Counted from the stretch's first letter, positions 1-64,000 are shown. The stretch: 64,000 nucleotides of DNA from Candidatus Cloacimonadota bacterium (GCA_021734835.1 JAIPIH010000004.1:30423-94422), one strand, 5' to 3'. The notes: generated from the letters alone by a model not told the origin. Made by a program: numbers and translations.

Positions 1-234
1 ATTATCAATAAAAATCAGATAGAGCTAAAAGTTTGGGAACGTGGAAGCGGAGCAACTTTAGCCTGTAGCACAGGCGCAGGTGCAGCTGTCTATTTTGGGC
101 TGAAAAAGAAGAAATTGAAATCTCCGGTTCTAGTTCAGATGCCCGGTGGTGAAGTAACAGTTGAATTTAATAATGAGCATATCTTTTTAACCGGCGAAGT
201 AAGTTACATTTTTAATGGTAGTATCGAATTGTGA
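1..234 (+). CDS. dapF: diaminopimelate epimerase, C-terminal fragment (5' end outside window)
   Basis: Frame 1 is open from base 1 to TGA at 232-234. The translation ...KVWERGSGATLACSTGAGAAV...VQMPGGEVTVEF... matches the second catalytic-Cys region and C-terminus of DapF. Confidence 0.7.
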   Translation: MINKNQIELKVWERGSGATLACSTGAGAAVYFGLKKKKLKSPVLVQMPGGEVTVEFNNEHIFLTGEVSYIFNGSIEL

Positions 235-554
235 AGAAACTGATTATCATTTTAATTCTTGTTTTGCTGAGTATATCATTGGCAGCAAAGAGCAAATGGA
301 CAGGTGAAGATAAAGTTTTACATTACACGGGAAGCGCTTTTCTTACCTATTGGAATTATGGTGTATGTAAAGATATCTTGGACCAATCTTCAGGCAACAG
401 CACTTACTTTGCAGTTACATTTTCACTAGCTCTGGGAACTGCTAAAGAAGTCACGGATAATAAGTTTAAAAACACCGGGTTTTCCTGGCAGGATCTGGTT
501 TATGATACTGCCGGAATAATAACAGGAATTATTTTAATAAATAATTTAAGGTAA
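231..554 (+). CDS. small envelope/membrane protein (YfiM/DUF2279-like, family call from memory)
   Basis: GTG start overlaps the dapF stop (GTGA). Has an N-terminal hydrophobic signal/anchor LILVLLSISLAA, a GEDKVLHY motif and a C-terminal TM AGIITGIILI. Confidence 0.5.
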   Translation: MKKLIIILILVLLSISLAAKSKWTGEDKVLHYTGSAFLTYWNYGVCKDILDQSSGNSTYFAVTFSLALGTAKEVTDNKFKNTGFSWQDLVYDTAGIITGIILINNLR

Positions 555-558
555 AAAG

Positions 559-1191
559 ATGGAAGAATTAAAAGAACATGTAACTATAGGACAATATCTG
601 AAACTAAATAGAGAGAAGAAGGGAATTTCTTTGCAGCAAATATCAGATTCTACAAAAATTAAACTCCGATTCTTACAAAAAGTAGAACAAAACAATTTCG
701 ATGACCTGGGCGGTATAGGTTATGCTAAAGCTATGATCCTAACATACGCCAAAGCATTGGGAATAATGGAAGACCAAATCCATGATCTACTGCATGAACA
801 ATTTGGCACAAAACCCATTTATGTTGCTAAAATAAAATCCGAACAACCTAAGAAGTACTTGCTGCCAACCAAGACTTTTTCTTTTATTTTATTAATTATA
901 GTTATTGCACTGCTATCTTATCTGGTGGTAAATCTCTATAAAGAAGGCATCCTTACCTGGCCTCCATTCGAAAGAACAAAAACTGATATAAAAATAAAAT
1001 CCTCTGAAAATTTAAAACAAAATTCCGAGACCAGTAGTAATCAGTTAGTACCAGAGGCTGATCAGGAAAAAAACCAATTTAGATCTGTTGAAAAAGCAGA
1101 AACATCTGAAACCGTTTTTGATGACAAAACTGATCATTTAAATGAGCTCCTTTTCAAAAACAAGAAAAGTCCTTTAAATTACGATGAATAG
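559..1191 (+). CDS. RodZ-like HTH (HTH_25/XRE) membrane protein
   Basis: N-terminal GQYLKLNREKKGISLQQISDSTKIKLRFLQKVE...GYAKAMILTYAKALG, then a single TM FSFILLIIVIALLSYLVV. The tail is acidic and Ser-rich with no recognisable DUF4115. Confidence 0.55.
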   Translation: MEELKEHVTIGQYLKLNREKKGISLQQISDSTKIKLRFLQKVEQNNFDDLGGIGYAKAMILTYAKALGIMEDQIHDLLHEQFGTKPIYVAKIKSEQPKKYLLPTKTFSFILLIIVIALLSYLVVNLYKEGILTWPPFERTKTDIKIKSSENLKQNSETSSNQLVPEADQEKNQFRSVEKAETSETVFDDKTDHLNELLFKNKKSPLNYDE

Positions 1192-1200
1192 AGACTTTTA

Positions 1201-3639
1201 GTGCGAAAAGTCAAATATGAGCACCTGCTCGATTCGGTGCTGAAGCCTGCCCGATATATTAATAATGAACTAAACAGTTTTGAAAAGATCCCTTCAGAAG
1301 ACAAAGTAAATTTTTGTCTTGCTTTCCCGGATGTTTATGAAGTAGGTTTCTCACATTTAGGATTAAAAATTCTATACTCGATCTTAAATAAGGAAGAAGA
1401 TGCGGTAGCAGACAGAGTTTATGCGCCATGGCCGGATTTTGGAAATCTTCTGAAAAGTAAAAAAATACCTTTGTTCGCTCTCGAAAGCTCATTTCCCTGC
1501 TCCGAATTTGATGTTCTGGGCTTTACACTTCAATCAGAACTTACTTTTACAAATATTCTCTACATGTTGGATTTATCGCATATCTCAATTCTCAGTAAAG
1601 ACAGACAGGAAAAGGATCCGATAATTTTAGGAGGTGGACCGGCCGGAACTAATCCAGTACCTCTTTCCCGTTTTTTTGATGCAATCCTGATCGGTGACGG
1701 TGAAGAAGCAATAATTGATATTAAAAACGCTTTAAAAAAAACTAAACATAACAATCGCGCAAAGAAACTAGAAATTCTAGCAGAAGTCGAAGGCATATAT
1801 GTTCCAACACTGCATAAGGCTAAAACGATCAAAGCGCGTAAATTCATGGATTTCGACGATCTGCAAAAAACTCATACAGATCAGCTTATCCCATGGGTGC
1901 AGCCGACTCATTATCGATACATATCCGAAATTATGCGAGGTTGTTCTAAAGGCTGCAGATTCTGTTTTGCGGGAATGTATTATCGACCGGTGCGTGAGAG
2001 AAACCCGGATATTATCCTGGAAAATTTGTTAGCGGAATTGAACAGGTATGGATGGAGCGAAGCTGCTCTTACTTCCCTTTCATCTAGCGATTATTCCTGC
2101 CTTAAACCACTATTGCTGCAAATTTATAACAATCTTTCTAACTCCAGTTTATCTCTACCTTCTTTGCGAGTAGACAGCATTGATGATGACTTGATCAGGT
2201 TGATGAGAGCAATGAGGCAAACCGGTCTAACACTAGCTCCGGAAGCTGGAAGCCAAAGATTACGCGATATTATCAATAAAAATATTACTGAAACAGATAT
2301 TCTCAATAGCGTTCGGATTGCCCTGGAAAATGGCTGGCAATTAGTAAAATTATATTTTATGATCGGACTTCCTTTTGAAAACAAAAATGATATAATGGAG
2401 ATAATTAAATTAATTGAAAATATAGTGAAAATTTCAGGTAAGAAGTTACAAATAAATATAGCTTTATCACCTTTTGTTCCCAAACCTTTCACCCCTTTTC
2501 AATGGGCAAAAATGGATGATAAGGGCACTTTGATCTCCAAAGTTTATCTAATCAGAGAAGAGTTAAAAAAGTACAAATTTGTCAGAGTAAAATATCATGA
2601 AGTAGATAGTTCTTGGCTTGAATGCATTATTGGACGTGGTGATCTCAAAATTGGTGAACTGATACAAAAATCGTATGAAAAAGGTGCTAAATTTGACGGA
2701 TGGAATGAACATTTTAATTTTTCATATTGGCAGTCTGCTATTGATGATCTTGAGTTGGATGCTACAAAATATACTCACAAAATAGGTTTAACTAAAGCGC
2801 TTCCCTGGGATCATATTGATATCGGGATAACTAAGGATTTTTTGCAGATCGAATGGCAAAGAGCTAAAAATGAAGAGTTGACTGATGACTGCCGGAACGG
2901 CAGCTGCACAAATTGCGGTATTTGCAATAACGAAATTCAACCCCATTACACTCACAAAAGGACAACACCTGAGTTTAAGATACCAGAAGATGAACCATCT
3001 AATATTCCCAATATCCATTATCGTGTATTTTTTGGTAAAATCGGAAGATTAAGATTTGTAGCTCATCTGGACACAATGCGCATGATACATAACATTTTGC
3101 GTGCTGTTGACCTACCGATAGTGTTTACTCACGGCTATAATGTCCATCCTAAAGCTGCTCTAGGAGGACCCTTACCGCTTGGAGTTCAGGGAGAAAATGA
3201 GTACTTTGATTTTGTTTTGAAAGATGAAATTTCTGAAAAATTAATATTTTCCAAATTTGCTAAAGTTATGCCGTCTCAATTAAAATTAAAAAAAGTGATC
3301 CGGATCGTAACCAAACAAATGCGATCTATGAATTATTACAGTTTAGAAAAGCTTACGGTAATCCCTCCACCAGAATTTGCAGAAATGTTTAGGGAGAAAA
3401 CAATAGCTTTTAATCAAAAGAACGTATGGCCTTTTAGCCGAACTCGAAAAGGAAAAACTAAAACCGGAAATTTAAAAGATATCATAATTAAAATTGAATG
3501 GATAGATTCAAAGTTGGTAATGATCAAAAGAACTGTTGGCGCAAGTATTTTTGATTGTTTATTGAGCATTTATCAAATAGAAAGAAACAATACAAATTTT
3601 TTTGAGATCATTCGCCAGGAATTGATCCATGAATTGTAA
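1201..3639 (+). CDS. radical SAM protein (TIGR03960-like) fused to a DUF2344/TIGR03936-like C-terminal module
   Basis: GTG start. Contains the CxxxCxxC cluster motif CSKGCRFCFAGMY. N-terminus LKPARYINNE...GFSHLGLKILY; the C-terminal third begins YRVFFGKIGRLRFVAHLD. Confidence 0.85.
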   Translation: MRKVKYEHLLDSVLKPARYINNELNSFEKIPSEDKVNFCLAFPDVYEVGFSHLGLKILYSILNKEEDAVADRVYAPWPDFGNLLKSKKIPLFALESSFPCSEFDVLGFTLQSELTFTNILYMLDLSHISILSKDRQEKDPIILGGGPAGTNPVPLSRFFDAILIGDGEEAIIDIKNALKKTKHNNRAKKLEILAEVEGIYVPTLHKAKTIKARKFMDFDDLQKTHTDQLIPWVQPTHYRYISEIMRGCSKGCRFCFAGMYYRPVRERNPDIILENLLAELNRYGWSEAALTSLSSSDYSCLKPLLLQIYNNLSNSSLSLPSLRVDSIDDDLIRLMRAMRQTGLTLAPEAGSQRLRDIINKNITETDILNSVRIALENGWQLVKLYFMIGLPFENKNDIMEIIKLIENIVKISGKKLQINIALSPFVPKPFTPFQWAKMDDKGTLISKVYLIREELKKYKFVRVKYHEVDSSWLECIIGRGDLKIGELIQKSYEKGAKFDGWNEHFNFSYWQSAIDDLELDATKYTHKIGLTKALPWDHIDIGITKDFLQIEWQRAKNEELTDDCRNGSCTNCGICNNEIQPHYTHKRTTPEFKIPEDEPSNIPNIHYRVFFGKIGRLRFVAHLDTMRMIHNILRAVDLPIVFTHGYNVHPKAALGGPLPLGVQGENEYFDFVLKDEISEKLIFSKFAKVMPSQLKLKKVIRIVTKQMRSMNYYSLEKLTVIPPPEFAEMFREKTIAFNQKNVWPFSRTRKGKTKTGNLKDIIIKIEWIDSKLVMIKRTVGASIFDCLLSIYQIERNNTNFFEIIRQELIHEL

Positions 3640-3783
3640 AAGTTATTAATGATCAAATTTTGATAACTACTAAACATACTGTAAGAAATAAAAATGAAAA
3701 AACGCGAATCTAATGTATCCATGAAATCATTTATTTCTTGACCTAATTAGTTAACTTTACTTATAAATTTTAGTGGAGAAAAG

Positions 3784-4842
3784 ATGATAATAAGAAAAAA
3801 AACCAGAGTTATAAAGGTTGGCAATATTTCAATTGGCGGTGATAATCCAATTTCAATACAATCAATGACGAATACCAAAACAATTGATATTGTTAAAACC
3901 GTTCAACAAATAAAAGTTCTAGCTATTACAGGATGTGATATTGTTCGCGTTGCAGTACCAGATATGGAATCAGCTAAGGCAATTAGCCAAATAAAGCAGC
4001 AGATATCGATTCCTATTATCGCAGATATTCACTTTGATTATAAACTTGCGGTTGCATCTATTATGGCAGGAGCTGACGGTCTGCGGTTAAATCCTGGAAA
4101 CATAGGTTCCACTCAAAATGTGCTTGAAGTCGTTGCTGCTGCAAGAGAGAAAGAAATTCCCATCCGAATAGGTGTGAACAGCGGTTCACTATCTAAAGAA
4201 AAACTAATAAAATATGGCCTTTCACCGGAAGGTATTGTTGAGAGTGCCTTGGAACATGTAGCAATTTTGGAGAAAGCAAATTATCATGAGATGAAAATTT
4301 CGGTAAAGGCATCGTCAGTACCATTAACCATAGAATCTTATCAATTACTTTCAACTAAAGTAGATTATCCCTTGCATTTGGGAGTTACAGAGGCTGGGAC
4401 AGAATTCACCGGAACAATAAAATCATCAATTGGGATTGGATCCCTTTTAGCTCAGGGTATAGGCGATACAGTCCGTGTTTCTTTGACTGCTGATCCTATT
4501 CGGGAAGTTGCTGTAGCAAAAGAAATTTTTAAAGCACTGCATATTCGTAAAGGTTTGGAAATTATTTCGTGTCCTACTTGCGGCAGAACTGATATTGATG
4601 TGATCTCATTAGCCGAGAAAGTCGAACAAGCCCTTGATAAATATGCGGATAAAGATATCACAATTGCCGTTATGGGATGTGCAGTGAACGGACCCGGTGA
4701 AGCTCGGGAAGCAGATTTTGGAATCGCTGGTGGACAAAAAGAAGGTTTACTTTTCCAAAAAGGTAAAATTTTAAGAAAAGTTAGAGAGGAAGAGCTGGTT
4801 CCTCAGTTACTCAAACTTATTGAAGAGAATGTTAAAATATAG
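3784..4842 (+). CDS. ispG: 4-hydroxy-3-methylbut-2-en-1-yl diphosphate synthase (flavodoxin)
   Basis: IGGDNPISIQSMTNT, LRLNPGNIG, and the C-terminal Fe-S ligands CPTCGRT...GCAVNGPGE. GGAG RBS lies upstream. Confidence 0.9.
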   Translation: MIIRKKTRVIKVGNISIGGDNPISIQSMTNTKTIDIVKTVQQIKVLAITGCDIVRVAVPDMESAKAISQIKQQISIPIIADIHFDYKLAVASIMAGADGLRLNPGNIGSTQNVLEVVAAAREKEIPIRIGVNSGSLSKEKLIKYGLSPEGIVESALEHVAILEKANYHEMKISVKASSVPLTIESYQLLSTKVDYPLHLGVTEAGTEFTGTIKSSIGIGSLLAQGIGDTVRVSLTADPIREVAVAKEIFKALHIRKGLEIISCPTCGRTDIDVISLAEKVEQALDKYADKDITIAVMGCAVNGPGEAREADFGIAGGQKEGLLFQKGKILRKVREEELVPQLLKLIEENVKI

Positions 4843-6493
4843 AATAATCCTTTTTTTACTTTTATCATATCTGAGCTTACAGGCTGAATTAATGATCGGA
4901 GATCTAAGATTCGAAGGTAATAAGTTGACATCTGATACAGAGCTGAGTTCAGCCATTGCATCACGACAAAATAGTATTTTTTCCCAGAACAGGATCAATA
5001 TCGATGCTGAACGAATTTCAGAAATTTATGCTGCCAAAGGTATCTTTAATGTAAAGGTACACACTCCGGAAATTATTACTGATTCACCCGACAGAATTAT
5101 AGTTATGTTCCATATTGAAGAACAGGAAGAAGTCTTGGTAGATAGTATAAATATCAGTGGAAATAATTACATAACTGATTCAAAATTACGAACCGTCATC
5201 TCAATGGGTGATCTATCATTGATCGAATTAGCAAATGCCATAAGGCAACTGACTAATTATTATGCATTTAACGGATTCCTTTTTGCCGACGTAAGACTAG
5301 ATAGACTCGTAAATACCGGCGATTATTTATCTGCTTACATCAACATAAATGAAGGGAGATTCTGCGATTTTAAAGATTATAAATTCAGAGGTAACAAAAC
5401 AACCCGTGAGGAAACTTTGATCAGAATCTCCAAACTCGAAAGCGCGGATAAAATTACTCCTTCAATCTTACAGCAAGCAGCCAACAATATCAGGCGGAAA
5501 AAGTATATCAAAGATTGCAGTTTGATACCTCTTGATCATCGTTCCCTTCTCTTTGAAGTAACGGAAGACCGCATGAACATACTTTCTGGACTACTTGGCT
5601 ATGATAACTCAAAAACCAACAACAACAGATTTACCGGCTGGATAGACTTGGAATTTATAAATCTTTACGGTACTGATCGATCACTTGCATTAAACTGGCA
5701 ACATTTTACAAGTGATATCAGCTCTATCATGTTCAAGTATCATGAATCCGGCGTAAATCGCTATCCTGTTAATGCTGATCTTCTTATTTCACGCTTGGAA
5801 GTTGATTCTACCTATATTCGCACTAAATTTGAATGTGAAATTTATTATTTTGAACTTTTCCAAAGATATGGTATTTTTTTTGGTAAAGAAGATATTTTCC
5901 CCGGAGGCAGGAAAGTTAACAATATTGAGAGAAGATCATTTAACAAATTTGGTGCTTTATGGAATATGACAGATCTTGATAATTTTCTAAATCCCACAAC
6001 CGGCTCCGAGATAAAAATTAAATATTATTATATTCTTAATACCCTTGAAACCTCCAATGTCAGTAAACAAGCAGTTGAGCTTCAAGGAGTGAGATTTGTA
6101 AACTTAGGAAAACGTTTTGTATTGGGATTAGATATTAATGCCAACATAATTGAGAATAAGCAACTATCAGAATTGGAATTTTTTGATTTAGGTGGAGCTA
6201 AAAGTTTGAGAGGCTTTGATGAAAATGTTTTCTCCGGCTACAGGATTGGCTGGAGTGATCTGGAGTTAAGATATCTTTTTGGACCTGTTTCCCGGTTATT
6301 TATATTCGGAGCTTATGGTTACGTGGAAAATCTGAATTATAAATATGATGATCTTTTTAGTTTTGGGTTTGGCTTGCGAACTAAAACAAAGATTGGAGTT
6401 TTCGGAATTGACTACGGTTTAGGTATTCAAAATGGAAAAATGAGAAATGTTCAGGATGGAATAATTCATATAGGTTTAGAAACTTCATTGTAA
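4829..6493 (+). CDS. Omp85/BamA-family outer membrane protein (short, few POTRA domains)
   Basis: ATG 4829 preferred over the ORF-track TTG at 4820, and it overlaps the ispG stop. Signal peptide LFLLLSYLSLQA, POTRA-like repeats (IGDLRFEGNK, INISGNNYI) and a C-terminal surface-antigen barrel (GWIDLEFINLYGTDRSL ... FGFGLR). Confidence 0.65.
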   Translation: MLKYRIILFLLLSYLSLQAELMIGDLRFEGNKLTSDTELSSAIASRQNSIFSQNRINIDAERISEIYAAKGIFNVKVHTPEIITDSPDRIIVMFHIEEQEEVLVDSINISGNNYITDSKLRTVISMGDLSLIELANAIRQLTNYYAFNGFLFADVRLDRLVNTGDYLSAYININEGRFCDFKDYKFRGNKTTREETLIRISKLESADKITPSILQQAANNIRRKKYIKDCSLIPLDHRSLLFEVTEDRMNILSGLLGYDNSKTNNNRFTGWIDLEFINLYGTDRSLALNWQHFTSDISSIMFKYHESGVNRYPVNADLLISRLEVDSTYIRTKFECEIYYFELFQRYGIFFGKEDIFPGGRKVNNIERRSFNKFGALWNMTDLDNFLNPTTGSEIKIKYYYILNTLETSNVSKQAVELQGVRFVNLGKRFVLGLDINANIIENKQLSELEFFDLGGAKSLRGFDENVFSGYRIGWSDLELRYLFGPVSRLFIFGAYGYVENLNYKYDDLFSFGFGLRTKTKIGVFGIDYGLGIQNGKMRNVQDGIIHIGLETSL

Positions 6494-6587
6494 GATATTA
6501 TTATATTTATTGATATATAAGATTATATTATAGCATATTAAGTGAATCTGATATAAAAGTAACAGTTTATTAATTTAAGGAGGGAAA

Positions 6588-7400
6588 ATGGAACGGAATA
6601 GTATTATAAAAGTCGGTGTTTATGTTGATGTTTCCAACATTGCTCAAAATGGCGGGTATGGCATGCAATATGATATATTAAGACAATTCGCCTGCCGTAA
6701 CAATGGTGTTGCAATGAGGTTGAATGCCTATGTTGCCTATGATGAAGAGATGGCTAACAAAAATCCAGAATATAAAAAAAAATCGGAAAATTTTCATTCT
6801 ATTTTACGGGATTTCGGATATAAAGTAATAGTGAAGAAAGTTAAATGGTATGTAGATGAGCATGGAGTTAAATACGGAAAATCAAATGCTGATCTGGATA
6901 TGGCGGTTGATGCTCTAAGGCAATCGGAAAGATTGGATTATGTATTATTAGTAACAGGTGATGGTGATTTTGTTCAGGTAGTTAGAGCTTTACAGAGTAA
7001 AGGGTGCCGGGTAGAGGCTTTAGCATTTAAAAATGTGTCACAAGATCTGATAAATGAAGCTGATGTTTTTACTTCCGGATACATGGTTCCTACCCTCTCG
7101 CCCATTGAACTGCATAAATCAAATAATGGAAAAAAAATTGTGAGGGGTGTTTGTTATTCTTTTTTCCCGGAGAAAGGTTACGGTTTTATGAGATTTATGA
7201 TTAATTTAAGTGGTTCATTATGGATTCGTGATACAAGAAAAGAAGAATCACCTTACGGAACCGCTTTTGTTCACAGCTCTCATTTCCCCGAGATTATAGA
7301 TATAAAACAGCTTCCTAATCGTAATATGATCTTCGAATTTGAGCTTAAAGAGATTAAGGACAAAGGCCTGCAGGCTGAAAACATCAGATTACTTGATTAA
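6588..7400 (+). CDS. NYN (LabA-like) domain protein with C-terminal cold-shock/OB-like domain
   Basis: AGGAGG RBS. NYN motifs VGVYVDVSN, NADLDMAVDA and LLVTGDGDFVQVV. The C-terminus VRGVCYSFFPEKGYGFMRF ... FVHSSHF ... FEFELKE resembles a CSD with an insertion. Confidence 0.7.
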   Translation: MERNSIIKVGVYVDVSNIAQNGGYGMQYDILRQFACRNNGVAMRLNAYVAYDEEMANKNPEYKKKSENFHSILRDFGYKVIVKKVKWYVDEHGVKYGKSNADLDMAVDALRQSERLDYVLLVTGDGDFVQVVRALQSKGCRVEALAFKNVSQDLINEADVFTSGYMVPTLSPIELHKSNNGKKIVRGVCYSFFPEKGYGFMRFMINLSGSLWIRDTRKEESPYGTAFVHSSHFPEIIDIKQLPNRNMIFEFELKEIKDKGLQAENIRLLD

Positions 7401-7411
7401 TTGAGGATCAC

Positions 7412-8320
7412 TTGAATAATATTTACAGTATAATTGATGTTGGTACTAATAAGATTTCATTACTAACGGCTGAAGCTGGTAAAGACGCACAAATTTTTCA
7501 ACATATTTCAAAAGTCTCTGCTCTAGGTAAAGATATGGAAAATGGCTTACTGCAGAATAAGATGATCGAAAGGACGATAAGAATCTTAGAAAAATTCATC
7601 CAGAAAGCTAAAGTGCATTCTGATGATATTATAGTTATAGGCACAAGCAGTTCGCGTGATGCGAAAAATATATCCTTATTATCATCTTGGTTGAATAACA
7701 AGTATCAGATCAAATACAATATCCTTTCTGGCGAATCTGAAGTTAAATTTATTGCAGCAGCTAATGTTGAGGAATTTAAGGAGTTCTCAAATTTATTAAT
7801 GTTCGATATTGGTGGTGGAAGCACAGAGTTTGTCTGGATCATTGATCACAAAATAACTCATACTCAAAGTATTGATCTGGGTATAAGAAGATTGCAAAAT
7901 AAATTCCAATATAACAGTGTAAAAAAACGAGAATTGATCAGGCATTTACTAACTTTTTTGCCTCTTAAGCTGATTGAAGCTCCAACTGTTGTAGGAATAG
8001 GAGGTGTAGCAGTTAGTTTAAGTCTGTTGAAATCACAGTTTGAAAAAAGCAGTTCTTCCAAAATCCATAAAGCTGAGATCTCTACCAAAACTTTACTAGC
8101 AATCCACAAAGAAATTAGTACAGGCAATGAAAAAATGCTAACTTCCATAATGCCGTTTGAAGCCGATAGAAGTGAATTAATTGAAACCGGGATGATGATC
8201 GTGCTGGAAATTCTTGATTATTTTAGAGGTAAAAGTTTTTTTGTCAGTGAGAGGGGAATTGAGTTTGGAATATTAGCTCAAACTCAGTCAGAGCTTAAGA
8301 AAATGTTAATTCAAGGTTAA
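7412..8320 (+). CDS. Ppx/GppA family phosphatase (exopolyphosphatase-like)
   Basis: TTG start. ASKHA-fold phosphate motifs IIDVGTNKISLL and FDIGGGSTEF; about 300 aa, the single-domain Ppx/GppA size. Confidence 0.7.
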   Translation: MNNIYSIIDVGTNKISLLTAEAGKDAQIFQHISKVSALGKDMENGLLQNKMIERTIRILEKFIQKAKVHSDDIIVIGTSSSRDAKNISLLSSWLNNKYQIKYNILSGESEVKFIAAANVEEFKEFSNLLMFDIGGGSTEFVWIIDHKITHTQSIDLGIRRLQNKFQYNSVKKRELIRHLLTFLPLKLIEAPTVVGIGGVAVSLSLLKSQFEKSSSSKIHKAEISTKTLLAIHKEISTGNEKMLTSIMPFEADRSELIETGMMIVLEILDYFRGKSFFVSERGIEFGILAQTQSELKKMLIQG

Positions 8321-8322
8321 AT

Positions 8323-9126
8323 ATGATAGTAGATAAACTAAAGCATCAATCGGGAAAACCGCTGGTTATAGATGTTAAGGGTCTCAAGATCGGACGCGGT
8401 TATTTTACTGTAATCGCAGGACCCTGCACAATTGAAAATTATAATGATCTAAAAAAAGTTGCGATTAAGTTAAAAGAAATGGGGATAAATTTTTTCCGCG
8501 GTGGAGCATATAAAATGCGTACATCTCCCTATAATTTTCAGGGATTGGGGAGAAAAGGCTTATCTTACATGAAGCGAGTAGCGGATGAAACCGGTATGAT
8601 CTCTGTTTCAGAAGTGATTTCTGAGGAAGATGTAGATATAATTAAAGACCATGTCGATATTTTACAAGTTGGTACTCGCAATATGTCTAATTATCGGTTA
8701 CTTTTAAAACTGGGAAAAGTTAATAATCCTATTATATTAAAACGTGGTTTCAGCAGTACTATTGAAGAATGGTTATTGGCAGCTGAACATATCCTGCAAG
8801 CCGGAAATCAAAATGTAATTCTCTGTGAACGCGGAATCAGGACTTATGAATCATACACCCGCTACACACTGGATATTTCTGCAGTTGCTGCTGTAAAAGA
8901 ACTTAGCAATTTGCCTGTAATAGTAGATCCTTCTCATAGCTCAGGAAGACGTGACATGATAAAATCTTTGAGTTGGGCAGCAGCGGCAGCTGGTTCAGAC
9001 GGACTTATGATCGAGACTCATTTTTCACCGGATGAAACAATATGCGATAGTAAGCAAACTATCGATCTGGAAATGCTCGATGAGATCATAACTGGTCTTG
9101 ATAAAATACGAATTCTTTGGAAATAA
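8323..9126 (+). CDS. aroF: 3-deoxy-7-phosphoheptulonate (DAHP) synthase, type I-beta
   Basis: IAGPCTIEN, FRGGAYKMRTSPYNFQGLG, ILQVGTRNMSNY, ILKRG, LCERGIRT and VDPSH all match the AroF/KdsA-fold I-beta DAHP synthase pattern. Confidence 0.8.
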   Translation: MIVDKLKHQSGKPLVIDVKGLKIGRGYFTVIAGPCTIENYNDLKKVAIKLKEMGINFFRGGAYKMRTSPYNFQGLGRKGLSYMKRVADETGMISVSEVISEEDVDIIKDHVDILQVGTRNMSNYRLLLKLGKVNNPIILKRGFSSTIEEWLLAAEHILQAGNQNVILCERGIRTYESYTRYTLDISAVAAVKELSNLPVIVDPSHSSGRRDMIKSLSWAAAAAGSDGLMIETHFSPDETICDSKQTIDLEMLDEIITGLDKIRILWK

Positions 9127-9149
9127 TGTTAAATATTTTAAGTTAAGTC

Positions 9150-9752
9150 CTATTTTGATTTGCGCATGTAACGAAACAGTTTATTAACAGATTTATTCCA
9201 CAGCAACGGATCGTAGGTATATATCGGCATGGCTCCATTGCTGGTTTGCCTTACATCTTCGATTGTGTAAAGTGCATGCGGATTGTACAAAGTAACAGTT
9301 TCGATAATCTTCTCGATATCTTTCCTTAAAGCCGGCAAAAATAAAATTGCAACATCAACACCATTTGTTTTGGCGGGAATTACAGTAACTGAATAGTGTC
9401 TGCTTTTCAGTTCCCCTAACAACTCAGTAGCTTTTTTACTGGTAATGATCCTAACAAGTGAGATACCCATCGCGAGTTTCTGCTCAATCAAAATTCCCAC
9501 ATAATTTCCTGCTGCAAAACCAGCTGCATAAGCTATATAATTGATTGGTGAATTAATGTCTTTCATGATCTGACTGATTACAATGAGCCAAATTAGCACT
9601 TCAAAAAAACCAATAACTGGAGCCAGATAACGCATTCCCTTATTTACAAATACAATTCTAAGTGTTCCTAAAGAAACATCAAAGATCCTGGACAGAAAAA
9701 TTAAAACTGGTAGAATATAAACTAAAGATTCTTGGGGAAATATTTCCAGCAT
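9150..9752 (-). CDS. UPF0316/DUF2179 family membrane protein
   Basis: Three N-terminal TMs with LGTLRIVFVNKG, followed by a C-terminal soluble DUF2179-like domain (VTVIPAKTNG...). Confidence 0.65.
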   Translation of the reverse strand: MLEIFPQESLVYILPVLIFLSRIFDVSLGTLRIVFVNKGMRYLAPVIGFFEVLIWLIVISQIMKDINSPINYIAYAAGFAAGNYVGILIEQKLAMGISLVRIITSKKATELLGELKSRHYSVTVIPAKTNGVDVAILFLPALRKDIEKIIETVTLYNPHALYTIEDVRQTSNGAMPIYTYDPLLWNKSVNKLFRYMRKSK

Positions 9753-9915
9753 AACAACTCCTTGTTTTAATCTATTAGTGCTAAATAGTAAATATAGCTA
9801 TAAAATGCAACAAAAATTACTAAAATTTTTAGAATTTTGAAGTAAAAGAAATTAGTAATAAATTACTTTATGATCTCAAGTTTTCAGTATTTTCAAAAGA
9901 TGAAGTGAAATTTAT

Positions 9916-10728
9916 CTATTTAAATTTGATCAGAACTTTGTTATTAGTTTCAGTTTTAAATCCCGGATATTTCGCCATAGATTTTTTCATTTCATCCTCA
10001 GAAACATCTTTTCCACGGGCAAAACTATTTAATGCTTCATTATTGTTTAAGATCAGATCAAAATCAATGTCGGAAAGTATAATTTCATTTCCATTTTTAT
10101 ACGATGCTGTAGTTTCCACTATCTTTCCGTCAACAAACACTTTAACCAATATTTTCATACCTGCATACATCGCTTTCATCATCTTGATGTCCTGCTCACT
10201 AGCTTCTGAAAAATCTTCTGCTTCCTCTTCTTCGTCTTCATCTCCTTTGTACTCATGGGTGGGGAAAAGAATAGTGAGTTCTGCAGTTTTTCCCGGTTTG
10301 AATTTAAAATGTACATCATCCATTTCTTGATCAGATCTCGAGGTTGACATCAAGTTTTCAGCAGGATTTTCATCCAGTTTGATCTGACTGATATCGGTAA
10401 AACTGTAGGAAACACTATAGCCTAATTTTCCATTCTCTTTCATAGGTTTACTACTCACGTATTTGACTCCTTCGCCCATGCTGCCTGCATTTTCCTTTAA
10501 TGATTTTACATTGTGATAAGCGGATTCATCTGGAGTATCTGCCTTGTCGCCGCCCATGCTTGAAGACATTTGCTTCATTTGATCGATGAACTCTTGTGAC
10601 ATCAAAACGGTTTCTTCAATCATGCCGCTACCATCTTTGTTAACTTTGATAACTCGTTTCACTTGAAAACATCCTGAAAGAAATAATAAAATAATTAATC
10701 CTGATACTATCAATTTGAAATTTCTCAT
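9916..10728 (-). CDS. lipoprotein of unknown function
   Basis: Lipobox LFLSGC after a signal peptide. The mature part is acidic and Met-rich (GDEDEEEEAEDF). No family recognised. Confidence 0.6.
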   Translation of the reverse strand: MRNFKLIVSGLIILLFLSGCFQVKRVIKVNKDGSGMIEETVLMSQEFIDQMKQMSSSMGGDKADTPDESAYHNVKSLKENAGSMGEGVKYVSSKPMKENGKLGYSVSYSFTDISQIKLDENPAENLMSTSRSDQEMDDVHFKFKPGKTAELTILFPTHEYKGDEDEEEEAEDFSEASEQDIKMMKAMYAGMKILVKVFVDGKIVETTASYKNGNEIILSDIDFDLILNNNEALNSFARGKDVSEDEMKKSMAKYPGFKTETNNKVLIKFK

Positions 10729-10936
10729 AAGCCCTCTTGTTTTATTTAGTTTTCCAATCTAAAAAATGAAGTCAATTATTTGTCAATTTAATTAATTATA
10801 AAAAACTGCCATATAATAATTAAGGAAGAACTTTTCTGAAATATGATTTTCCGATTGACATTAGATTACCATTATAATTTTAAGATTATAATGTGATTGT
10901 TTTATTGATAATTTATAAACTTCATAAGGAGTTAAG

Positions 10937-12370
10937 ATGAGTAATGAGATCAGAGTGCGTTTTGCACCAAGTCCAACCGGATACTTACATGTAGGAAGCC
11001 TTCGAACAGCATTGTATAATTATTTATACGCCAAAAAAACAGGAGGCAAATTCATTCTCAGGATTGAAGATACAGATCAATCACGATACGTTGACGGAGC
11101 AGTGGAAAATTTAATTTCAACACTTAAAACTATGGGTCTCAATTATGATGAAGGTCCCATTATAAATGGTGATTTTGGTCCTTATTATCAGTCTGAACGA
11201 ACTGAAATATATCAGCGTTATGTTGATGAATTAATCGAAAAGGGCAAAGCTTACAGATGTTTCTGTACTGAGAAAGATCTTGTTAGAATGCGTCAGGAAA
11301 GAAAAACACGAGGTCTAGACACAAGATACAACGGACAATGCCTGAGTTTGGGTAAGCAGGAGATAAATGATAACCTGAAAAAGGGGAAAAAATACGTTAT
11401 CCGCTTAAAAATTCCAAAGGAAGGTGAGATCACATTTTATGATATTGTCAGAGAAAAGGTAACTTTTCCCTGGGATATGGTTGATGATCAGATCCTGATC
11501 AAATCGGATGGATTTCCGACCTATCATCTGGCAAATGTCATTGATGATCACCTTATGCAGATAAGTCATGTGATCAGAGGTGAAGAATGGCTTTCCAGTG
11601 TTCCCAAACATCTATTCCTGTATGAAGCCTTCGGCTGGAAACCGCCTAAAATGTGCCATTTACCGCTTCTTCTCAATGCAGATAAAAGTAAATTGAGTAA
11701 GCGACAAGGAGATGTTGCTGTGGAAGATTTTCTTAAAAAAGGTTACTTGCCTGAAACTTTATTGAATTTTGTGGCACTGTTGGGTTGGCACACGCCAGGG
11801 AATGAAGAATTATTTACTCTCCAAGAACTGGAAAAAGCTTTTTCTCTTAAGAGGATAAATAAATCAGGATCTGTTTTTGATCTGGAAAAACTCAATTGGA
11901 TGAATGGTCATTATCTTAGAGAATTAGATCTTAAAGTGATCGGACAATATGCTAAAAAGTACTTTCAACAAGCAGGCTATAAAATTGAAAATGAACAACA
12001 TTATAATGAGCTTGTCGAAATTGCCAGAAAGCGAATTACTACTTTGGAAGAAGTAACCGAATTTGCAAAACCTTTCTTTAGTAAACTAGTTTTTACAAAG
12101 GAAAATATAGAGATATTAAGTTCAACCACTTCGCAAACTCTATTTGAATATTGGATAGATAAAATGGAAGAAAATCAGGAAATGAGTGAAACTTTGATAA
12201 ATAAACTTCTCAAACAATCTGCTCAAGAGTTAGGTATCAAGGGGAAGAATCTGTATCCTCCCCTCAGACTTGCTTTGTATGGCAGTGAGCATGGCCCGGA
12301 ACTTCCCACAATTATGGATATTTTGGGAAAAGAAAAGGTTATTACCAGATTAGGAGATTGTCTAAAATGA
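10937..12370 (+). CDS. gltX: glutamate--tRNA ligase
   Basis: RFAPSPTGYLHVGSLRTA (HIGH motif), KLSKRQG (KMSKS motif), AAGGAG RBS. Confidence 0.9.
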   Translation: MSNEIRVRFAPSPTGYLHVGSLRTALYNYLYAKKTGGKFILRIEDTDQSRYVDGAVENLISTLKTMGLNYDEGPIINGDFGPYYQSERTEIYQRYVDELIEKGKAYRCFCTEKDLVRMRQERKTRGLDTRYNGQCLSLGKQEINDNLKKGKKYVIRLKIPKEGEITFYDIVREKVTFPWDMVDDQILIKSDGFPTYHLANVIDDHLMQISHVIRGEEWLSSVPKHLFLYEAFGWKPPKMCHLPLLLNADKSKLSKRQGDVAVEDFLKKGYLPETLLNFVALLGWHTPGNEELFTLQELEKAFSLKRINKSGSVFDLEKLNWMNGHYLRELDLKVIGQYAKKYFQQAGYKIENEQHYNELVEIARKRITTLEEVTEFAKPFFSKLVFTKENIEILSSTTSQTLFEYWIDKMEENQEMSETLINKLLKQSAQELGIKGKNLYPPLRLALYGSEHGPELPTIMDILGKEKVITRLGDCLK

Positions 12371-12948
12371 AATATTTCAAAAAACTTATAGGCAAGAAAT
12401 GTTATCTTTCACCGATTAACGTTGAAGATGCAGAAACATATTGTGAATGGTTAAATAATTGGGAAATTGGAGTAAACTTACTGACTTTTTCCCAGCAGTT
12501 AAGTTTGGAACGAGAAAAAAAAATTCTACAAGATATGATAGATAATAATAACCAAATCTTTGCTATTGTAGATATTAGTAATGATAAGTTAATAGGAAAT
12601 TGCAGTATCTTCAGAATCAATTTGCCAAACAGAAAAGCCGAAGTTGGTATATTTATCGGTGATAAAAGTTATTGGAACAAAAATTATGGTAAGGAAGCTT
12701 TATCATTACTGGTTGACTATGGTTTTAATGTTCTAAATCTAAATAATATTATGTTAGAGGTATTCAGTTTCAACGAACGGGCAATAAAGTGTTATAAGAA
12801 AGTAGGATTCAAAGAGATTGGCCGTAGACGGGAAGCGTTCATCAGAGCCGGTAAGAAATATGATGAAATTTATATGGACTTGTTAGCCCAAGATTTCGAG
12901 AGTATTTTTATAAAAAAATCTCAGTTTAATCTAATAAATTATGTTTGA
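12358..12948 (+). CDS. GNAT family N-acetyltransferase (RimJ/RimL-like)
   Basis: GNAT core: IGNCSIF..., AEVGIFIGDKSYWNKNYGKEA, RAIKCYKKVGFKEIG. Overlaps the gltX stop. Confidence 0.8.
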   Translation: MSKMKYFKKLIGKKCYLSPINVEDAETYCEWLNNWEIGVNLLTFSQQLSLEREKKILQDMIDNNNQIFAIVDISNDKLIGNCSIFRINLPNRKAEVGIFIGDKSYWNKNYGKEALSLLVDYGFNVLNLNNIMLEVFSFNERAIKCYKKVGFKEIGRRREAFIRAGKKYDEIYMDLLAQDFESIFIKKSQFNLINYV

Positions 12949-14083
12949 AAAAATAAAAGGACAAGATAAAACGATTGAGATTCTGCGGCGATCGTTAAAA
13001 CAGAATAAAGTTGCTAACAGCTATTTATTCTCGGGTCCGGAAGGTGTGGGCAAATTTACTTCTGCTCTTTACTTCGGCATGGCGGTAAATTGTCATGCTA
13101 CCCTAGATAGACGGCCTTGCGGAGTTTGCCCATCCTGCTCTAAGTTTCTCTCTTTTTCACACCCAGATCTTATTTATATATTCCCATTTCCCAAGGAATC
13201 AGGGAAATCTGATATAACCGTTCAGGGTGAAATTCGTTCGGATAAAACACTGATGGAATATGAGGAGTACATTTCCAACAAAATGAAATCACCCTGGAAA
13301 GAATTTTTCTTCTCAAAAAATATCGGAATACGCATTGCCAGTATTCGTATGCTGGAACACAGAATCCAGCTTTCGCCAAATGAAGGCAATTATAAGATCG
13401 CGATAATCGAACATGCCGACCTAATGAACGTTCAAGCCGCAAATGCATTTTTAAAGACCTTAGAGGAACCGCCTGAAGACACGATAATCATCCTTACAAC
13501 TTCTAAACCTAATTCATTGTTACCAACTATCCTTTCCCGCTGTCAAAATCTTAACTTCTATCCGGTTCCCAAAACTATTATAGAGCAAGAACTACAAAAC
13601 TTCGATACACTGGAAATTTTCGAAGCAAAAATGATCGCTAGAATGGTAAATGGGAATATTGAAAAAGCTCTTCGTCTTATGGAAGGCGGAAGAGTAGAAG
13701 TCAGACAGCAAACTCTACAGTTTCTGCAATTCGTGCTTGAAAAGGATGATCGAAAATTTTTGGAATTGTCCAATCAGTTTAGAACATCGAAAAACCTTTC
13801 CAAATTAGAGGAGATGATCTCACAGTTAATTATGTGGCTGAGTGATCTTGCCTATTTTAAACATGAGCAATCGGAGATAACTAATCTGGATAAAACAGAA
13901 ATGTTAGAAACTTTATTTAACTCAAATCCGGAAGTTGAAGATTATGCGCCTGACCTGATAAATTTTATGGAAAAAATGCTGCAAAGACTTACCGGACATG
14001 TAAATCCACAGCTTGTGATAATTGAAATATTTAATAGATTTAAAGATACATTTAATAACCAGAACCAAAGTGCAGCCCAATAA
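12941..14083 (+). CDS. holB: DNA polymerase III subunit delta'
   Basis: SGPEGVGKFTSA (degenerate Walker A), Zn module CGVCPSCSKF, sensor LSRCQ, FLKTLEEPP. Confidence 0.8.
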   Translation: MFEKIKGQDKTIEILRRSLKQNKVANSYLFSGPEGVGKFTSALYFGMAVNCHATLDRRPCGVCPSCSKFLSFSHPDLIYIFPFPKESGKSDITVQGEIRSDKTLMEYEEYISNKMKSPWKEFFFSKNIGIRIASIRMLEHRIQLSPNEGNYKIAIIEHADLMNVQAANAFLKTLEEPPEDTIIILTTSKPNSLLPTILSRCQNLNFYPVPKTIIEQELQNFDTLEIFEAKMIARMVNGNIEKALRLMEGGRVEVRQQTLQFLQFVLEKDDRKFLELSNQFRTSKNLSKLEEMISQLIMWLSDLAYFKHEQSEITNLDKTEMLETLFNSNPEVEDYAPDLINFMEKMLQRLTGHVNPQLVIIEIFNRFKDTFNNQNQSAAQ

Positions 14084-14152
14084 CAAGAGAGCTTGTATAA
14101 ACCATGATCTACAACTTAATTTTTTTTGAAAAGATGCTTTAAAGGAGATTTA

Positions 14153-15847
14153 ATGGAAAATAGTGAAAAGTCAAAAAGTAATTTTATCCGTGACATTATT
14201 GATAACGATATCATGGAAGGAAAAAACAACGGCAGAGTTCACACTAGATTTCCCCCCGAACCAAACGGTCACTTGCATATTGGACATGCTAAGGCAATTT
14301 TAGTTAACTATAAGATAGCCCAAGATTATCATGGTAAATTCAATCTGCGGTTTGATGATACAAATCCCCTTAAAGAAGATGAAGAATATGTCAATGCTAT
14401 CATTAAAGACATAAAATGGTTAGGATGCGATTGGGAAGATCGATTATTTTTCGCATCAGATTATTTCGAGCAGATGTATAATTACGCTGTGCAATTGATC
14501 AAAGCAGGTAAGGCATATGTTGATAGTCAAACCGCAGAAGAGATCAAGCAGAATCGTGGAACGGTAACAAAACCCGGGATAAATAGTCCTTACCGCAATC
14601 GCTCTGTTGAGGAAAACTTAGATCTGTTTGAGAAAATGAAAAACGGAGAATACACTGATGGAGAACATGTTCTGCGAGGTAAGATCGATATGGCTTCCGC
14701 CAACATGCTGATGAGAGATCCGCTAATGTACCGTATCCGTCATGATCATCATCATCGAACAAAAGGTAAGTGGTGTATATATCCTATGTATGACTGGGCA
14801 CACGGCTTGGAAGATTCTTTAGAAGGAATTACTCATTCTCTTTGTTCTTTAGAGTTCCAAACACACCGACCTTTATATGATTGGTTCCTGTTAGAATTAG
14901 GAATTCACAAACCTCAACAGATTGAATTTGCCAGATTGAATTTAAATTATACAGTTATGAGTAAGAGGAAACTTCTGAGATTGATAGAAGAAAATATTGT
15001 ATTTGGATGGGATGATCCAAGACTTCCCACAATCGCCGGATTACGCCGTAGAGGATTCACGCCAGAATCAATTCACTCTTTTATTGATGAAGTAGGCGTC
15101 GCTAAGGCACATAGTATTGTAGATTATGCCAGATTGGAACATTCTGTTCGAGAGCATTTAAATAAAATCACTCAGCGGAGAATGGTCGTTATTGATCCGT
15201 TGAAAGTAGTAATAGAAAATTATCCTGCTGAAAAAAATGAAGTTTTGGATGCGGTTAATAACCCGGAAGATGAAACAGCAGGCTCCAGGAAAGTTCCCTT
15301 TTCCAGGGAATTGTATATTGAACAAAGCGATTTCATGGAAGATCCCCCTAATAAATACTATCGTTTGACTGTAGGTAGAGAAGTTAGATTACGATATGCG
15401 TATTTCATTAAATGCAATAAAGTTATCAAAGATAGTGATGGAAATATAGTCGAACTAAGGTGTACTTATGATCCAGCGTCTAAAGGTGGAAAATCACCGG
15501 ATGGTAGAAAAGTGAAGTCTACTCTACATTGGGTAGATGCACAAAAGGCAATTTCTGCAGAAATAAGAATGTATGAACACCTGTTTACTGCTCCTGATCC
15601 GGAATCTGATGAGGGTAGTTTTACCGATAATATTAATCCAAATTCTATAACCGTGCAAAAAAAATGCAAGTTAGAACCTTCTTTGAACAAAGCTAAACCG
15701 GGTGAAAGATACCAATTTGAACGCAAAGGCTATTTCTTTGTAGATGATGATTCAGCTGAAAATAACTTAATATTTAACAGAACTGTGACTTTGAGAGATA
15801 ACTGGAAAAGAATTTTAAAACAGAATAAAAGACATAAAAATATTTAG
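14153..15847 (+). CDS. glnS: glutamine--tRNA ligase
   Basis: ATG 14153 follows AAAGGAG and is preferred over the ORF-track TTG at 14126. [17 protein letters not shown] (HIGH) and VMSKRKL (KMSKS). Confidence 0.9.
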
Positions 15848-15857
15848 GAGGATATTA

Positions 15858-17534
15858 GTGATCAGTACAATTTTTAGTTTGTTAGGGGCATTAGGCGTTT
15901 TTCTTTATGGAATGCGTGTAATGAGCGATGGGTTACAAAAAGCAGCGGGAAATAGATTACAGAAGATATTAAATTATATGACAAGTAATCGCTTTGTGGC
16001 GGTGATTACAGGATTTATAATTACTGCTTTTATCCAATCTTCTTCAGCAACGACTGTGATGATTGTAAGTTTTGTGAATGCTTCACTTTTGACACTCACC
16101 CAAGCGATCGGTGTAATAATGGGTGCAAATATCGGAACAACGGTTACAACTTGGATAGTATCAATAATCGGTTTCAAATTTAAAATCACAGCGATAGCCT
16201 TACCTGTTGTGGGTATTGGAATGCCCTTTCTGTTCTCGAAGTATAAAAACCGTCGGGATTTTGGAGAAATATTAATTGGTTTTGGTCTTTTGTTTCTCGG
16301 TTTAATGTTTCTTAAAGAGTCTGTACCCGATATTAAAAGTAATCCGGAAGTACTTTCTTTTATCCAAAACTGGTCAAATATAGCTTACCCCTGGTCGTTT
16401 ATATTATTCGTATTTGTAGGAACTTTGCTTACGATAATTGTCCAATCTTCCAGTGCAGCGATGGCAATAACTGTAACAATGGCATTTATGGGATGGATTA
16501 ATTTCCCGACAGCAGCAGCCATTGTATTGGGTGAAAATATTGGTACGACCGTAACCGCCTATTTGGCATCGTTAGGTACATCTGTAAATGCCAGGCGGGC
16601 AGCGAGAGCTCATTTTGTATTCAATGTGTTCGGGGTTATCTGGATGGGATTCCTCTTCAATTTTTTCGTTTCAGAAAACGGTATAATTTATAAACTTGCA
16701 CCTTGGAATGCAAATTTACAGGAAAATCTCCCTTTAAATCTAGCACTTTTCCATACAGTTTTTAATATTGCTAATACCCTCATCTGTCTAAATTTTGTAA
16801 AACAACTTGCTACCATAGCAACGAAACTAGTGAAACCCGGGAAAAGAGATCTTCTCAATCAGGAGTACAAATTAAATTATATATCAACCGGTTTGCAGGA
16901 TACAGCACAGATGAATATAATTGAGGTTGAACAGGAAATCCTGAAGATGTCAGAAATTACCGATAACATGTTTGATCAGTTTTTAGATGTTTTTAATCAC
17001 CCGTCAAAAAAGATGGATGATCAGGTTAAGCAGGTAAAAGACTGGGAAGAGCTGACTGATAAGATGCAGGAAGAGATATCAAAGTATTTAGTTTCGCTTT
17101 CCAATGAACAGTTAAATGAAAAGAATATCCAAAATGTTAATTCAATGATGCGTGTAGCTCATGAATTGGAAAGTGTGGCAGATAGTTGTTATAAATTGAT
17201 CATATTAGCTCAGAGAAGGTACAACAGCAAGCTCAAACTCCATTCAAAATCTAATGAAGAGATCAATGATTACTCAAATTTAATTAGAGAATTTATCAAA
17301 CTTTATCGGGAAAATATCAATGAACATTTACATGAAAACGATATGAAAGAAGCATATAATCTTGAAATTAAAATCGATAATTACAGAAATAATTTGGTAG
17401 AAGAAGTGCAGCAGAGAATTCAAAATGGAGCTGATGTAAAAGCCGAGCTCCTATATTTGGATATTCTGAAAAATTTTGAGCATATAGGTGATAATTCTCT
17501 TAATATCGCTCAATCATTGAGGCAATTAAGATAA
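15858..17534 (+). CDS. Na/Pi cotransporter family protein with C-terminal PhoU-like domain
   Basis: GTG start after AGGAGG. Duplicated QSSSATT / QSSSAAM NptA motifs in a polytopic N-terminus, followed by a helical PhoU-like C-terminus. Confidence 0.85.
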   Translation: MISTIFSLLGALGVFLYGMRVMSDGLQKAAGNRLQKILNYMTSNRFVAVITGFIITAFIQSSSATTVMIVSFVNASLLTLTQAIGVIMGANIGTTVTTWIVSIIGFKFKITAIALPVVGIGMPFLFSKYKNRRDFGEILIGFGLLFLGLMFLKESVPDIKSNPEVLSFIQNWSNIAYPWSFILFVFVGTLLTIIVQSSSAAMAITVTMAFMGWINFPTAAAIVLGENIGTTVTAYLASLGTSVNARRAARAHFVFNVFGVIWMGFLFNFFVSENGIIYKLAPWNANLQENLPLNLALFHTVFNIANTLICLNFVKQLATIATKLVKPGKRDLLNQEYKLNYISTGLQDTAQMNIIEVEQEILKMSEITDNMFDQFLDVFNHPSKKMDDQVKQVKDWEELTDKMQEEISKYLVSLSNEQLNEKNIQNVNSMMRVAHELESVADSCYKLIILAQRRYNSKLKLHSKSNEEINDYSNLIREFIKLYRENINEHLHENDMKEAYNLEIKIDNYRNNLVEEVQQRIQNGADVKAELLYLDILKNFEHIGDNSLNIAQSLRQLR

Positions 17535-17610
17535 TAAGAATTTACTGAAATTTATATGAGAAGATTAATTAATATGTGATAGTATTTATTCACTTATTTC
17601 GAGAGGAGAG

Positions 17611-18786
17611 TTGGTTATTGAATTTGATGAGTTGCAGCAAATAAGACAGCATCTTCACAGCTTCCCGGAATTAGCAGATCAGGAGGAAAGAACATCTGAG
17701 TTCATCAAAAATATAATAAATAAATATATAACTCAGAAAGTTTCTTTTATTAACCTTCAAAAAGATGGCTTTGCTTATGTTTTCAAAAGTGACTTGCCGG
17801 GTAATACAGTTTTATTAAGAAGCGAGTTGGATGCTTTGCCAATTAAAGAGAATAATGATTTCAACTATGCTTCACAAAATGAGAATGTTTCGCATCTTTG
17901 CGGTCATGACGGTCATATGACAATTCTATTAGGATTAGCAAAACATCTTTCCAGTAACCCACCTGCCAAAGGTAAGATCATCTTGTTATTTCAACCTTCC
18001 GAAGAAACCGGTCAGGGGGCACAAAGAATAGTACTTAATGATCATTTTCAGGAACTCTTTCCCGATTATGTCTTTGCTTTACATAATTTGCCCGGTTATC
18101 CCAAAAACAGTATTATCATTAGAAAGGATATTTTTGCATCTACATCTAAAGGTTTAGAGATCAAATTATACGGTAAAACTTCGCATGCAGCTGAACCTGA
18201 ACATGGAAATTCCCCGGTATTTGCGGTTGCGGAGATAATAAAGAGACTTTCTGAAACCGGGAAAAATCCTATTGTTAGAAAATATTTTTCTAAAAAAACA
18301 TTGGAATTTACAGATTTTTCCCAAATTACTGTTATCCATACTCTTCTAGGATCAATAGCTTTTGGTACAACTCCAGGTTATGCCGAGATTCGAGCTACAT
18401 TACGTTCTTATAAGCAGGGAGATATGGAGCGGCTTACAAATAAAACAATAGCGATCATAAATGAAATCAATCAGAGATATAAACTGAAGCTTGAATTCAA
18501 GTGGTTGGAAGAATTTCCTAATACAGTGAATGATAATGATAGTGTGAAAATAATTCAAAAAGCTGCTCATAATACCAACCTTAACGTTATTGAACCGGAT
18601 AAACCTTTCAAATGGTCAGAGGATTTTGGGCATTTCACAAACAAATATCGGGGAGCATTGTTTGGACTCGGAACCGGATTAAATTGTCCTCAACTTCATA
18701 ATCCCAATTATGATTTCCCAGATGATATCATAGAAGCGGGAATTCAAATTTATAATGAGATAATAAAGTTAATCTCGGAGGAATGA
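17611..18786 (+). CDS. M20D family amidohydrolase (N-acyl-amino acid amidohydrolase-like)
   Basis: LHSFPELADQE, RSELDALPI, HLCGHDGH, QPSEE. Confidence 0.8.
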   Translation: MVIEFDELQQIRQHLHSFPELADQEERTSEFIKNIINKYITQKVSFINLQKDGFAYVFKSDLPGNTVLLRSELDALPIKENNDFNYASQNENVSHLCGHDGHMTILLGLAKHLSSNPPAKGKIILLFQPSEETGQGAQRIVLNDHFQELFPDYVFALHNLPGYPKNSIIIRKDIFASTSKGLEIKLYGKTSHAAEPEHGNSPVFAVAEIIKRLSETGKNPIVRKYFSKKTLEFTDFSQITVIHTLLGSIAFGTTPGYAEIRATLRSYKQGDMERLTNKTIAIINEINQRYKLKLEFKWLEEFPNTVNDNDSVKIIQKAAHNTNLNVIEPDKPFKWSEDFGHFTNKYRGALFGLGTGLNCPQLHNPNYDFPDDIIEAGIQIYNEIIKLISEE

Positions 18787-19935
18787 ATGTTAGCAACATC
18801 ATATATTGAACTAAGTAAATCAGCTTTAAAAAATAACATTGAATTTATTCGGAAACATCTTGGTGAGGAGATAAAATTTTCATCTGTGATTAAAGGAAAT
18901 GCTTACGGACATGGTATTGAGAGCTTTCTACCTTTAGCTGAGGAATTAGGAATTGATCATTTTTCTGTATTTAGTGCATATGAGGCATATAAAGCTTTTA
19001 AGGCAAAACGTAATAAAAATTCTAAAATAATGATAATGGGCATGATAACTAATCATCAACTCGAATGGGCAATTGAGAATGATATAGAGTTTTTCGTATT
19101 TGAATTAGATCGGTTACTATCAGCTCACGAAATTGCTAAAAAACTGAATAAGCCTGCCTTGGTTCATATTTATGTTGAAACAGGTATGAATAGAATTGGA
19201 TTTAGTAAAGATGAAATGGAGCAAGTGATAAGTTTATTGAAAACTGAATATCTGACTTTCAGTGGATTATGTACTCATTATGCCGGTGCAGAAAGCATCG
19301 CTAATTATTATCGCGTAAAAAAACAAATTAAAAATTTTAGAGATAATTTAAAATTCTTTAGGAATAATGATCTAATGCCTCAGTATATTCATTGTGCATC
19401 TTCTGCAGCAGCAATGAATTATTCTAAAACAAGATTCAATATGGTGAGAATCGGTATTTTACAATATGGACTTTGGCCAAGTCGTGAGACATTTATTCAA
19501 TATCTTAGCGGAAAAGAGGCTAAGGTAAACCCACTGGAAAGGATTATAAGCTGGAAAACTACCGTAATGAATACAAAATCAGTAAAAAGAGGTGAATTTG
19601 TTGGATACAGCAATACTTTTTTTGCTCAGGATGATATGAAGATTGCTGTTATCCCTGTAGGGTATTCAGATGGTTACAGTCGTTCCTTGAGCAACTTTGG
19701 AAGCGTGATCATTCATGGTATCAAAGTGAAAGTAATTGGACTTGTGAATATGAATATGCTGATCGTCGACATTACCGATATACCAGAAACAAAAAAGGGC
19801 GATGGTGTTGTATTGATCGGCAGCCAGAATGGACAGGAAATTACGATATCTGCTTTTGGCGATTATAACGACCAGATGAACTACGAATCACTAGCTAGAT
19901 TACCAGATAATATTCAACGCAGAATTATTGATTAA
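18787..19935 (+). CDS. alr: alanine racemase
   Basis: PLP-lysine motif VIKGNAYGHG, and C-terminal VGYSDGY / ...VNMNM.. motifs. Start abuts the previous stop (TGAATG). Confidence 0.85.
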   Translation: MLATSYIELSKSALKNNIEFIRKHLGEEIKFSSVIKGNAYGHGIESFLPLAEELGIDHFSVFSAYEAYKAFKAKRNKNSKIMIMGMITNHQLEWAIENDIEFFVFELDRLLSAHEIAKKLNKPALVHIYVETGMNRIGFSKDEMEQVISLLKTEYLTFSGLCTHYAGAESIANYYRVKKQIKNFRDNLKFFRNNDLMPQYIHCASSAAAMNYSKTRFNMVRIGILQYGLWPSRETFIQYLSGKEAKVNPLERIISWKTTVMNTKSVKRGEFVGYSNTFFAQDDMKIAVIPVGYSDGYSRSLSNFGSVIIHGIKVKVIGLVNMNMLIVDITDIPETKKGDGVVLIGSQNGQEITISAFGDYNDQMNYESLARLPDNIQRRIID

Positions 19936-19993
19936 ACAGATAAAATATCTCTTACTTAGTTCGGAACTATCTTTATATTATTTAGTTTGAATA

Positions 19994-21175
19994 TTAAATT
20001 ATTCCGACATTCTTCCCGATTTTTTCAAATTTTTCTAAAGCTTTATCCAGTTGAGCTTTAGAATGAGTTGCCATGAAACTTGTTCTAATAAGAGTATCAT
20101 TTGGTGGTACAGCTGGGGGTACAACCGGATTGATAAAAACACCTTCTTCATCAAGTTGTTTCCACATTTTGAATGCATTCATCATACCCCCTACGTGAAG
20201 CGGAATTACTGGCGTGCAGGATCGACCGGTATTATAACCCATAGCTTGAAAATTTTCCATCATGTAATCAGTGTTCTCCCATAATTTATCAATACGTTCC
20301 GGTTCCTCTTCAATAATTTTTAAAGCCTCAATAACAGAAGCAGCTGAAGCTGGAGGAAGTGAAGCACTGAAGATCAGTGATCGAGCGTGATGTTTGAGAA
20401 AGTGAATGATTTTTTCACTGCCAGCAATGAATCCGCCAACGGAAGCTAAAGATTTGCTGAAAGTACCCATGATAAGGTCTACATCATCAGTGCAGCCGGC
20501 AGCCATTGCAACGCCAGCTCCAGTTTTATGTAATACACCTAATGAATGAGCTTCGTCAACCATAACTCCTGCACCATGTTTTTTTGCTATTTTACAGATA
20601 TTTTTTATATCAGCAATATCCCCTTCCATGCTGAAAATTCCATCTACAACTATAAGTGCGCCATTTCCAGCAACTTTATTTGTTAACACTGAATCAAGAT
20701 GCTTCATATTATTATGATTAAAACGAAGCATCTTTCCTGGAGAGAGAGCGCAGCCATCAAGAATGGATGCATGATCAAATTTGTCTGTAACAATAAATTC
20801 ATCTCGGGAAACCATGGCAGAAATCGCACCGAGATTAGCCATATAACCGGCAGCAAAAACTAAAGAGGCTTCTTTCCCGACAAAGCGGGCTAGTTTTTCT
20901 TCCAATTCAATATGAATTTTCAAAGTTCCATTGAGAAACCTTGATCCGGCACAACCAGTTCCATATTTATCAGTGGCTTTCTTGGCAGCTTCAATAACAC
21001 GTGGATGATTTGTTAATCCAAGATAACTATTCGAACCCATCATTAGCATTTTTTTCCCGTTACACATTACTTCTGTATCCTGTTCAGAATTTATTACTCT
21101 AAAATAAGGATAGTGACCCAAAGAAATGATTTCCTTAGCTGCAGTAAAATTTTTAACTTTATCTAATATGCTCAT
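19994..21175 (-). CDS. alpha-oxoamine synthase family PLP enzyme (KBL / BioF / serine-palmitoyltransferase-like)
   Basis: SNSYLGL, GSRFLNGT, DEAHS, PLP-lysine GTFSKSLASVGGF, and C-terminal INPVVPPAVP...IRTSFMATH. Confidence 0.8.
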   Translation of the reverse strand: MSILDKVKNFTAAKEIISLGHYPYFRVINSEQDTEVMCNGKKMLMMGSNSYLGLTNHPRVIEAAKKATDKYGTGCAGSRFLNGTLKIHIELEEKLARFVGKEASLVFAAGYMANLGAISAMVSRDEFIVTDKFDHASILDGCALSPGKMLRFNHNNMKHLDSVLTNKVAGNGALIVVDGIFSMEGDIADIKNICKIAKKHGAGVMVDEAHSLGVLHKTGAGVAMAAGCTDDVDLIMGTFSKSLASVGGFIAGSEKIIHFLKHHARSLIFSASLPPASAASVIEALKIIEEEPERIDKLWENTDYMMENFQAMGYNTGRSCTPVIPLHVGGMMNAFKMWKQLDEEGVFINPVVPPAVPPNDTLIRTSFMATHSKAQLDKALEKFEKIGKNVGII

Positions 21176-21284
21176 TGGTACCTCTTTTATACCTTAATAA
21201 ATACAATAACGGTTTTTAGAAAATGTGTGTCAATAATTAAAATAGTTAAGCACCTGAATACTTTCTTGTTGCCTAATTAATCTA

Positions 21285-23297
21285 TCATTTCAGTAACAAC
21301 ATTTTTCTAGTTCTGATATCCTTACCATCTAGGAGCAATTTATAAAAATAAATTCCACTTGAAATATTTTTATCACTTTCATCTTTCCCATTCCATATCA
21401 CATCATACTCCTGAATATTTGAAAGTTGTTCTATAGAAATAGTTTTTATCTTTTGACCTTTTAAATTGTATATTTCTATGTGTGCATTTTGGGTATATTG
21501 TTCGTTCAAAGTAAAAGATATAGTAGTACCATGCCCGCGACCTGCTCCTGAAGGTTTAAAAGGATTTGGATAATTATACAAAGTTTCATTGATTTTGATA
21601 ATATCATCATTTGAGCTCACAATTGACAACTCAAATTCCAAAATTTCAGATTCACCTGCTAGATATTCTGCAGAGAGTCCAATATAATAAACTTGGCCAT
21701 TCACTAACCCTTCCAGTTGATAAAATGTTTCCGTAGGTGTTCCATCCAGAACCCCATCCAGATAAATATTATAATGCAGAAAATCAGATGTGCTGCCCTC
21801 TTCTGGTTCGTCCCATGTAATGTATCCGGAACTTGTTGCGTTAGGATTTTGCGGTGGAGTGAGAATATGAGGTATCAAAATAGTTAAATCTTTTATTACT
21901 GATTCTCCAATTGGATTTTCATAATTATAGGAAACACCATAAGTAATTTCTGCTCCGTAAACAGGCTCAAAAACAACAAAAGGCTGATTTATCTCAGAAT
22001 TTAATAAAACTCCATCTTGATATAAATTCCAGCTTACACGATCTCCATAAGTTGGATATGCTGGATCTCCTGCTGAAATAGTAAAATTCGTCGTGTCAAC
22101 AGTGATATCAAATGGTGGAGCAAAGGGAGAAAGTGTGGGCTCGTAATCTACAAAACCGTAAGCTACGTTATCATTCCCATCAATAATAGTTTCGTCAAGA
22201 GGTGGATCATTATCCCAGACATTATTCTCTGCAGATACATCTGCAGAACTGGCATTATAAACACTGTATTCAGTTCCATCAAAGAAGATATTATCATAAA
22301 TACAATTATAACCGTCATCATCTGTGATAGTATTATTAAGATCACCCAAATTTACAGTTGCCTCACTCGCTAAATAAAATCCAGTATAGTTATGATGGAT
22401 GCTATTATAGGTAAATATAGCCTCTGCTGCACTTCCATAAAGCATAACACCAGCTCCGGAATCAGCATTGTTCTCTTCGAAATTATGATGGATGTTGTTT
22501 CCTTTGTAAGTACCCTTACCAGCGTAAAGGTAAACTCCGGTAAAATTGTAGCAAATATCGTTATAGCTCACTGTAGGAGCCATATTATTATAGCCAAAAA
22601 GATTTGCTAGTGTTATCCCCTGTTTATCATTGTGATGAATATAATTATGAGTAAGTGTGGGATTACAAGAATGTGAATTGCTCTGTAGGGATAACTGAAT
22701 CGCCCCATAAAAAGACGCTCCTAAACCGCATTGGGTAATTTCACAACTGTCTACTAGCACATTGGAGTTATCAACTACAGTTATCCCGCTTTTTATAATA
22801 TTTGAAATTTTGGAATTCTTGATCTCCATGTATGCAGGCTCATCAGAACTTAATCCGGAAAAAGAAACTCCCTTTTGATGCCCGTCGATTAATGAATGGT
22901 TGATGTAAACCGGACTATTTACCGAATGGATTCCAGAATCGTTGATATCGTCAGTATTGGAAATGCGACAATGGTCGAAATAAGTGGGATTAGTTTCATC
23001 CTCCAACCGAATACCGCCCCACACTAACCCTTCGTAACCGTGAAAACGAATAGTATCATTAGCACTTGCTTCAGCTATAATATTTCCAAGAGCGGATATC
23101 TTGTAATTACCCATTGCAATCACCTCCACAGCCCCTTCGATCGTTAATGTTCCTCCTGTCGGAACAGTTATATCTCCAACAATATTGTAGGGACTCCCTT
23201 CCAAATCCCAGATACCGAATTGATCACCGGAAACATCTGTTGCCCATATCACACTATTAGTTAGAATTATTAAAAAAATAAAGATTATCTGTTTCAT
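21285..23297 (-). CDS. secreted parallel beta-helix repeat protein with T9SS-type C-terminal sorting domain
   Basis: Signal peptide, repeated NxxHHN/beta-helix rungs (IHHNDKQG, IHHNFEEN, IHHNYTG) and Ig/FN3-like middle regions. C-terminus NYPNPF...IEIYNLKGQKI...GIYFYKLLLDG...RKMLLLK. Confidence 0.7.
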   Translation of the reverse strand: MKQIIFIFLIILTNSVIWATDVSGDQFGIWDLEGSPYNIVGDITVPTGGTLTIEGAVEVIAMGNYKISALGNIIAEASANDTIRFHGYEGLVWGGIRLEDETNPTYFDHCRISNTDDINDSGIHSVNSPVYINHSLIDGHQKGVSFSGLSSDEPAYMEIKNSKISNIIKSGITVVDNSNVLVDSCEITQCGLGASFYGAIQLSLQSNSHSCNPTLTHNYIHHNDKQGITLANLFGYNNMAPTVSYNDICYNFTGVYLYAGKGTYKGNNIHHNFEENNADSGAGVMLYGSAAEAIFTYNSIHHNYTGFYLASEATVNLGDLNNTITDDDGYNCIYDNIFFDGTEYSVYNASSADVSAENNVWDNDPPLDETIIDGNDNVAYGFVDYEPTLSPFAPPFDITVDTTNFTISAGDPAYPTYGDRVSWNLYQDGVLLNSEINQPFVVFEPVYGAEITYGVSYNYENPIGESVIKDLTILIPHILTPPQNPNATSSGYITWDEPEEGSTSDFLHYNIYLDGVLDGTPTETFYQLEGLVNGQVYYIGLSAEYLAGESEILEFELSIVSSNDDIIKINETLYNYPNPFKPSGAGRGHGTTISFTLNEQYTQNAHIEIYNLKGQKIKTISIEQLSNIQEYDVIWNGKDESDKNISSGIYFYKLLLDGKDIRTRKMLLLK

Positions 23298-23299
23298 TT

Positions 23300-23947
23300 C
23301 TACCTCCGATCCAAAGGGTTTTTCTTATTATTTTTTAAATGATTAACAATAAATGTCATGATTATTGCTAGAGTTGTTATTCCGGCTCCTACCCATTTTA
23401 ATGAGGCAATAGAAGTTACAACTATCGCAGCTATGATAACACCCAGAAAAATAAACAGAATAGATTTCCAGAATTTTAAGCCGAAAAGATAGGCAGCTAA
23501 GGAACCTGTCCAGGCACCGGTAATTGGCAATGGAATAGCTACAAAAAGCATGAGTCCCAGCTCTTCATATTTCTTTATCATTTCACTTTTCCGGCGAGTG
23601 CGTTTGAAAATTGCTTCTAAAATTTTTTTAAGGAAAGGAACTTTGAAACACAGTTTAGTGATAAAATCAAAAAAAAGTAGAATAAAAAATATCGGGAACA
23701 TATTACCCGCTAGAGCCAGAGGTATCAGCTTCCATAATGGAATTTTATACTTCAGCATTCCAATCGGAATTGCTCCTCTCAACTCAAAGATCGGGATCAT
23801 AGCAATGAGAAATACTTTGATTTCATTCGGAGCTTCAATTTTATCTATAGAGCTTTTGAGTTTAACTTTAACTCCTACTTCAGCAAAAAGGGAAATGCAG
23901 ATCATTAAAATGATCAGGATCATGAATAATTTTTTCACAGCTGCCAT
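23300..23947 (-). CDS. small multidrug-export-like membrane protein (PF06695-type, from memory)
   Basis: IPIFELRGAIPIG and PLPITGAWTGSLAAYLFGL motifs; 4-5 TMs. Confidence 0.55.
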   Translation of the reverse strand: MAAVKKLFMILIILMICISLFAEVGVKVKLKSSIDKIEAPNEIKVFLIAMIPIFELRGAIPIGMLKYKIPLWKLIPLALAGNMFPIFFILLFFDFITKLCFKVPFLKKILEAIFKRTRRKSEMIKKYEELGLMLFVAIPLPITGAWTGSLAAYLFGLKFWKSILFIFLGVIIAAIVVTSIASLKWVGAGITTLAIIMTFIVNHLKNNKKNPLDRR

Positions 23948-24618
23948 CCTTCAGCACCGATCAGTGGTACGAACATGCAGCCGCCTTCATTTCTGTGAAC
24001 GTATCCTTCTTCGGTTTTGGATATTATTACAAGCTGTTGAAAACTTCGATCACCAGTAGGAATGATGAGTTTACCGTTCATTGCAAGTTGTCCTGTTAGA
24101 CTTTCCGGAATGTCTGGTGCTGCTGCTGCAACAATTATCTTATCAAATTTTTCCCGCTTTGGTATTCCATTTTCCCAGCCCAAAGTCCCGTCTCCGGCTT
24201 TATAAAAAATATTCTTATAACCTAGGTCATTAAGGATGGTTTTGGCATTCTTTAAAAGTGGTAAGATCCGTTCTACTGTATATACTTCCTGCACAATCTC
24301 AGCCAATAAGGCAGTTTGATATCCTGAACCAGTGCCTATTTCCAGAACTTTATCACTATTTTTAAGCTCTAACAACTGCAGCATTAAGGCGACTATATAA
24401 GGCTGTGAAATTGTTTGTCCTTCTCCAATACTAAGTGGTGAATCATTATAGGCAAGATGCTGGAAATTAAAATCAACAAATCGATGTCTTGGGATAATTT
24501 TAAATGCTTTCAATACTTCTATATCAGTAATACCCCGAGTTTCGAGTTGATATTTTATCATGCTCTCCCTTAATGACTGATATCTCATTTTTAATTTTTC
24601 CCGTTTTTCATTAACCAT
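23935..24618 (-). CDS. pcm: protein-L-isoaspartate O-methyltransferase
   Basis: GEGQTISQPYIVALML and the SAM motif VLEIGTGSGYQTALLA. Confidence 0.85.
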   Translation of the reverse strand: MVNEKREKLKMRYQSLRESMIKYQLETRGITDIEVLKAFKIIPRHRFVDFNFQHLAYNDSPLSIGEGQTISQPYIVALMLQLLELKNSDKVLEIGTGSGYQTALLAEIVQEVYTVERILPLLKNAKTILNDLGYKNIFYKAGDGTLGWENGIPKREKFDKIIVAAAAPDIPESLTGQLAMNGKLIIPTGDRSFQQLVIISKTEEGYVHRNEGGCMFVPLIGAEGWQL

Positions 24619-25349
24619 TTATTCAGCTGAGTAAATGATTCTTTCATTGTAAAATCAGGAGCGATTGGTGTAACCGAAATATATCCATTTTGGATAGCGT
24701 TGGCATCTGAATTCTCTATTTCTGACCAATGAGGTTCATCACCACCTATCAAATAAACAGTTTCGTTATTTTCATCTATTTCTTCACGTACAAAATTGTA
24801 ATATTTCCGATGACCGATACAAGTGATCTTAATACCTTTAATTTCATTATACTCTAAATTAGGAACATTAATATTCAATACTTCTTTTTCTGCAATTTCT
24901 TCATGAATCCCTTTATCAAGCATTTCACACAAATAACGGGCAGCAGTTATAAATTTTTGATTGCTGTAAGAAGCCAGAGAAATGGCAATTGCTTTAAAAT
25001 TTAAAAACATTGCTTCGATTGCAGCAGCAACAGTGCCGGAATACAAAACATCTTCACCCATATTTTGCCCGGCATTTATTCCTGATATTACAAGATCGAT
25101 GTTGTTATCTAACAAAAGTTGAGAAGCCAATATCATACAATCAGCCGGTGTCCCAGAAATAGCAAAATATTTTTCTCCTTTTTCTACGATCTTCATCGGT
25201 TTAAAAAGTGATATCGAGTGTGATTTTGCGCTTTGCTGTTCAAGTGGAGCAGCTATGATCACTTTATGACCGTTTTTCTTTAATTCAGCCGCTAATATCA
25301 TTATGCCCTGTGCATCATAACCATCGTCATTTGTAAGTAAAATATTCAT
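24591..25349 (-). CDS. surE: 5'/3'-nucleotidase SurE
   Basis: N-terminal ILLTNDDGYDAQGI, GINAGQNMG, YSGTVAAA. Adjacent to pcm, as in many bacteria. Confidence 0.9.
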   Translation of the reverse strand: MNILLTNDDGYDAQGIMILAAELKKNGHKVIIAAPLEQQSAKSHSISLFKPMKIVEKGEKYFAISGTPADCMILASQLLLDNNIDLVISGINAGQNMGEDVLYSGTVAAAIEAMFLNFKAIAISLASYSNQKFITAARYLCEMLDKGIHEEIAEKEVLNINVPNLEYNEIKGIKITCIGHRKYYNFVREEIDENNETVYLIGGDEPHWSEIENSDANAIQNGYISVTPIAPDFTMKESFTQLNKWLMKNGKN

Positions 25350-25358
25350 ATTACTCCC

Positions 25359-26042
25359 TTAGCTTTTAATTTCAGATATAACTATTCTAACAAAGTTCTT
25401 AATATCTCTTAATCCTGAAATATAACTTTTTTGTCCAGCATATATCGTTTCAATCGGGACAAATACTATTTTCCCATTTTTCTTAGCGAACTTAAAGATA
25501 ACTTCTGTTTCAAATTGATAGCGTTCTGTTTGAAATTTTGTTCCCTTGATCAATTCCAGATTGTAAAGCCGAAAACCACATTGAGAATCCAGGATCTTTT
25601 GTTTTGTAGCAAAGGTAACGATCTTACTAGTAAGTTTATTACTACATATTCGGTGGAAAGGCATCTGTTTATGTGAGAATGATCTTTTCCCGATAATAAT
25701 ATCTTCTTCATCCTGATTTTGTTTCTGAATAAATAAAGGAAAATCTTCCGGTTTATGCTGGAGATCACTATCTATGGAAAATGCGAAGTTAAAACCTTTT
25801 TCTAGTGCTGCCTGGAAACCTGTCTGTAAAGCATATCCTTTACCGCGATTAATTTCGATATCCAGCACTGATACGCCATAATTCTGACAAATTTCTTTTG
25901 AGTTATCAGTAGAAGCATCGTTAACTGCAAATATACAATTCTTAGGAAAAAATTTGTTTATTCTTTCAAATAATTCAATCAAATATTTTTCTGAATTATA
26001 AATAGGTACAACTACTGCTGTATTCTTCCAATTTGCTTTCAT
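25359..26042 (-). CDS. family 2 glycosyltransferase (DPM1-like)
   Basis: VVVPIYNSEKYL, NDASTDNS, GKGYAL, SIDSDLQH. Confidence 0.8.
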   Translation of the reverse strand: MKANWKNTAVVVPIYNSEKYLIELFERINKFFPKNCIFAVNDASTDNSKEICQNYGVSVLDIEINRGKGYALQTGFQAALEKGFNFAFSIDSDLQHKPEDFPLFIQKQNQDEEDIIIGKRSFSHKQMPFHRICSNKLTSKIVTFATKQKILDSQCGFRLYNLELIKGTKFQTERYQFETEVIFKFAKKNGKIVFVPIETIYAGQKSYISGLRDIKNFVRIVISEIKS

Positions 26043-26176
26043 AATCCCACTTTAACGTTTTTCGTAACCCAATAAACAAGCATCCTTATGTCAAGGAAAT
26101 CGTCTAAGAAATCAATTGACATCTTCGCTTACTTTAAGAATATGAGAATTATAAATATAAGATACTTAGAGGAGGT

Positions 26177-27427
26177 ATGATGGCTAACAAATTAAAATTT
26201 GGTAACATTAGCACTGAAGAGGCAATTAAACTTGAAGATACTTACGGAGCACATAATTATCATCCACTTCCAGTTGTCTTGGCAAAGGGTAAGGGAGTAA
26301 AAGTTTGGGATCCTGAAGGCAATGAATATTATGATTTTCTTTCTGCTTATTCGGCAGTCAATCAAGGACACTGTCATCCTAAAATCATAAAGGCTTTAAC
26401 TGAACAGGCAAACATTCTCACTCTTACATCCAGAGCCTTTTATAATAATAAACTTGGTGAATACGAAAAATTCATCACAGAATTTTTTGGCTATGAAATG
26501 GTTTTACCAATGAATACAGGTGCTGAGGCAGTTGAAACAGCTATAAAACTTTCGCGCAAGTGGGGTTATAAAAAGAAAGGTATAAGCGAAAATGAAGCGA
26601 TAATAGTATTTGCAAAAGAAAACTTTCATGGTAGAACAATTACGGTGATATCTGCTTCTACTGATCCCGATTGCAGAAAAGGATTTGGTCCTTTTACTCC
26701 GGGAATTGAGAAAATACCATATAACAATTTAGAAGCATTGGAAAACATTCTTAAGAAAAAAGGCAAGAATATTGCAGCCTTCATAGTTGAACCAATTCAG
26801 GGTGAAGCTGGTGTTATGGTTCCGGATGATGATTACATAAAAAATGCCTTTGATATTTGTAGGAAACATAATGTCCTGTTTGTTGCCGATGAAGTTCAAA
26901 CAGGTATTGGAAGGACAGGACGAATTTTATGTTCAGATTATGCCGGGATAAAGCCGGACATAGTAATTCTGGGGAAAGCTATTTCAGGAGGTGTGCTTCC
27001 TGTTTCAGCAGTTCTTTCTTCCAAGGAAATAATGTTAACTATCAAACCAGGAGAACATGGTTCCACTTTTGGCGGATTTCCTCTAGCTTGTTCAGTTGCT
27101 AAAGCGGCTTTAGAAGTGATAAAAGATGAAACCCTTACGGTAAAGGCTGAGCGCCTTGGAAAGGTATTCCGAGATGAAATGAATAAAATCGATTCCCCAC
27201 TTATTGAGTCAGTACGTGGAAAAGGCCTTTTAAATGCAATTATTATCAAACCTAAGGCTGACATAACTGCATGGGATATTTGCGTTAAGCTTAAAGAAAA
27301 TGGGCTGTTGGCAAAACCAACACACGGTGATATAATCCGTTTTGCTCCACCACTTGTTATTACTGAAAAACAACTTATGGAATGTATTAGTATAATCAAA
27401 ACTACTTTATCGTCGATAAACAAATAA
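26177..27427 (+). CDS. rocD: ornithine--oxo-acid aminotransferase
   Basis: [54 protein letters not shown] and the PLP lysine in [19 protein letters not shown]; the start may be the second ATG at 26180. Confidence 0.85.
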
Positions 27428-27459
27428 TAATTTCAGTAAAGATCTAGGTTATTAATTTA

Positions 27460-27500
27460 GCCACCCTGACTGTTAAGCGGGGTGGCTTTAATTTTTTTTT
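27460..27500 (+). terminator. rho-independent terminator after rocD
   Basis: GCCACCC (27460-27466), loop, GGGTGGC (27480-27486), followed by TTTAATTTTTTTTTT. Confidence 0.7.
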
Positions 27501-27513
27501 TGGGGGGAAAAAT

Positions 27514-28413
27514 TTGCGAAAAATATTAGGTTTATTATTTATTCTTTTAATGTTGTTAAGTTGTACTGGTGATAATGAAAATAAAATTGTTATTGGAATA
27601 ATTCGCCCTTCTTTAAATCATCTGCCATTTGATTTTGGATTAGCAGCCAAATTTCTAGATAGGAATGATTACATTATTAAAAAATTTAATTCAGGTTGGG
27701 AAACTAATGAGGCTTTAATAGCAGGCAAACTAGATCTTGCTATCTTACCTTTCACTTATATATGGCTGGATGTTTCCAAAGGGAAAGAAGTTAAGATCAT
27801 ATCCTTTTTTGAACGAGAAAGTGACGGTATAATTGCCAGACCGGGGATAACAACTTTGGCGCAGCTTGAGGGCAAGAAACTCGGTGTTTTACGCGGATCT
27901 ACTCTAGATATCTTTGCTGAGATTTTATTGGAAGATAAAAAACTTAATATGGAAATAATATATTTCCGGACACCGATGGATATGGCTGCAGCCTTAAAGG
28001 CAAAAGAAGTTGATGCACTAAGCTATTATGTTCCTTCAATTTTTAAATTTCCCGGTGATTATAACATTGTTTACTGGTATGGAGATGATCATCCTTTACA
28101 TCCTTGCTGTGATATTGCCGTAACTGATAAAGCTTTAGAATCTAAATACAACAGTCTTAAAAATTTTATGACAGGAATTAAAACAGCAACTAATGAACTG
28201 AATAATTCTCCGGATACAGCTTTTAAAGCAGTTGAAGAATTTTATAGTTTGTATCCGCCTTACTCAAAATATTCTTTGTATCAAACAAAATATATTTTGG
28301 CATTAGATGATACGATGAAAAATTTTGAATACAGGTCTTTTAATAAAATGATCGAAAAAGGATACGTTGATAAAATGGTGAAACTGGAAAATGTTTATTA
28401 CAATCTTAAATAG
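27514..28413 (+). CDS. ABC transporter substrate-binding lipoprotein, NMT1/ThiY/NitT-TauT type
   Basis: TTG start after GGGGGGA. Lipobox LLSC. Has a periplasmic binding fold (GKLDLAILPF, LEGKKLGVLRGST). Confidence 0.65.
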   Translation: MRKILGLLFILLMLLSCTGDNENKIVIGIIRPSLNHLPFDFGLAAKFLDRNDYIIKKFNSGWETNEALIAGKLDLAILPFTYIWLDVSKGKEVKIISFFERESDGIIARPGITTLAQLEGKKLGVLRGSTLDIFAEILLEDKKLNMEIIYFRTPMDMAAALKAKEVDALSYYVPSIFKFPGDYNIVYWYGDDHPLHPCCDIAVTDKALESKYNSLKNFMTGIKTATNELNNSPDTAFKAVEEFYSLYPPYSKYSLYQTKYILALDDTMKNFEYRSFNKMIEKGYVDKMVKLENVYYNLK

Positions 28414-29116
28414 ATCAAGGATTTTAAGCATATTGATTATTGCTATTTTCTTTCTGCTTCTAGCTCTCTCATTGGGTATTTCGATCACGGATATCATAAA
28501 CAGCAATTTAAGTTTACAGTTACTTTTATCTGATCTAGCCGCATCATTTTTGAGGGTTACGATAATTTCTCTTGTTGCTTGGGCTTGCGGAATTCTTGGA
28601 GGTTATTTACTGCATAACTCGATTGGCTTAAATTCACTAATTTTGCCACTTATCAATTTTATCCGTCACATCTCACCTTTTAGCTGGTTACCTTTCGCTA
28701 TTATCTGGTTTGGTTTGGGAGAACTATCAGTAAGTTTTATCATGTTCATCACTCTCTTCTTCCCGACACTCATTGCAGCCTCAGATCAATTCTCCAATAT
28801 CCCGCAGCAATTTATTGATGAAGGAAATGTCTCCGGAGCATCAGCACTTCAAATGCTACTGAAAGTTAAACTACCCCTGGCGATGCCCTCGCTGGCCAGT
28901 TTATTCAGAATCATTTGGGCCTTAGGCTGGACGGTTGTAATTGCTGCCGAAATGCTGGGTGTAACCAAAGGAATGGGCTTCCGTCTTCTGGATCTGCGCT
29001 ACTTGCTTCGTTATCCGGAGATGTTGATATATCTTCTAGTCATGGGTTTTGTCGGTATTCTGATTGATACTATATTAAAACGGATTCTCACAATTTATAT
29101 CCAGAAATATTGCTAA
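28391..29116 (+). CDS. ABC transporter permease (NitT/TauT family)
   Basis: Six TMs and an EAA-like loop (FIDEGNVSGASALQMLLKVKLPLAMP). Overlaps the binding-protein gene by 23 nt. Confidence 0.75.
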   Translation: MFITILNRSRILSILIIAIFFLLLALSLGISITDIINSNLSLQLLLSDLAASFLRVTIISLVAWACGILGGYLLHNSIGLNSLILPLINFIRHISPFSWLPFAIIWFGLGELSVSFIMFITLFFPTLIAASDQFSNIPQQFIDEGNVSGASALQMLLKVKLPLAMPSLASLFRIIWALGWTVVIAAEMLGVTKGMGFRLLDLRYLLRYPEMLIYLLVMGFVGILIDTILKRILTIYIQKYC

Positions 29117-29177
29117 AATTAATTTACTAACTTGACCTGCAAACTATTTTCCCCCAAATGTCTATTGGATACAGGGA

Positions 29178-29804
29178 TTGAACATGAATCTTAGAATTGC
29201 AATAATAGCCAATGGTGAAGAAGTGCAGAATATCAAGGCACTCCTGAAAGCGATAGATTTAATTATTGCTGTCGATGGAGCAGCTGATATTTGCAGATCA
29301 CAGAACGTGTATCCGGACTATGTGATCGGTGATCTTGATTCCATTTCTGCTGAAAGTTTAAATTTTTTCACAAGATCGAAGATCATTGAAATATCACGGC
29401 AGGACAATACTGATCTGCAAAAAGCTTTAAATTTTGCAAATTCTCTTAATCCCTCTCTTATCAGGATTATATCTGCTTCAGGAAAAAGAACTGATCATTC
29501 TGTAGCAAATCTCTTGATCTTTCAAAATTATCAAGGCAAGGCTTCCTTGGAAGTATGGGATAATTTCGGTAAATTGTTTATTTATGGCCCCGGATCGCAT
29601 CATCTCAAACTCAAAAAAAATAGCACAATTTCCTTTTTTTCTTTGGAACCGATATTCGGATTAACATTAGCAGGCTTCAAATATTCATTAAAAGATCGTG
29701 ATTTTAAAAGTAATTTTACTGGTGTAAGCAATGTTACAACAAGTGATAATTGTAAAATAGAATTTCAAAAAGGTAAATTACTCTGCTATCTGATCAGCGA
29801 ATAA
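29178..29804 (+). CDS. thiN: thiamine diphosphokinase
   Basis: IIANGE..., VIGDLDSI, QDNTDLQKAL, TDHSVANL; about 208 aa, the size of a TPK. Confidence 0.75.
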   Translation: MNMNLRIAIIANGEEVQNIKALLKAIDLIIAVDGAADICRSQNVYPDYVIGDLDSISAESLNFFTRSKIIEISRQDNTDLQKALNFANSLNPSLIRIISASGKRTDHSVANLLIFQNYQGKASLEVWDNFGKLFIYGPGSHHLKLKKNSTISFFSLEPIFGLTLAGFKYSLKDRDFKSNFTGVSNVTTSDNCKIEFQKGKLLCYLISE

Positions 29805-29873
29805 AAAAGCTTGCATTGAATTATGTATTAATAAAATTGAGCTAAAATAATTTTCTAGAAAACAGGAGGAAAT

Positions 29874-31466
29874 GTGAAAAAACTTACCATGATAATATTT
29901 ATACTGACTTTTATTTGCAGTATTCTTATGGCTGATACAATGAAAATTGCAATCTTAAACTTCAGTAATAATGACCGCGAAAGCAACTACGTTGCTAGTT
30001 CCTTAATGAAGAGGGATTTCAAAAAAGTCTTCGATGATAATGAAGATCTTGAATTAATAAAGATAAAAGAATCTGAGAAAGTATTTAAAAAATCTGGGAT
30101 TACAAATCTCTCTTATGCCGGCACTGAAGATATTGCTGCTATGAGTGACCAACTCGATGCTGATGTTGTAATATGGGGAACTGTTTCTTCTATCTCAGGC
30201 TCAAAATTTAAAATTATTACAAAGATTTTCAACGTACAATCAAATGAAGTCAGCGTAACTTCAATAATAGTAGAAAAAACAAGTTCAAAGCGACAACAGA
30301 CTTTGTCAGATGAATTAATCCCAAAGATCAGAGAATTAGGGAAAAAAGAAATTGAGAAATTGATAAATATTGGCATTCAACACTTTAGAAGTAAAAATTA
30401 CAAATCTGCGGAAGAAACTTTTACAAAACTCATCGAGCTGGATGATAAAAACCGAAACGGTTATTTCTATCTGGGGCTAATCACTTTTCTCCAAAATGAT
30501 TATCTAACTTCCGTTGATTACCTTGAGCAGTCTTTAGCAATAGTACCGGAAGATACAGATGCTTTGGATTTTTTGAGTAAAGCATATCTCAATATGGAAG
30601 ATTTAGAAAGTGCAGCCGAAACTTTGGAACGGATCACTGAATTTGATGATAATAAAGAAATCTGGCTTAGAATTGGCAAGATATATACCGACTTGCAATA
30701 TACAGATAAAGCTAAAGGTGCTTTTAATTTTGCTATTGACCTTGACGTAGAATATTTCCCTGCTTATCAAGCTTTGGGTGAGTTGCTTTACAATATGGAG
30801 TTTTATAATGAAGCAATAAGCCCCTTGGAGATAGCTGCGGCGGCTTTCCCTGATAATGACGATCTACAAAAGAAACTTGCAAAATGTTATTACAAAACCG
30901 GAAAATTAGAAAGTGCCATCGCAAATTATAAACAGATCATAATTGATAAGCCTAATAACAAAACCGCTTATTTGAACCTGGCAGGAGCTTATAGAGAAAC
31001 AAATCAAAATCAAAAAGCTCTCAAGGTATTAAAAGATCTCAAAGCTATTGATCCAAAAAATCCAAAAGTATATCTGAGACTTGCTGATGTTTATATTGCA
31101 CTAGAGGACTTTACAAAAGCTACACAAAACGCCAATCAAACAATTGAACTAAGTCCCGATATGTACGATCCTTATCGCGTTTTAGCATCCATCCACCAGA
31201 AATTAGGATATAAAAAATATGAAAAATTTCTGGAATATGAAGAATTGTACAAAGATAAAAGCGTTTACTACGGGGAGAAAGCTGACGAATTAGTTGAAAA
31301 AAGAGATAATGTAAAAGATGAAGCTAATTCTAACTTCAAAAAGGCTCAGTACTTTTTGGATGAAACCGAAAAAAGAACTGATAAATCATCCGTTATTAAA
31401 GATATTGAGCGAACCAGAAATACACTTAATCAACTGGAAAACGCAACTAAATCAGGTGGATTTTAA
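29874..31466 (+). CDS. TPR-repeat secreted protein
   Basis: GTG start after AGGAGG. Signal peptide, then multiple TPR-like units (YKSAEETFTKLIELDDKN, AYLNLAGAYRETNQNQKALKVLKDLKAIDPKN). Confidence 0.7.
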   Translation: MKKLTMIIFILTFICSILMADTMKIAILNFSNNDRESNYVASSLMKRDFKKVFDDNEDLELIKIKESEKVFKKSGITNLSYAGTEDIAAMSDQLDADVVIWGTVSSISGSKFKIITKIFNVQSNEVSVTSIIVEKTSSKRQQTLSDELIPKIRELGKKEIEKLINIGIQHFRSKNYKSAEETFTKLIELDDKNRNGYFYLGLITFLQNDYLTSVDYLEQSLAIVPEDTDALDFLSKAYLNMEDLESAAETLERITEFDDNKEIWLRIGKIYTDLQYTDKAKGAFNFAIDLDVEYFPAYQALGELLYNMEFYNEAISPLEIAAAAFPDNDDLQKKLAKCYYKTGKLESAIANYKQIIIDKPNNKTAYLNLAGAYRETNQNQKALKVLKDLKAIDPKNPKVYLRLADVYIALEDFTKATQNANQTIELSPDMYDPYRVLASIHQKLGYKKYEKFLEYEELYKDKSVYYGEKADELVEKRDNVKDEANSNFKKAQYFLDETEKRTDKSSVIKDIERTRNTLNQLENATKSGGF

Positions 31467-31482
31467 CTTAACTAATACTGAT

Positions 31483-31509
31483 CCTCCGCTCTGTGCGGAG
31501 GTTTTTTTT
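31483..31509 (+). terminator. rho-independent terminator after the TPR gene
   Basis: CCTCCGC (31483-31489), TCTGT loop, GCGGAGG (31495-31501), then T8. Confidence 0.75.
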
Positions 31510-31539
31510 GAATAACAATTTTTAAATAACATTAGTGCT

Positions 31540-32889
31540 TTATTTATTAAACAGAAGCGGGAAAAGCTGTCTGACATGTTTTATTTTGATAATATTGGTA
31601 AACTTACCAGAGTTTTTGCTTTTTTCAGGGATGATTATTTTTTTATAACCAAGTTTCTTTGCTTCCTTTACTCTTTTATCAGTTTGCGAAACGGGTCTTA
31701 TTTCTCCATTAAGACCAACTTCACCTAAAAGTAGAGTGTTAGCAGGAAGGGTGAGCTCTTTGAAACTTGAAAGAATTGCAGCAATTATTGAGAGATCCAG
31801 ACCGGGATCTGTAACTTTGATACCACCTGTCAGATTAAGAAATACATCATTATTGCGTAAGTTAACTGAGAGGTTCTTTTCAATAACGGCCAGCAGTAAA
31901 GCTAATTTTCGGTGGTTAAAGCCAAGTGATACTCTCTGAGGAGTACCGTAACTTGCCGGTGAAACAAGAGCCTGAACTTCTACCAGGAAAGCTCTGGAAC
32001 CTTCCAATAAACAACCTACTGAAGAACCGACATTATGTTCCCTGGATAAAAATAATTGAGAAGGATCTTTTACTTCCGTTAATCCGGTCGATAACATTTC
32101 GAAGAGACCTATTTCATTTGTTGAGCCAAAACGATTCTTGGTTGCACGTAATATTTTAAACTGGTTCTGGGTTTCACCTTCAAAGTAAAGGACTGTATCA
32201 ACCATATGTTCAATGATCTTCGGTCCAGCTACTATGCCGCCTTTTGTAACATGGCCGATCAGGAAGATCGGGATGTTTTGCTGTTTGGCAATTCGCGTAA
32301 AAAATCCGGTACATTCCCGCAGTTGTGAAACACTCCCCGGTGCACTTTCCAAAGAGCTGAGAAACATGGATTGAATGGAATCTATGATCACTATTTCCGG
32401 TTCCATATTGATAATAACTTGGGCAATTTCCTCAAAATCAGTGGCACAGTACAAAAATAAGTTATCAGACATACAATTAAGCCTTTGACTTCGTAGTTTT
32501 ATCTGCTCTTCACTTTCTTCACCGGAAACGTAGAGAACAATCCTCTTCAGAACAGCTAACTGATTCGAGATTTGCAGCATCAGAGTAGATTTTCCAATTC
32601 CGGGTTCACCTCCGATCAGCACAACCATACCGGGGACAATCCCGCCGCCCAAAGTTCCATCAAATTCATCAAATCCTGTTTTTAATCTCTGCTTATCAGT
32701 ATAAGTTATATCTTTGATCTTCTGAGGTTTTCTGGTCAGATTATTTCCGAAAAGTTCACGGCCTGTATTTTTTTTACTTTTAGACCCGGTTACACTAGTA
32801 GTTTCTTTCAGACTGTTCCAAGCCCCGCAAGCAGGGCATTTCCCTGCCCATTTGTTTGTTTCAGATCCGCATTCAGTACAGAAGAACAT
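31540..32889 (-). CDS. radA: DNA repair protein RadA
   Basis: Zn ribbon FCTECGSETNKWAGKCPACGAWNS, Walker A GGEPGIGKST, KNRFG, and a Lon-like C-terminus. Confidence 0.9.
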   Translation of the reverse strand: MFFCTECGSETNKWAGKCPACGAWNSLKETTSVTGSKSKKNTGRELFGNNLTRKPQKIKDITYTDKQRLKTGFDEFDGTLGGGIVPGMVVLIGGEPGIGKSTLMLQISNQLAVLKRIVLYVSGEESEEQIKLRSQRLNCMSDNLFLYCATDFEEIAQVIINMEPEIVIIDSIQSMFLSSLESAPGSVSQLRECTGFFTRIAKQQNIPIFLIGHVTKGGIVAGPKIIEHMVDTVLYFEGETQNQFKILRATKNRFGSTNEIGLFEMLSTGLTEVKDPSQLFLSREHNVGSSVGCLLEGSRAFLVEVQALVSPASYGTPQRVSLGFNHRKLALLLAVIEKNLSVNLRNNDVFLNLTGGIKVTDPGLDLSIIAAILSSFKELTLPANTLLLGEVGLNGEIRPVSQTDKRVKEAKKLGYKKIIIPEKSKNSGKFTNIIKIKHVRQLFPLLFNK

Positions 32890-32927
32890 TTTTACTCCTA
32901 ACTACAAAATTATATAAATCGGATACT

Positions 32928-33860
32928 TTAAGAATTTTTCTGTTTAAAGTACTTCCTTGTAACTTTAACATCCGCAGCAATAGAATTTATTAATTCCTGT
33001 TTATCTTTAAAAATTTTTTCATCCCGCAACCTTTTAATAAAACAGACCTCAACATCCTTATTATAAACATCTTCATTAAAATCCAGAATGTGCATTTCAA
33101 TTTGTTTGACGCGCGATGTTTTGATAGTTGGTGAATAACCAATATTTGTTACTCCGGCATATTTTGATCCATTAACAAAAACTTTACAAATATAAACTCC
33201 GATTGCGGGGATAAGTTTGTTGTCATCAAAAGGTATTACGTTTATAGTTGGGAATCCCATCTCGCGTCCAATCCGGTGACCTGTAACCACAAAGCCATGT
33301 ACAGAATAATCATGACCAAGAAACTTATTAGCTTTCACAAGATCGCCTTCCCGGATATAATCCCTTATCAAGCTGCTGCTGATGATCTGATTCCCCATCA
33401 TCACAGGTTCAACGACCTCCAGACAATAATAATTTTTTACAGCGTTATCTTTCAGAAATTGGATGTTACCTTCTCTACCTCGGCCAAAATGTGTATCATA
33501 TCCTACTACCAGGCATTGTGCTCCTATTTTATCAATAATGATCTGTTTTAGAAAATCCTGGGCTGACATCTGCGCTATTCTTTTATTGAAATCAAGATTC
33601 AAAACATAATCAATACCGCAATCTTTAATTAATTTCTCTTTCTTTTCCCGTTGGGTCAGCAAATAGGGGAAAGTTTTTTTATGAATTGTTTCCAGTGGAT
33701 GATGATAGTAAGATAACACTACTGATTTTGTATTTTTCTCAACGGCTTTCTGCACAGCACATTTCAAAAGTTTCTCGTGCCCTAGGTGTACACCATCAAA
33801 GGTACCCATTGTTAAAACAGGACGAATAAAATCGCAACTTTGATCTTTAAAATATTTCAT
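32928..33860 (-). CDS. ribF: bifunctional riboflavin kinase / FMN adenylyltransferase
   Basis: GTFDGVHLGH, and the C-terminal kinase PTINV ... GVTNIG. Confidence 0.9.
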   Translation of the reverse strand: MKYFKDQSCDFIRPVLTMGTFDGVHLGHEKLLKCAVQKAVEKNTKSVVLSYYHHPLETIHKKTFPYLLTQREKKEKLIKDCGIDYVLNLDFNKRIAQMSAQDFLKQIIIDKIGAQCLVVGYDTHFGRGREGNIQFLKDNAVKNYYCLEVVEPVMMGNQIISSSLIRDYIREGDLVKANKFLGHDYSVHGFVVTGHRIGREMGFPTINVIPFDDNKLIPAIGVYICKVFVNGSKYAGVTNIGYSPTIKTSRVKQIEMHILDFNEDVYNKDVEVCFIKRLRDEKIFKDKQELINSIAADVKVTRKYFKQKNS

Positions 33861-34720
33861 ATAAATACTATTTTCGGTTTTAGTTCATAGTTGTCAATAT
33901 TCCCAAATCCCAGACAATCTCCTTTATCATCAAGGACGATAACTTCTCCCTCGCTTTTTTTGGAACTGACTACAAAGTTACCATGTTGAAATGTTAATTT
34001 TTGGTCATCATCCAGATTTACCTGGGATAGAGATGAAAATATAGTCGGTAAAGAAATCAAATGATTTTTCCAATTTTCAGATTCAAGTTCATCTAGTTTA
34101 ACTGATTGAGCAATGTCGATATTCCCAATATGGGTTCTATTCAGTTTTATTGTGGTTCCTATTGTACCGAGTTTTTGTGCTATTGTCTCTGACAATACGC
34201 GGATATAAGTTCCCTTGCTTACCTGAGCAAGATAACTTATCTTATCATCCTTAAAATCCTGAATATCAAAACTGAATATCTTGATCGGACGTGACTTTAA
34301 GACAATTTTTTCATTCTTTCTGGCTAAGTTATAAGCTCGTTTACCAGCAATTTTCACAGCTGAATAATTATGTGGAATTTGTGACGTGATCTGAGTAATT
34401 GCAGTTTGGAGATTTTTAAGTACTTTTTCGGAGATGTCAGGTATCTCTTTTTCCGCAATCACTTTACCTGTAGTATCCCCGGTGTCAGTTTTAATTCCCA
34501 ATTGGCAAGTAACCTCATAAGTTTTTTTTTCTGAAGTGAGCTTACCGGCAATCCTGGTTGCTTTACCAATACAAAGCTGCATTAAACCTGTTGCAAAAGG
34601 ATCTAAAGTTCCGGTATGACCAATTTTCTTAAGGCCGGTGATCTTCCGCAGTTTTCTAACGACATCGAATGATGTGATATTCGGTGGTTTATTAATTAAC
34701 AAAACACCGAAGTCATCCAT
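33857..34720 (-). CDS. truB: tRNA pseudouridine(55) synthase
   Basis: KPPNITSFDVV and GHTGTLDPFATG (catalytic Asp). Confidence 0.9.
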   Translation of the reverse strand: MDDFGVLLINKPPNITSFDVVRKLRKITGLKKIGHTGTLDPFATGLMQLCIGKATRIAGKLTSEKKTYEVTCQLGIKTDTGDTTGKVIAEKEIPDISEKVLKNLQTAITQITSQIPHNYSAVKIAGKRAYNLARKNEKIVLKSRPIKIFSFDIQDFKDDKISYLAQVSKGTYIRVLSETIAQKLGTIGTTIKLNRTHIGNIDIAQSVKLDELESENWKNHLISLPTIFSSLSQVNLDDDQKLTFQHGNFVVSSKKSEGEVIVLDDKGDCLGFGNIDNYELKPKIVFI

Positions 34721-35725
34721 TTACAATTGTTCCCTAATATCGGCTAGTAACGTGCTTACTAAGCTCTCCAAACTACCTTTCATCTCGCAGCCGGATGCTT
34801 TCTCATGCCCGCCACCGCCATATTTTACAGCGATCTTGTTCACGTTTATGTAATTGGAGCGGAAACTGATGCGGTACCTGTTTCTTACAACCTGATTTAA
34901 CAAAACTGTAGCTTTTACATTGTGAGTACCTTTTACCCAACGTGTAAGTTTGGAAGTTCCTTCATGGCTGACATTATTTCTCTTCATCATTTCCAGAGTA
35001 GAATACATGAATAATATTTGATCATCATCGTAAGTTTCGATTGTTGAGAGAACTTCTCCTACGAAGCGGATTTCATTTGCTGGTTTGTTAAGCAAAAAGT
35101 ACTCTGTAATTTTACCGGGTTTGATATTGTATTTCATCAGATCTGCACAAATGTAAAAGGTATTTTCATCGACATTTTGATTCAGGAAATTATCGGTATC
35201 ATTAAGAATGGTAGTATAAACAGCCTGGGCAATGTAATTTGCAGTTTTTGTGTCTAATTGGTTAATTTCATTTTGGAACATCCTGTAAATTGTTGCTCCT
35301 ACGGACACAGAAGAAGTATCGATGTATGTAACTGCCTCAGGAATTGGTTCACTTAGAATATGATGATCTATTGCAATGAGCTTTTTTGCGGTAGGTATCA
35401 GCGGTTCACAAATACCGATTCTCTCTATTTCATGGCAATCCAAAATTATCACTAGATCATAGATCATAGATTCAGAAAAAACCTTAGTTCTATCAAAGCC
35501 TTCCAGAAAATCGTATAATTCTGAAGGCTCTTCTTCTAAGACAATATCTGCCTTTTTATTTTGAGCTTTTAATATTTCCTGTAGAGCTAAAGAAGCCGCT
35601 AAGCCGTCACCGTCGGGATTTTTATGTGTAAGTATAGCGATCTTTGAATAATCTGCGATCGCCTTCTTTGTGATTGTTAATATCTCATCTCTATTTTTAA
35701 TGATCATTTTCCTTCTTCTCAGCAT
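34721..35725 (-). CDS. nrnA: DHH/DHHA1 phosphoesterase (NrnA-like)
   Basis: HKNPDGDGLAS, DCH, IDHH and the C-terminal GGGGH motif. The start may be the internal ATG 18 nt downstream. Confidence 0.75.
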   Translation of the reverse strand: MLRRRKMIIKNRDEILTITKKAIADYSKIAILTHKNPDGDGLAASLALQEILKAQNKKADIVLEEEPSELYDFLEGFDRTKVFSESMIYDLVIILDCHEIERIGICEPLIPTAKKLIAIDHHILSEPIPEAVTYIDTSSVSVGATIYRMFQNEINQLDTKTANYIAQAVYTTILNDTDNFLNQNVDENTFYICADLMKYNIKPGKITEYFLLNKPANEIRFVGEVLSTIETYDDDQILFMYSTLEMMKRNNVSHEGTSKLTRWVKGTHNVKATVLLNQVVRNRYRISFRSNYINVNKIAVKYGGGGHEKASGCEMKGSLESLVSTLLADIREQL

Positions 35726-36056
35726 TTATTTTAGCAAATATTTTATCCAGATCACGAGCTTCTTCTTCAAGTTTATCATATTCGAAAATAAGCTGCGGTA
35801 TCTTCCGCATGAATTTTGCTTTGGCAATTTCATTTTTTATGAATCCGGAACTTTTATTTAATGAATTTAAAACATCCTCTGTATTTGTTTCATCGAAATG
35901 TGAGAAAAATATTTTCAGATAAGAAAGATCGTTAGTAAGTTTAACTCCCGTTACAGTAACCATGGTTAGGTTATTATCACGTAGTTTATAATTAATAATA
36001 TTGCTGATCAGTTTTAGCAATTCGCTCTCTAATCTCTTAATTCTTATCCTGGCCAT
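35697..36056 (-). CDS. rbfA: ribosome-binding factor A
   Basis: RIKRLESELLKLISNII...VTVTGVKLTNDLSYLKIFFS, and its position between infB and nrnA/truB. Confidence 0.85.
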   Translation of the reverse strand: MARIRIKRLESELLKLISNIINYKLRDNNLTMVTVTGVKLTNDLSYLKIFFSHFDETNTEDVLNSLNKSSGFIKNEIAKAKFMRKIPQLIFEYDKLEEEARDLDKIFAKINAEKKENDH

Positions 36057-36074
36057 AACCTGCTCTCAGCTTCG

Positions 36075-38474
36075 TTATAGTTTGCGCTCAAGTTCTTCAA
36101 CAATGTAATTTTCAATCACATCACCTTCTTTGATATCATTGAATTTTTCGATACCAATTCCACCTTCGGTTCCGGCTTTTATCTCTTTTACCTCTTCCGA
36201 GTAGTGCTTCAAAGAGGATAACTTACCTTCATGGACAATGATGTCGTTACGATAAACTCTCACTACTCCCTCATTCCTGATTGCTCCTTTTTCAACTGCA
36301 ACTCCTCCAATAGTGCCAACATTTTTGATCTTGAAAACTTTTTTAACAACTGCTGTACCCAGATAATTTTCGCTGAATTTCGGTTTGAGTAGACCTGTCA
36401 TCGCACTTTGAATTTCTTCAATTGCTTCGTATATGATCTGATACAATTTGATCTCAACTTTTTCATCTTCAGCCAGTTTCTTAGCTGATGTACCAGCACG
36501 AACATGGAATCCAATAATTATTGCGTCGGATGCTGAAGCCATATTTACGTCGGCTTCGTTAATACCGCCAACTGCTTTCCGGATGATATTTACTATCACT
36601 TCGTCTGTACTGAGTTTTTGGAACGAGTCGCATAAAGCCTCAACAGAGCCATCTGTATCTGCTTTCACAATTAGCTTTATCTCGCTCATGTTATCTTCTT
36701 TTATACGTTGGAATAAATTATCTAGATTAGTCTTTGATTGATATTTTTCCCGTTCTCGTCTGATATTTCTTCTTTCAGCACTAATTTGCCGCGCCTTCTT
36801 CTCGTCATCCACTTTATTAAGAATATCACCAGCTTTTGGTACTTTGTTCAAGCCATAAAGCACACCTACATCAGCTGGTAGAAGTTTTTCGATTTCATTA
36901 CCACGTTCATCTTCTATTTTTCTAATATGTCCATATGTTGCGCCGCAAACAACACTATCAGATTTAATCAGTTTGCCTTCCTGCATTAAAATGGTAACTA
37001 TAGTACCCTTACGGGCATCTTTTCTGGATTCAATTACTATTCCTTGTCCTTCCACATTCACAGGAGCTTTTAATTCCATCATATCAGATGTCAACAATAT
37101 GGAATCCAGCAATTCATCTATTCCTTCTCCGGTTTTAGCGGAACATTCCACCCACATAATATTACCACCATATTGCTCCAGCATGACATTTTGGTTCAGC
37201 AGATCATTTATTGTTTTATCTACATTAGCATCTTTCAAGTCAATTTTATTGATAGCGACTATTATCGTTACTCCTGCTGATCTGGCATGATCAAGTGCCT
37301 CAATAGTTTGTTTTTTCACACTCTCATTGGCTGCTACTACAATTACTGCAATATCTGTTACGTTGGCACCACGAGCACGCATTGCTGCAAATGCTTCGTG
37401 ACCGGGTGTATCGAGAAATGTGATTTTCTTATCATTATATTTAACCTGATAAGCTCCAATATGCTGAGTAATATTTCCGGCTTCACCTGCTATTACATTG
37501 GAAGATCGAATTCTATCTAAAATCGCAGTTTTACCGTGATCAACATGACCCATAATAGTAACAATCGGAGGTCGGAAAGACTTCTCGATATCTTTTACTT
37601 CAGCTTTCTGTTCTTCGAGAATTTCACTTCCGTATTCTTCTTTAAATTCAACATCAAAGTCAAATTCATCACAGATCATCTCAAGAGATTCTTTATCCAG
37701 TCTTTGATTAATAGTTACCATCTGTCCCATCAAAAAGAACTTCTTAATAATTTCAGAAGCAGCAATATTCATCATCTTGGCAAGTTCACTAACGGAAGTA
37801 AATTCATTGACCACAATTTTAATATCCTGATCATTCTGTGTTTTATCTTTTTTATATTTCTTCCTTTTAGATGATTCTTTAGCCAAAGTAAGCTTAATAT
37901 TCTTGGCAATTTCGGCTTCTTCCAATTCACTTGGAGTAAATTTTTTCTTGCGTTTACCTTTAGAAAGATGTTTGATCTTAGCTTTTAAATGCTTGTCCTT
38001 TTTATCAAAATTCTTATTGCTTACAGCTTTTTTATCATGATCTTTAAATTTTATCTTATCTTCCGGAGGCGGAACATCAGGTAAACCTGTAGGCTTAAGA
38101 GTTTCAATTTTTCCTTTGTAAACACTTTTCTGTTTTGGTTTTCTAGTATCTGTTTTCTTGATAGTTTTTTCTACAAAGTTCTGAACTTCTGTGCGTTTCT
38201 TTGTATCCGCAGCCTCGGACTGCTCCGCTTTTTGAGTAACAACTTTCTTTTTCTCGGCCAGTACTATTTTTCGATGTATAGAATTTCTGTCATGTTGTCT
38301 TTTTCTTATCGCATCAAACTCAGCATTAAATTTCGCCCGTATGTTTTTCTCTGTCTCATCATCAATAATGCTCATATGACTTTTAACGACAACACCCATA
38401 TCATTTAAATGCTTTTTTAGTGCTGCTGTTGATATTTTTAGTTCCTTAGCTAGTTGATGTACCTTTATTGGCAT
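36075..38474 (-). CDS. infB: translation initiation factor IF-2
   Basis: GTPase motifs GHVDHGKT, DTPGH and NKID; a Lys-rich N-terminal region; conserved operon position. Confidence 0.95.
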   Translation of the reverse strand: MPIKVHQLAKELKISTAALKKHLNDMGVVVKSHMSIIDDETEKNIRAKFNAEFDAIRKRQHDRNSIHRKIVLAEKKKVVTQKAEQSEAADTKKRTEVQNFVEKTIKKTDTRKPKQKSVYKGKIETLKPTGLPDVPPPEDKIKFKDHDKKAVSNKNFDKKDKHLKAKIKHLSKGKRKKKFTPSELEEAEIAKNIKLTLAKESSKRKKYKKDKTQNDQDIKIVVNEFTSVSELAKMMNIAASEIIKKFFLMGQMVTINQRLDKESLEMICDEFDFDVEFKEEYGSEILEEQKAEVKDIEKSFRPPIVTIMGHVDHGKTAILDRIRSSNVIAGEAGNITQHIGAYQVKYNDKKITFLDTPGHEAFAAMRARGANVTDIAVIVVAANESVKKQTIEALDHARSAGVTIIVAINKIDLKDANVDKTINDLLNQNVMLEQYGGNIMWVECSAKTGEGIDELLDSILLTSDMMELKAPVNVEGQGIVIESRKDARKGTIVTILMQEGKLIKSDSVVCGATYGHIRKIEDERGNEIEKLLPADVGVLYGLNKVPKAGDILNKVDDEKKARQISAERRNIRREREKYQSKTNLDNLFQRIKEDNMSEIKLIVKADTDGSVEALCDSFQKLSTDEVIVNIIRKAVGGINEADVNMASASDAIIIGFHVRAGTSAKKLAEDEKVEIKLYQIIYEAIEEIQSAMTGLLKPKFSENYLGTAVVKKVFKIKNVGTIGGVAVEKGAIRNEGVVRVYRNDIIVHEGKLSSLKHYSEEVKEIKAGTEGGIGIEKFNDIKEGDVIENYIVEELERKL

Positions 38475-38486
38475 GAATCCTCCACG

Positions 38487-38789
38487 TTAATCAACAATCG
38501 ACTGTAAAATCCCTTTAGAGAAATTTGCATCCTCGATACAAATAACTCCCACGTCTCTGGTTTTGAACTCATTCCCAAAGAGCGATTTAGTTCCGAATTC
38601 TACTATTTTAACTTTGAAGCTATTTGCTAAATTATACAAATGCTTCTTCTGCTTTTCTGCTAGGTCAGATGCATAGATCAATAACTTTGCATCATTGGAA
38701 ATACAAGATCTTTCACAAGCATCAAAACCGGATTTCATTTTGCCGGCTTTTCTAGCCATATGCAATAAATTAATTACCTTGTTTCCCAT
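38487..38789 (-). CDS. ylxQ: L7Ae-family RNA-binding protein (YlxQ-like)
   Basis: ARKAGKMKSGFDACE...KLLIYASDLAEK, and its position between ylxR and infB. Confidence 0.7.
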   Translation of the reverse strand: MGNKVINLLHMARKAGKMKSGFDACERSCISNDAKLLIYASDLAEKQKKHLYNLANSFKVKIVEFGTKSLFGNEFKTRDVGVICIEDANFSKGILQSIVD

Positions 38790-39012
38790 GTTTTCTATTT
38801 CCTACAAATCTATTTTTTCTCTTCTCTAATTTTAGCAAGCATTTATTATCATTACATACATAATAACCATACCCACTCAGATTATTTTTTATATCAAATA
38901 CAAGCTCATATCCGAGTGAAACAAATCTGATAAAATGTTTTTTATCACTTTTCATTTTGCAAATTACACAAGTTCGTTGTGGAATATGCTCGGCGTTTGA
39001 AGATCTATTCAC
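38770..39012 (-). CDS. ylxR: YlxR/DUF448 RNA-binding protein
   Basis: PQRTCVICKMKSDKKHFIRFV, immediately downstream of nusA. Confidence 0.75.
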   Translation of the reverse strand: MNRSSNAEHIPQRTCVICKMKSDKKHFIRFVSLGYELVFDIKNNLSGYGYYVCNDNKCLLKLEKRKNRFVGNRKHGKQGN

Positions 39013-39034
39013 AGTTTTCCATGTTTCTTAAAAT

Positions 39035-40267
39035 TTAGAAAAATTTGGAAGATTCTTTGATCTTTTCGGCAGTTTTTTTACCAAGACCTTCAAGATTACA
39101 CAGTTCATCAATACTTGCTTCGTATATATCTTGAACCGATGTGTAACCGTGAATTTTAAGAACTTCTGCAACCTTGGGTGAAACGCCGTCCAGATCACTG
39201 ATATGACTTGTAATCCGACGTTCTTCAGAAATCTTTTCTTCAAATTCCTCTTCTGTATAAATATCTAGTTTGAAATCTGTAAGCTTAGCAGCCAGTTTTA
39301 CATTTTTTCCCTTCTTGCCGATAGCCAAATTTTTATTATCTCTGCTAACTATTATCCTGGCAAATTTTCCTCTGTCTGCTAGATAAACTTTTTCCACTAG
39401 ATCGGGGCCGATAGCATTTGCTATCAATTGTTCAGGAGCAGAATCCCAAACGACAATATCAACCAATTCGCCATTAAGTTCCTTTTTGATGGCTTCTATC
39501 CGAACACCATGAGGTCCGAGACAAGCTGCTGTAGCATCTACTTCAGGGTTTGTTGAATGCACCGAAACTTTTGTACGCATACCCGGTTCACGCACGATCT
39601 TTTTTATTTCCAGATCACCGGAAGTAATTTCCGGAATCTCCGCTTCAAAGATCTTATTTACAAATTCAGGTCTCGTTCTGGATAAAATAACAATTACGTC
39701 TTTTTTACGTTTTCTAATATTCACAACATAGCAGCGAATGACATCACCAACTTTATAATATTCATCTTCAACTTGTTCATCTTTGGGCAACAGTGCGTCT
39801 GCATAGCCGATATTCACAAGATAACCGTTGACCTCATCCTTCCTGATCTTGCCAGAGATCAGCTGATTCTTCTGTTTTTCATAATCAAACATTATTCTAT
39901 CTTCTTCTAACAATTTTATTCTTTCAAGAATAGCTTTCCTGGCATTACGAATAACTTTAGGTTCAAATTCTGTGATCTTCATTTCAACCGGGATAGTATC
40001 GCCTAACTCCAAGTTTTCATCGTACATTTTGGCTTCTTCCAGAGAAATTTCACCTAGCGAAGTATCTCGCTCCACTACAATTCTATTAAATTTCGCGATT
40101 ATTTTATTTGTATCATAATCAGTAGTAATTTCAAGCTCATTATCATCAATCATTTTTTTTGATATTGCCTGATATAAACCTTCTTTGATGATAGAGGTAA
40201 GTTTTTCTTTATCCAGCTGCTTCAGGTTAGCTAGTTCGGCCAGAGAGCCCATAATATTTGAATTCAT
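39035..40267 (-). CDS. nusA: transcription termination/antitermination factor NusA
   Basis: N-terminal domain, S1 (GKIRKDEVNGYLVNIG), two KH domains (NLAIGKKGKNVKLA) and a C-terminal HhH-like tail. Confidence 0.95.
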   Translation of the reverse strand: MNSNIMGSLAELANLKQLDKEKLTSIIKEGLYQAISKKMIDDNELEITTDYDTNKIIAKFNRIVVERDTSLGEISLEEAKMYDENLELGDTIPVEMKITEFEPKVIRNARKAILERIKLLEEDRIMFDYEKQKNQLISGKIRKDEVNGYLVNIGYADALLPKDEQVEDEYYKVGDVIRCYVVNIRKRKKDVIVILSRTRPEFVNKIFEAEIPEITSGDLEIKKIVREPGMRTKVSVHSTNPEVDATAACLGPHGVRIEAIKKELNGELVDIVVWDSAPEQLIANAIGPDLVEKVYLADRGKFARIIVSRDNKNLAIGKKGKNVKLAAKLTDFKLDIYTEEEFEEKISEERRITSHISDLDGVSPKVAEVLKIHGYTSVQDIYEASIDELCNLEGLGKKTAEKIKESSKFF

Positions 40268-40282
40268 TATCTCCTCACTTAT

Positions 40283-40753
40283 TTATTTCTTATAATCAAA
40301 ATATGTTTTTGCTTTTTTAACATCTGTCAGTTCAATCAGTTTTACTTCGTCGGCAAATTCCAATTTTATACTTTCAGGAAGAACTTCTTTTAACACTCCA
40401 ATACTTGTAATATTCTTATCTTGGTGGGAATAGGTAAGTTTCACTTTCTCACCAATAGCACTTACATAATGTTTTTTTTGTGTAAGATCGCGTTCTAAAC
40501 CTGGTGAAGAAACTTCCAGATAGTATCTTTCTTTGATAATATCTTCAACTTCTAAAACTTCAGAAACTATCCTGCTGATCTTTTTGCACTCATCAATTGT
40601 TACACCATTGATCTTAGTAACATAAATAAGCACGATCAAACCCTTTGATGCTCTTTTTAATTCCACATCATATAAAGCGATCTTAATTTCAGAGCATGCT
40701 TTCTTCGCGATCATTTCGATCTGTTCTTTCAGTTCCACCGAGATATCCTCCAT
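40283..40753 (-). CDS. rimP: ribosome maturation factor RimP
   Basis: ATG at 40753 (MEDISVELKE...) preferred over the ORF-track start at 40777. LEVSSPGLERDL motif. First gene of the nusA-infB operon. Confidence 0.85.
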   Translation of the reverse strand: MEDISVELKEQIEMIAKKACSEIKIALYDVELKRASKGLIVLIYVTKINGVTIDECKKISRIVSEVLEVEDIIKERYYLEVSSPGLERDLTQKKHYVSAIGEKVKLTYSHQDKNITSIGVLKEVLPESIKLEFADEVKLIELTDVKKAKTYFDYKK

Positions 40754-40795
40754 AAACGACAAACCCTCAGTTAGCAAGGGTGTCGATTTTTTGCC

Positions 40796-40831
40796 AAAAA
40801 AATGCTGACCTAATCATGTCAGCAAAAAAAA
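40796..40831 (-). promoter_or_regulatory. intrinsic-terminator-like hairpin in the rimP-nusA leader (minus strand)
   Basis: On the minus strand, T8 precedes TGCTGAC-ATGATTAG-GTCAGCA, which is followed by TTTTTTT. It lies 40-80 nt upstream of the rimP start, in a divergent intergenic region. Confidence 0.4.
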
Positions 40832-40993
40832 CTATGTGCTTTTTATTTACTTCATTTTCAATAAAAATTTGAGGGTTATACTGTCAAGAGTAAATTACTA
40901 TATTATTAAACATTAACACATTATTGATCTAATGCCAGTTTATAATATTTTATTAAAGATTGACAAATTGCTATTTACAATTTTTTAATTCAA

Positions 40994-41806
40994 TTGTTGG
41001 AGGAAATAGTGAGATTTAAAGTTGGAGTTTGTCAATTTAATCCAGAACTTTTTAATGTAAGCCGGAATCTAGCAAAGATGGAATCTTTATTATCTGATGT
41101 TTCAGCCGATCTGATTGTTTTACCTGAACTTGCTGCCAGCGGATATGTCTTTAGATCAAAAGCAGAAGTTTCGAGTTGTGCTGAACAACCTCAAAACGGA
41201 CCAACTGCACAATTATTCAAAGCACTGGCAAAACAGAATAAGACAAGCTATGTCGTTGGTTTTGCAGAAAAAGCGAAAGCAGGTCTGTATAACTCATCGA
41301 TGCTTGTAAATCCAGATGGTAAGATCAATATCTATCGAAAAACACATCTATTTTTTGAAGAGAAGAAATGGTTTATGCCCGGTGACACCGGATTTAAAGT
41401 TTTTACAATTAAAGGCAGCATCAAAGTTGGTTTGATGATCTGCTTCGATTGGATATTCCCTGAATCTGCCAGGTCATTAGCATTAGCTGGAGCACAGATC
41501 GTTGCCCATTCAGCGAATCTGGTTTTACCATGGTGTCAGCAAGCAATGATCACGCGATCTCTGGAGAATCGCATTTTTTCCGTAACTTCAAATAGGACAG
41601 GTTTAGAAAAAAATGGAACCAGTAAATTGAAATTTACCGGTATGAGTCAGATAATTGATCCAACTGGTAAGATCGTAAGCAGAATGAACGAAACCGAAGA
41701 ATATGTTGTGGTAAAAGAAATCAATCCCCTTAAAGCGGATGATAAGAATGTAACTGAATACAACAATTTATTTACTGATCGCAGAACTGAGCTCTATTTA
41801 TCATGA
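40994..41806 (+). CDS. carbon-nitrogen hydrolase (nitrilase superfamily) protein
   Basis: Glu-Lys-Cys triad contexts PELAASGY, YRKTHLF and MICFDWIFPE. The start is TTG 40994 or GTG 41009. Confidence 0.8.
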   Translation: MLEEIVRFKVGVCQFNPELFNVSRNLAKMESLLSDVSADLIVLPELAASGYVFRSKAEVSSCAEQPQNGPTAQLFKALAKQNKTSYVVGFAEKAKAGLYNSSMLVNPDGKINIYRKTHLFFEEKKWFMPGDTGFKVFTIKGSIKVGLMICFDWIFPESARSLALAGAQIVAHSANLVLPWCQQAMITRSLENRIFSVTSNRTGLEKNGTSKLKFTGMSQIIDPTGKIVSRMNETEEYVVVKEINPLKADDKNVTEYNNLFTDRRTELYLS

Positions 41807-43029
41807 AATTATATCATATAACTGCAGTTTTGTTTATTATAGTATTAGTATTAACCTTTGTTTTAACAAAACCAGATCCTGTTATAAGGATAGATACGGC
41901 AGATGAGTTGGAAGAACTTTTCTCTACTCCTCAGCAAAATATCAAAGTTATACTGGCCAGTGGGCTGTATGACCTCTCTCCGGAAACAATTATTGATTCA
42001 ACCTGCGGAAATTGTGAAGAATCCGATACTTTGATAACAGCCACAGCAGGATTAATAATTTCCGGTAAAGAAATTTATATCACTGGACCTGAAGACAGAT
42101 CCGCCGTTATTAAAACTAATTCTGGATATGGATTATATATCTTAAATTGCGATAATTGCCTTTTGGAAAATCTTACTATCACTGGTGGTACCAGAGACAG
42201 CAGCGCTTTTGCAACTGATGCTGCAATTGTAGTGAAAAAGAGTAAAGTAAAGATCCGCAATAACAAAATATCCCGTAATTATGGTGATCTGGATCTGATC
42301 AAAAAGAATATTGTAGGAATAATCGGCATCTGCGGAAGAGAGAATTCTGAACTCCGCATATATAATAATTTGATAACAAAAAATTCCTGGGACGGTATAG
42401 CCCTTTATAGAGATTCTTATGCAGTTATTGAAGAAAACATAATCGATGGTGTGCATAAAGCAAGCAGTCGAACAGCTCAGGGCGGTAGAGGAGTTGGAAT
42501 TGGATTAACCTGGAATGCCAAAGCTGTAATCAAAAATAATTTAGTAAAACGTTATTGGAAGGGAATTGGTTTATTTGTGAATGCTGAAGCTACTGTTGAA
42601 AACAACATTATTGAAGATATTATCACTTGGGGTCTTTCTTTATGGAATGCGGAAAAAGGTAATCCAAAAGGTTTTATTAAAAACAATATAATCTATAAAA
42701 CAGGTGCGATGGGGTGTTCCATCACTTCAGCAACTGAGGATAATCCCGGTTATTTTACTGATAATATAATCGTCCAAACTGCTCAGGATTCTGCCTATGA
42801 CTCACCCGATTACTACGGTTTCCAATGTGCTTTGGCACAGCATTTAATACCTGCCGGTTTCAAAATTGATAATAATATTTTTTATAATAACCGTCACTTC
42901 GACCCACGCTTTTCAAATAATGATTGGGACCTTACTGATTTTGAGAACGAATTGAAAGTAAACAGAGAAAGGATCAACAGGATCATGGTCTTAAAGGAAT
43001 CAGACTTTTATCATGATTTTATAGAATAA
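41803..43029 (+). CDS. membrane-anchored right-handed parallel beta-helix repeat protein (NosD-like fold)
   Basis: ATGA overlap with the preceding gene. N-terminal TM AVLFIIVLVLTFVL, and repeated NN(I/L)I rungs (RNNKIS, YNNLIT, EENIID, KNNLVK, ENNIIE, KNNIIY, TDNIIV, DNNIFY). Confidence 0.65.
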   Translation: MKLYHITAVLFIIVLVLTFVLTKPDPVIRIDTADELEELFSTPQQNIKVILASGLYDLSPETIIDSTCGNCEESDTLITATAGLIISGKEIYITGPEDRSAVIKTNSGYGLYILNCDNCLLENLTITGGTRDSSAFATDAAIVVKKSKVKIRNNKISRNYGDLDLIKKNIVGIIGICGRENSELRIYNNLITKNSWDGIALYRDSYAVIEENIIDGVHKASSRTAQGGRGVGIGLTWNAKAVIKNNLVKRYWKGIGLFVNAEATVENNIIEDIITWGLSLWNAEKGNPKGFIKNNIIYKTGAMGCSITSATEDNPGYFTDNIIVQTAQDSAYDSPDYYGFQCALAQHLIPAGFKIDNNIFYNNRHFDPRFSNNDWDLTDFENELKVNRERINRIMVLKESDFYHDFIE

Positions 43030-44341
43030 CTTGAGAAATACTGTTTCTTAAATCACGCAAAGCTCTTTCAGAATACAACTTTTTTCTTAATTTTTTGTCT
43101 CTGACCTTCTCACTTAACATTGGTAATAAACCAAAATTCGCATTCATCGGTTGAAAATTTTTGTTGGGTGTAAGTAAATATCTCCAAAGTTGGCCACTGA
43201 TCGTAGTTTCAGGCAGCAGTTCTTCTATTTTGACGATCTCATCGCTCAGGATATTTGCCACCAATAATCCACTAAAGATGGATTCTACATAACCTTCTAC
43301 TCCTGCAAGTTGACCCGCTATGTAAATATTTGATCTCTTTTTTAAAGACATGTCCTTGTTTAAAATATTAGGTCCATGCAAATATGTATTTCTATGAACA
43401 GAACCAAATCTTAAAAACTCAGCCTTAGCTAATCCGGGGATCAAACGGAAAATTTTCTTCTGTTCATGATATTTCAGCATTGTCTGGCAACCTACGAGAT
43501 TGTATGCAGTTTGATCTTTATTTTCAGCTCTTAATTGAACAACAGCGAACGGCCATTTACCGGTTCGAGGATCATCCAAGCCTACAGGTTTCATCACGCC
43601 ATAACGCAAGGTTTCCTTGCCTCTTCTTGCTAATTCTTCGATAGGAGTGCAATTTTCATAAAAGTTAAAATCTAACTCAGTAAAGAATTTACTTTCGAAT
43701 TCATGAACTTCATGTTTTTCAGCTACATTAACTGCTTTTATGAATTCATAATACTGATCTTTGGAAAGAGGGCAGTTTAGATAATCCGGTTCTCCTCTAT
43801 CGTAACGGGTTTTCCGGTAAACAATCTCGTCGTTAATACTGTCTAAAGTGACGATCGGGGCAATTGCATCAAAAAAATAGAGGAATTCTTCTCCAATGAT
43901 GTCATTTAACTCAGCGGTTATCTCTAGGGTGGTTAGCGGTCCTGTAGCGATGATAGTAAGTTCATCATCCAGCTTTGTAACTTCCTCTCGATGGACATTA
44001 ATATTAGGATGATCATTAATGATCTTTGTTACATTCTTGGCAAATAAGTTTCGATCAACAGCCAGCGCATTTCCGGCTGGGACTTGATATGTTTCTGCTA
44101 TCGGAAGTAGTTTACAGCCTAAAAGTTCCATTTCAGCTTTTAACAAACCGGAAGCAGTAGTTAATAATTTACTTTTTAGGGAGTTGCTACAGACAATTTC
44201 TGCAAAACTGGCTGTTTGATGCACTTCGGTTTGTTTAGCAGGTCTCATTTCAAAAAGTTCAACCTGCCAATTTTTTGCAGCCAGTTGAAGAGCCGCTTCA
44301 GATCCGGCTAAACCACCACCAATAATATTTATTTTTTTCAT
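43019..44341 (-). CDS. trmFO: methylenetetrahydrofolate--tRNA-(uracil54-C5)-methyltransferase
   Basis: FAD motif IIGGGLAGSEAA, NSLKS, and TrmFO-type length and C-terminus. Confidence 0.9.
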   Translation of the reverse strand: MKKINIIGGGLAGSEAALQLAAKNWQVELFEMRPAKQTEVHQTASFAEIVCSNSLKSKLLTTASGLLKAEMELLGCKLLPIAETYQVPAGNALAVDRNLFAKNVTKIINDHPNINVHREEVTKLDDELTIIATGPLTTLEITAELNDIIGEEFLYFFDAIAPIVTLDSINDEIVYRKTRYDRGEPDYLNCPLSKDQYYEFIKAVNVAEKHEVHEFESKFFTELDFNFYENCTPIEELARRGKETLRYGVMKPVGLDDPRTGKWPFAVVQLRAENKDQTAYNLVGCQTMLKYHEQKKIFRLIPGLAKAEFLRFGSVHRNTYLHGPNILNKDMSLKKRSNIYIAGQLAGVEGYVESIFSGLLVANILSDEIVKIEELLPETTISGQLWRYLLTPNKNFQPMNANFGLLPMLSEKVRDKKLRKKLYSERALRDLRNSISQVIL

Positions 44342-44414
44342 TAATTTAGAATAAAAAGCTATGAATTCAGAGGTTGAAACAAACCAATTAATGTTTCACG
44401 TTAGACGATTTTTT

Positions 44415-45098
44415 TTAACTATCCCAGTTTATTTCGATGGCATAATTTATCGGATCTTTCATTCCCGCTTTCTGGAAAGCGCTGATACGTAATACACAAC
44501 TATCACATCTACCACAGGCAATATCATTATTCTTGTAACAGCTCCAGCTAAATTCCAATGGTGCTCCCAATTTAGCTCCCAGCTTTATTATCTCAGCTTT
44601 ACTCTTGTGAATGATAGGAGTTATCAGTTTTATTTTAGTTTCATCTTTAGTACCGAGGTCTATTGCTTTTTCCAAAGCAGAATAGAAACTTTCACGACAA
44701 TCGGGATATCCGGAACTATCTTCCTCCACTGCTCCGATATAGATCCTGTCAGCTTCGAGAGTCTCTGCCCAACTAGTTCCAATCGTAACGAGATGAGCGT
44801 TTCGAAAGGGCACATATGAATTGGGTACCTCTTGCGTACCATCATGATCTCTCACTTGCAGATTGTCATCCGTTAGACTTGAACCGCCAATCTCTTTTAA
44901 ATAACTAATATCTGCAACCAGGATATCTTTCGGTTTAAAATAATTGCACATTTTACGGAAAGATCTCATTTCTCTGTCTTCCGTTTTTTGGCCATAATTT
45001 AAATGCAGAAAATACAGTTCATCGCAATCTTTTTGGGCAATTGCTGCTGTAACTAAACTATCCATCCCACCACTTAAAAGTACTATTCCTTTTATCAT
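44415..45098 (-). CDS. queC: 7-cyano-7-deazaguanine synthase
   Basis: PP-loop LLSGGMDS and the C-terminal Zn cluster CGRCDSCVLR. Confidence 0.9.
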   Translation of the reverse strand: MIKGIVLLSGGMDSLVTAAIAQKDCDELYFLHLNYGQKTEDREMRSFRKMCNYFKPKDILVADISYLKEIGGSSLTDDNLQVRDHDGTQEVPNSYVPFRNAHLVTIGTSWAETLEADRIYIGAVEEDSSGYPDCRESFYSALEKAIDLGTKDETKIKLITPIIHKSKAEIIKLGAKLGAPLEFSWSCYKNNDIACGRCDSCVLRISAFQKAGMKDPINYAIEINWDS

Positions 45099-45137
45099 AG
45101 ATCTTCCTTATTTATTTATCTAAGTTACTTTTTTTAT

Positions 45138-46613
45138 TCATAATTTTTTAGTAAAGTTAATTTCTTTTTTTAATTTCTCAGCTGCTTCCCTGATACTTAG
45201 CGGATCAACAAATAATGTTTTTTGCTCAGTATAAACCACATAGCCTGGCGCGCTGCCTCTCGGTTTACGAACAAACCGAATTTGCGTGTGATCAACCGGA
45301 ACGTTCGATGACTTTTTTGCTTTACTGTAATAAGCAGCAAGCTGGGAACAAATAAATTTTAATTTCTTGGGAAGTTCCTTCCTGTTATAGTTCCGCAAAA
45401 TGACATGAGTTCCCCGAAAAACCCGGGTATGAAACCACCAGTCATGCGGTTTTGCAAAACGGGTTGTGAGTTCGTCGTTTTCTTTGCTGGTACGTCCAAT
45501 AAATATTTCCCAATCTGGATACACACTGATCTTTTTATAACCCGTTTTGGCTTGTTTAACACTTTGGTGTTTTTTTTGTTTGATAAAAAGATCATCTTTT
45601 TCCCGTAATTCAAAAATATCTTTTTCCAGCAGCTCTATCTCTTTTTCCGCAATTTTTATCTGCTTTTTTATCTCCGTTTTTCCATCTCTCGCTTTATGAT
45701 ATTTTTTAAAATAATATTCAATATTCTGTTTAGCATTTTTTTCCGGATTTAGTTCAATTTCCAGCTCGGGATAATCAGTTTCGTAATAATTAAGTAGGAC
45801 TATGGAACTCATCCCTTTTTTTAGAGCTGCAAAGTTAGCTTTTAACAACTCTGCCCTCTGTTTCCATTCCACTTCCTTTTTTGCTGTATCAAGTTCTGTT
45901 TTTTGTTTTAGGATTTTTTTTTGTAATTTTTTTGTTTTATTTCTCTTTGCTTTTATCATGTCATTTCTGATCTTTTCGTTTCTGGCTTTCAATATCCAGT
46001 TATAATATAATTCTTCCAATAGGTCATTTATTGAATTGAGTGTTACCAAGTTTTCCGAATTTTCTTTGATCTGCCCTTTGGAAGCAATATTTAACGGAAA
46101 GATGATCTCTGATTTTTCGTTATTAAAATTTGTTTCAGGTTTTGTATATTCAAGACCCGGCAGGATCTGCCTTTGCTTATTTTCTGCAAAGCTAACTTTC
46201 CTGATACAATCCAATATCATTAGTTTCGACTTCTCTTTTCTTGTTAATATTATATTTTGATAACGCGGGATCAATTCAACTATCATTTTATATACTTGTT
46301 TGTTATTATAAATATCAACTTTGTTGAAATTTACATAAATGATTCGATCAGACTCTGAAATCGTAAATGCTATCAGTTCCGCTCTTATGAGATGATCATT
46401 GAAAATGGCAAGTTCGTTGCTTGGGGTAAAAGGTAAGGTTCGGTTTTGGGTAAAAAAAACAAAACAATCCTGGGATGACAGATTTAGCTGTAAAATTTCG
46501 GTATGTTTATCAAATTCTATGCTGTACTGATCTTCATATTTACTAATCCCCCTAAAAACCAAGCCTTTATGCTTATCTTCCTTTGTCCATCCCGCTAAAT
46601 ATTTATATTGCAT
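45138..46613 (-). CDS. NFACT-family (RqcH/FbpA-like) protein
   Basis: Lys-rich coiled-coil middle region, and a C-terminal NFACT-R/DUF814 motif HDWWFHTRVFRGTHVILRN. Confidence 0.7.
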   Translation of the reverse strand: MQYKYLAGWTKEDKHKGLVFRGISKYEDQYSIEFDKHTEILQLNLSSQDCFVFFTQNRTLPFTPSNELAIFNDHLIRAELIAFTISESDRIIYVNFNKVDIYNNKQVYKMIVELIPRYQNIILTRKEKSKLMILDCIRKVSFAENKQRQILPGLEYTKPETNFNNEKSEIIFPLNIASKGQIKENSENLVTLNSINDLLEELYYNWILKARNEKIRNDMIKAKRNKTKKLQKKILKQKTELDTAKKEVEWKQRAELLKANFAALKKGMSSIVLLNYYETDYPELEIELNPEKNAKQNIEYYFKKYHKARDGKTEIKKQIKIAEKEIELLEKDIFELREKDDLFIKQKKHQSVKQAKTGYKKISVYPDWEIFIGRTSKENDELTTRFAKPHDWWFHTRVFRGTHVILRNYNRKELPKKLKFICSQLAAYYSKAKKSSNVPVDHTQIRFVRKPRGSAPGYVVYTEQKTLFVDPLSIREAAEKLKKEINFTKKL

Positions 46614-46769
46614 ATCATCTCCACTATTATCAATTTACAGGAAATTATTCGATTTGAATCTGTCCATAAAAAGTACTTGAGTAGGACTAGTTTTATTTTA
46701 GCTTCTTATAATTCTTGACATTAGATTGCTAAAAACAGAGTTTAAGTTAAATCTAATTTGGAGGATACA

Positions 46770-48884
46770 ATGAAAAAGAAAATTATTTTATTGATATCAT
46801 TAATAATTATTTCGACAAGCTCCATTGCAATCGAATCAGTTGCTTATCCACTTAAGATTATGGGTAGTGTAGATCTGACCAGAAATCTTGAAAGTTCTGC
46901 TCTCAAGATTGGAGATCAGCTATATAACGGCGATGAGGTAGAAACAAAACCTGAATCTTATGCAGCAATTCAATTTCAGGATGAAAGTTCCTTGGTAAAA
47001 CTTTTCCCCAATACAATTCTCAACATTCGATCAGAAAAAGAAGGAGAAAAATATAATAAAAAAAGTTTACTTAAATTAGGTGAACTTTGGGCAAAAGTAG
47101 AAAAGGGAAGGGGTACATTTGAAATTGAAACACCTACAACTGTAGCTTCCGTTAAGGGTACAAACTTCTTATTGAACGTTGCAGAAGATGGAACTACAGA
47201 GCTGTTTACCTTTGAAGGCGAAGTACTCTTCCAAAATATTATAACCGGCGAATCCGCATCAGTTTCAGCCGGAGAGAGAGGAATCATTTCAGGCGAAGAG
47301 CCAATTAATATTATGCCAATCAATCCGGATGATATTGATGAAACGCACAGTGACTTTATCAATGAAGAATATGATTCTATCAGAGAAGAGGGTACTCCAA
47401 CTGAACCGGACGAGGAAGAATCTATACCTATATCTCCGGAAGCAGAAGAAATGCCCCAGGAAAGTGGTACAAAATCTTCTGGTGGTCCTATCAATGTGGG
47501 CGGTGGAGTTGGCACGGTTATGGTGGGCAGAGAAACTTACACACAGATCAGATTAATGCCGGAACTTGTGTTCGGAAAATTTGGTTTAGGTCTCGATATT
47601 GACCTGATGATAGACAGTAACGGCGACATCAGAAAAGAAGACTGGAATGATTTTGAGGATTATGTAAATAAAGTGTACTACTTGCGTTATGGCCAACGCG
47701 GCGACACCTTTTATGGAAGACTGGGCGGATTCAAATCCTACACTTTGGGTCATGGCTTGGTTATGAAAGACTATACAAACATGCTGCGTTACCCGGAGTA
47801 TAAACAAATAGGTATTCAACTCGGAGGAAATCTTCCCGTAGCCGGTATAACGGCTGAGTTATTTACTGCCAATGCCTTAAAAAATGAGATCCTGGGCGGT
47901 AGATTGACCATTCAACCGCTTCATAAATCGAGTATCCCGCTTTTAAATAATCTAGTATTTGGCGGAACAGTTGCCCACGACAGAAATCAAGTAAAAGGCT
48001 TGCTTGACTCTGATAATGATAACTTTCCAAATCATTTTGACGATTTCCCGTTTAATGATAGATGGCATAATCTAATTGATCGGGAGATCGATGATTATCA
48101 TGAACTATACTTCTCAACCGTGGAAAATCCTACTGAAGAAGGATTTGAAGAATGGTTTACTAATAATGAATATTTTGTGAATCGAAGGAATCCTTCATTT
48201 GCTGATTTCCAGAAAAATGCAATTACTGTAGTTGGAATTGATTATGAAATTCCCTTTATTCAAAATCCGCTCTTCACATTGAGCCATTATGGAGAAGCTG
48301 CTCAAATTTTAGATCATAAAAGAGGTTTTATCTTCCCGGGTTTTTATTCAAAATTTCTTATATTCCATATGAATCTTGAATATAGAATTTTTCAGGATGA
48401 TTTTATGCCTGCCTTTTTTGATCAATTATACGACGAACAAAGAGCGGTTGTTTACACAGATATAGACAGCGTATTAACAAAAGAATCTCTTTTAAATAAT
48501 ATCTCAAGTTCCCGTGGCTGGTATGGAAGTCTAACCACAAATATCCTGAATTTACTTTATGTTACGGTATCTTACAGTGATATGTATTACAAAGATCGGG
48601 ATAACTCACGCTCCTTATGGGGAAAAGCAAACATCAATACAAGCTTTATCCCTAAACTTACTAAAGCAGAAATTAGATATTCTCAAACCGGTTTTGATAC
48701 ATTGAATCAATTTAAATCTCCAAATGCTGTGATAAATGGTTCGCTGGGATATGCCTTGGGAGGTAGTACTCAGTTAGTTGGAACTTATCAAGAACGCTAT
48801 GTTGATCTTGATAACAACGGAAAGATCAGAGGTGAAAACGAAACTATCACTTCGATGAGCATGGGTGTGGAATTCAGATTTTAG
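46770..48884 (+). CDS. FecR-domain protein fused to a large predicted outer-membrane beta-barrel-like domain
   Basis: ATG 46770 after GGAGGA. Signal peptide, FecR-like fold (GDEVETKPESYAAIQF...TPTTVASVKGTNFLL), an acidic Pro/Glu linker, then a roughly 450-aa Gly/aromatic-rich region ending GVEFRF. Confidence 0.55.
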   Translation: MKKKIILLISLIIISTSSIAIESVAYPLKIMGSVDLTRNLESSALKIGDQLYNGDEVETKPESYAAIQFQDESSLVKLFPNTILNIRSEKEGEKYNKKSLLKLGELWAKVEKGRGTFEIETPTTVASVKGTNFLLNVAEDGTTELFTFEGEVLFQNIITGESASVSAGERGIISGEEPINIMPINPDDIDETHSDFINEEYDSIREEGTPTEPDEEESIPISPEAEEMPQESGTKSSGGPINVGGGVGTVMVGRETYTQIRLMPELVFGKFGLGLDIDLMIDSNGDIRKEDWNDFEDYVNKVYYLRYGQRGDTFYGRLGGFKSYTLGHGLVMKDYTNMLRYPEYKQIGIQLGGNLPVAGITAELFTANALKNEILGGRLTIQPLHKSSIPLLNNLVFGGTVAHDRNQVKGLLDSDNDNFPNHFDDFPFNDRWHNLIDREIDDYHELYFSTVENPTEEGFEEWFTNNEYFVNRRNPSFADFQKNAITVVGIDYEIPFIQNPLFTLSHYGEAAQILDHKRGFIFPGFYSKFLIFHMNLEYRIFQDDFMPAFFDQLYDEQRAVVYTDIDSVLTKESLLNNISSSRGWYGSLTTNILNLLYVTVSYSDMYYKDRDNSRSLWGKANINTSFIPKLTKAEIRYSQTGFDTLNQFKSPNAVINGSLGYALGGSTQLVGTYQERYVDLDNNGKIRGENETITSMSMGVEFRF

Positions 48885-48905
48885 ATCATAACCTATCCTT
48901 CGCTA

Positions 48906-49661
48906 TTGCGAGTGAAACTCCCCAGTTTGTCAGGTGATATTTTGAATAACTTAGTTGATGTTCATTGCCATTTAAGTGAAGAAAATATTTTTTCGGAAGT
49001 TCCGAAAGCGGTCAAAGCAGGAATAACTCGTTTTATCTCTTCAGCACTATGCCAGGAAGAATTTGAATGGCACATGAATACAGATCATTCTGCTATGAAA
49101 TGGTCTGCCGGAATCCATCCAAATTACAAAAAGAGTAAGGAATCAGATTTTCAAACTTTAGTAAAACTATGTGATCAGAAAAAAATAATTGCTCTTGGAG
49201 AAGTTGGTTTAGACAAACGAAACAAAGATTCCACCTGGCAAAAAGCTATTTTGCTTAAACAATTGGATCTGGCGGCAAATTATGATCTTCCGGTAATTTT
49301 TCATGTGGTACATCAATATTACGAGCTGCATAAATTGTTAAAAAATAATTTCCCTAAGATCCGGGGATTCCTGCATGCATTTAGCGCCTCCAAAGAAATA
49401 GCAGAAACTTTTTCTAAATATGATCTGGCTTTTTCAATTGGCTGTAAACACCCTAAACTGAACTGCTTGGAATATATTGCAAAACGTGGTTTTTTGTTAT
49501 TTGAAACTGATGCTCCCTATCAAAAACCACCTGACTCAAAGCAAGAAGAAAATCATCTTATTAATCTGCTCTGGAACGTGAAAACAGTCTCTAAACTACT
49601 TAAAATTCAGGTTGATGATTTGATCGAAATACAAGTTGGGAGCTATAGATCTATTTTCTAA
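48906..49661 (+). CDS. tatD: TatD family metal-dependent hydrolase
   Basis: VDVHCHL, GEVGLD, FHV, HAFS, ETDAPY. The start codon is uncertain. Confidence 0.8.
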   Translation: MRVKLPSLSGDILNNLVDVHCHLSEENIFSEVPKAVKAGITRFISSALCQEEFEWHMNTDHSAMKWSAGIHPNYKKSKESDFQTLVKLCDQKKIIALGEVGLDKRNKDSTWQKAILLKQLDLAANYDLPVIFHVVHQYYELHKLLKNNFPKIRGFLHAFSASKEIAETFSKYDLAFSIGCKHPKLNCLEYIAKRGFLLFETDAPYQKPPDSKQEENHLINLLWNVKTVSKLLKIQVDDLIEIQVGSYRSIF

Positions 49662-49681
49662 AAATTTTAAAGGAATAACAA

Positions 49682-50416
49682 ATGAACCAATTTACTCGAA
49701 CCGAAATGTTGTTTGGTAAAGAAAGTATCAAAATTTTTCAATCCAAGCGCATTGCTGTAATGGGACTTGGTGGAGTCGGTAGTTATACAGCTGAAGCACT
49801 TTCTAGAAGCGGTATTGGACATTTCTTGCTCGTTGATTTTGATAAAGTTAGTCTATCAAATTTAAATAGACAGCTGATAGCACTGTATAGCACTTTAGGT
49901 CAGCTCAAAACAGAAGTTATGAAAGAACGGATCTTAGATATCAATCCCAAAGCGAAAGTAGAGATATATTCTGATTTCTGCGCTCATGAATCGCGCGATG
50001 AATTATTGGAAAATGTGGATTTTGTAGTTGATGCAATAGACAGTCTGGGGCCAAAAGCAGGCCTGCTGGAAAGTTGTTATCGGAAAGAGATCCCCATAAT
50101 CAGTTCAATGGGAGCTGCAAACAGAATTGATCCATCCAAAATCAAATTGGTAGATATTTCTGAAACTAAGATATGTCCTTTAGCAAAAAAAGTTCGTAAA
50201 TATCTGCATCGAAGAGGAATAGAAAAAGGGATCCCAGTAGTTTATTCCTGGGAAAAACCAATCACTCAGTTTGATTACAAAGCTGAAGTAGTAGAGGAAT
50301 TGGTTACTCAAAGAGGCCGCAAACGAAGTACTTTAGGCTCTGTTGTCTATTTACCTGCTATAATGGGATTATGGGCATCAAGTTTTATTTTGCGGAAATT
50401 AGCAGATAAGATTTAA
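49682..50416 (+). CDS. tcdA: tRNA threonylcarbamoyladenosine dehydratase (ThiF/E1-like)
   Basis: Rossmann motif VMGLGGVGSYTAEALSRSGIG, NLNRQ, DAIDS; TcdA/CsdL-like length. Confidence 0.8.
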   Translation: MNQFTRTEMLFGKESIKIFQSKRIAVMGLGGVGSYTAEALSRSGIGHFLLVDFDKVSLSNLNRQLIALYSTLGQLKTEVMKERILDINPKAKVEIYSDFCAHESRDELLENVDFVVDAIDSLGPKAGLLESCYRKEIPIISSMGAANRIDPSKIKLVDISETKICPLAKKVRKYLHRRGIEKGIPVVYSWEKPITQFDYKAEVVEELVTQRGRKRSTLGSVVYLPAIMGLWASSFILRKLADKI

Positions 50417-50579
50417 CTCTTAAAATTCTGAAGAGAAGCGCCTTTGATCATTGTGTTAATCGTTTAGATACATATTTGCTTCATCATCTTCAATCACTAA
50501 TATGCGTTACATTATTTTCTCCCTCTTTGTAAAGTGGTAAAGTAACAATAAAAGTAGTTCCCTCATCAATTTTACTTGG
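50153..50579. repeat. left copy of a long direct repeat (tcdA tail + spacer + deleted RR + HK tail)
   Basis: Aligns by eye with 58361-59094: 13 substitutions, 2 one-base indels, and a 309-bp gap relative to the right copy. Confidence 0.9.
50456..50579 (-). pseudogene. relic of the response-regulator gene (both ends only) plus the last ~20 codons of the histidine kinase
   Basis: Corresponds to 58663-58677 joined to 58987-59094. The RR start region reads ATG TAA instead of ATG CAA, and one extra base sits at the HK-tail edge. Confidence 0.8.
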
Positions 50580-50639
50580 CTGATAATCTTGCTATTCATA
50601 GGAGTTTCTCCAGATTCTTGGGCAGGGCTGAGTCCAAAC

Positions 50640-50917
50640 CACTAACTTTTGTCACTAAGATAAGAAGAGAAACTAACTGAGAAATAAACACCATATCATT
50701 CTGATTAGTGTTAAGGATACAATTTCTGGTAGTACCAAGCTGGTTCCACACAGCAAGCATCTGATAAACGAAAGTGCCCTACTCGTACTGATTGGTCATA
50801 ATGAAGATCTGGAAAGTTAATTTTTTTAAATTGTAAATCCTTTTCATCCTTTTAGATATATCTACGATTTGATGGAAGATTTATATCAAGAATCAGCACA
50901 ATTGAAATAAGTTTTGC
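50640..50917 (-). pseudogene. decayed receiver-domain (response-regulator) fragment
   Basis: Hand translation of the minus strand gives ...AKLISIVLILDINLP, a frameshift, then VDISKRMKRIYNLKKLTFQIFIMTNQYE*. This is the DxxLP / K-R-hK / hhhT pattern of a CheY-like receiver, broken by stops and frameshifts. No ORF of 60 aa or more exists here. Confidence 0.4.
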
Positions 50918-50945
50918 TTGACATTTGGAGATTTTCCTACATATT
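50918..50945 (+). promoter_or_regulatory. possible sigma70-type promoter of the efflux operon
   Basis: TTGACA (50918-50923), a 16-nt spacer, then CATATT (50940-50945). AGGAG RBS at 50954-50958 and ATG at 50968. Confidence 0.3.
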
Positions 50946-50967
50946 GTCCTATCAGGAGAAAAAAATA

Positions 50968-51432
50968 ATGAGAATATATAAAAGATTAAACTTTATCCTT
51001 GCACTGATTCTGTTGTCAGTCAGCATATTTGCATTTAATCAGCATAATTGTTGCTGCGATATGGAGATGGATGAAGTTTCTTTATCTAAAACAAACTGTA
51101 ATGCAGAAGCTGAATTTAGTGCAAATGCTAAATTTAGTGCTGGTGATTATTCACAAGATAATTGCTTTGGTAATTACTCGTTTGTGAATAATCAATATCT
51201 TCAATGCAAGCAGTTTTTTGTTTTAGATTTTTCTACAGAAGTAGAAATTGCAATGCTCCGCAGTGATAAGCTTGTTTCTTTCTTTTCTGCTTTTTATTTA
51301 GAAGAGAACTTAACAGAGCCTAATCTTTGTGAAAAATTTTATTATCTCTCCTCAAGAACAAATCACAATTACAATTCATACTACTTAGCGGAAAACTTAT
51401 CCGATAGAGCGCCTCCAGTTTTATTTGTTTAA
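50968..51432 (+). CDS. secreted Cys/Met/His-rich protein of unknown function (putative metal-binding)
   Basis: ATG 50968 after AGGAG is preferred over the ORF-track TTG at 50914. Signal/anchor LNFILALILLSVSIFA is followed directly by NQHNCCCDMEMDE. Four further Cys residues and a C-terminal RAPPVLFV. Confidence 0.6.
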   Translation: MRIYKRLNFILALILLSVSIFAFNQHNCCCDMEMDEVSLSKTNCNAEAEFSANAKFSAGDYSQDNCFGNYSFVNNQYLQCKQFFVLDFSTEVEIAMLRSDKLVSFFSAFYLEENLTEPNLCEKFYYLSSRTNHNYNSYYLAENLSDRAPPVLFV

Positions 51433-51470
51433 AATCACAAACAATAACAAATAAAATAATCGGAGGAAAA

Positions 51471-51908
51471 ATGAAAAAAATCATTTTTATAGCACTATTG
51501 TGCTTATTGGTAAGCTATACGCTTATCGCAGAAGAAAGCAAAGTTTGTCATTCAGATATGAATATGGAAAAAGCTGAGAAAATCCAAGAAACATGCCCAG
51601 TTATGGGAAATCCTATAAATAAAGAGATTTACACAGAATATAAAGGGGAAAAAGTTTATTTCTGCTGTGAAGCTTGTATCAATATATTCAATAATAATCC
51701 CGGGAAATATCTAGAAAAAATGCAAGAGTCTCAAGTTGAGGAAGCTTTGGAATTCAAGCAGACTAAATGCCCCGTGATGGGAATGGAGATAGTTCCGGAG
51801 ATTAATATAGAGTATAAAGGCGAAAAAATATATTTTTGCTGTCCTTCTTGTATAGAAACTTTCAAAGCTAATCCTGAGAAGCACTTAGAGCAATTGAACA
51901 AGAAATAA
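51471..51908 (+). CDS. secreted protein with two tandem YHS/TRASH-type metal-binding domains
   Basis: GGAGG RBS. Signal peptide IALLCLLVSYTLIA, then CHSDMNME. Two repeats follow: CPVMGNPINKEIYTEYKGEKVYFCCEACINIFNNNPGKYLE and CPVMGMEIVPEINIEYKGEKIYFCCPSCIETFKANPEKHLE. Confidence 0.75.
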   Translation: MKKIIFIALLCLLVSYTLIAEESKVCHSDMNMEKAEKIQETCPVMGNPINKEIYTEYKGEKVYFCCEACINIFNNNPGKYLEKMQESQVEEALEFKQTKCPVMGMEIVPEINIEYKGEKIYFCCPSCIETFKANPEKHLEQLNKK

Positions 51909-51929
51909 GAAAGCTAATCAGGATCTTGC

Positions 51930-51983
51930 GCATAAGTTAAGCAGAAAACAATTGGAAAAAATTGTTAATCTGAAACTTATGCG
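51930..51983. repeat. nested inverted repeat (stem-loop) between the YHS gene and the OMF gene
   Basis: Outer arms CGCATAAGTT (51930-51939) and AACTTATGCG (51974-51983). Inner arms AACAATT (51948-51954) and AATTGTT (51960-51966). Confidence 0.6.
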
Positions 51984-52010
51984 TGCCTGGTTACATTATA
52001 GGGAGGACCT

Positions 52011-53201
52011 ATGCAAAAACTAAGAATTACATTGATTCTCATGGCTTTTGTTTCTTCAATCTATTCGATTTCTTTAGATGAGCTAATGAAACTGACCCAA
52101 AGTGATAATCTTCTTATACAGAAAGAAATAATAGAGAAAGAACAAAAATCCGCTGAGATCGAATCCATAAAATGGCTGAAAAATCCAATGCTGAGTTTTG
52201 GAATAATGGAAAACATGTCTTCGCAGCAAATTACGCAGGCTATAGCATTCCCCACCAAAACTTATTGGGCCAAAAAAGCGAAAGAAAAAGCTCTTTCAAA
52301 GTCACAAACTAAAGTGGACTTGATTCAACAAGATGTTGAAATGAAATTATCCTTGCTTTATTACAACCTGGCATTTATTGAAAAGAAAATTGATTTGCAA
52401 TCAGAAAAATTAGCCTATCTGAAAACTCTGGAAGCGGTAGTAGAGCAAAAGTATATTCATGGTAAAACATCGCAGCATCACTTAATTGAATTGAAAATGA
52501 AAACCTTGATTCTGCAAGATAAATTGAATTCTCTAGAGCATAAAGATCGTTACAATTTGCAACTGCAAATAAATGAAATAGTCGATAATAAGCTCGATTT
52601 AAGTGATATCAAAACTGAAAAGAGTCCCCGAAAGAGGATTTCTGATTTTACAGACTTGTATGCAGAGAGTTTAAAGAACTATCCTTTATTGATCCTGAAG
52701 CAGCAAAACATCGAGCAAGGGGAAATCTTACTGCAAAAAGAAAAGCAAAGCTTTTGGCCGGATTTGTCTCTGGGAATTACAAGAGAAAATAATAAAATGC
52801 TGAAGGAAACTAGTTATTCTTTTATGTTCGGGTTCAGCCTGCCATTACAAATCAAGGCCAACAAAGCGGCGATTAATTCTAAGAGAAATAGCTTGGAACA
52901 AGCTAAATTGGAAAGAACAATATCCGAAAATCAAGTTAAACTTATGCTGCAGAAATTGCAACGCGAATATGAAGATCTGGAAGATAAATTGGATCTGTTT
53001 GAAAATCAGGTTATACCTTTGGCCAAGCAGATTAGAAAATTGGCTGCCACTTCTTACCAGAACGAAACCATCGACTTCAAAACTTATATAACTACTATAA
53101 ATGACCTAATTGATAAAAAGTTAGAATACTATAAGTTTGAGAAACAATTTAATCAAAAAATAGTAGAAATCACTAACTTAACCCAAAGTGAGGAAAAATA
53201 A
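52011..53201 (+). CDS. TolC/CusC-family outer membrane efflux protein
   Basis: GGGAGG RBS. Signal peptide, a two-fold coiled-coil/beta repeat architecture, and its position ahead of the adaptor and RND pump. Confidence 0.75.
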   Translation: MQKLRITLILMAFVSSIYSISLDELMKLTQSDNLLIQKEIIEKEQKSAEIESIKWLKNPMLSFGIMENMSSQQITQAIAFPTKTYWAKKAKEKALSKSQTKVDLIQQDVEMKLSLLYYNLAFIEKKIDLQSEKLAYLKTLEAVVEQKYIHGKTSQHHLIELKMKTLILQDKLNSLEHKDRYNLQLQINEIVDNKLDLSDIKTEKSPRKRISDFTDLYAESLKNYPLLILKQQNIEQGEILLQKEKQSFWPDLSLGITRENNKMLKETSYSFMFGFSLPLQIKANKAAINSKRNSLEQAKLERTISENQVKLMLQKLQREYEDLEDKLDLFENQVIPLAKQIRKLAATSYQNETIDFKTYITTINDLIDKKLEYYKFEKQFNQKIVEITNLTQSEEK

Positions 53202-54620
53202 ATGAAAAAATATAGATTAGCTGCTCTTCTAACCCTTGTCTTACTTTCGTTGGTTATTATCAGTTGTGATAGTAACCCAAAAGCTGCGAGCGTAGAGGAT
53301 GAGCATGATAACAATGAATTGGTAGTAGTAGAAGAAAACGGTGTAAAATATTGGACTTGTGGAATGCATCCTTCTGTCAAAATTTCCGTAGAAGCTTATG
53401 AAAACGGTGAAACAAAATGTCCTATCTGTGTGATGGATTTAGTTCCTGTGCAAGAAAACCGAAATTCAGATAGCGAGAATATTTCATTGAATGTCTCCGA
53501 ATTGGAAAGAAAAATTGCCAATGTGAAGACAGAAGAGATTGCATATTTGCCTCTGTACAAAGAGATTACAACGGTTGGGGACATCGAGTTCAATGAAAAG
53601 AAAGTAGAATCGATTACCGCAAGATTCCCCGGCAGAGTAGAAAAGATGTTTGTAGATTTTACCGGACAAAAAGTACATCAAGGTGAACCACTGCTGGAAA
53701 TCTATTCACCCAAACTGATCGCTGCTCAGGAAGAGCTGCTGTCGGCCATAGAAACCGATAAGATTCTACAAGACAGATCAAACAACAACCTAGTCCAAGC
53801 AGCTGAAAAAAAATTGAGACTCTGGGGTATTACTACAAAGCAGATTGACTTTTTAAAAGAGCATAAGAAGATTGAAGATAAATTCGTCATTTATGCTCAG
53901 CAATCAGGAACTGTTATTAAGAAAAATATCAATCAGGGAGATTATATCAAAACCGGCAGTAAGCTCTTCACAATAGCTGATTTGAGAAGTTTATGGGTAA
54001 TGGCTGAGATCTATGATTATGAGATGAATTTAGTTAGCATGAATCAAGAAGTGAACATCTCTTCTCAAGCTTATCCCAGTAAAATTTTTAAAGGAGATAT
54101 CTCATTTATCGAGCCGGTTGTGAATCCCAAGACTCAAACTGTTAGAATTAGGATAGAACTGGATAATTCCCAAGAGAAGTTTCGTCCCGGAATGTCCGTA
54201 AATGCTGATATAATAAGCTATTTTGGAAAAGAAGATGAATTTTATTATGGCTGTCCGATGCATACACATATTCACCAATCTGAACCGGGATTATGTGAAG
54301 AGTGCGGCGGAATGAAATTGGTTAAAACTCCTGGAAATCTTGTTGCTGCAATTCCGGCTACTGCAGTTATTGATGTTGGTCGCCAGAAATTAGCTTATGT
54401 GGATAAGGGAAATGGTAATTATGAAAGAAGAATAATTGAAGTAGGAAGCGAAGCCTATTTCAAAACAGACAATGTAGTAGTAAAATATTATGAATTGATC
54501 AGCGGCTTGATGGTAGGCGAGAGTGTTGTTAGCAATTCAAGTTTCCTTTTTGATTCTCAAACACAATTATCTGGAGCTGCTGCGGGTGCATATGGCGGTT
54601 CTTTACATGAAGAAGATTAA
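53202..54620 (+). CDS. cusB: efflux RND periplasmic adaptor (CusB-like) with two heavy-metal-binding zinc-ribbon-like modules
   Basis: Lipobox IISC. YWTCGMHPSV...CPICVMDLVP (nt 53349-53450) and YYGCPMHTHIHQSEPGLCEECGGMKLV (nt 54240-54326). Has an HlyD/barrel-sandwich core (GEPLLEIYSPKL, GMSVNADI). Confidence 0.85.
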   Translation: MKKYRLAALLTLVLLSLVIISCDSNPKAASVEDEHDNNELVVVEENGVKYWTCGMHPSVKISVEAYENGETKCPICVMDLVPVQENRNSDSENISLNVSELERKIANVKTEEIAYLPLYKEITTVGDIEFNEKKVESITARFPGRVEKMFVDFTGQKVHQGEPLLEIYSPKLIAAQEELLSAIETDKILQDRSNNNLVQAAEKKLRLWGITTKQIDFLKEHKKIEDKFVIYAQQSGTVIKKNINQGDYIKTGSKLFTIADLRSLWVMAEIYDYEMNLVSMNQEVNISSQAYPSKIFKGDISFIEPVVNPKTQTVRIRIELDNSQEKFRPGMSVNADIISYFGKEDEFYYGCPMHTHIHQSEPGLCEECGGMKLVKTPGNLVAAIPATAVIDVGRQKLAYVDKGNGNYERRIIEVGSEAYFKTDNVVVKYYELISGLMVGESVVSNSSFLFDSQTQLSGAAAGAYGGSLHEED

Positions 54621-54632
54621 GGGAGGTCGATT

Positions 54633-57600
54633 ATGATAAAGCGCAATATTAACTACTGGATGCACAATCGCTTCTTAACTATCTTCATTGTCTTGCTAAT
54701 CTCTTTCATCGGTTATTTAGCTATGAAGAATACTCCGATGGATGCTATTCCCAATATTGGTGAAAATCAAGTAATCGTTTATGCAAATTGGGCGGGGAGA
54801 AGCCCCAAAGATATAGAAGACCAAGTAACCTATCCGCTGACTATAGATTTAATGGGCTTACCGAATGTTAAGGATGTTCGTTCTGCCTCAAAATTCGGGC
54901 TTTCCATGATCTATATCATTTTTGAAGATGGTGTGGATTTCTATTGGGCAAGAACTCGCATTCTGGAAAAATTGGACCAAGCTAAGCAAAATTTACCGGA
55001 AGGTGTGGTGCCTGTCTTAGGTCCGGATGGAACAGGACTGGGGCAAATTTATTGGTACACTGTGGAAAACGGATATTATTGTCCGGAACATCCTAAAATA
55101 AGATATGAAAAGTCGGGAGAATGCTCTGAAGACGGAACAGAGCTTATTCAATCTAACTATAATCTACAAGAACTTCGAGCTTTGCAAGATTGGGATATAA
55201 AATATCAACTATCAGCGGTGCAAGATGTCGCGGAAGTTGCATCAGTTGGCGGTTTCATCAAGCAATATCAAATTGATGTGAATCCAAATAAACTTCTGAC
55301 TTATGACCTCTCAATCAACCAGGTGGTAAAAGCTGTAAAGCAAAGTAACCTGGATGTGGGAGCAAAAGTAATAGAAGAAGGCGATCTGGAATTTATTGTG
55401 CGTGGTATCGGCTTCCTCAAAGAAATTCAAGATATTGAAGAGATTGTTCTGAAAAGTATGAATGGTACCCCTGTATATCTGAAAAACATTGCTTCGGTTA
55501 CTACCGGTCCCGAATTTCGGCGTGGAGCTCTCGATAAAGAGGGCGCTGATGCCACCGGCGGAATGGTTCTAATGCGCTACGGCTCAAATCCACTCAAGGT
55601 TATTCGGGAGCTCAAGACTAAAATCATTGAGATAGAAAAAGGCCTTCCCGCAGGTGTGAAAATAGTTTCCTTTTATGATAGAACCGAGTTAATCGAACGC
55701 TCGATCGGTACACTGAAAAGTACTCTACTTTGGCAGATAATTATTACTATCGTAGTAATTATGATTTTCCTTCTTCATTTTAGGACCAGTTTGATTATCT
55801 CTTTAGTTCTTCCGCTGGGTATTTTGATTACATTTATTTTTATGTACATATTCAAAGTGGAAGCAAATATCATGTCGTTAGGTGGAATAGCAATAGCGGT
55901 AGGAGTGATGGTCGATGCCGGAATTGTTCTTACCGAAAATATTTACCGTTCCTTACTGGAAGAGGGAAAGAAAAAACAACGCAACCTGACTAATAAAGAA
56001 AGGTTGGAAGTTTGTAAAGCAGGTGCAAAAGAAGTAGCTGGATCGATAGTTGCTGCCATCTTGACCACAATTGTTTCTTTCTTACCTGTATTTACCTTGC
56101 CGGGACAATCCGGGAGATTATTCCGACCTTTGGCTTTTACCAAAACTTTCACTATGATCGGGGCTACCATTATCGTTACTTCTTTGGTTCCGGTTTTGAG
56201 TTATTACCTGCTCAGGGGAAAACTAAAACCTGTCGAAAAGAATTTTACTTCTAGTGCTATCAAGAGGATTTATCAACCTTTGTTGAAATTCTCACTTAAA
56301 TATAAAGCGGTTGTAATTGTTCTCTGTCTTGCGCTTTTTTCTTATGGAATTTTTGTTTCAACTAAGATCAATAAAGAATTTATGCCGCCTTTGGACGAAG
56401 GACATTTATTATTCATGCCGGTAACTTTACCAGGAGTTTCCCTAACGAAAGTTAATGAAATTATGAAAAAGCAAGATATCATCCTGAAAAGCTTTCCGGA
56501 AGTTGAACAAGTTGTCGGAAAGTTGGGAAGAGCAGAATCTGCAACCGATCCTGCTCCGGTCAGTATGATTGAGACTATCGTCGACCTTAAACCCAAGTCT
56601 GAATGGCGAGCTGGTATGACGAAAAAGAAATTGATCTCGGAGATGAATCAAGCTCTTAAAATTCCAGGAGTAAGTAATATTTGGACTCAGCCGATCAGGA
56701 ATAGGATCGATATGCTCTCAACAGGAATCCAAACTCCGGTTGGTATCAAAGTTTTTGGCGATGATATCAAGAAAATTCAAGAAGTTGCAATCCAGATTGA
56801 AACGGAAATTGGCAAAATTCCAAGTGTGACAAATGTCTATGCTGAAAGAATTGGGAGCAGACCTTATATCGAGATTATTCCCGATAGAAGAGAGCTGGCT
56901 CGCTATGGAATAAAGATGCAAGAAGTTCAAAGCCTGATTATGACAGGAATTGGCGGGATGAATATCTCGACAATGCTGAAGGGAAGAGAACGCTATCCGA
57001 TTCGAGTTCGTTTTCAAAAAGATTCCCGTGATGATATCAGTTCTCTGAAGCGGCTTCCCGTGCAGACTGCTTCCGGCCGACAAATTCCTTTAGCTCAAAT
57101 TGCTGAGATAAAAAAGAAGCCCGGACCTGCGATGATTGCCGGAGAAAATACTCAGACTTACTCTCGTGTCTTTATCAATACAGATCCTGATCAAATCGGT
57201 GTTGTTGATTTTGTGGAACAAGCAAAACAAATGATAAATCAAAAGATTGCAAACGGTGAGATTCAGATTCCTGCTGGCTACTTCATTGAATGGTCGGGAC
57301 AATATGAAGCGGAGGTAGAAGCTTCCCAAAGGTTGAAACTCGTAGTTCCAATCGTGCTTTTGATTATATTGGTTATCTTGTTCGTAACCTTCCGCTCGTT
57401 TTCTTCTATGTTGGTGGTAACTACCGGATTGCCAGTCGCCATGATTGGAGGAATTATTCTCCTATATTTTATGGATTTAAAAATGAGTGTTGCTGTCTGG
57501 GTAGGTTTTATTGCTCTGATGGGAATTGCCACCGATAATGCAGTTGTATTTGTCAAAACTTTGGACAACCTTTTTCGTAAAAGAAAAATTGAAAAAGCAA

Positions 57601-57860
57601 GCCAGATCAACAGCTTAATTATCGAAGGGGGTCTGCTCAGAATTAGACCTATCATTATGACAACTGTCACGACAATTCTAGCTTTAGTTCCAATAATGCT
57701 TAGCAGCGGTACTGGATCGGAAGTGATGAAGCCGATGGCAATTCCAACCATCGGTGGATTGTTTACCGTTACATTAACAAATACTTTGCTGGTTCCGATT
57801 TTGTATGCTTATGCCAAGAAATTTGAATTTAGAAAAAGTTTTAAAGCGAATGTAAATTAA
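54633..57860 (+). CDS. cusA: CusA-type (monovalent Cu/Ag) heavy-metal efflux RND pump
   Basis: 12-TM RND architecture. The TM4 motif GGIAIAVGVMVDAGIVLTEN resembles E. coli CusA rather than the CzcA DFG..DGA..VEN motif (from memory). Met residues in LLFMPVTLPG, APVSMIETI and RIDMLSTG line up with the CusA three-Met Cu(I) site. Confidence 0.9.
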   Translation: MIKRNINYWMHNRFLTIFIVLLISFIGYLAMKNTPMDAIPNIGENQVIVYANWAGRSPKDIEDQVTYPLTIDLMGLPNVKDVRSASKFGLSMIYIIFEDGVDFYWARTRILEKLDQAKQNLPEGVVPVLGPDGTGLGQIYWYTVENGYYCPEHPKIRYEKSGECSEDGTELIQSNYNLQELRALQDWDIKYQLSAVQDVAEVASVGGFIKQYQIDVNPNKLLTYDLSINQVVKAVKQSNLDVGAKVIEEGDLEFIVRGIGFLKEIQDIEEIVLKSMNGTPVYLKNIASVTTGPEFRRGALDKEGADATGGMVLMRYGSNPLKVIRELKTKIIEIEKGLPAGVKIVSFYDRTELIERSIGTLKSTLLWQIIITIVVIMIFLLHFRTSLIISLVLPLGILITFIFMYIFKVEANIMSLGGIAIAVGVMVDAGIVLTENIYRSLLEEGKKKQRNLTNKERLEVCKAGAKEVAGSIVAAILTTIVSFLPVFTLPGQSGRLFRPLAFTKTFTMIGATIIVTSLVPVLSYYLLRGKLKPVEKNFTSSAIKRIYQPLLKFSLKYKAVVIVLCLALFSYGIFVSTKINKEFMPPLDEGHLLFMPVTLPGVSLTKVNEIMKKQDIILKSFPEVEQVVGKLGRAESATDPAPVSMIETIVDLKPKSEWRAGMTKKKLISEMNQALKIPGVSNIWTQPIRNRIDMLSTGIQTPVGIKVFGDDIKKIQEVAIQIETEIGKIPSVTNVYAERIGSRPYIEIIPDRRELARYGIKMQEVQSLIMTGIGGMNISTMLKGRERYPIRVRFQKDSRDDISSLKRLPVQTASGRQIPLAQIAEIKKKPGPAMIAGENTQTYSRVFINTDPDQIGVVDFVEQAKQMINQKIANGEIQIPAGYFIEWSGQYEAEVEASQRLKLVVPIVLLIILVILFVTFRSFSSMLVVTTGLPVAMIGGIILLYFMDLKMSVAVWVGFIALMGIATDNAVVFVKTLDNLFRKRKIEKASQINSLIIEGGLLRIRPIIMTTVTTILALVPIMLSSGTGSEVMKPMAIPTIGGLFTVTLTNTLLVPILYAYAKKFEFRKSFKANVN

Positions 57861-57884
57861 GCATTCACGTCAAAATATCGATCA

Positions 57885-57920
57885 ATCAGGCTTTCGCAGC
57901 GACGAAAGCCTGATTTTTTA
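57885..57920 (+). terminator. rho-independent terminator of the efflux operon
   Basis: ATCAGGCTTTCG (57885-57896), CAGCGA loop, CGAAAGCCTGAT (57903-57914), then TTTTTT. Confidence 0.85.
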
Positions 57921-58012
57921 TTGCTAGGAACAACCTATCACTTTTCCCTCTTTCCCAGTTCACTTCATTTCGGGGTTCGTTGAAAATTCTTCTCTTTTCC
58001 TTCTTTCTTCTT

Positions 58013-58041
58013 ACTTTTTACTTTTTACTTTTTGCTTTTTT
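58013..58041. repeat. short tandem repeat (ACTTTTT)x3 + GCTTTTTT inside a pyrimidine-rich noncoding tract
   Basis: Read directly: ACTTTTTACTTTTTACTTTTTGCTTTTTT. The surrounding 57990-58055 is almost pure C/T on the plus strand. Confidence 0.6.
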
Positions 58042-58054
58042 CTTCTGCCTTCTA

Positions 58055-58345
58055 CTATTTCACCAACATCATTTTCTGGCGCACTAGGCTTTGCCCGTCT
58101 ACTTGCAATTGGTAGAGATAGACGCCGCTGGCGACAGCTTAGCCATTCTCATTCCGACCGTTCCAGGTAATTGTGTGTTGGCCGGCAGGCTGCTGCTGAC
58201 GAGCAGCATATTAATTTTCTACCCTTTTAGATTGTAGATAGTGATCTCAGCTTCGCTTGCCTGGGGCAGAGCATGATTGATAGTGGTACTGGCAACACGT
58301 CTCTGCGCAGAGGGCGCGAAAGGTGTGGGGGGGTAGTTGGTGTGC
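58055..58345 (-). pseudogene. relic of a T9SS C-terminal sorting domain (body of the gene missing)
   Basis: Minus strand reads NYPPTPF...TTINHALPQASEAEITIYNLKG*KINMLLVSSSLPANTQLP, a frameshift, then WNGRNENG*AVASGVYLYQLQVDGQSLVRQKMMLVK*. It has two in-frame stops and one frameshift, and is about 53 % GC by hand count. Confidence 0.7.
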
Positions 58346-58360
58346 ATGGGTTGCAAATCC

Positions 58361-58623
58361 GATATTTCTGAAACTAAGATATGTCCTTTAGCAAAAAAGT
58401 TCGTAAATATCTGCATCGAAGAGGAATCGAAAAAGGGATCCCAGTAGTTTATTCCTGGGAAAAACCTATCACTCAGTTTGAGTACAAAGCTGAAGTGGTA
58501 GAAGAATTGGTTACCCAAAGAGGCCGCAAACGAAGTACTTTAGGCTCTGTTGTCTATTTACCTGCTATAATGGGATTATGGGCATCTAGTTTTATTTTGC
58601 GGAAATTATCAGATAAGATTTAA
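58361..58623 (+). pseudogene. duplicated 3' fragment of tcdA (last ~87 codons, frameshifted)
   Basis: Matches 50153-50416 with 8 substitutions, and A6 instead of A7 at 58393-58398. It has no 5' part of the gene and no RBS. Confidence 0.85.
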
Positions 58624-58662
58624 CTCTTAAAATTCTGAAGAGAAGCGCTTTTGATCATTATG

Positions 58663-59028
58663 TTAATCGTTTAGATATTTTTCGAGTTCTTTGATAAATA
58701 GTTCTGGCTTGATCGATTTTTCCATATAGCCTGTACAACCTGCATTTAGAGCTTTCTCTCGATCTCCCGCCATGGCATAGGAAGTCAGTGCGATAATCTT
58801 CAAATCCCTTCCTTTCTTATCCTGCCGGATTTTTCTTGTTGCATCAAATCCATTTATGTCGGGTAATTGCACGTCCATTATCACTAAATCGGGCTGTTCT
58901 TGCAAAGCAAGCTTGACACCACTGAGACCATCCTGAGCAACAATCACCTGAAAGCCGTGTTTTTCCAGAATGAACCTGTTCAGATACATATTTGCTTCGT
59001 CATCTTCAATCACTAATATGCGTTGCAT
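58663..59028 (-). CDS. single-domain (CheY-like) response regulator
   Basis: ATG at 59028 (MQRILVIEDDEANMY). Phospho-acceptor context DLVIMDVQLPDINGFD, plus LTSYA and KSIKP. No output domain. Confidence 0.85.
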   Translation of the reverse strand: MQRILVIEDDEANMYLNRFILEKHGFQVIVAQDGLSGVKLALQEQPDLVIMDVQLPDINGFDATRKIRQDKKGRDLKIIALTSYAMAGDREKALNAGCTGYMEKSIKPELFIKELEKYLND

Positions 59029-61177
59029 TATTTTCTTCCTCTTTGTAAAGTGGTAAAGTAACAATAAAAGTAGTTCCCTCATCAATTTTACTGGATACGG
59101 TGATCCTGCCTTTTAATAATTCTAAAATTTTTTGGGTAAGATGCAGTCCCAGACCGGTTCCCTCATATTTCTTTGTTAAAGTAGAATCTATCTGTTGAAA
59201 AGGTTCGAAGAGCTTGCCAACATCCTTTTCTTTGATACCTATACCAGTATCCGATACCATGATTTTAAGCCAATTTCCCTGTTCAACTTCAGAGCTGATC
59301 GTAACACTACCCTGCTCAGTGAATTTAACGGCATTGCTCAATAAATTCAAGATGATTTGTGTAAATCTTCTTCTATCGCTAAACTGTTCTATTATACCGG
59401 CAAAATTGAAATCTAATGTAATCCCTTTCTCACTCGCTTTGGGCTGGATGGATTTTACCAATTCGCTTATAACTTCATTCACTTCGAATCTTTCCCGTGT
59501 CAATTCAACTTTACCTGCTTCGACCTTGGAAATATCAAGAATATCATTGATCAGATCAAGTAGGTGGTGAGCACTTTTTTTGACGATATTCAACTGTTTA
59601 CGCTGTTCATCAGTTAGATCACACACCATACCCATCAGAAGTATTCCTGTGAAACCAATTATAGAATTCAGCGGCGTTCGTAATTCATGACTCATACTTG
59701 CTAGAAAGATTGATTTTAGCCTATCAGCTTCTTTCAGATTTACATTGGCAACATTCAGTTCCTGTGTCCTCTTCTGCAGTTCTTTAGTTCGTATTTCCAC
59801 CAGATTTTCCAAATGTTTTCGATGGAGTTCCAATTGTCGCTCTACTTTCATTCGATCATCAATATCAAGAATAACGCCATGCCAGCGGCGGTTGCCATTC
59901 GCTTGGAGTTTAACTCTGCCAATGGAACGAAACCATTTGATCTTATCTTCATTCAATTTTACCCGATATTCGACATCCATTACATCGTTATCAGTTTCGA
60001 TCTTATCTGATTCTTCCTGCAGCCTTTGCCTATCTTCTGGCAGGATGTATTCAAAAAAGTTGTTAATATCAAATTTTGTTAACTTGCCGACTTCAGCACC
60101 CAGAAATTCTTCGCTTCGATTTGTTTGAATCAAAGGCACGCGTTTCCCTTGTGGATCAATGTCATACATAAAAACCAGCCCCGGGATATTCTCTACAAAG
60201 CTGCGATAAAACTCACGGCTTTCTTCCAACAGTTTCAATGTCTGCTGATGTTCCGAGATTTCCTCTAAAAGGTCAGCATTAGATTGCTGCAATAATCTGG
60301 TTCTATTTTTGAACTGCCATCTCAAGATGAGGGAAGCTATGAGAAAAATTATTATTAAAATAATGAGAAAAATGATTAGCGGCCAAAGCCAATCCGGCAA
60401 GCTCTTTTTGGGATAAAGATCATACTTTTTTAAAATTGTATAATAGATCGAGTCGATTTCATTTTGCCACTCAGTCAGATATGAATCTATCTTTTCGCAT
60501 AGTTCACTGTTGATAACAGCATTCTTCGGAAAAGCATATCTCAATGCAGTGGGATAGAAAATAAAATTATTCTGATGAAGTCCGAATTGCTTTTCAAAGG
60601 CACTGCCAAAAAACCGATTAACTATACCGACATCTGCTTCGCCGGTTTCCACCAGACTAAAAACTTCGTTGTAATCGTCAGTTTCCTGAAAAAGACATTC
60701 AATTCCGTAACGCTCTGCCAGGTTATAAATTCCATTCTGACCTGTAGTAAGAATGCTGCTTCTCATCACTGCCACAGTTTTTCCCTTCAAATCCAGCACT
60801 GAATTGATCTCGGGATGGGATTTCGTGTAGAAACAGCCCCAACTAGTGAGTACAGTTCGCTGATGAAAATCATAGATCTTCTCCCTGGCCACTGAAACAG
60901 CCACATCAGGCATAATATCGATATCCCCGCTCTTTAGATGCTGTAAACATTCTTCCCAAGTTCCGAAGATATATTCCAGCTGCCAGTTCTCATGTTTTGC
61001 AATTTCCTCAAGAAGCTCAGGAAAAATACCTCCAGCTTCTCCGTGTTCGGTTTGATAAATTTTAGGATAATTATTGTATAAACCTACTTTTAACGTAAAA
61101 TTTATCTGCTTTGAGAAAAGAGAAGTGGACAAGATCAATATCAGCAAAAATAAAACAGGCTTCAGTTTGTTACTCAC
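59006..61177 (-). CDS. sensor histidine kinase with periplasmic SBP_bac_3-type sensor, PAS, HisKA and HATPase domains
   Basis: GTG 61177 after GAAGGAG is preferred over the ORF-track start at 61201. Periplasmic GIFPELLEEIAKHENWQLEYIFGTWEECLQHLKSGDIDIM, TM2, PAS, H-box SHELRTPLNSIIGF, DTGIGI and GTGLGL. Confidence 0.85.
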   Translation of the reverse strand: MSNKLKPVLFLLILILSTSLFSKQINFTLKVGLYNNYPKIYQTEHGEAGGIFPELLEEIAKHENWQLEYIFGTWEECLQHLKSGDIDIMPDVAVSVAREKIYDFHQRTVLTSWGCFYTKSHPEINSVLDLKGKTVAVMRSSILTTGQNGIYNLAERYGIECLFQETDDYNEVFSLVETGEADVGIVNRFFGSAFEKQFGLHQNNFIFYPTALRYAFPKNAVINSELCEKIDSYLTEWQNEIDSIYYTILKKYDLYPKKSLPDWLWPLIIFLIILIIIFLIASLILRWQFKNRTRLLQQSNADLLEEISEHQQTLKLLEESREFYRSFVENIPGLVFMYDIDPQGKRVPLIQTNRSEEFLGAEVGKLTKFDINNFFEYILPEDRQRLQEESDKIETDNDVMDVEYRVKLNEDKIKWFRSIGRVKLQANGNRRWHGVILDIDDRMKVERQLELHRKHLENLVEIRTKELQKRTQELNVANVNLKEADRLKSIFLASMSHELRTPLNSIIGFTGILLMGMVCDLTDEQRKQLNIVKKSAHHLLDLINDILDISKVEAGKVELTRERFEVNEVISELVKSIQPKASEKGITLDFNFAGIIEQFSDRRRFTQIILNLLSNAVKFTEQGSVTISSEVEQGNWLKIMVSDTGIGIKEKDVGKLFEPFQQIDSTLTKKYEGTGLGLHLTQKILELLKGRITVSSKIDEGTTFIVTLPLYKEEENNATHISD

Positions 61178-61425
61178 TTTCGCTCCTTCTGAATATATCA
61201 AGTCACTGTTATTATCACCTAATAAACATTCACTAGTTTGTTTTTAAAAATAATTTCAGTCAAGTTCATTTATTCGAAGAAATAATGATCATCAATAAAT
61301 ATTATAAATCAGCTGTTTGGATGTTTTAGTTAGCAACTCACTATCAAATTGAAGTGAAACAATGCCTGTTACTAAATGGAAATGAAGTAAGTTCGGACTG
61401 ATTGACTATTGAAAGAAATTTTAGT

Positions 61426-62517
61426 TTACTTCAGATCATAATTAATTGAGTCTCCAGTATCGAGATCAAAATAATGCGCAAATTCCATTTTGAAAGAAAC
61501 TGATATATTTTCTCCCGGTTTCGTAAAAATTCTTTCTTCTTCACGCAGCAAAAATTTATTATCTTCAATAGCACAAAAGAAAATGATCTCGTTGCCCATC
61601 GGTTCAACAACTTCCACCAGAGCTTTGGTTTTTGCCGCTTTTTCGATCTTGATGTTCTCGGGGCGAATGCCCATCAGTACTTCTTTACCCAGATGATTCT
61701 TCAATTTATCATGAAACTGTTTAGGAACCGTCAACATAATTCCTGGTGCTGAAAACTGGATCCCATCTTTTTTCTCCAATTTTCCTTTTATGAAGTTCAT
61801 GGACGGACTGCCGATGAAACCGGCAACGAACATGTTTTTGGGATGATCATAAAGATTGAGAGGTGTATCCACCTGTTGAATTAAACCTTCATGCAAAACA
61901 GCAATTCTATCACCCATGGTCATGGCTTCTACCTGATCATGAGTCACGTAGATAATAGTTGTATTCAGTCTTTTATGCAGTTTGCTGATCTCAGCGCGCA
62001 TCTGCACTCTCAATTTAGCATCTAAATTGGAAAGAGGTTCATCAAAGAGGAAAACCTTGGGATGACGAACAATGGCTCTGCCTAATGCAACACGCTGCCT
62101 TTGACCTCCCGAAAGCGCTTTCGGTTTGCGCTCCAGCAATTCTTCTAAACCCAGGATCTCAGCTGCTTCTCCCACCATCTTTTTGATCTCGGTTTTAGGA
62201 AGTTTGCGCAGCTTGAGTCCGTAAGCCATGTTATTAAAAACCGTCATGTGCGGATAAAGTGCATAATTTTGAAATACCATGGCAATATCACGATCTTTGG
62301 GTTGGACATTGTTTACAACTTTACCGTCGATGTAGATCTTACCGGATGTAATCTCCTCTAATCCTGCTATCATACGTAAGGTAGTTGATTTGCCGCAACC
62401 GGAAGGTCCTACTAAAACCATAAATTCTTTATCAGCTATTATCAGATCGTTGTCTTTGACAACATGAACTTTGCCATCATAAATTTTATTCACTTTTTCC
62501 AGAACTACTTTAGCCAT
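61426..62517 (-). CDS. sugar ABC transporter ATP-binding protein (MalK/UgpC/MsiK type)
   Basis: Walker [10 protein letters not shown], signature [14 protein letters not shown], Walker [12 protein letters not shown], and a C-terminal regulatory/TOBE-like domain. Confidence 0.85.
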
Positions 62518-62750
62518 TTATTCCTCCAAGAATATTTGATGCATTCTATTCTTCGCTATATCCTGAAAGACATCGGGACATTCAGGATGACAGTTTACTG
62601 AAATTTTTCACACTAATTTGTTCGGAATTCCTCCTGGATTTCAAAACCAAACTTATCGAAGTATCGCCCTTTATTTCAAAATTATAACTTAAACTGGCGA
62701 AAGTCAAAACCAGTATGAAGTTCTAAAACCTACGCAAGGATGTAATCATT

Positions 62751-64000
62751 TTAATTTTCTAGAACATAAAATCTTCTTTTGTATTTAGAAATTCCGGGTA
62801 AACTCAACCTTAAATTACCGTCGTTATTCACTGCGATGTTTCTAAAAGCTGAATTAGAATCTCCTTCGAAAATTTGATAATCTCCCTTCTGAAGATTGGT
62901 ATGTTTCGCTGCAACTTGGAGTGCTTCAGTTGTCTTTCCAAAATTATAAACCATTAAAACTATATCATTTTCAAAGATCCTTAACATTACCAGTACATTT
63001 TCCTCTTCACAATCCAATATCTGCATAGTTCCTTTTCTCAAAGCTGGATGTTCAGATCGCAGAGAGATCATTTCACGGTAAACTTGCCACAAAGAATTTT
63101 CATGCTTCTGTTCTTTTTTAACATTAAAATCTTTATAATTTTCATTCACTTTGTGCCAAGGTTCAGTTTTGCTGAATCCTCCAAATTCGTCAGAATTCCA
63201 CTGCATGGGCGTTCTAATGTTCGGATCCGGCTTACTACCCGTCATACCAATTTCTTCACCATAGTAGATAAAAGGAATACCAGGCAAGCCTAAGTAAAGT
63301 TCAGCTGCAAATTTAGCTTTTTCTATGTCAAAAGCCAGCTGGTTCATTACTCTATTTTGATCGTGATTTGTCAAAAATGTACCATATTGATGATAAGGAT
63401 AAGTCACAATTACTTCCTGCAGTTTATCTTTTAATTCCGATACTGAAGAATTATTCACGGCAAAAATTATCGTATTTGCCAGATCAAATTCGAAACAAAA
63501 ATCAAAGCGATGATCTAGGTACTTCACAACCATATCTGAACTATCCCAAGCTTCTCCCACAGCCAGTGCATCAGGGTTTAGCTTTTTGTAATAATCATTA
63601 AATTGTCGCCACCACTCAAAAGTTCGCGGAACATTTTCTAAAATTTCACCTTCTTCAAAAATATGCTTTGCAGCATCACAGCGAAAGCCGTCCACTTTCA
63701 TCTTTTGCAGCCAGAATTTCGTCAGCGAAAGCATTTCATTTCTCACAGCTTTAGTCTCGTAATTCAGATCAGGCATCCCACTCCAGAAAAGTCCATAATA
63801 ATAATCGTCATCAGCTTCGTGCCACACAGGTTGTCCCCAAGGTCCTAAATAATCAGGTTTGGATCTTTTCCAGCGAAACCAATTCCTGAAATAAATATCA
63901 CCTGCTTTCGCTTTTTCAAACCAGGGATGCTGATTAGAGCAATGATTCATTACAAAATCAACAATGACTTTAATGCCTCGTTTGTGACATTCCTCCATGA
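62751..64000 (-). CDS. GH13 alpha-amylase family glycoside hydrolase, partial (5' end beyond window)
   Basis: The four GH13 conserved regions are present: DFVMNHCS, GFRCDAAKH, GEAWD and FLTNHDQNR. The ORF remains open at base 64000. Confidence 0.85.
   Translation of the reverse strand, partial: MEECHKRGIKVIVDFVMNHCSNQHPWFEKAKAGDIYFRNWFRWKRSKPDYLGPWGQPVWHEADDDYYYGLFWSGMPDLNYETKAVRNEMLSLTKFWLQKMKVDGFRCDAAKHIFEEGEILENVPRTFEWWRQFNDYYKKLNPDALAVGEAWDSSDMVVKYLDHRFDFCFEFDLANTIIFAVNNSSVSELKDKLQEVIVTYPYHQYGTFLTNHDQNRVMNQLAFDIEKAKFAAELYLGLPGIPFIYYGEEIGMTGSKPDPNIRTPMQWNSDEFGGFSKTEPWHKVNENYKDFNVKKEQKHENSLWQVYREMISLRSEHPALRKGTMQILDCEEENVLVMLRIFENDIVLMVYNFGKTTEALQVAAKHTNLQKGDYQIFEGDSNSAFRNIAVNNDGNLRLSLPGISKYKRRFYVLEN

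Follow-up and report, generated by a model that had tools for sequence, protein, structure and literature searches.

Campbell-type insertion-duplication merodiploids are made in the laboratory with suicide plasmids or circularised fragments. The recA mobile element (RME) of Vibrio cholerae carries a phage integrase, XerS and 9-bp inverted repeats; its insertions were shown by the authors to be inexplicable by homologous recombination (PMC4405046). The microcin H47 island of E. coli is reported to have short repeats and to undergo RecA-independent deletion (PMC3191183, PMC5426353). Here we compare with these systems a heavy-metal efflux cassette found in a 64,000-nucleotide stretch of DNA from a Candidatus Cloacimonadota bacterium, the whole of which we call the window. 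We propose that the cassette represents a chromosomal insertion-duplication that arose by Campbell-type single crossover of a circular homeologous DNA, a reading to which we give slightly better than even odds (a probability of about 0.52).

The locus is defined by two direct repeats at positions 50153-50576 and 58361-59092, on which a repeat search, MAFFT and global alignment agree and which lie within 2-3 nt of the coordinates proposed in the initial annotation (50153-50579 and 58361-59094). As that annotation had it, the repeated segment runs from the final 264 nt of tcdA across a 45-nt spacer and the response-regulator (RR) gene to the final 87 nt of the histidine-kinase (HK) gene; in the left copy the RR is reduced to a remnant. 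Outside a 309-bp deletion on the left side, the copies are 96.7% identical across 424 alignable nt and differ by 13 substitutions and one 1-nt indel, an A8/A7 run at 50185. The substitutions and the deletion had been counted correctly in the initial annotation, whereas alignment gives one one-base indel in place of the two reported. Differences fall about every 30 nt, the longest uninterrupted identity is 71 nt, and a perfect 38-nt identity marks the left edge of both copies (50153-50190 and 58361-58398). The boundaries of the two copies coincide and are sharp: homology stops abruptly at all four edges, and local alignments extended outward score about like shuffles (z<=1.5). A self-comparison suggested along with the initial annotation, run by BLAST over the whole window at E<=1e-10, returned this pair as the sole repeat, with none further of about 100 nt or longer in the 64 kb. 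The two copies are a genuine duplicated stretch.

Each gene that the boundaries of the segment interrupt has one intact version, tcdA on the left and RR and HK on the opposite, right side, in agreement with the earlier assignment. The sole intact tcdA, for tRNA threonylcarbamoyladenosine dehydratase, occupies 49682-50416 on the plus strand (Pfam ThiF 7e-39; best NCBIfam match, the TcdA model), and a 100% match carries the same name at NCBI (P0121). Its counterpart on the right, a truncated tail at 58361-58623 (plus strand), is not intact because the A7 run shifts the frame; it also carries the residues E198 and S241, which outgroup comparison places as derived. On the minus strand, the right side holds an intact receiver-only RR (58663-59028; Pfam Response_reg 7e-26) and an intact HK (59006-61201) with SBP_bac_3, PAS, HisKA and HATPase_c domains. 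The left side retains a 19-codon RR pseudogene remnant (50456-50512, minus strand; M*RILVIEDDEANMYLND*), which is dead because Q2 is changed to a stop and the 309-bp deletion, in frame and bordered by AGATA microhomologies, has removed its body. Beside it lies an orphan 87-nt HK 3' tail (50490-50576, minus strand), which differs non-synonymously from the functional copy at two sites.

Divergence is even along the segment (3.0%, 4.4% and 2.6% in three parts), as expected for differences between alleles, wherever the crossover fell. The tcdA tails differ by six synonymous and two conservative changes, giving a dN/dS of about 0.1 (0.09-0.13) and a probability of 0.002-0.009 of at least six synonymous changes among eight, on a sample of these eight substitutions only. 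Since the differences are synonymous-biased, the tails accumulated them as functional genes of distinct lineages, and purifying selection acted on both, one in each of two genomes, for the greater part of the time since they parted. The idea of a homeologous copy put forward in the initial annotation gains real support from this bias, which would not arise from decay in place. On these eight coding substitutions, a small sample, the two repeats are best read as alleles of different genomes, resident and donor.

The same pattern bears on an origin within a single genome. Tandem duplications are common, and an in-place tandem duplication, or unequal sister-chromatid exchange, of a unit reaching from mid-tcdA to the sorting-domain gene at the right end of the insert could have been followed by deletions that took the HK body out of the first unit and the cassette out of the second, and then by overwriting of the functional tcdA tail with a sister-strain allele. 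The joint at 58360/58361, unit end to unit start, is formally the novel joint expected of such a history, and a microhomology-mediated deletion clearly took place at the locus (AGATA). This route nevertheless requires at least four additional events, and duplicates start out identical, yet the copies show an even divergence of about 3% across functional and dead parts alike, synonymous-biased in tcdA. Nor are two copies of the whole unit found: the cassette is single-copy in the window, with no cassette genes to the right of HK, and in the sequenced sample it has the repeat on both sides and no second copy with other flanks. We consider this origin unlikely.

Evidence on the continuity of the locus comes from independent k=31 Logan contigs of run SRR12088349. 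Both novel junctions between cassette and repeat, whose verification the initial annotation had proposed, are found in these contigs, with breaks exactly at the shared 30-mers. Because the cassette forms one unbranched unitig from repeat to repeat, every cassette-bearing molecule in the run has the segment on both sides. Only the phasing as assembled yields tcdA, RR and HK all intact, a point in its favour; across identical runs of 55 and 71 nt this phasing depends on the assembler. An assembly could have mis-threaded a chromosome carrying tcdA, one repeat copy and HK with a separate circle of 8.2-8.5 kb carrying the cassette and the other copy, or with a second strain. Indeed, the window derives from a metagenome-assembled genome, and the k=31 graph is ambiguous: each of the two shared nodes has two incoming and two outgoing edges, and there the Logan contigs end. 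Against such an error, the spacing of the differences allows the copies to be phased directly at k>=73 or with reads 100-150 nt long, and the 71-nt limit on identical runs means that reads of at least 100 nt can do so. The supposed circle would lack a replication gene. Under the alternative phasings the chromosome ends up with a frameshifted tcdA or with an HK beside a dead RR, and the 64 kb show no further duplication of strain type. The concern that the contig is chimeric is reduced by the Logan contigs and the unbranched unitig, and we regard mis-threading as improbable.

The initial annotation saw no integrase, transposase, tRNA or terminal inverted repeats, and Pfam, tRNA and end-comparison searches bear this out. 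Neither Pfam scans of all ORFs between 45138 and 63998 nor Logan's annotation of 15 kb on the left showed an integrase, recombinase or transposase. Overall, the surroundings, to about 15 kb on the left and 5 kb on the right, are free of integrase, transposase, tRNA and replication genes and of terminal repeats, and the 64 kb contain no tRNA or tmRNA genes. The cassette ends, compared in direct and inverted orientation, score no better than shuffles. We rejected a classical integrative element (genomic island, ICE/IME or prophage), as there is no integrase and the repeats measure 424 and 732 bp and are not short att cores; an IS-bounded composite transposon, which calls for flanking IS copies, terminal inverted repeats and a short target-site duplication, was likewise rejected, given the missing transposase and cassette ends without significant similarity.

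A remnant of a site-specific element resembling a CIME would be a subtler case: it would have targeted the 3' part of tcdA, brought a replacement 3' end and integrated at the 38-nt core, its integrase module since lost or supplied in trans. An intact target gene with a displaced 3' fragment is the classic mark of elements targeting the 3' ends of genes, and here one side has the intact gene and the other the fragment, while the perfectly identical 38 nt lie at each copy's left edge. Besides the undetected integrase or integrase remnant in insert and flanks and the missing tRNA, however, the homology continues for about 160 nt past tcdA, covering the spacer and reaching into RR and HK, which are convergent with it; an attP mimic would have no cause to carry this sequence. 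We find this origin highly improbable.

The 7.8 kb between the repeats hold a promoter-like site, orf154, a protein with two YHS domains, an outer-membrane factor, a CusB-like adaptor, a CusA-type pump and a terminator, the layout already recognised as a five-gene heavy-metal operon with its own promoter-like element and a strong terminator. The sigma-70-like promoter candidate (50918-50947, plus strand; TTGACA, 16/18-nt spacer, CATATT/TATTGT) was picked out by consensus matching, with 10/12 matches and the top score in the region, and the intrinsic terminator (57884-57915, plus strand) has a 13-bp stem and a T-run. All five genes lie on the plus strand. The first, orf154 (50968-51432), encodes a Cys-rich protein (CCCDMEMDE) of no recognised family, predicted to be membrane-anchored or secreted, with no match in Pfam or NCBIfam. 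A mechanical ORF opens at TTG 50914; the better-fitting start is ATG 50968, which has an AGGAG Shine-Dalgarno sequence and is also where the Logan gene call starts. It is followed by a secreted protein with two YHS/TRASH metal-binding domains (51471-51908; Pfam YHS 6e-20, two stretches), a TolC/CusC-like outer-membrane factor (52011-53201; OEP 1.5e-23) and a CusB-like periplasmic adaptor with a heavy-metal-binding domain (53202-54620; HlyD_D23 3.5e-74, HMBD 2e-10), whose best NCBIfam match, the CusB model, is a family-level match only (123 bits against a cut-off of 390).

The last gene encodes a CusA-type heavy-metal-efflux RND pump (54633-57860; TIGR00914, 1053 bits against a cut-off of 701). 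E. coli CusA is its top PDB match at 1e-253 (ZneA, 3e-160), and the three-methionine site M573/M623/M672 (E. coli numbering) is kept in the alignment as LLFMPVT, VSMIET and RIDMLSTG; family score, PDB match and methionine triad all uphold the earlier reading of the cassette as of Cu(I)/Ag(I) type. The TM4 motif A-x5-D-x6-E, which we take to be the monovalent type among HME-RND pumps, reads AVGVMVDAGIVLTEN in the translation. The operon is predicted to export Cu(I)/Ag(I) from periplasm and cytoplasm through the CusA/CusB/OMF tripartite pump, and the two secreted metal-binding proteins are predicted to aid this export.

Pfam and NCBIfam searches find neither CusF nor CusRS in the cassette, the double-YHS protein and orf154 standing in their place, and the cassette encodes no metal-sensing regulator, as initially noted. 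The operon of the nearest relative does include a CsoR-type gene; no csoR-like sequence occurs anywhere in the 64-kb window. The neighbouring RR is receiver-only and the neighbouring HK is of the SBP_bac_3/PAS type, not CusRS. Since there is no sensor inside the operon, it is probably expressed from its own promoter.

The edges of the insert had both been described as gene wreckage, a description that holds for the right edge; the left has nothing recognisable. There, the 337 nt at 50577-50913 gave no tblastx or Pfam match, no csoR remnant and no HK homology past the junction. On the right, a decayed T9SS/FlgD-type C-terminal sorting domain (58055-58360, minus strand) with two nonsense mutations and at least one frameshift ends at the junction with the tcdA tail. 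Its GC content of 0.516, against 0.358 for the genome, suggests that this pseudogene is foreign to the genome and is consistent with passenger DNA of an earlier context. The cassette genes are host-like in composition, so they need not be recent imports. A 26-nt relic resembling the tcdA tail (57917-57942, plus strand; 23/26 to 58448-58473), significant locally and marginal window-wide, hints at a more complicated history.

The initial annotation had offered Campbell-type integration and unequal recombination with sister-strain DNA as possible routes. Integration by a single crossover would begin from a resident locus in which tcdA faces a convergent RR and HK. For this origin we infer a circular donor, one crossover and the following order of events. 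A circle from a sister lineage about 3% diverged would have carried the Cus-type operon, a hitch-hiking fragment of the sorting-domain gene and a slice of tcdA tail, RR and HK tail of about 0.4-0.7 kb; coincident sharp boundaries are as predicted for a circle with a defined homologous segment. One RecA-type crossover between the circle and the resident copy would then place a reciprocally recombinant copy of the slice on each side of the 7.8-kb insert, both in the same orientation, with each interrupted gene intact once. Later decay would have affected the right tcdA tail, by the A-run frameshift and the E198 and S241 changes, and the left RR, by the Q2 stop and the microhomology-mediated 309-bp deletion. 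The account is favoured by the 3' flank of tcdA, which is a synteny break across the phylum. Against it, the donor circle requires an extra illegitimate joint between the T9SS fragment and mid-tcdA, and the selection test draws on eight substitutions only. The collections searched, which hold no genome of the same or a sister species, yielded neither an empty site nor a donor, and neither an excised form nor the cassette in another setting. The closest homologue anywhere is 62% identical for CusA and 79% for TcdA.

Among known systems, the efflux genes are closest to E. coli CusCFBA (CusA structures 3K07 and 3T51), with which they share a CusA-family pump with the methionine site and TM4 motif, and a CusB-like adaptor and outer-membrane factor in one operon with it. 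They differ in lacking CusF and CusRS, with the secreted double-YHS protein and Cys-rich orf154 instead, and in having additional HMBD motifs inserted in CusA and CusB. Like RME, the locus has an island within a core gene and an intact gene copy beside the insert, but the phage integrase, XerS and 9-bp inverted repeats are all missing. The microcin H47 island is similarly small, without its own site-specific recombinase and bordered by direct repeats, whereas the repeats here are hundreds of bp of core-genome sequence.

The locus also resembles amplifiable or deletable units with long direct repeats: its repeats, 420-730 bp long and identical over runs of at most 71 nt, enclose a resistance-type operon and offer unequal crossing-over a substrate. 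These flanking repeats would expose the cassette to RecA-dependent loss or tandem amplification, at a rate that the 3% divergence and 309-bp gap would reduce. With Campbell-type integration it shares direct repeats that flank the insert and would correspond to a homologous segment carried on a circle, interrupted genes each intact once, and a probable RecA-dependent route without a dedicated recombinase, reversible by recombination between the repeats. Unlike the laboratory constructs, it is a natural case from an uncultured phylum (Cloacimonadota) in which the donor circle is deduced, and its repeats are homeologous (3% diverged), not identical, one having since lost 309 bp. The case is best seen as a new example of a known mechanism and not as a new kind of element.

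Repeat search, MAFFT and global alignment identify 50153-50576 and 58361-59092 as direct repeats, bearing out the initial annotation of a cassette bracketed by two copies of one segment. The segment comprises the final 264 nt of tcdA, a 45-nt spacer, a response-regulator gene (RR) and the final 87 nt of a histidine-kinase gene (HK). The two copies differ by 13 substitutions over 424 alignable nt, with a mismatch about every 30 nt and a longest identical run of 71 nt, and by a single 1-nt indel (A8 on the left, A7 on the right) where two one-base indels had been counted initially. The left copy also carries a 309-bp deletion relative to the right. Homology stops abruptly at all four repeat edges, outside which local alignments are at shuffle level (z<=1.5), and self-BLAST finds no further repeat in the 64-kb window. 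A GLGL-like motif past the left junction, picked out by eye as a candidate diverged HK remnant, has no Pfam match at E<=10 and aligns at shuffle level. On the left side tcdA is intact, while only 19 codons of the RR are left, with Q2 replaced by a stop and the 309-bp deletion lying in frame between AGATA microhomologies. On the right side the tcdA tail is frameshifted, and RR and HK are intact.

Family scans of the predicted proteins place TatD (48906-49661) and TcdA (49682-50416) on the plus strand, followed by the insert with its five efflux-operon genes (50968-57860, plus strand) and, on the minus strand, the receiver-only RR (58663-59028), the SBP_bac_3/PAS HK (59006-61201), a MalK-like ATPase (61426-62517) and an alpha-amylase (62751-63998). 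The RR is a stand-alone receiver without an output domain, and its start overlaps the 3' end of HK by 23 nt. In the HK the SBP_bac_3 domain is periplasmic, and the gene lies beside those for the MalK-like ATPase and the alpha-amylase.

The insert itself spans 50577-58360 and reads, in order, promoter-like site, orf154, a protein with two YHS domains, outer-membrane factor, CusB-like adaptor, CusA-family pump, terminator, tcdA-like relic, CT-rich tract and sorting-domain remnant. The sigma-70-like match at 50918-50947 is the best of the region. The first gene of the operon, orf154 (50968-51432, plus strand), encodes a Cys-rich protein that matches neither a Pfam nor an NCBIfam family and in which an N-terminal hydrophobic anchor is followed by NQHNCCCDMEMDE; judged from its sequence, it may be a novel copper binder of the periplasm that replaces CusF, alongside the secreted protein with two YHS domains (51471-51908, plus strand). 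The third gene encodes an outer-membrane factor of the OEP family, and the CusB-like adaptor (53202-54620) and the CusA-family pump (54633-57860) follow on the plus strand, ahead of a terminator with a 13-bp stem (57884-57915). The pump scores 1053 bits against TIGR00914, has E. coli CusA as its best solved-structure match (1e-253) and keeps M573, M623 and M672 of that protein in the alignment; it is predicted to be of the Cu(I)/Ag(I) type. We further note HMBD motifs (YxCPxHP-type, Pfam HMBD) inserted in the periplasmic part of CusA at residues ~148-172, where E. coli CusA is gapped, as well as one Pfam HMBD match in CusB at residues 348-375 and a second HMBD-like motif near the CusB N-terminus, seen by eye only.

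No metal sensor is encoded in the insert. The operon of the nearest relative starts with a CsoR-type gene, from which came the idea that the left edge is a csoR remnant, but tblastn finds no csoR-like sequence in that edge or anywhere in the window. The RR-HK pair suggests a nutrient-sensing rather than a metal-sensing system, so that regulation of the cassette by this pair is unlikely. A compositionally foreign cassette is not supported: the operon genes are host-like, with a GC content of 0.370 against 0.358 for the genome and a tetranucleotide distance at the 88th percentile.

The window belongs to a 163-kb contig of an NCBI Candidatus Cloacimonetes MAG, and the Logan k=31 assembly of run SRR12088349 provides an independent check. 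One Logan contig (L001; 7,844 bp) is 100% identical to window 50547-58390, and the retrieved 15,045-bp end of a 57-kb contig (L063) is 100% identical to window 35138-50182, the contig ending at 50182. Each Logan contig end is exactly 30 nt common to the other repeat copy. In this assembly the diverged repeats are precisely where cassette and chromosome come apart, and the cassette forms a contig of its own. The check shows that both novel junctions exist in the SRR12088349 reads and that the cassette is one unbranched path from repeat to repeat, and hence that, in every molecule carrying the cassette, the segment lies to either side of it. Contigs at k=31 do not by themselves separate a chromosomal cassette from a circle, which leaves some room for a mis-threading of cassette and chromosome during assembly. 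We consider such an error quite unlikely, since three points argue for integration. Ordinary reads can phase the copies, given the spacing of their mismatches and their 71-nt longest identical run; a circle would have no replication function, as no replication gene was found; and the assembled phasing is the only one in which tcdA, RR and HK all come out intact.

The divergence of the two copies bears directly on their origin. In the tcdA tail, the eight substitutions comprise six synonymous ones and two conservative replacements (D198E and A241S), giving a dN/dS of 0.09-0.13 at a dS of about 0.1; the probability of at least six synonymous changes out of eight under neutrality is 0.002-0.009. 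This pattern is unlike the decay in place of a truncated copy, and the tails therefore appear, from their substitution pattern, to have diverged mostly while each was part of a functional gene in a separate genome. Divergence is also uniform along the segment (3.0%, 4.4% and 2.6%), which is what reciprocal recombination between a resident and a donor allele would be expected to leave in the two copies. D198 and A241 are near-invariant in fifteen outgroup TcdA sequences, so it is the truncated right tail that carries the derived states, consistent with slight extra decay after truncation. The initial annotation had proposed a crossover with homeologous DNA; the synonymous-biased divergence supports the homeologous part of that proposal, while the mechanism is one that we infer.

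Under the history we favour, a resident tcdA-RR-HK locus would have undergone a single crossover with a circular molecule from a sister lineage, whose cargo would have been the operon, a slice of homologous sequence and, as a passenger, the fragment now seen as the sorting-domain remnant. For the circle to form, the sorting-domain gene and mid-tcdA would have had to be joined illegitimately. This single-crossover history seems the simplest given the sharp coincident boundaries, the layout in which each gene is intact once, and the divergence pattern. A tandem duplication with later deletions and replacement of an allele would match the end-to-start form of the junction at 58360/58361, but it needs several extra events and is at odds with both the single-copy cassette and the uniform, synonymous-biased divergence, and we regard it as unlikely.

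Mobility machinery was not detected at the locus. Pfam family scans find no integrase or transposase among the ORFs of 45.1-64.0 kb, nor does the Logan contig annotation in a further 15 kb leftward; the window holds no tRNA or tmRNA genes, and a search for terminal direct or inverted repeats bounding the cassette found none. A decayed site-specific element of the CIME type that used the 38 nt of perfect identity at the left edge would fit the appearance of a displaced 3' end; with no integrase remnant, and with the homology that runs through the spacer into RR and HK left unexplained, such an origin is highly improbable.

The left 337 nt of the insert contain no recognisable remnant of any gene. 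At the right edge, the last ~100 codons of a T9SS/FlgD-type sorting-domain pseudogene (58055-58360, minus strand) carry two nonsense mutations and a frameshift and are truncated exactly at 58360. This remnant has a GC content of 0.516, against 0.358 for the genome and 0.306 for its in-window paralogue (21282-21569), and its closest matches, T9SS-domain proteins of Cloacimonetes, share only 44% identity with it. Directly after the terminator, a 26-nt tcdA-like relic (57917-57942) matches 58448-58473 at 23 of 26 positions and 50241-50266 at 22 of 26. It outscored 2000 of 2000 shuffles locally, with a whole-window blastn E of only 0.013, and is nearest to the tcdA of this lineage rather than to the alleles of relatives; it may be the leftover of an earlier cassette/tcdA junction. 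A bolder reading takes the cassette as a recombinase-free, homology-anchored mobile unit, for which the core-genome slice of tcdA tail, RR and HK tail would be a portable integration site; it would enter, leave and tandemly amplify in related Cloacimonadota through host RecA alone, and the 26-nt relic and the GC-rich passenger would be traces of earlier integrations. We hold this reading to be doubtful, with a small chance of being correct.

The upstream synteny NFACT-FecR-TatD-TcdA is kept in 14 Cloacimonadota genomes, and in all 14 the 10 kb downstream of tcdA are free of RR, HK and cus genes. Eight closer relatives instead share a conserved convergent block of 4-5 minus-strand genes 0-5.5 kb downstream of tcdA, which has no counterpart in the 64-kb window. 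The absence of this block from the window points to a rearrangement at the tcdA 3' end in this lineage that is older than the duplication, and together with the absence of RR, HK and cus genes in relatives it marks the tcdA 3' flank as a point of rearrangement. A GTDB genome scan for an empty site or a donor finds TcdA only in relatives at <=78% identity, with the same upstream synteny and a different conserved downstream block, and a search of 5.8 billion proteins finds none between 79% and 100% identity, the next TcdA being at 79%; the species is otherwise unsampled. TcdA, HK, TatD, the MalK-like protein and RR were each looked up by exact sequence, with no match; for TcdA and HK this is expected because Logan contigs break inside both. 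In protein searches the closest CusA has 62% identity, and most of the named matches among the listed 120 come from Omnitrophica, Aminicenantes and WOR-1, not Cloacimonadota. The best CusA match in JGI metagenomes is at 35% or less, an IMG/VR search for cassette relatives returned nothing, and plasmids gave only short matches, at 65-68% identity, to RND-pump genes.

Digesters and landfills, in which metals favour tolerance, commonly harbour this uncultured lineage (bioRxiv 10.1101/2021.10.08.463351). If the single-crossover reading is right, the locus is a clean natural case of a metal-resistance operon gained without mobile-element machinery, needing only homologous recombination with the DNA of a close relative, and the same process could also remove or amplify the structure. 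There is a practical side for metagenomics: assemblies at k=31 are interrupted by such diverged repeats precisely where the cassette begins and ends, which puts it on a different contig from the chromosome, and the resistance operon may then go missing or be misplaced in binning.

What the locus offers is a known process in a well-preserved natural case, with no new mechanism, and its operon, which is predicted to work like E. coli CusCBA without CusF and CusRS, adds a new member to an established transporter family. The defining features of a classical island, an ICE/IME, a prophage and a composite transposon that were tested here are each absent. The resemblance to the Vibrio cholerae recA island is only superficial: that island has an integrase gene of its own, and homologous recombination was ruled out by the authors who described it (PMC4405046). 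The architecture is the same as that of Campbell-type insertion-duplication in suicide-vector genetics, and all of its features testable here are found at this locus.
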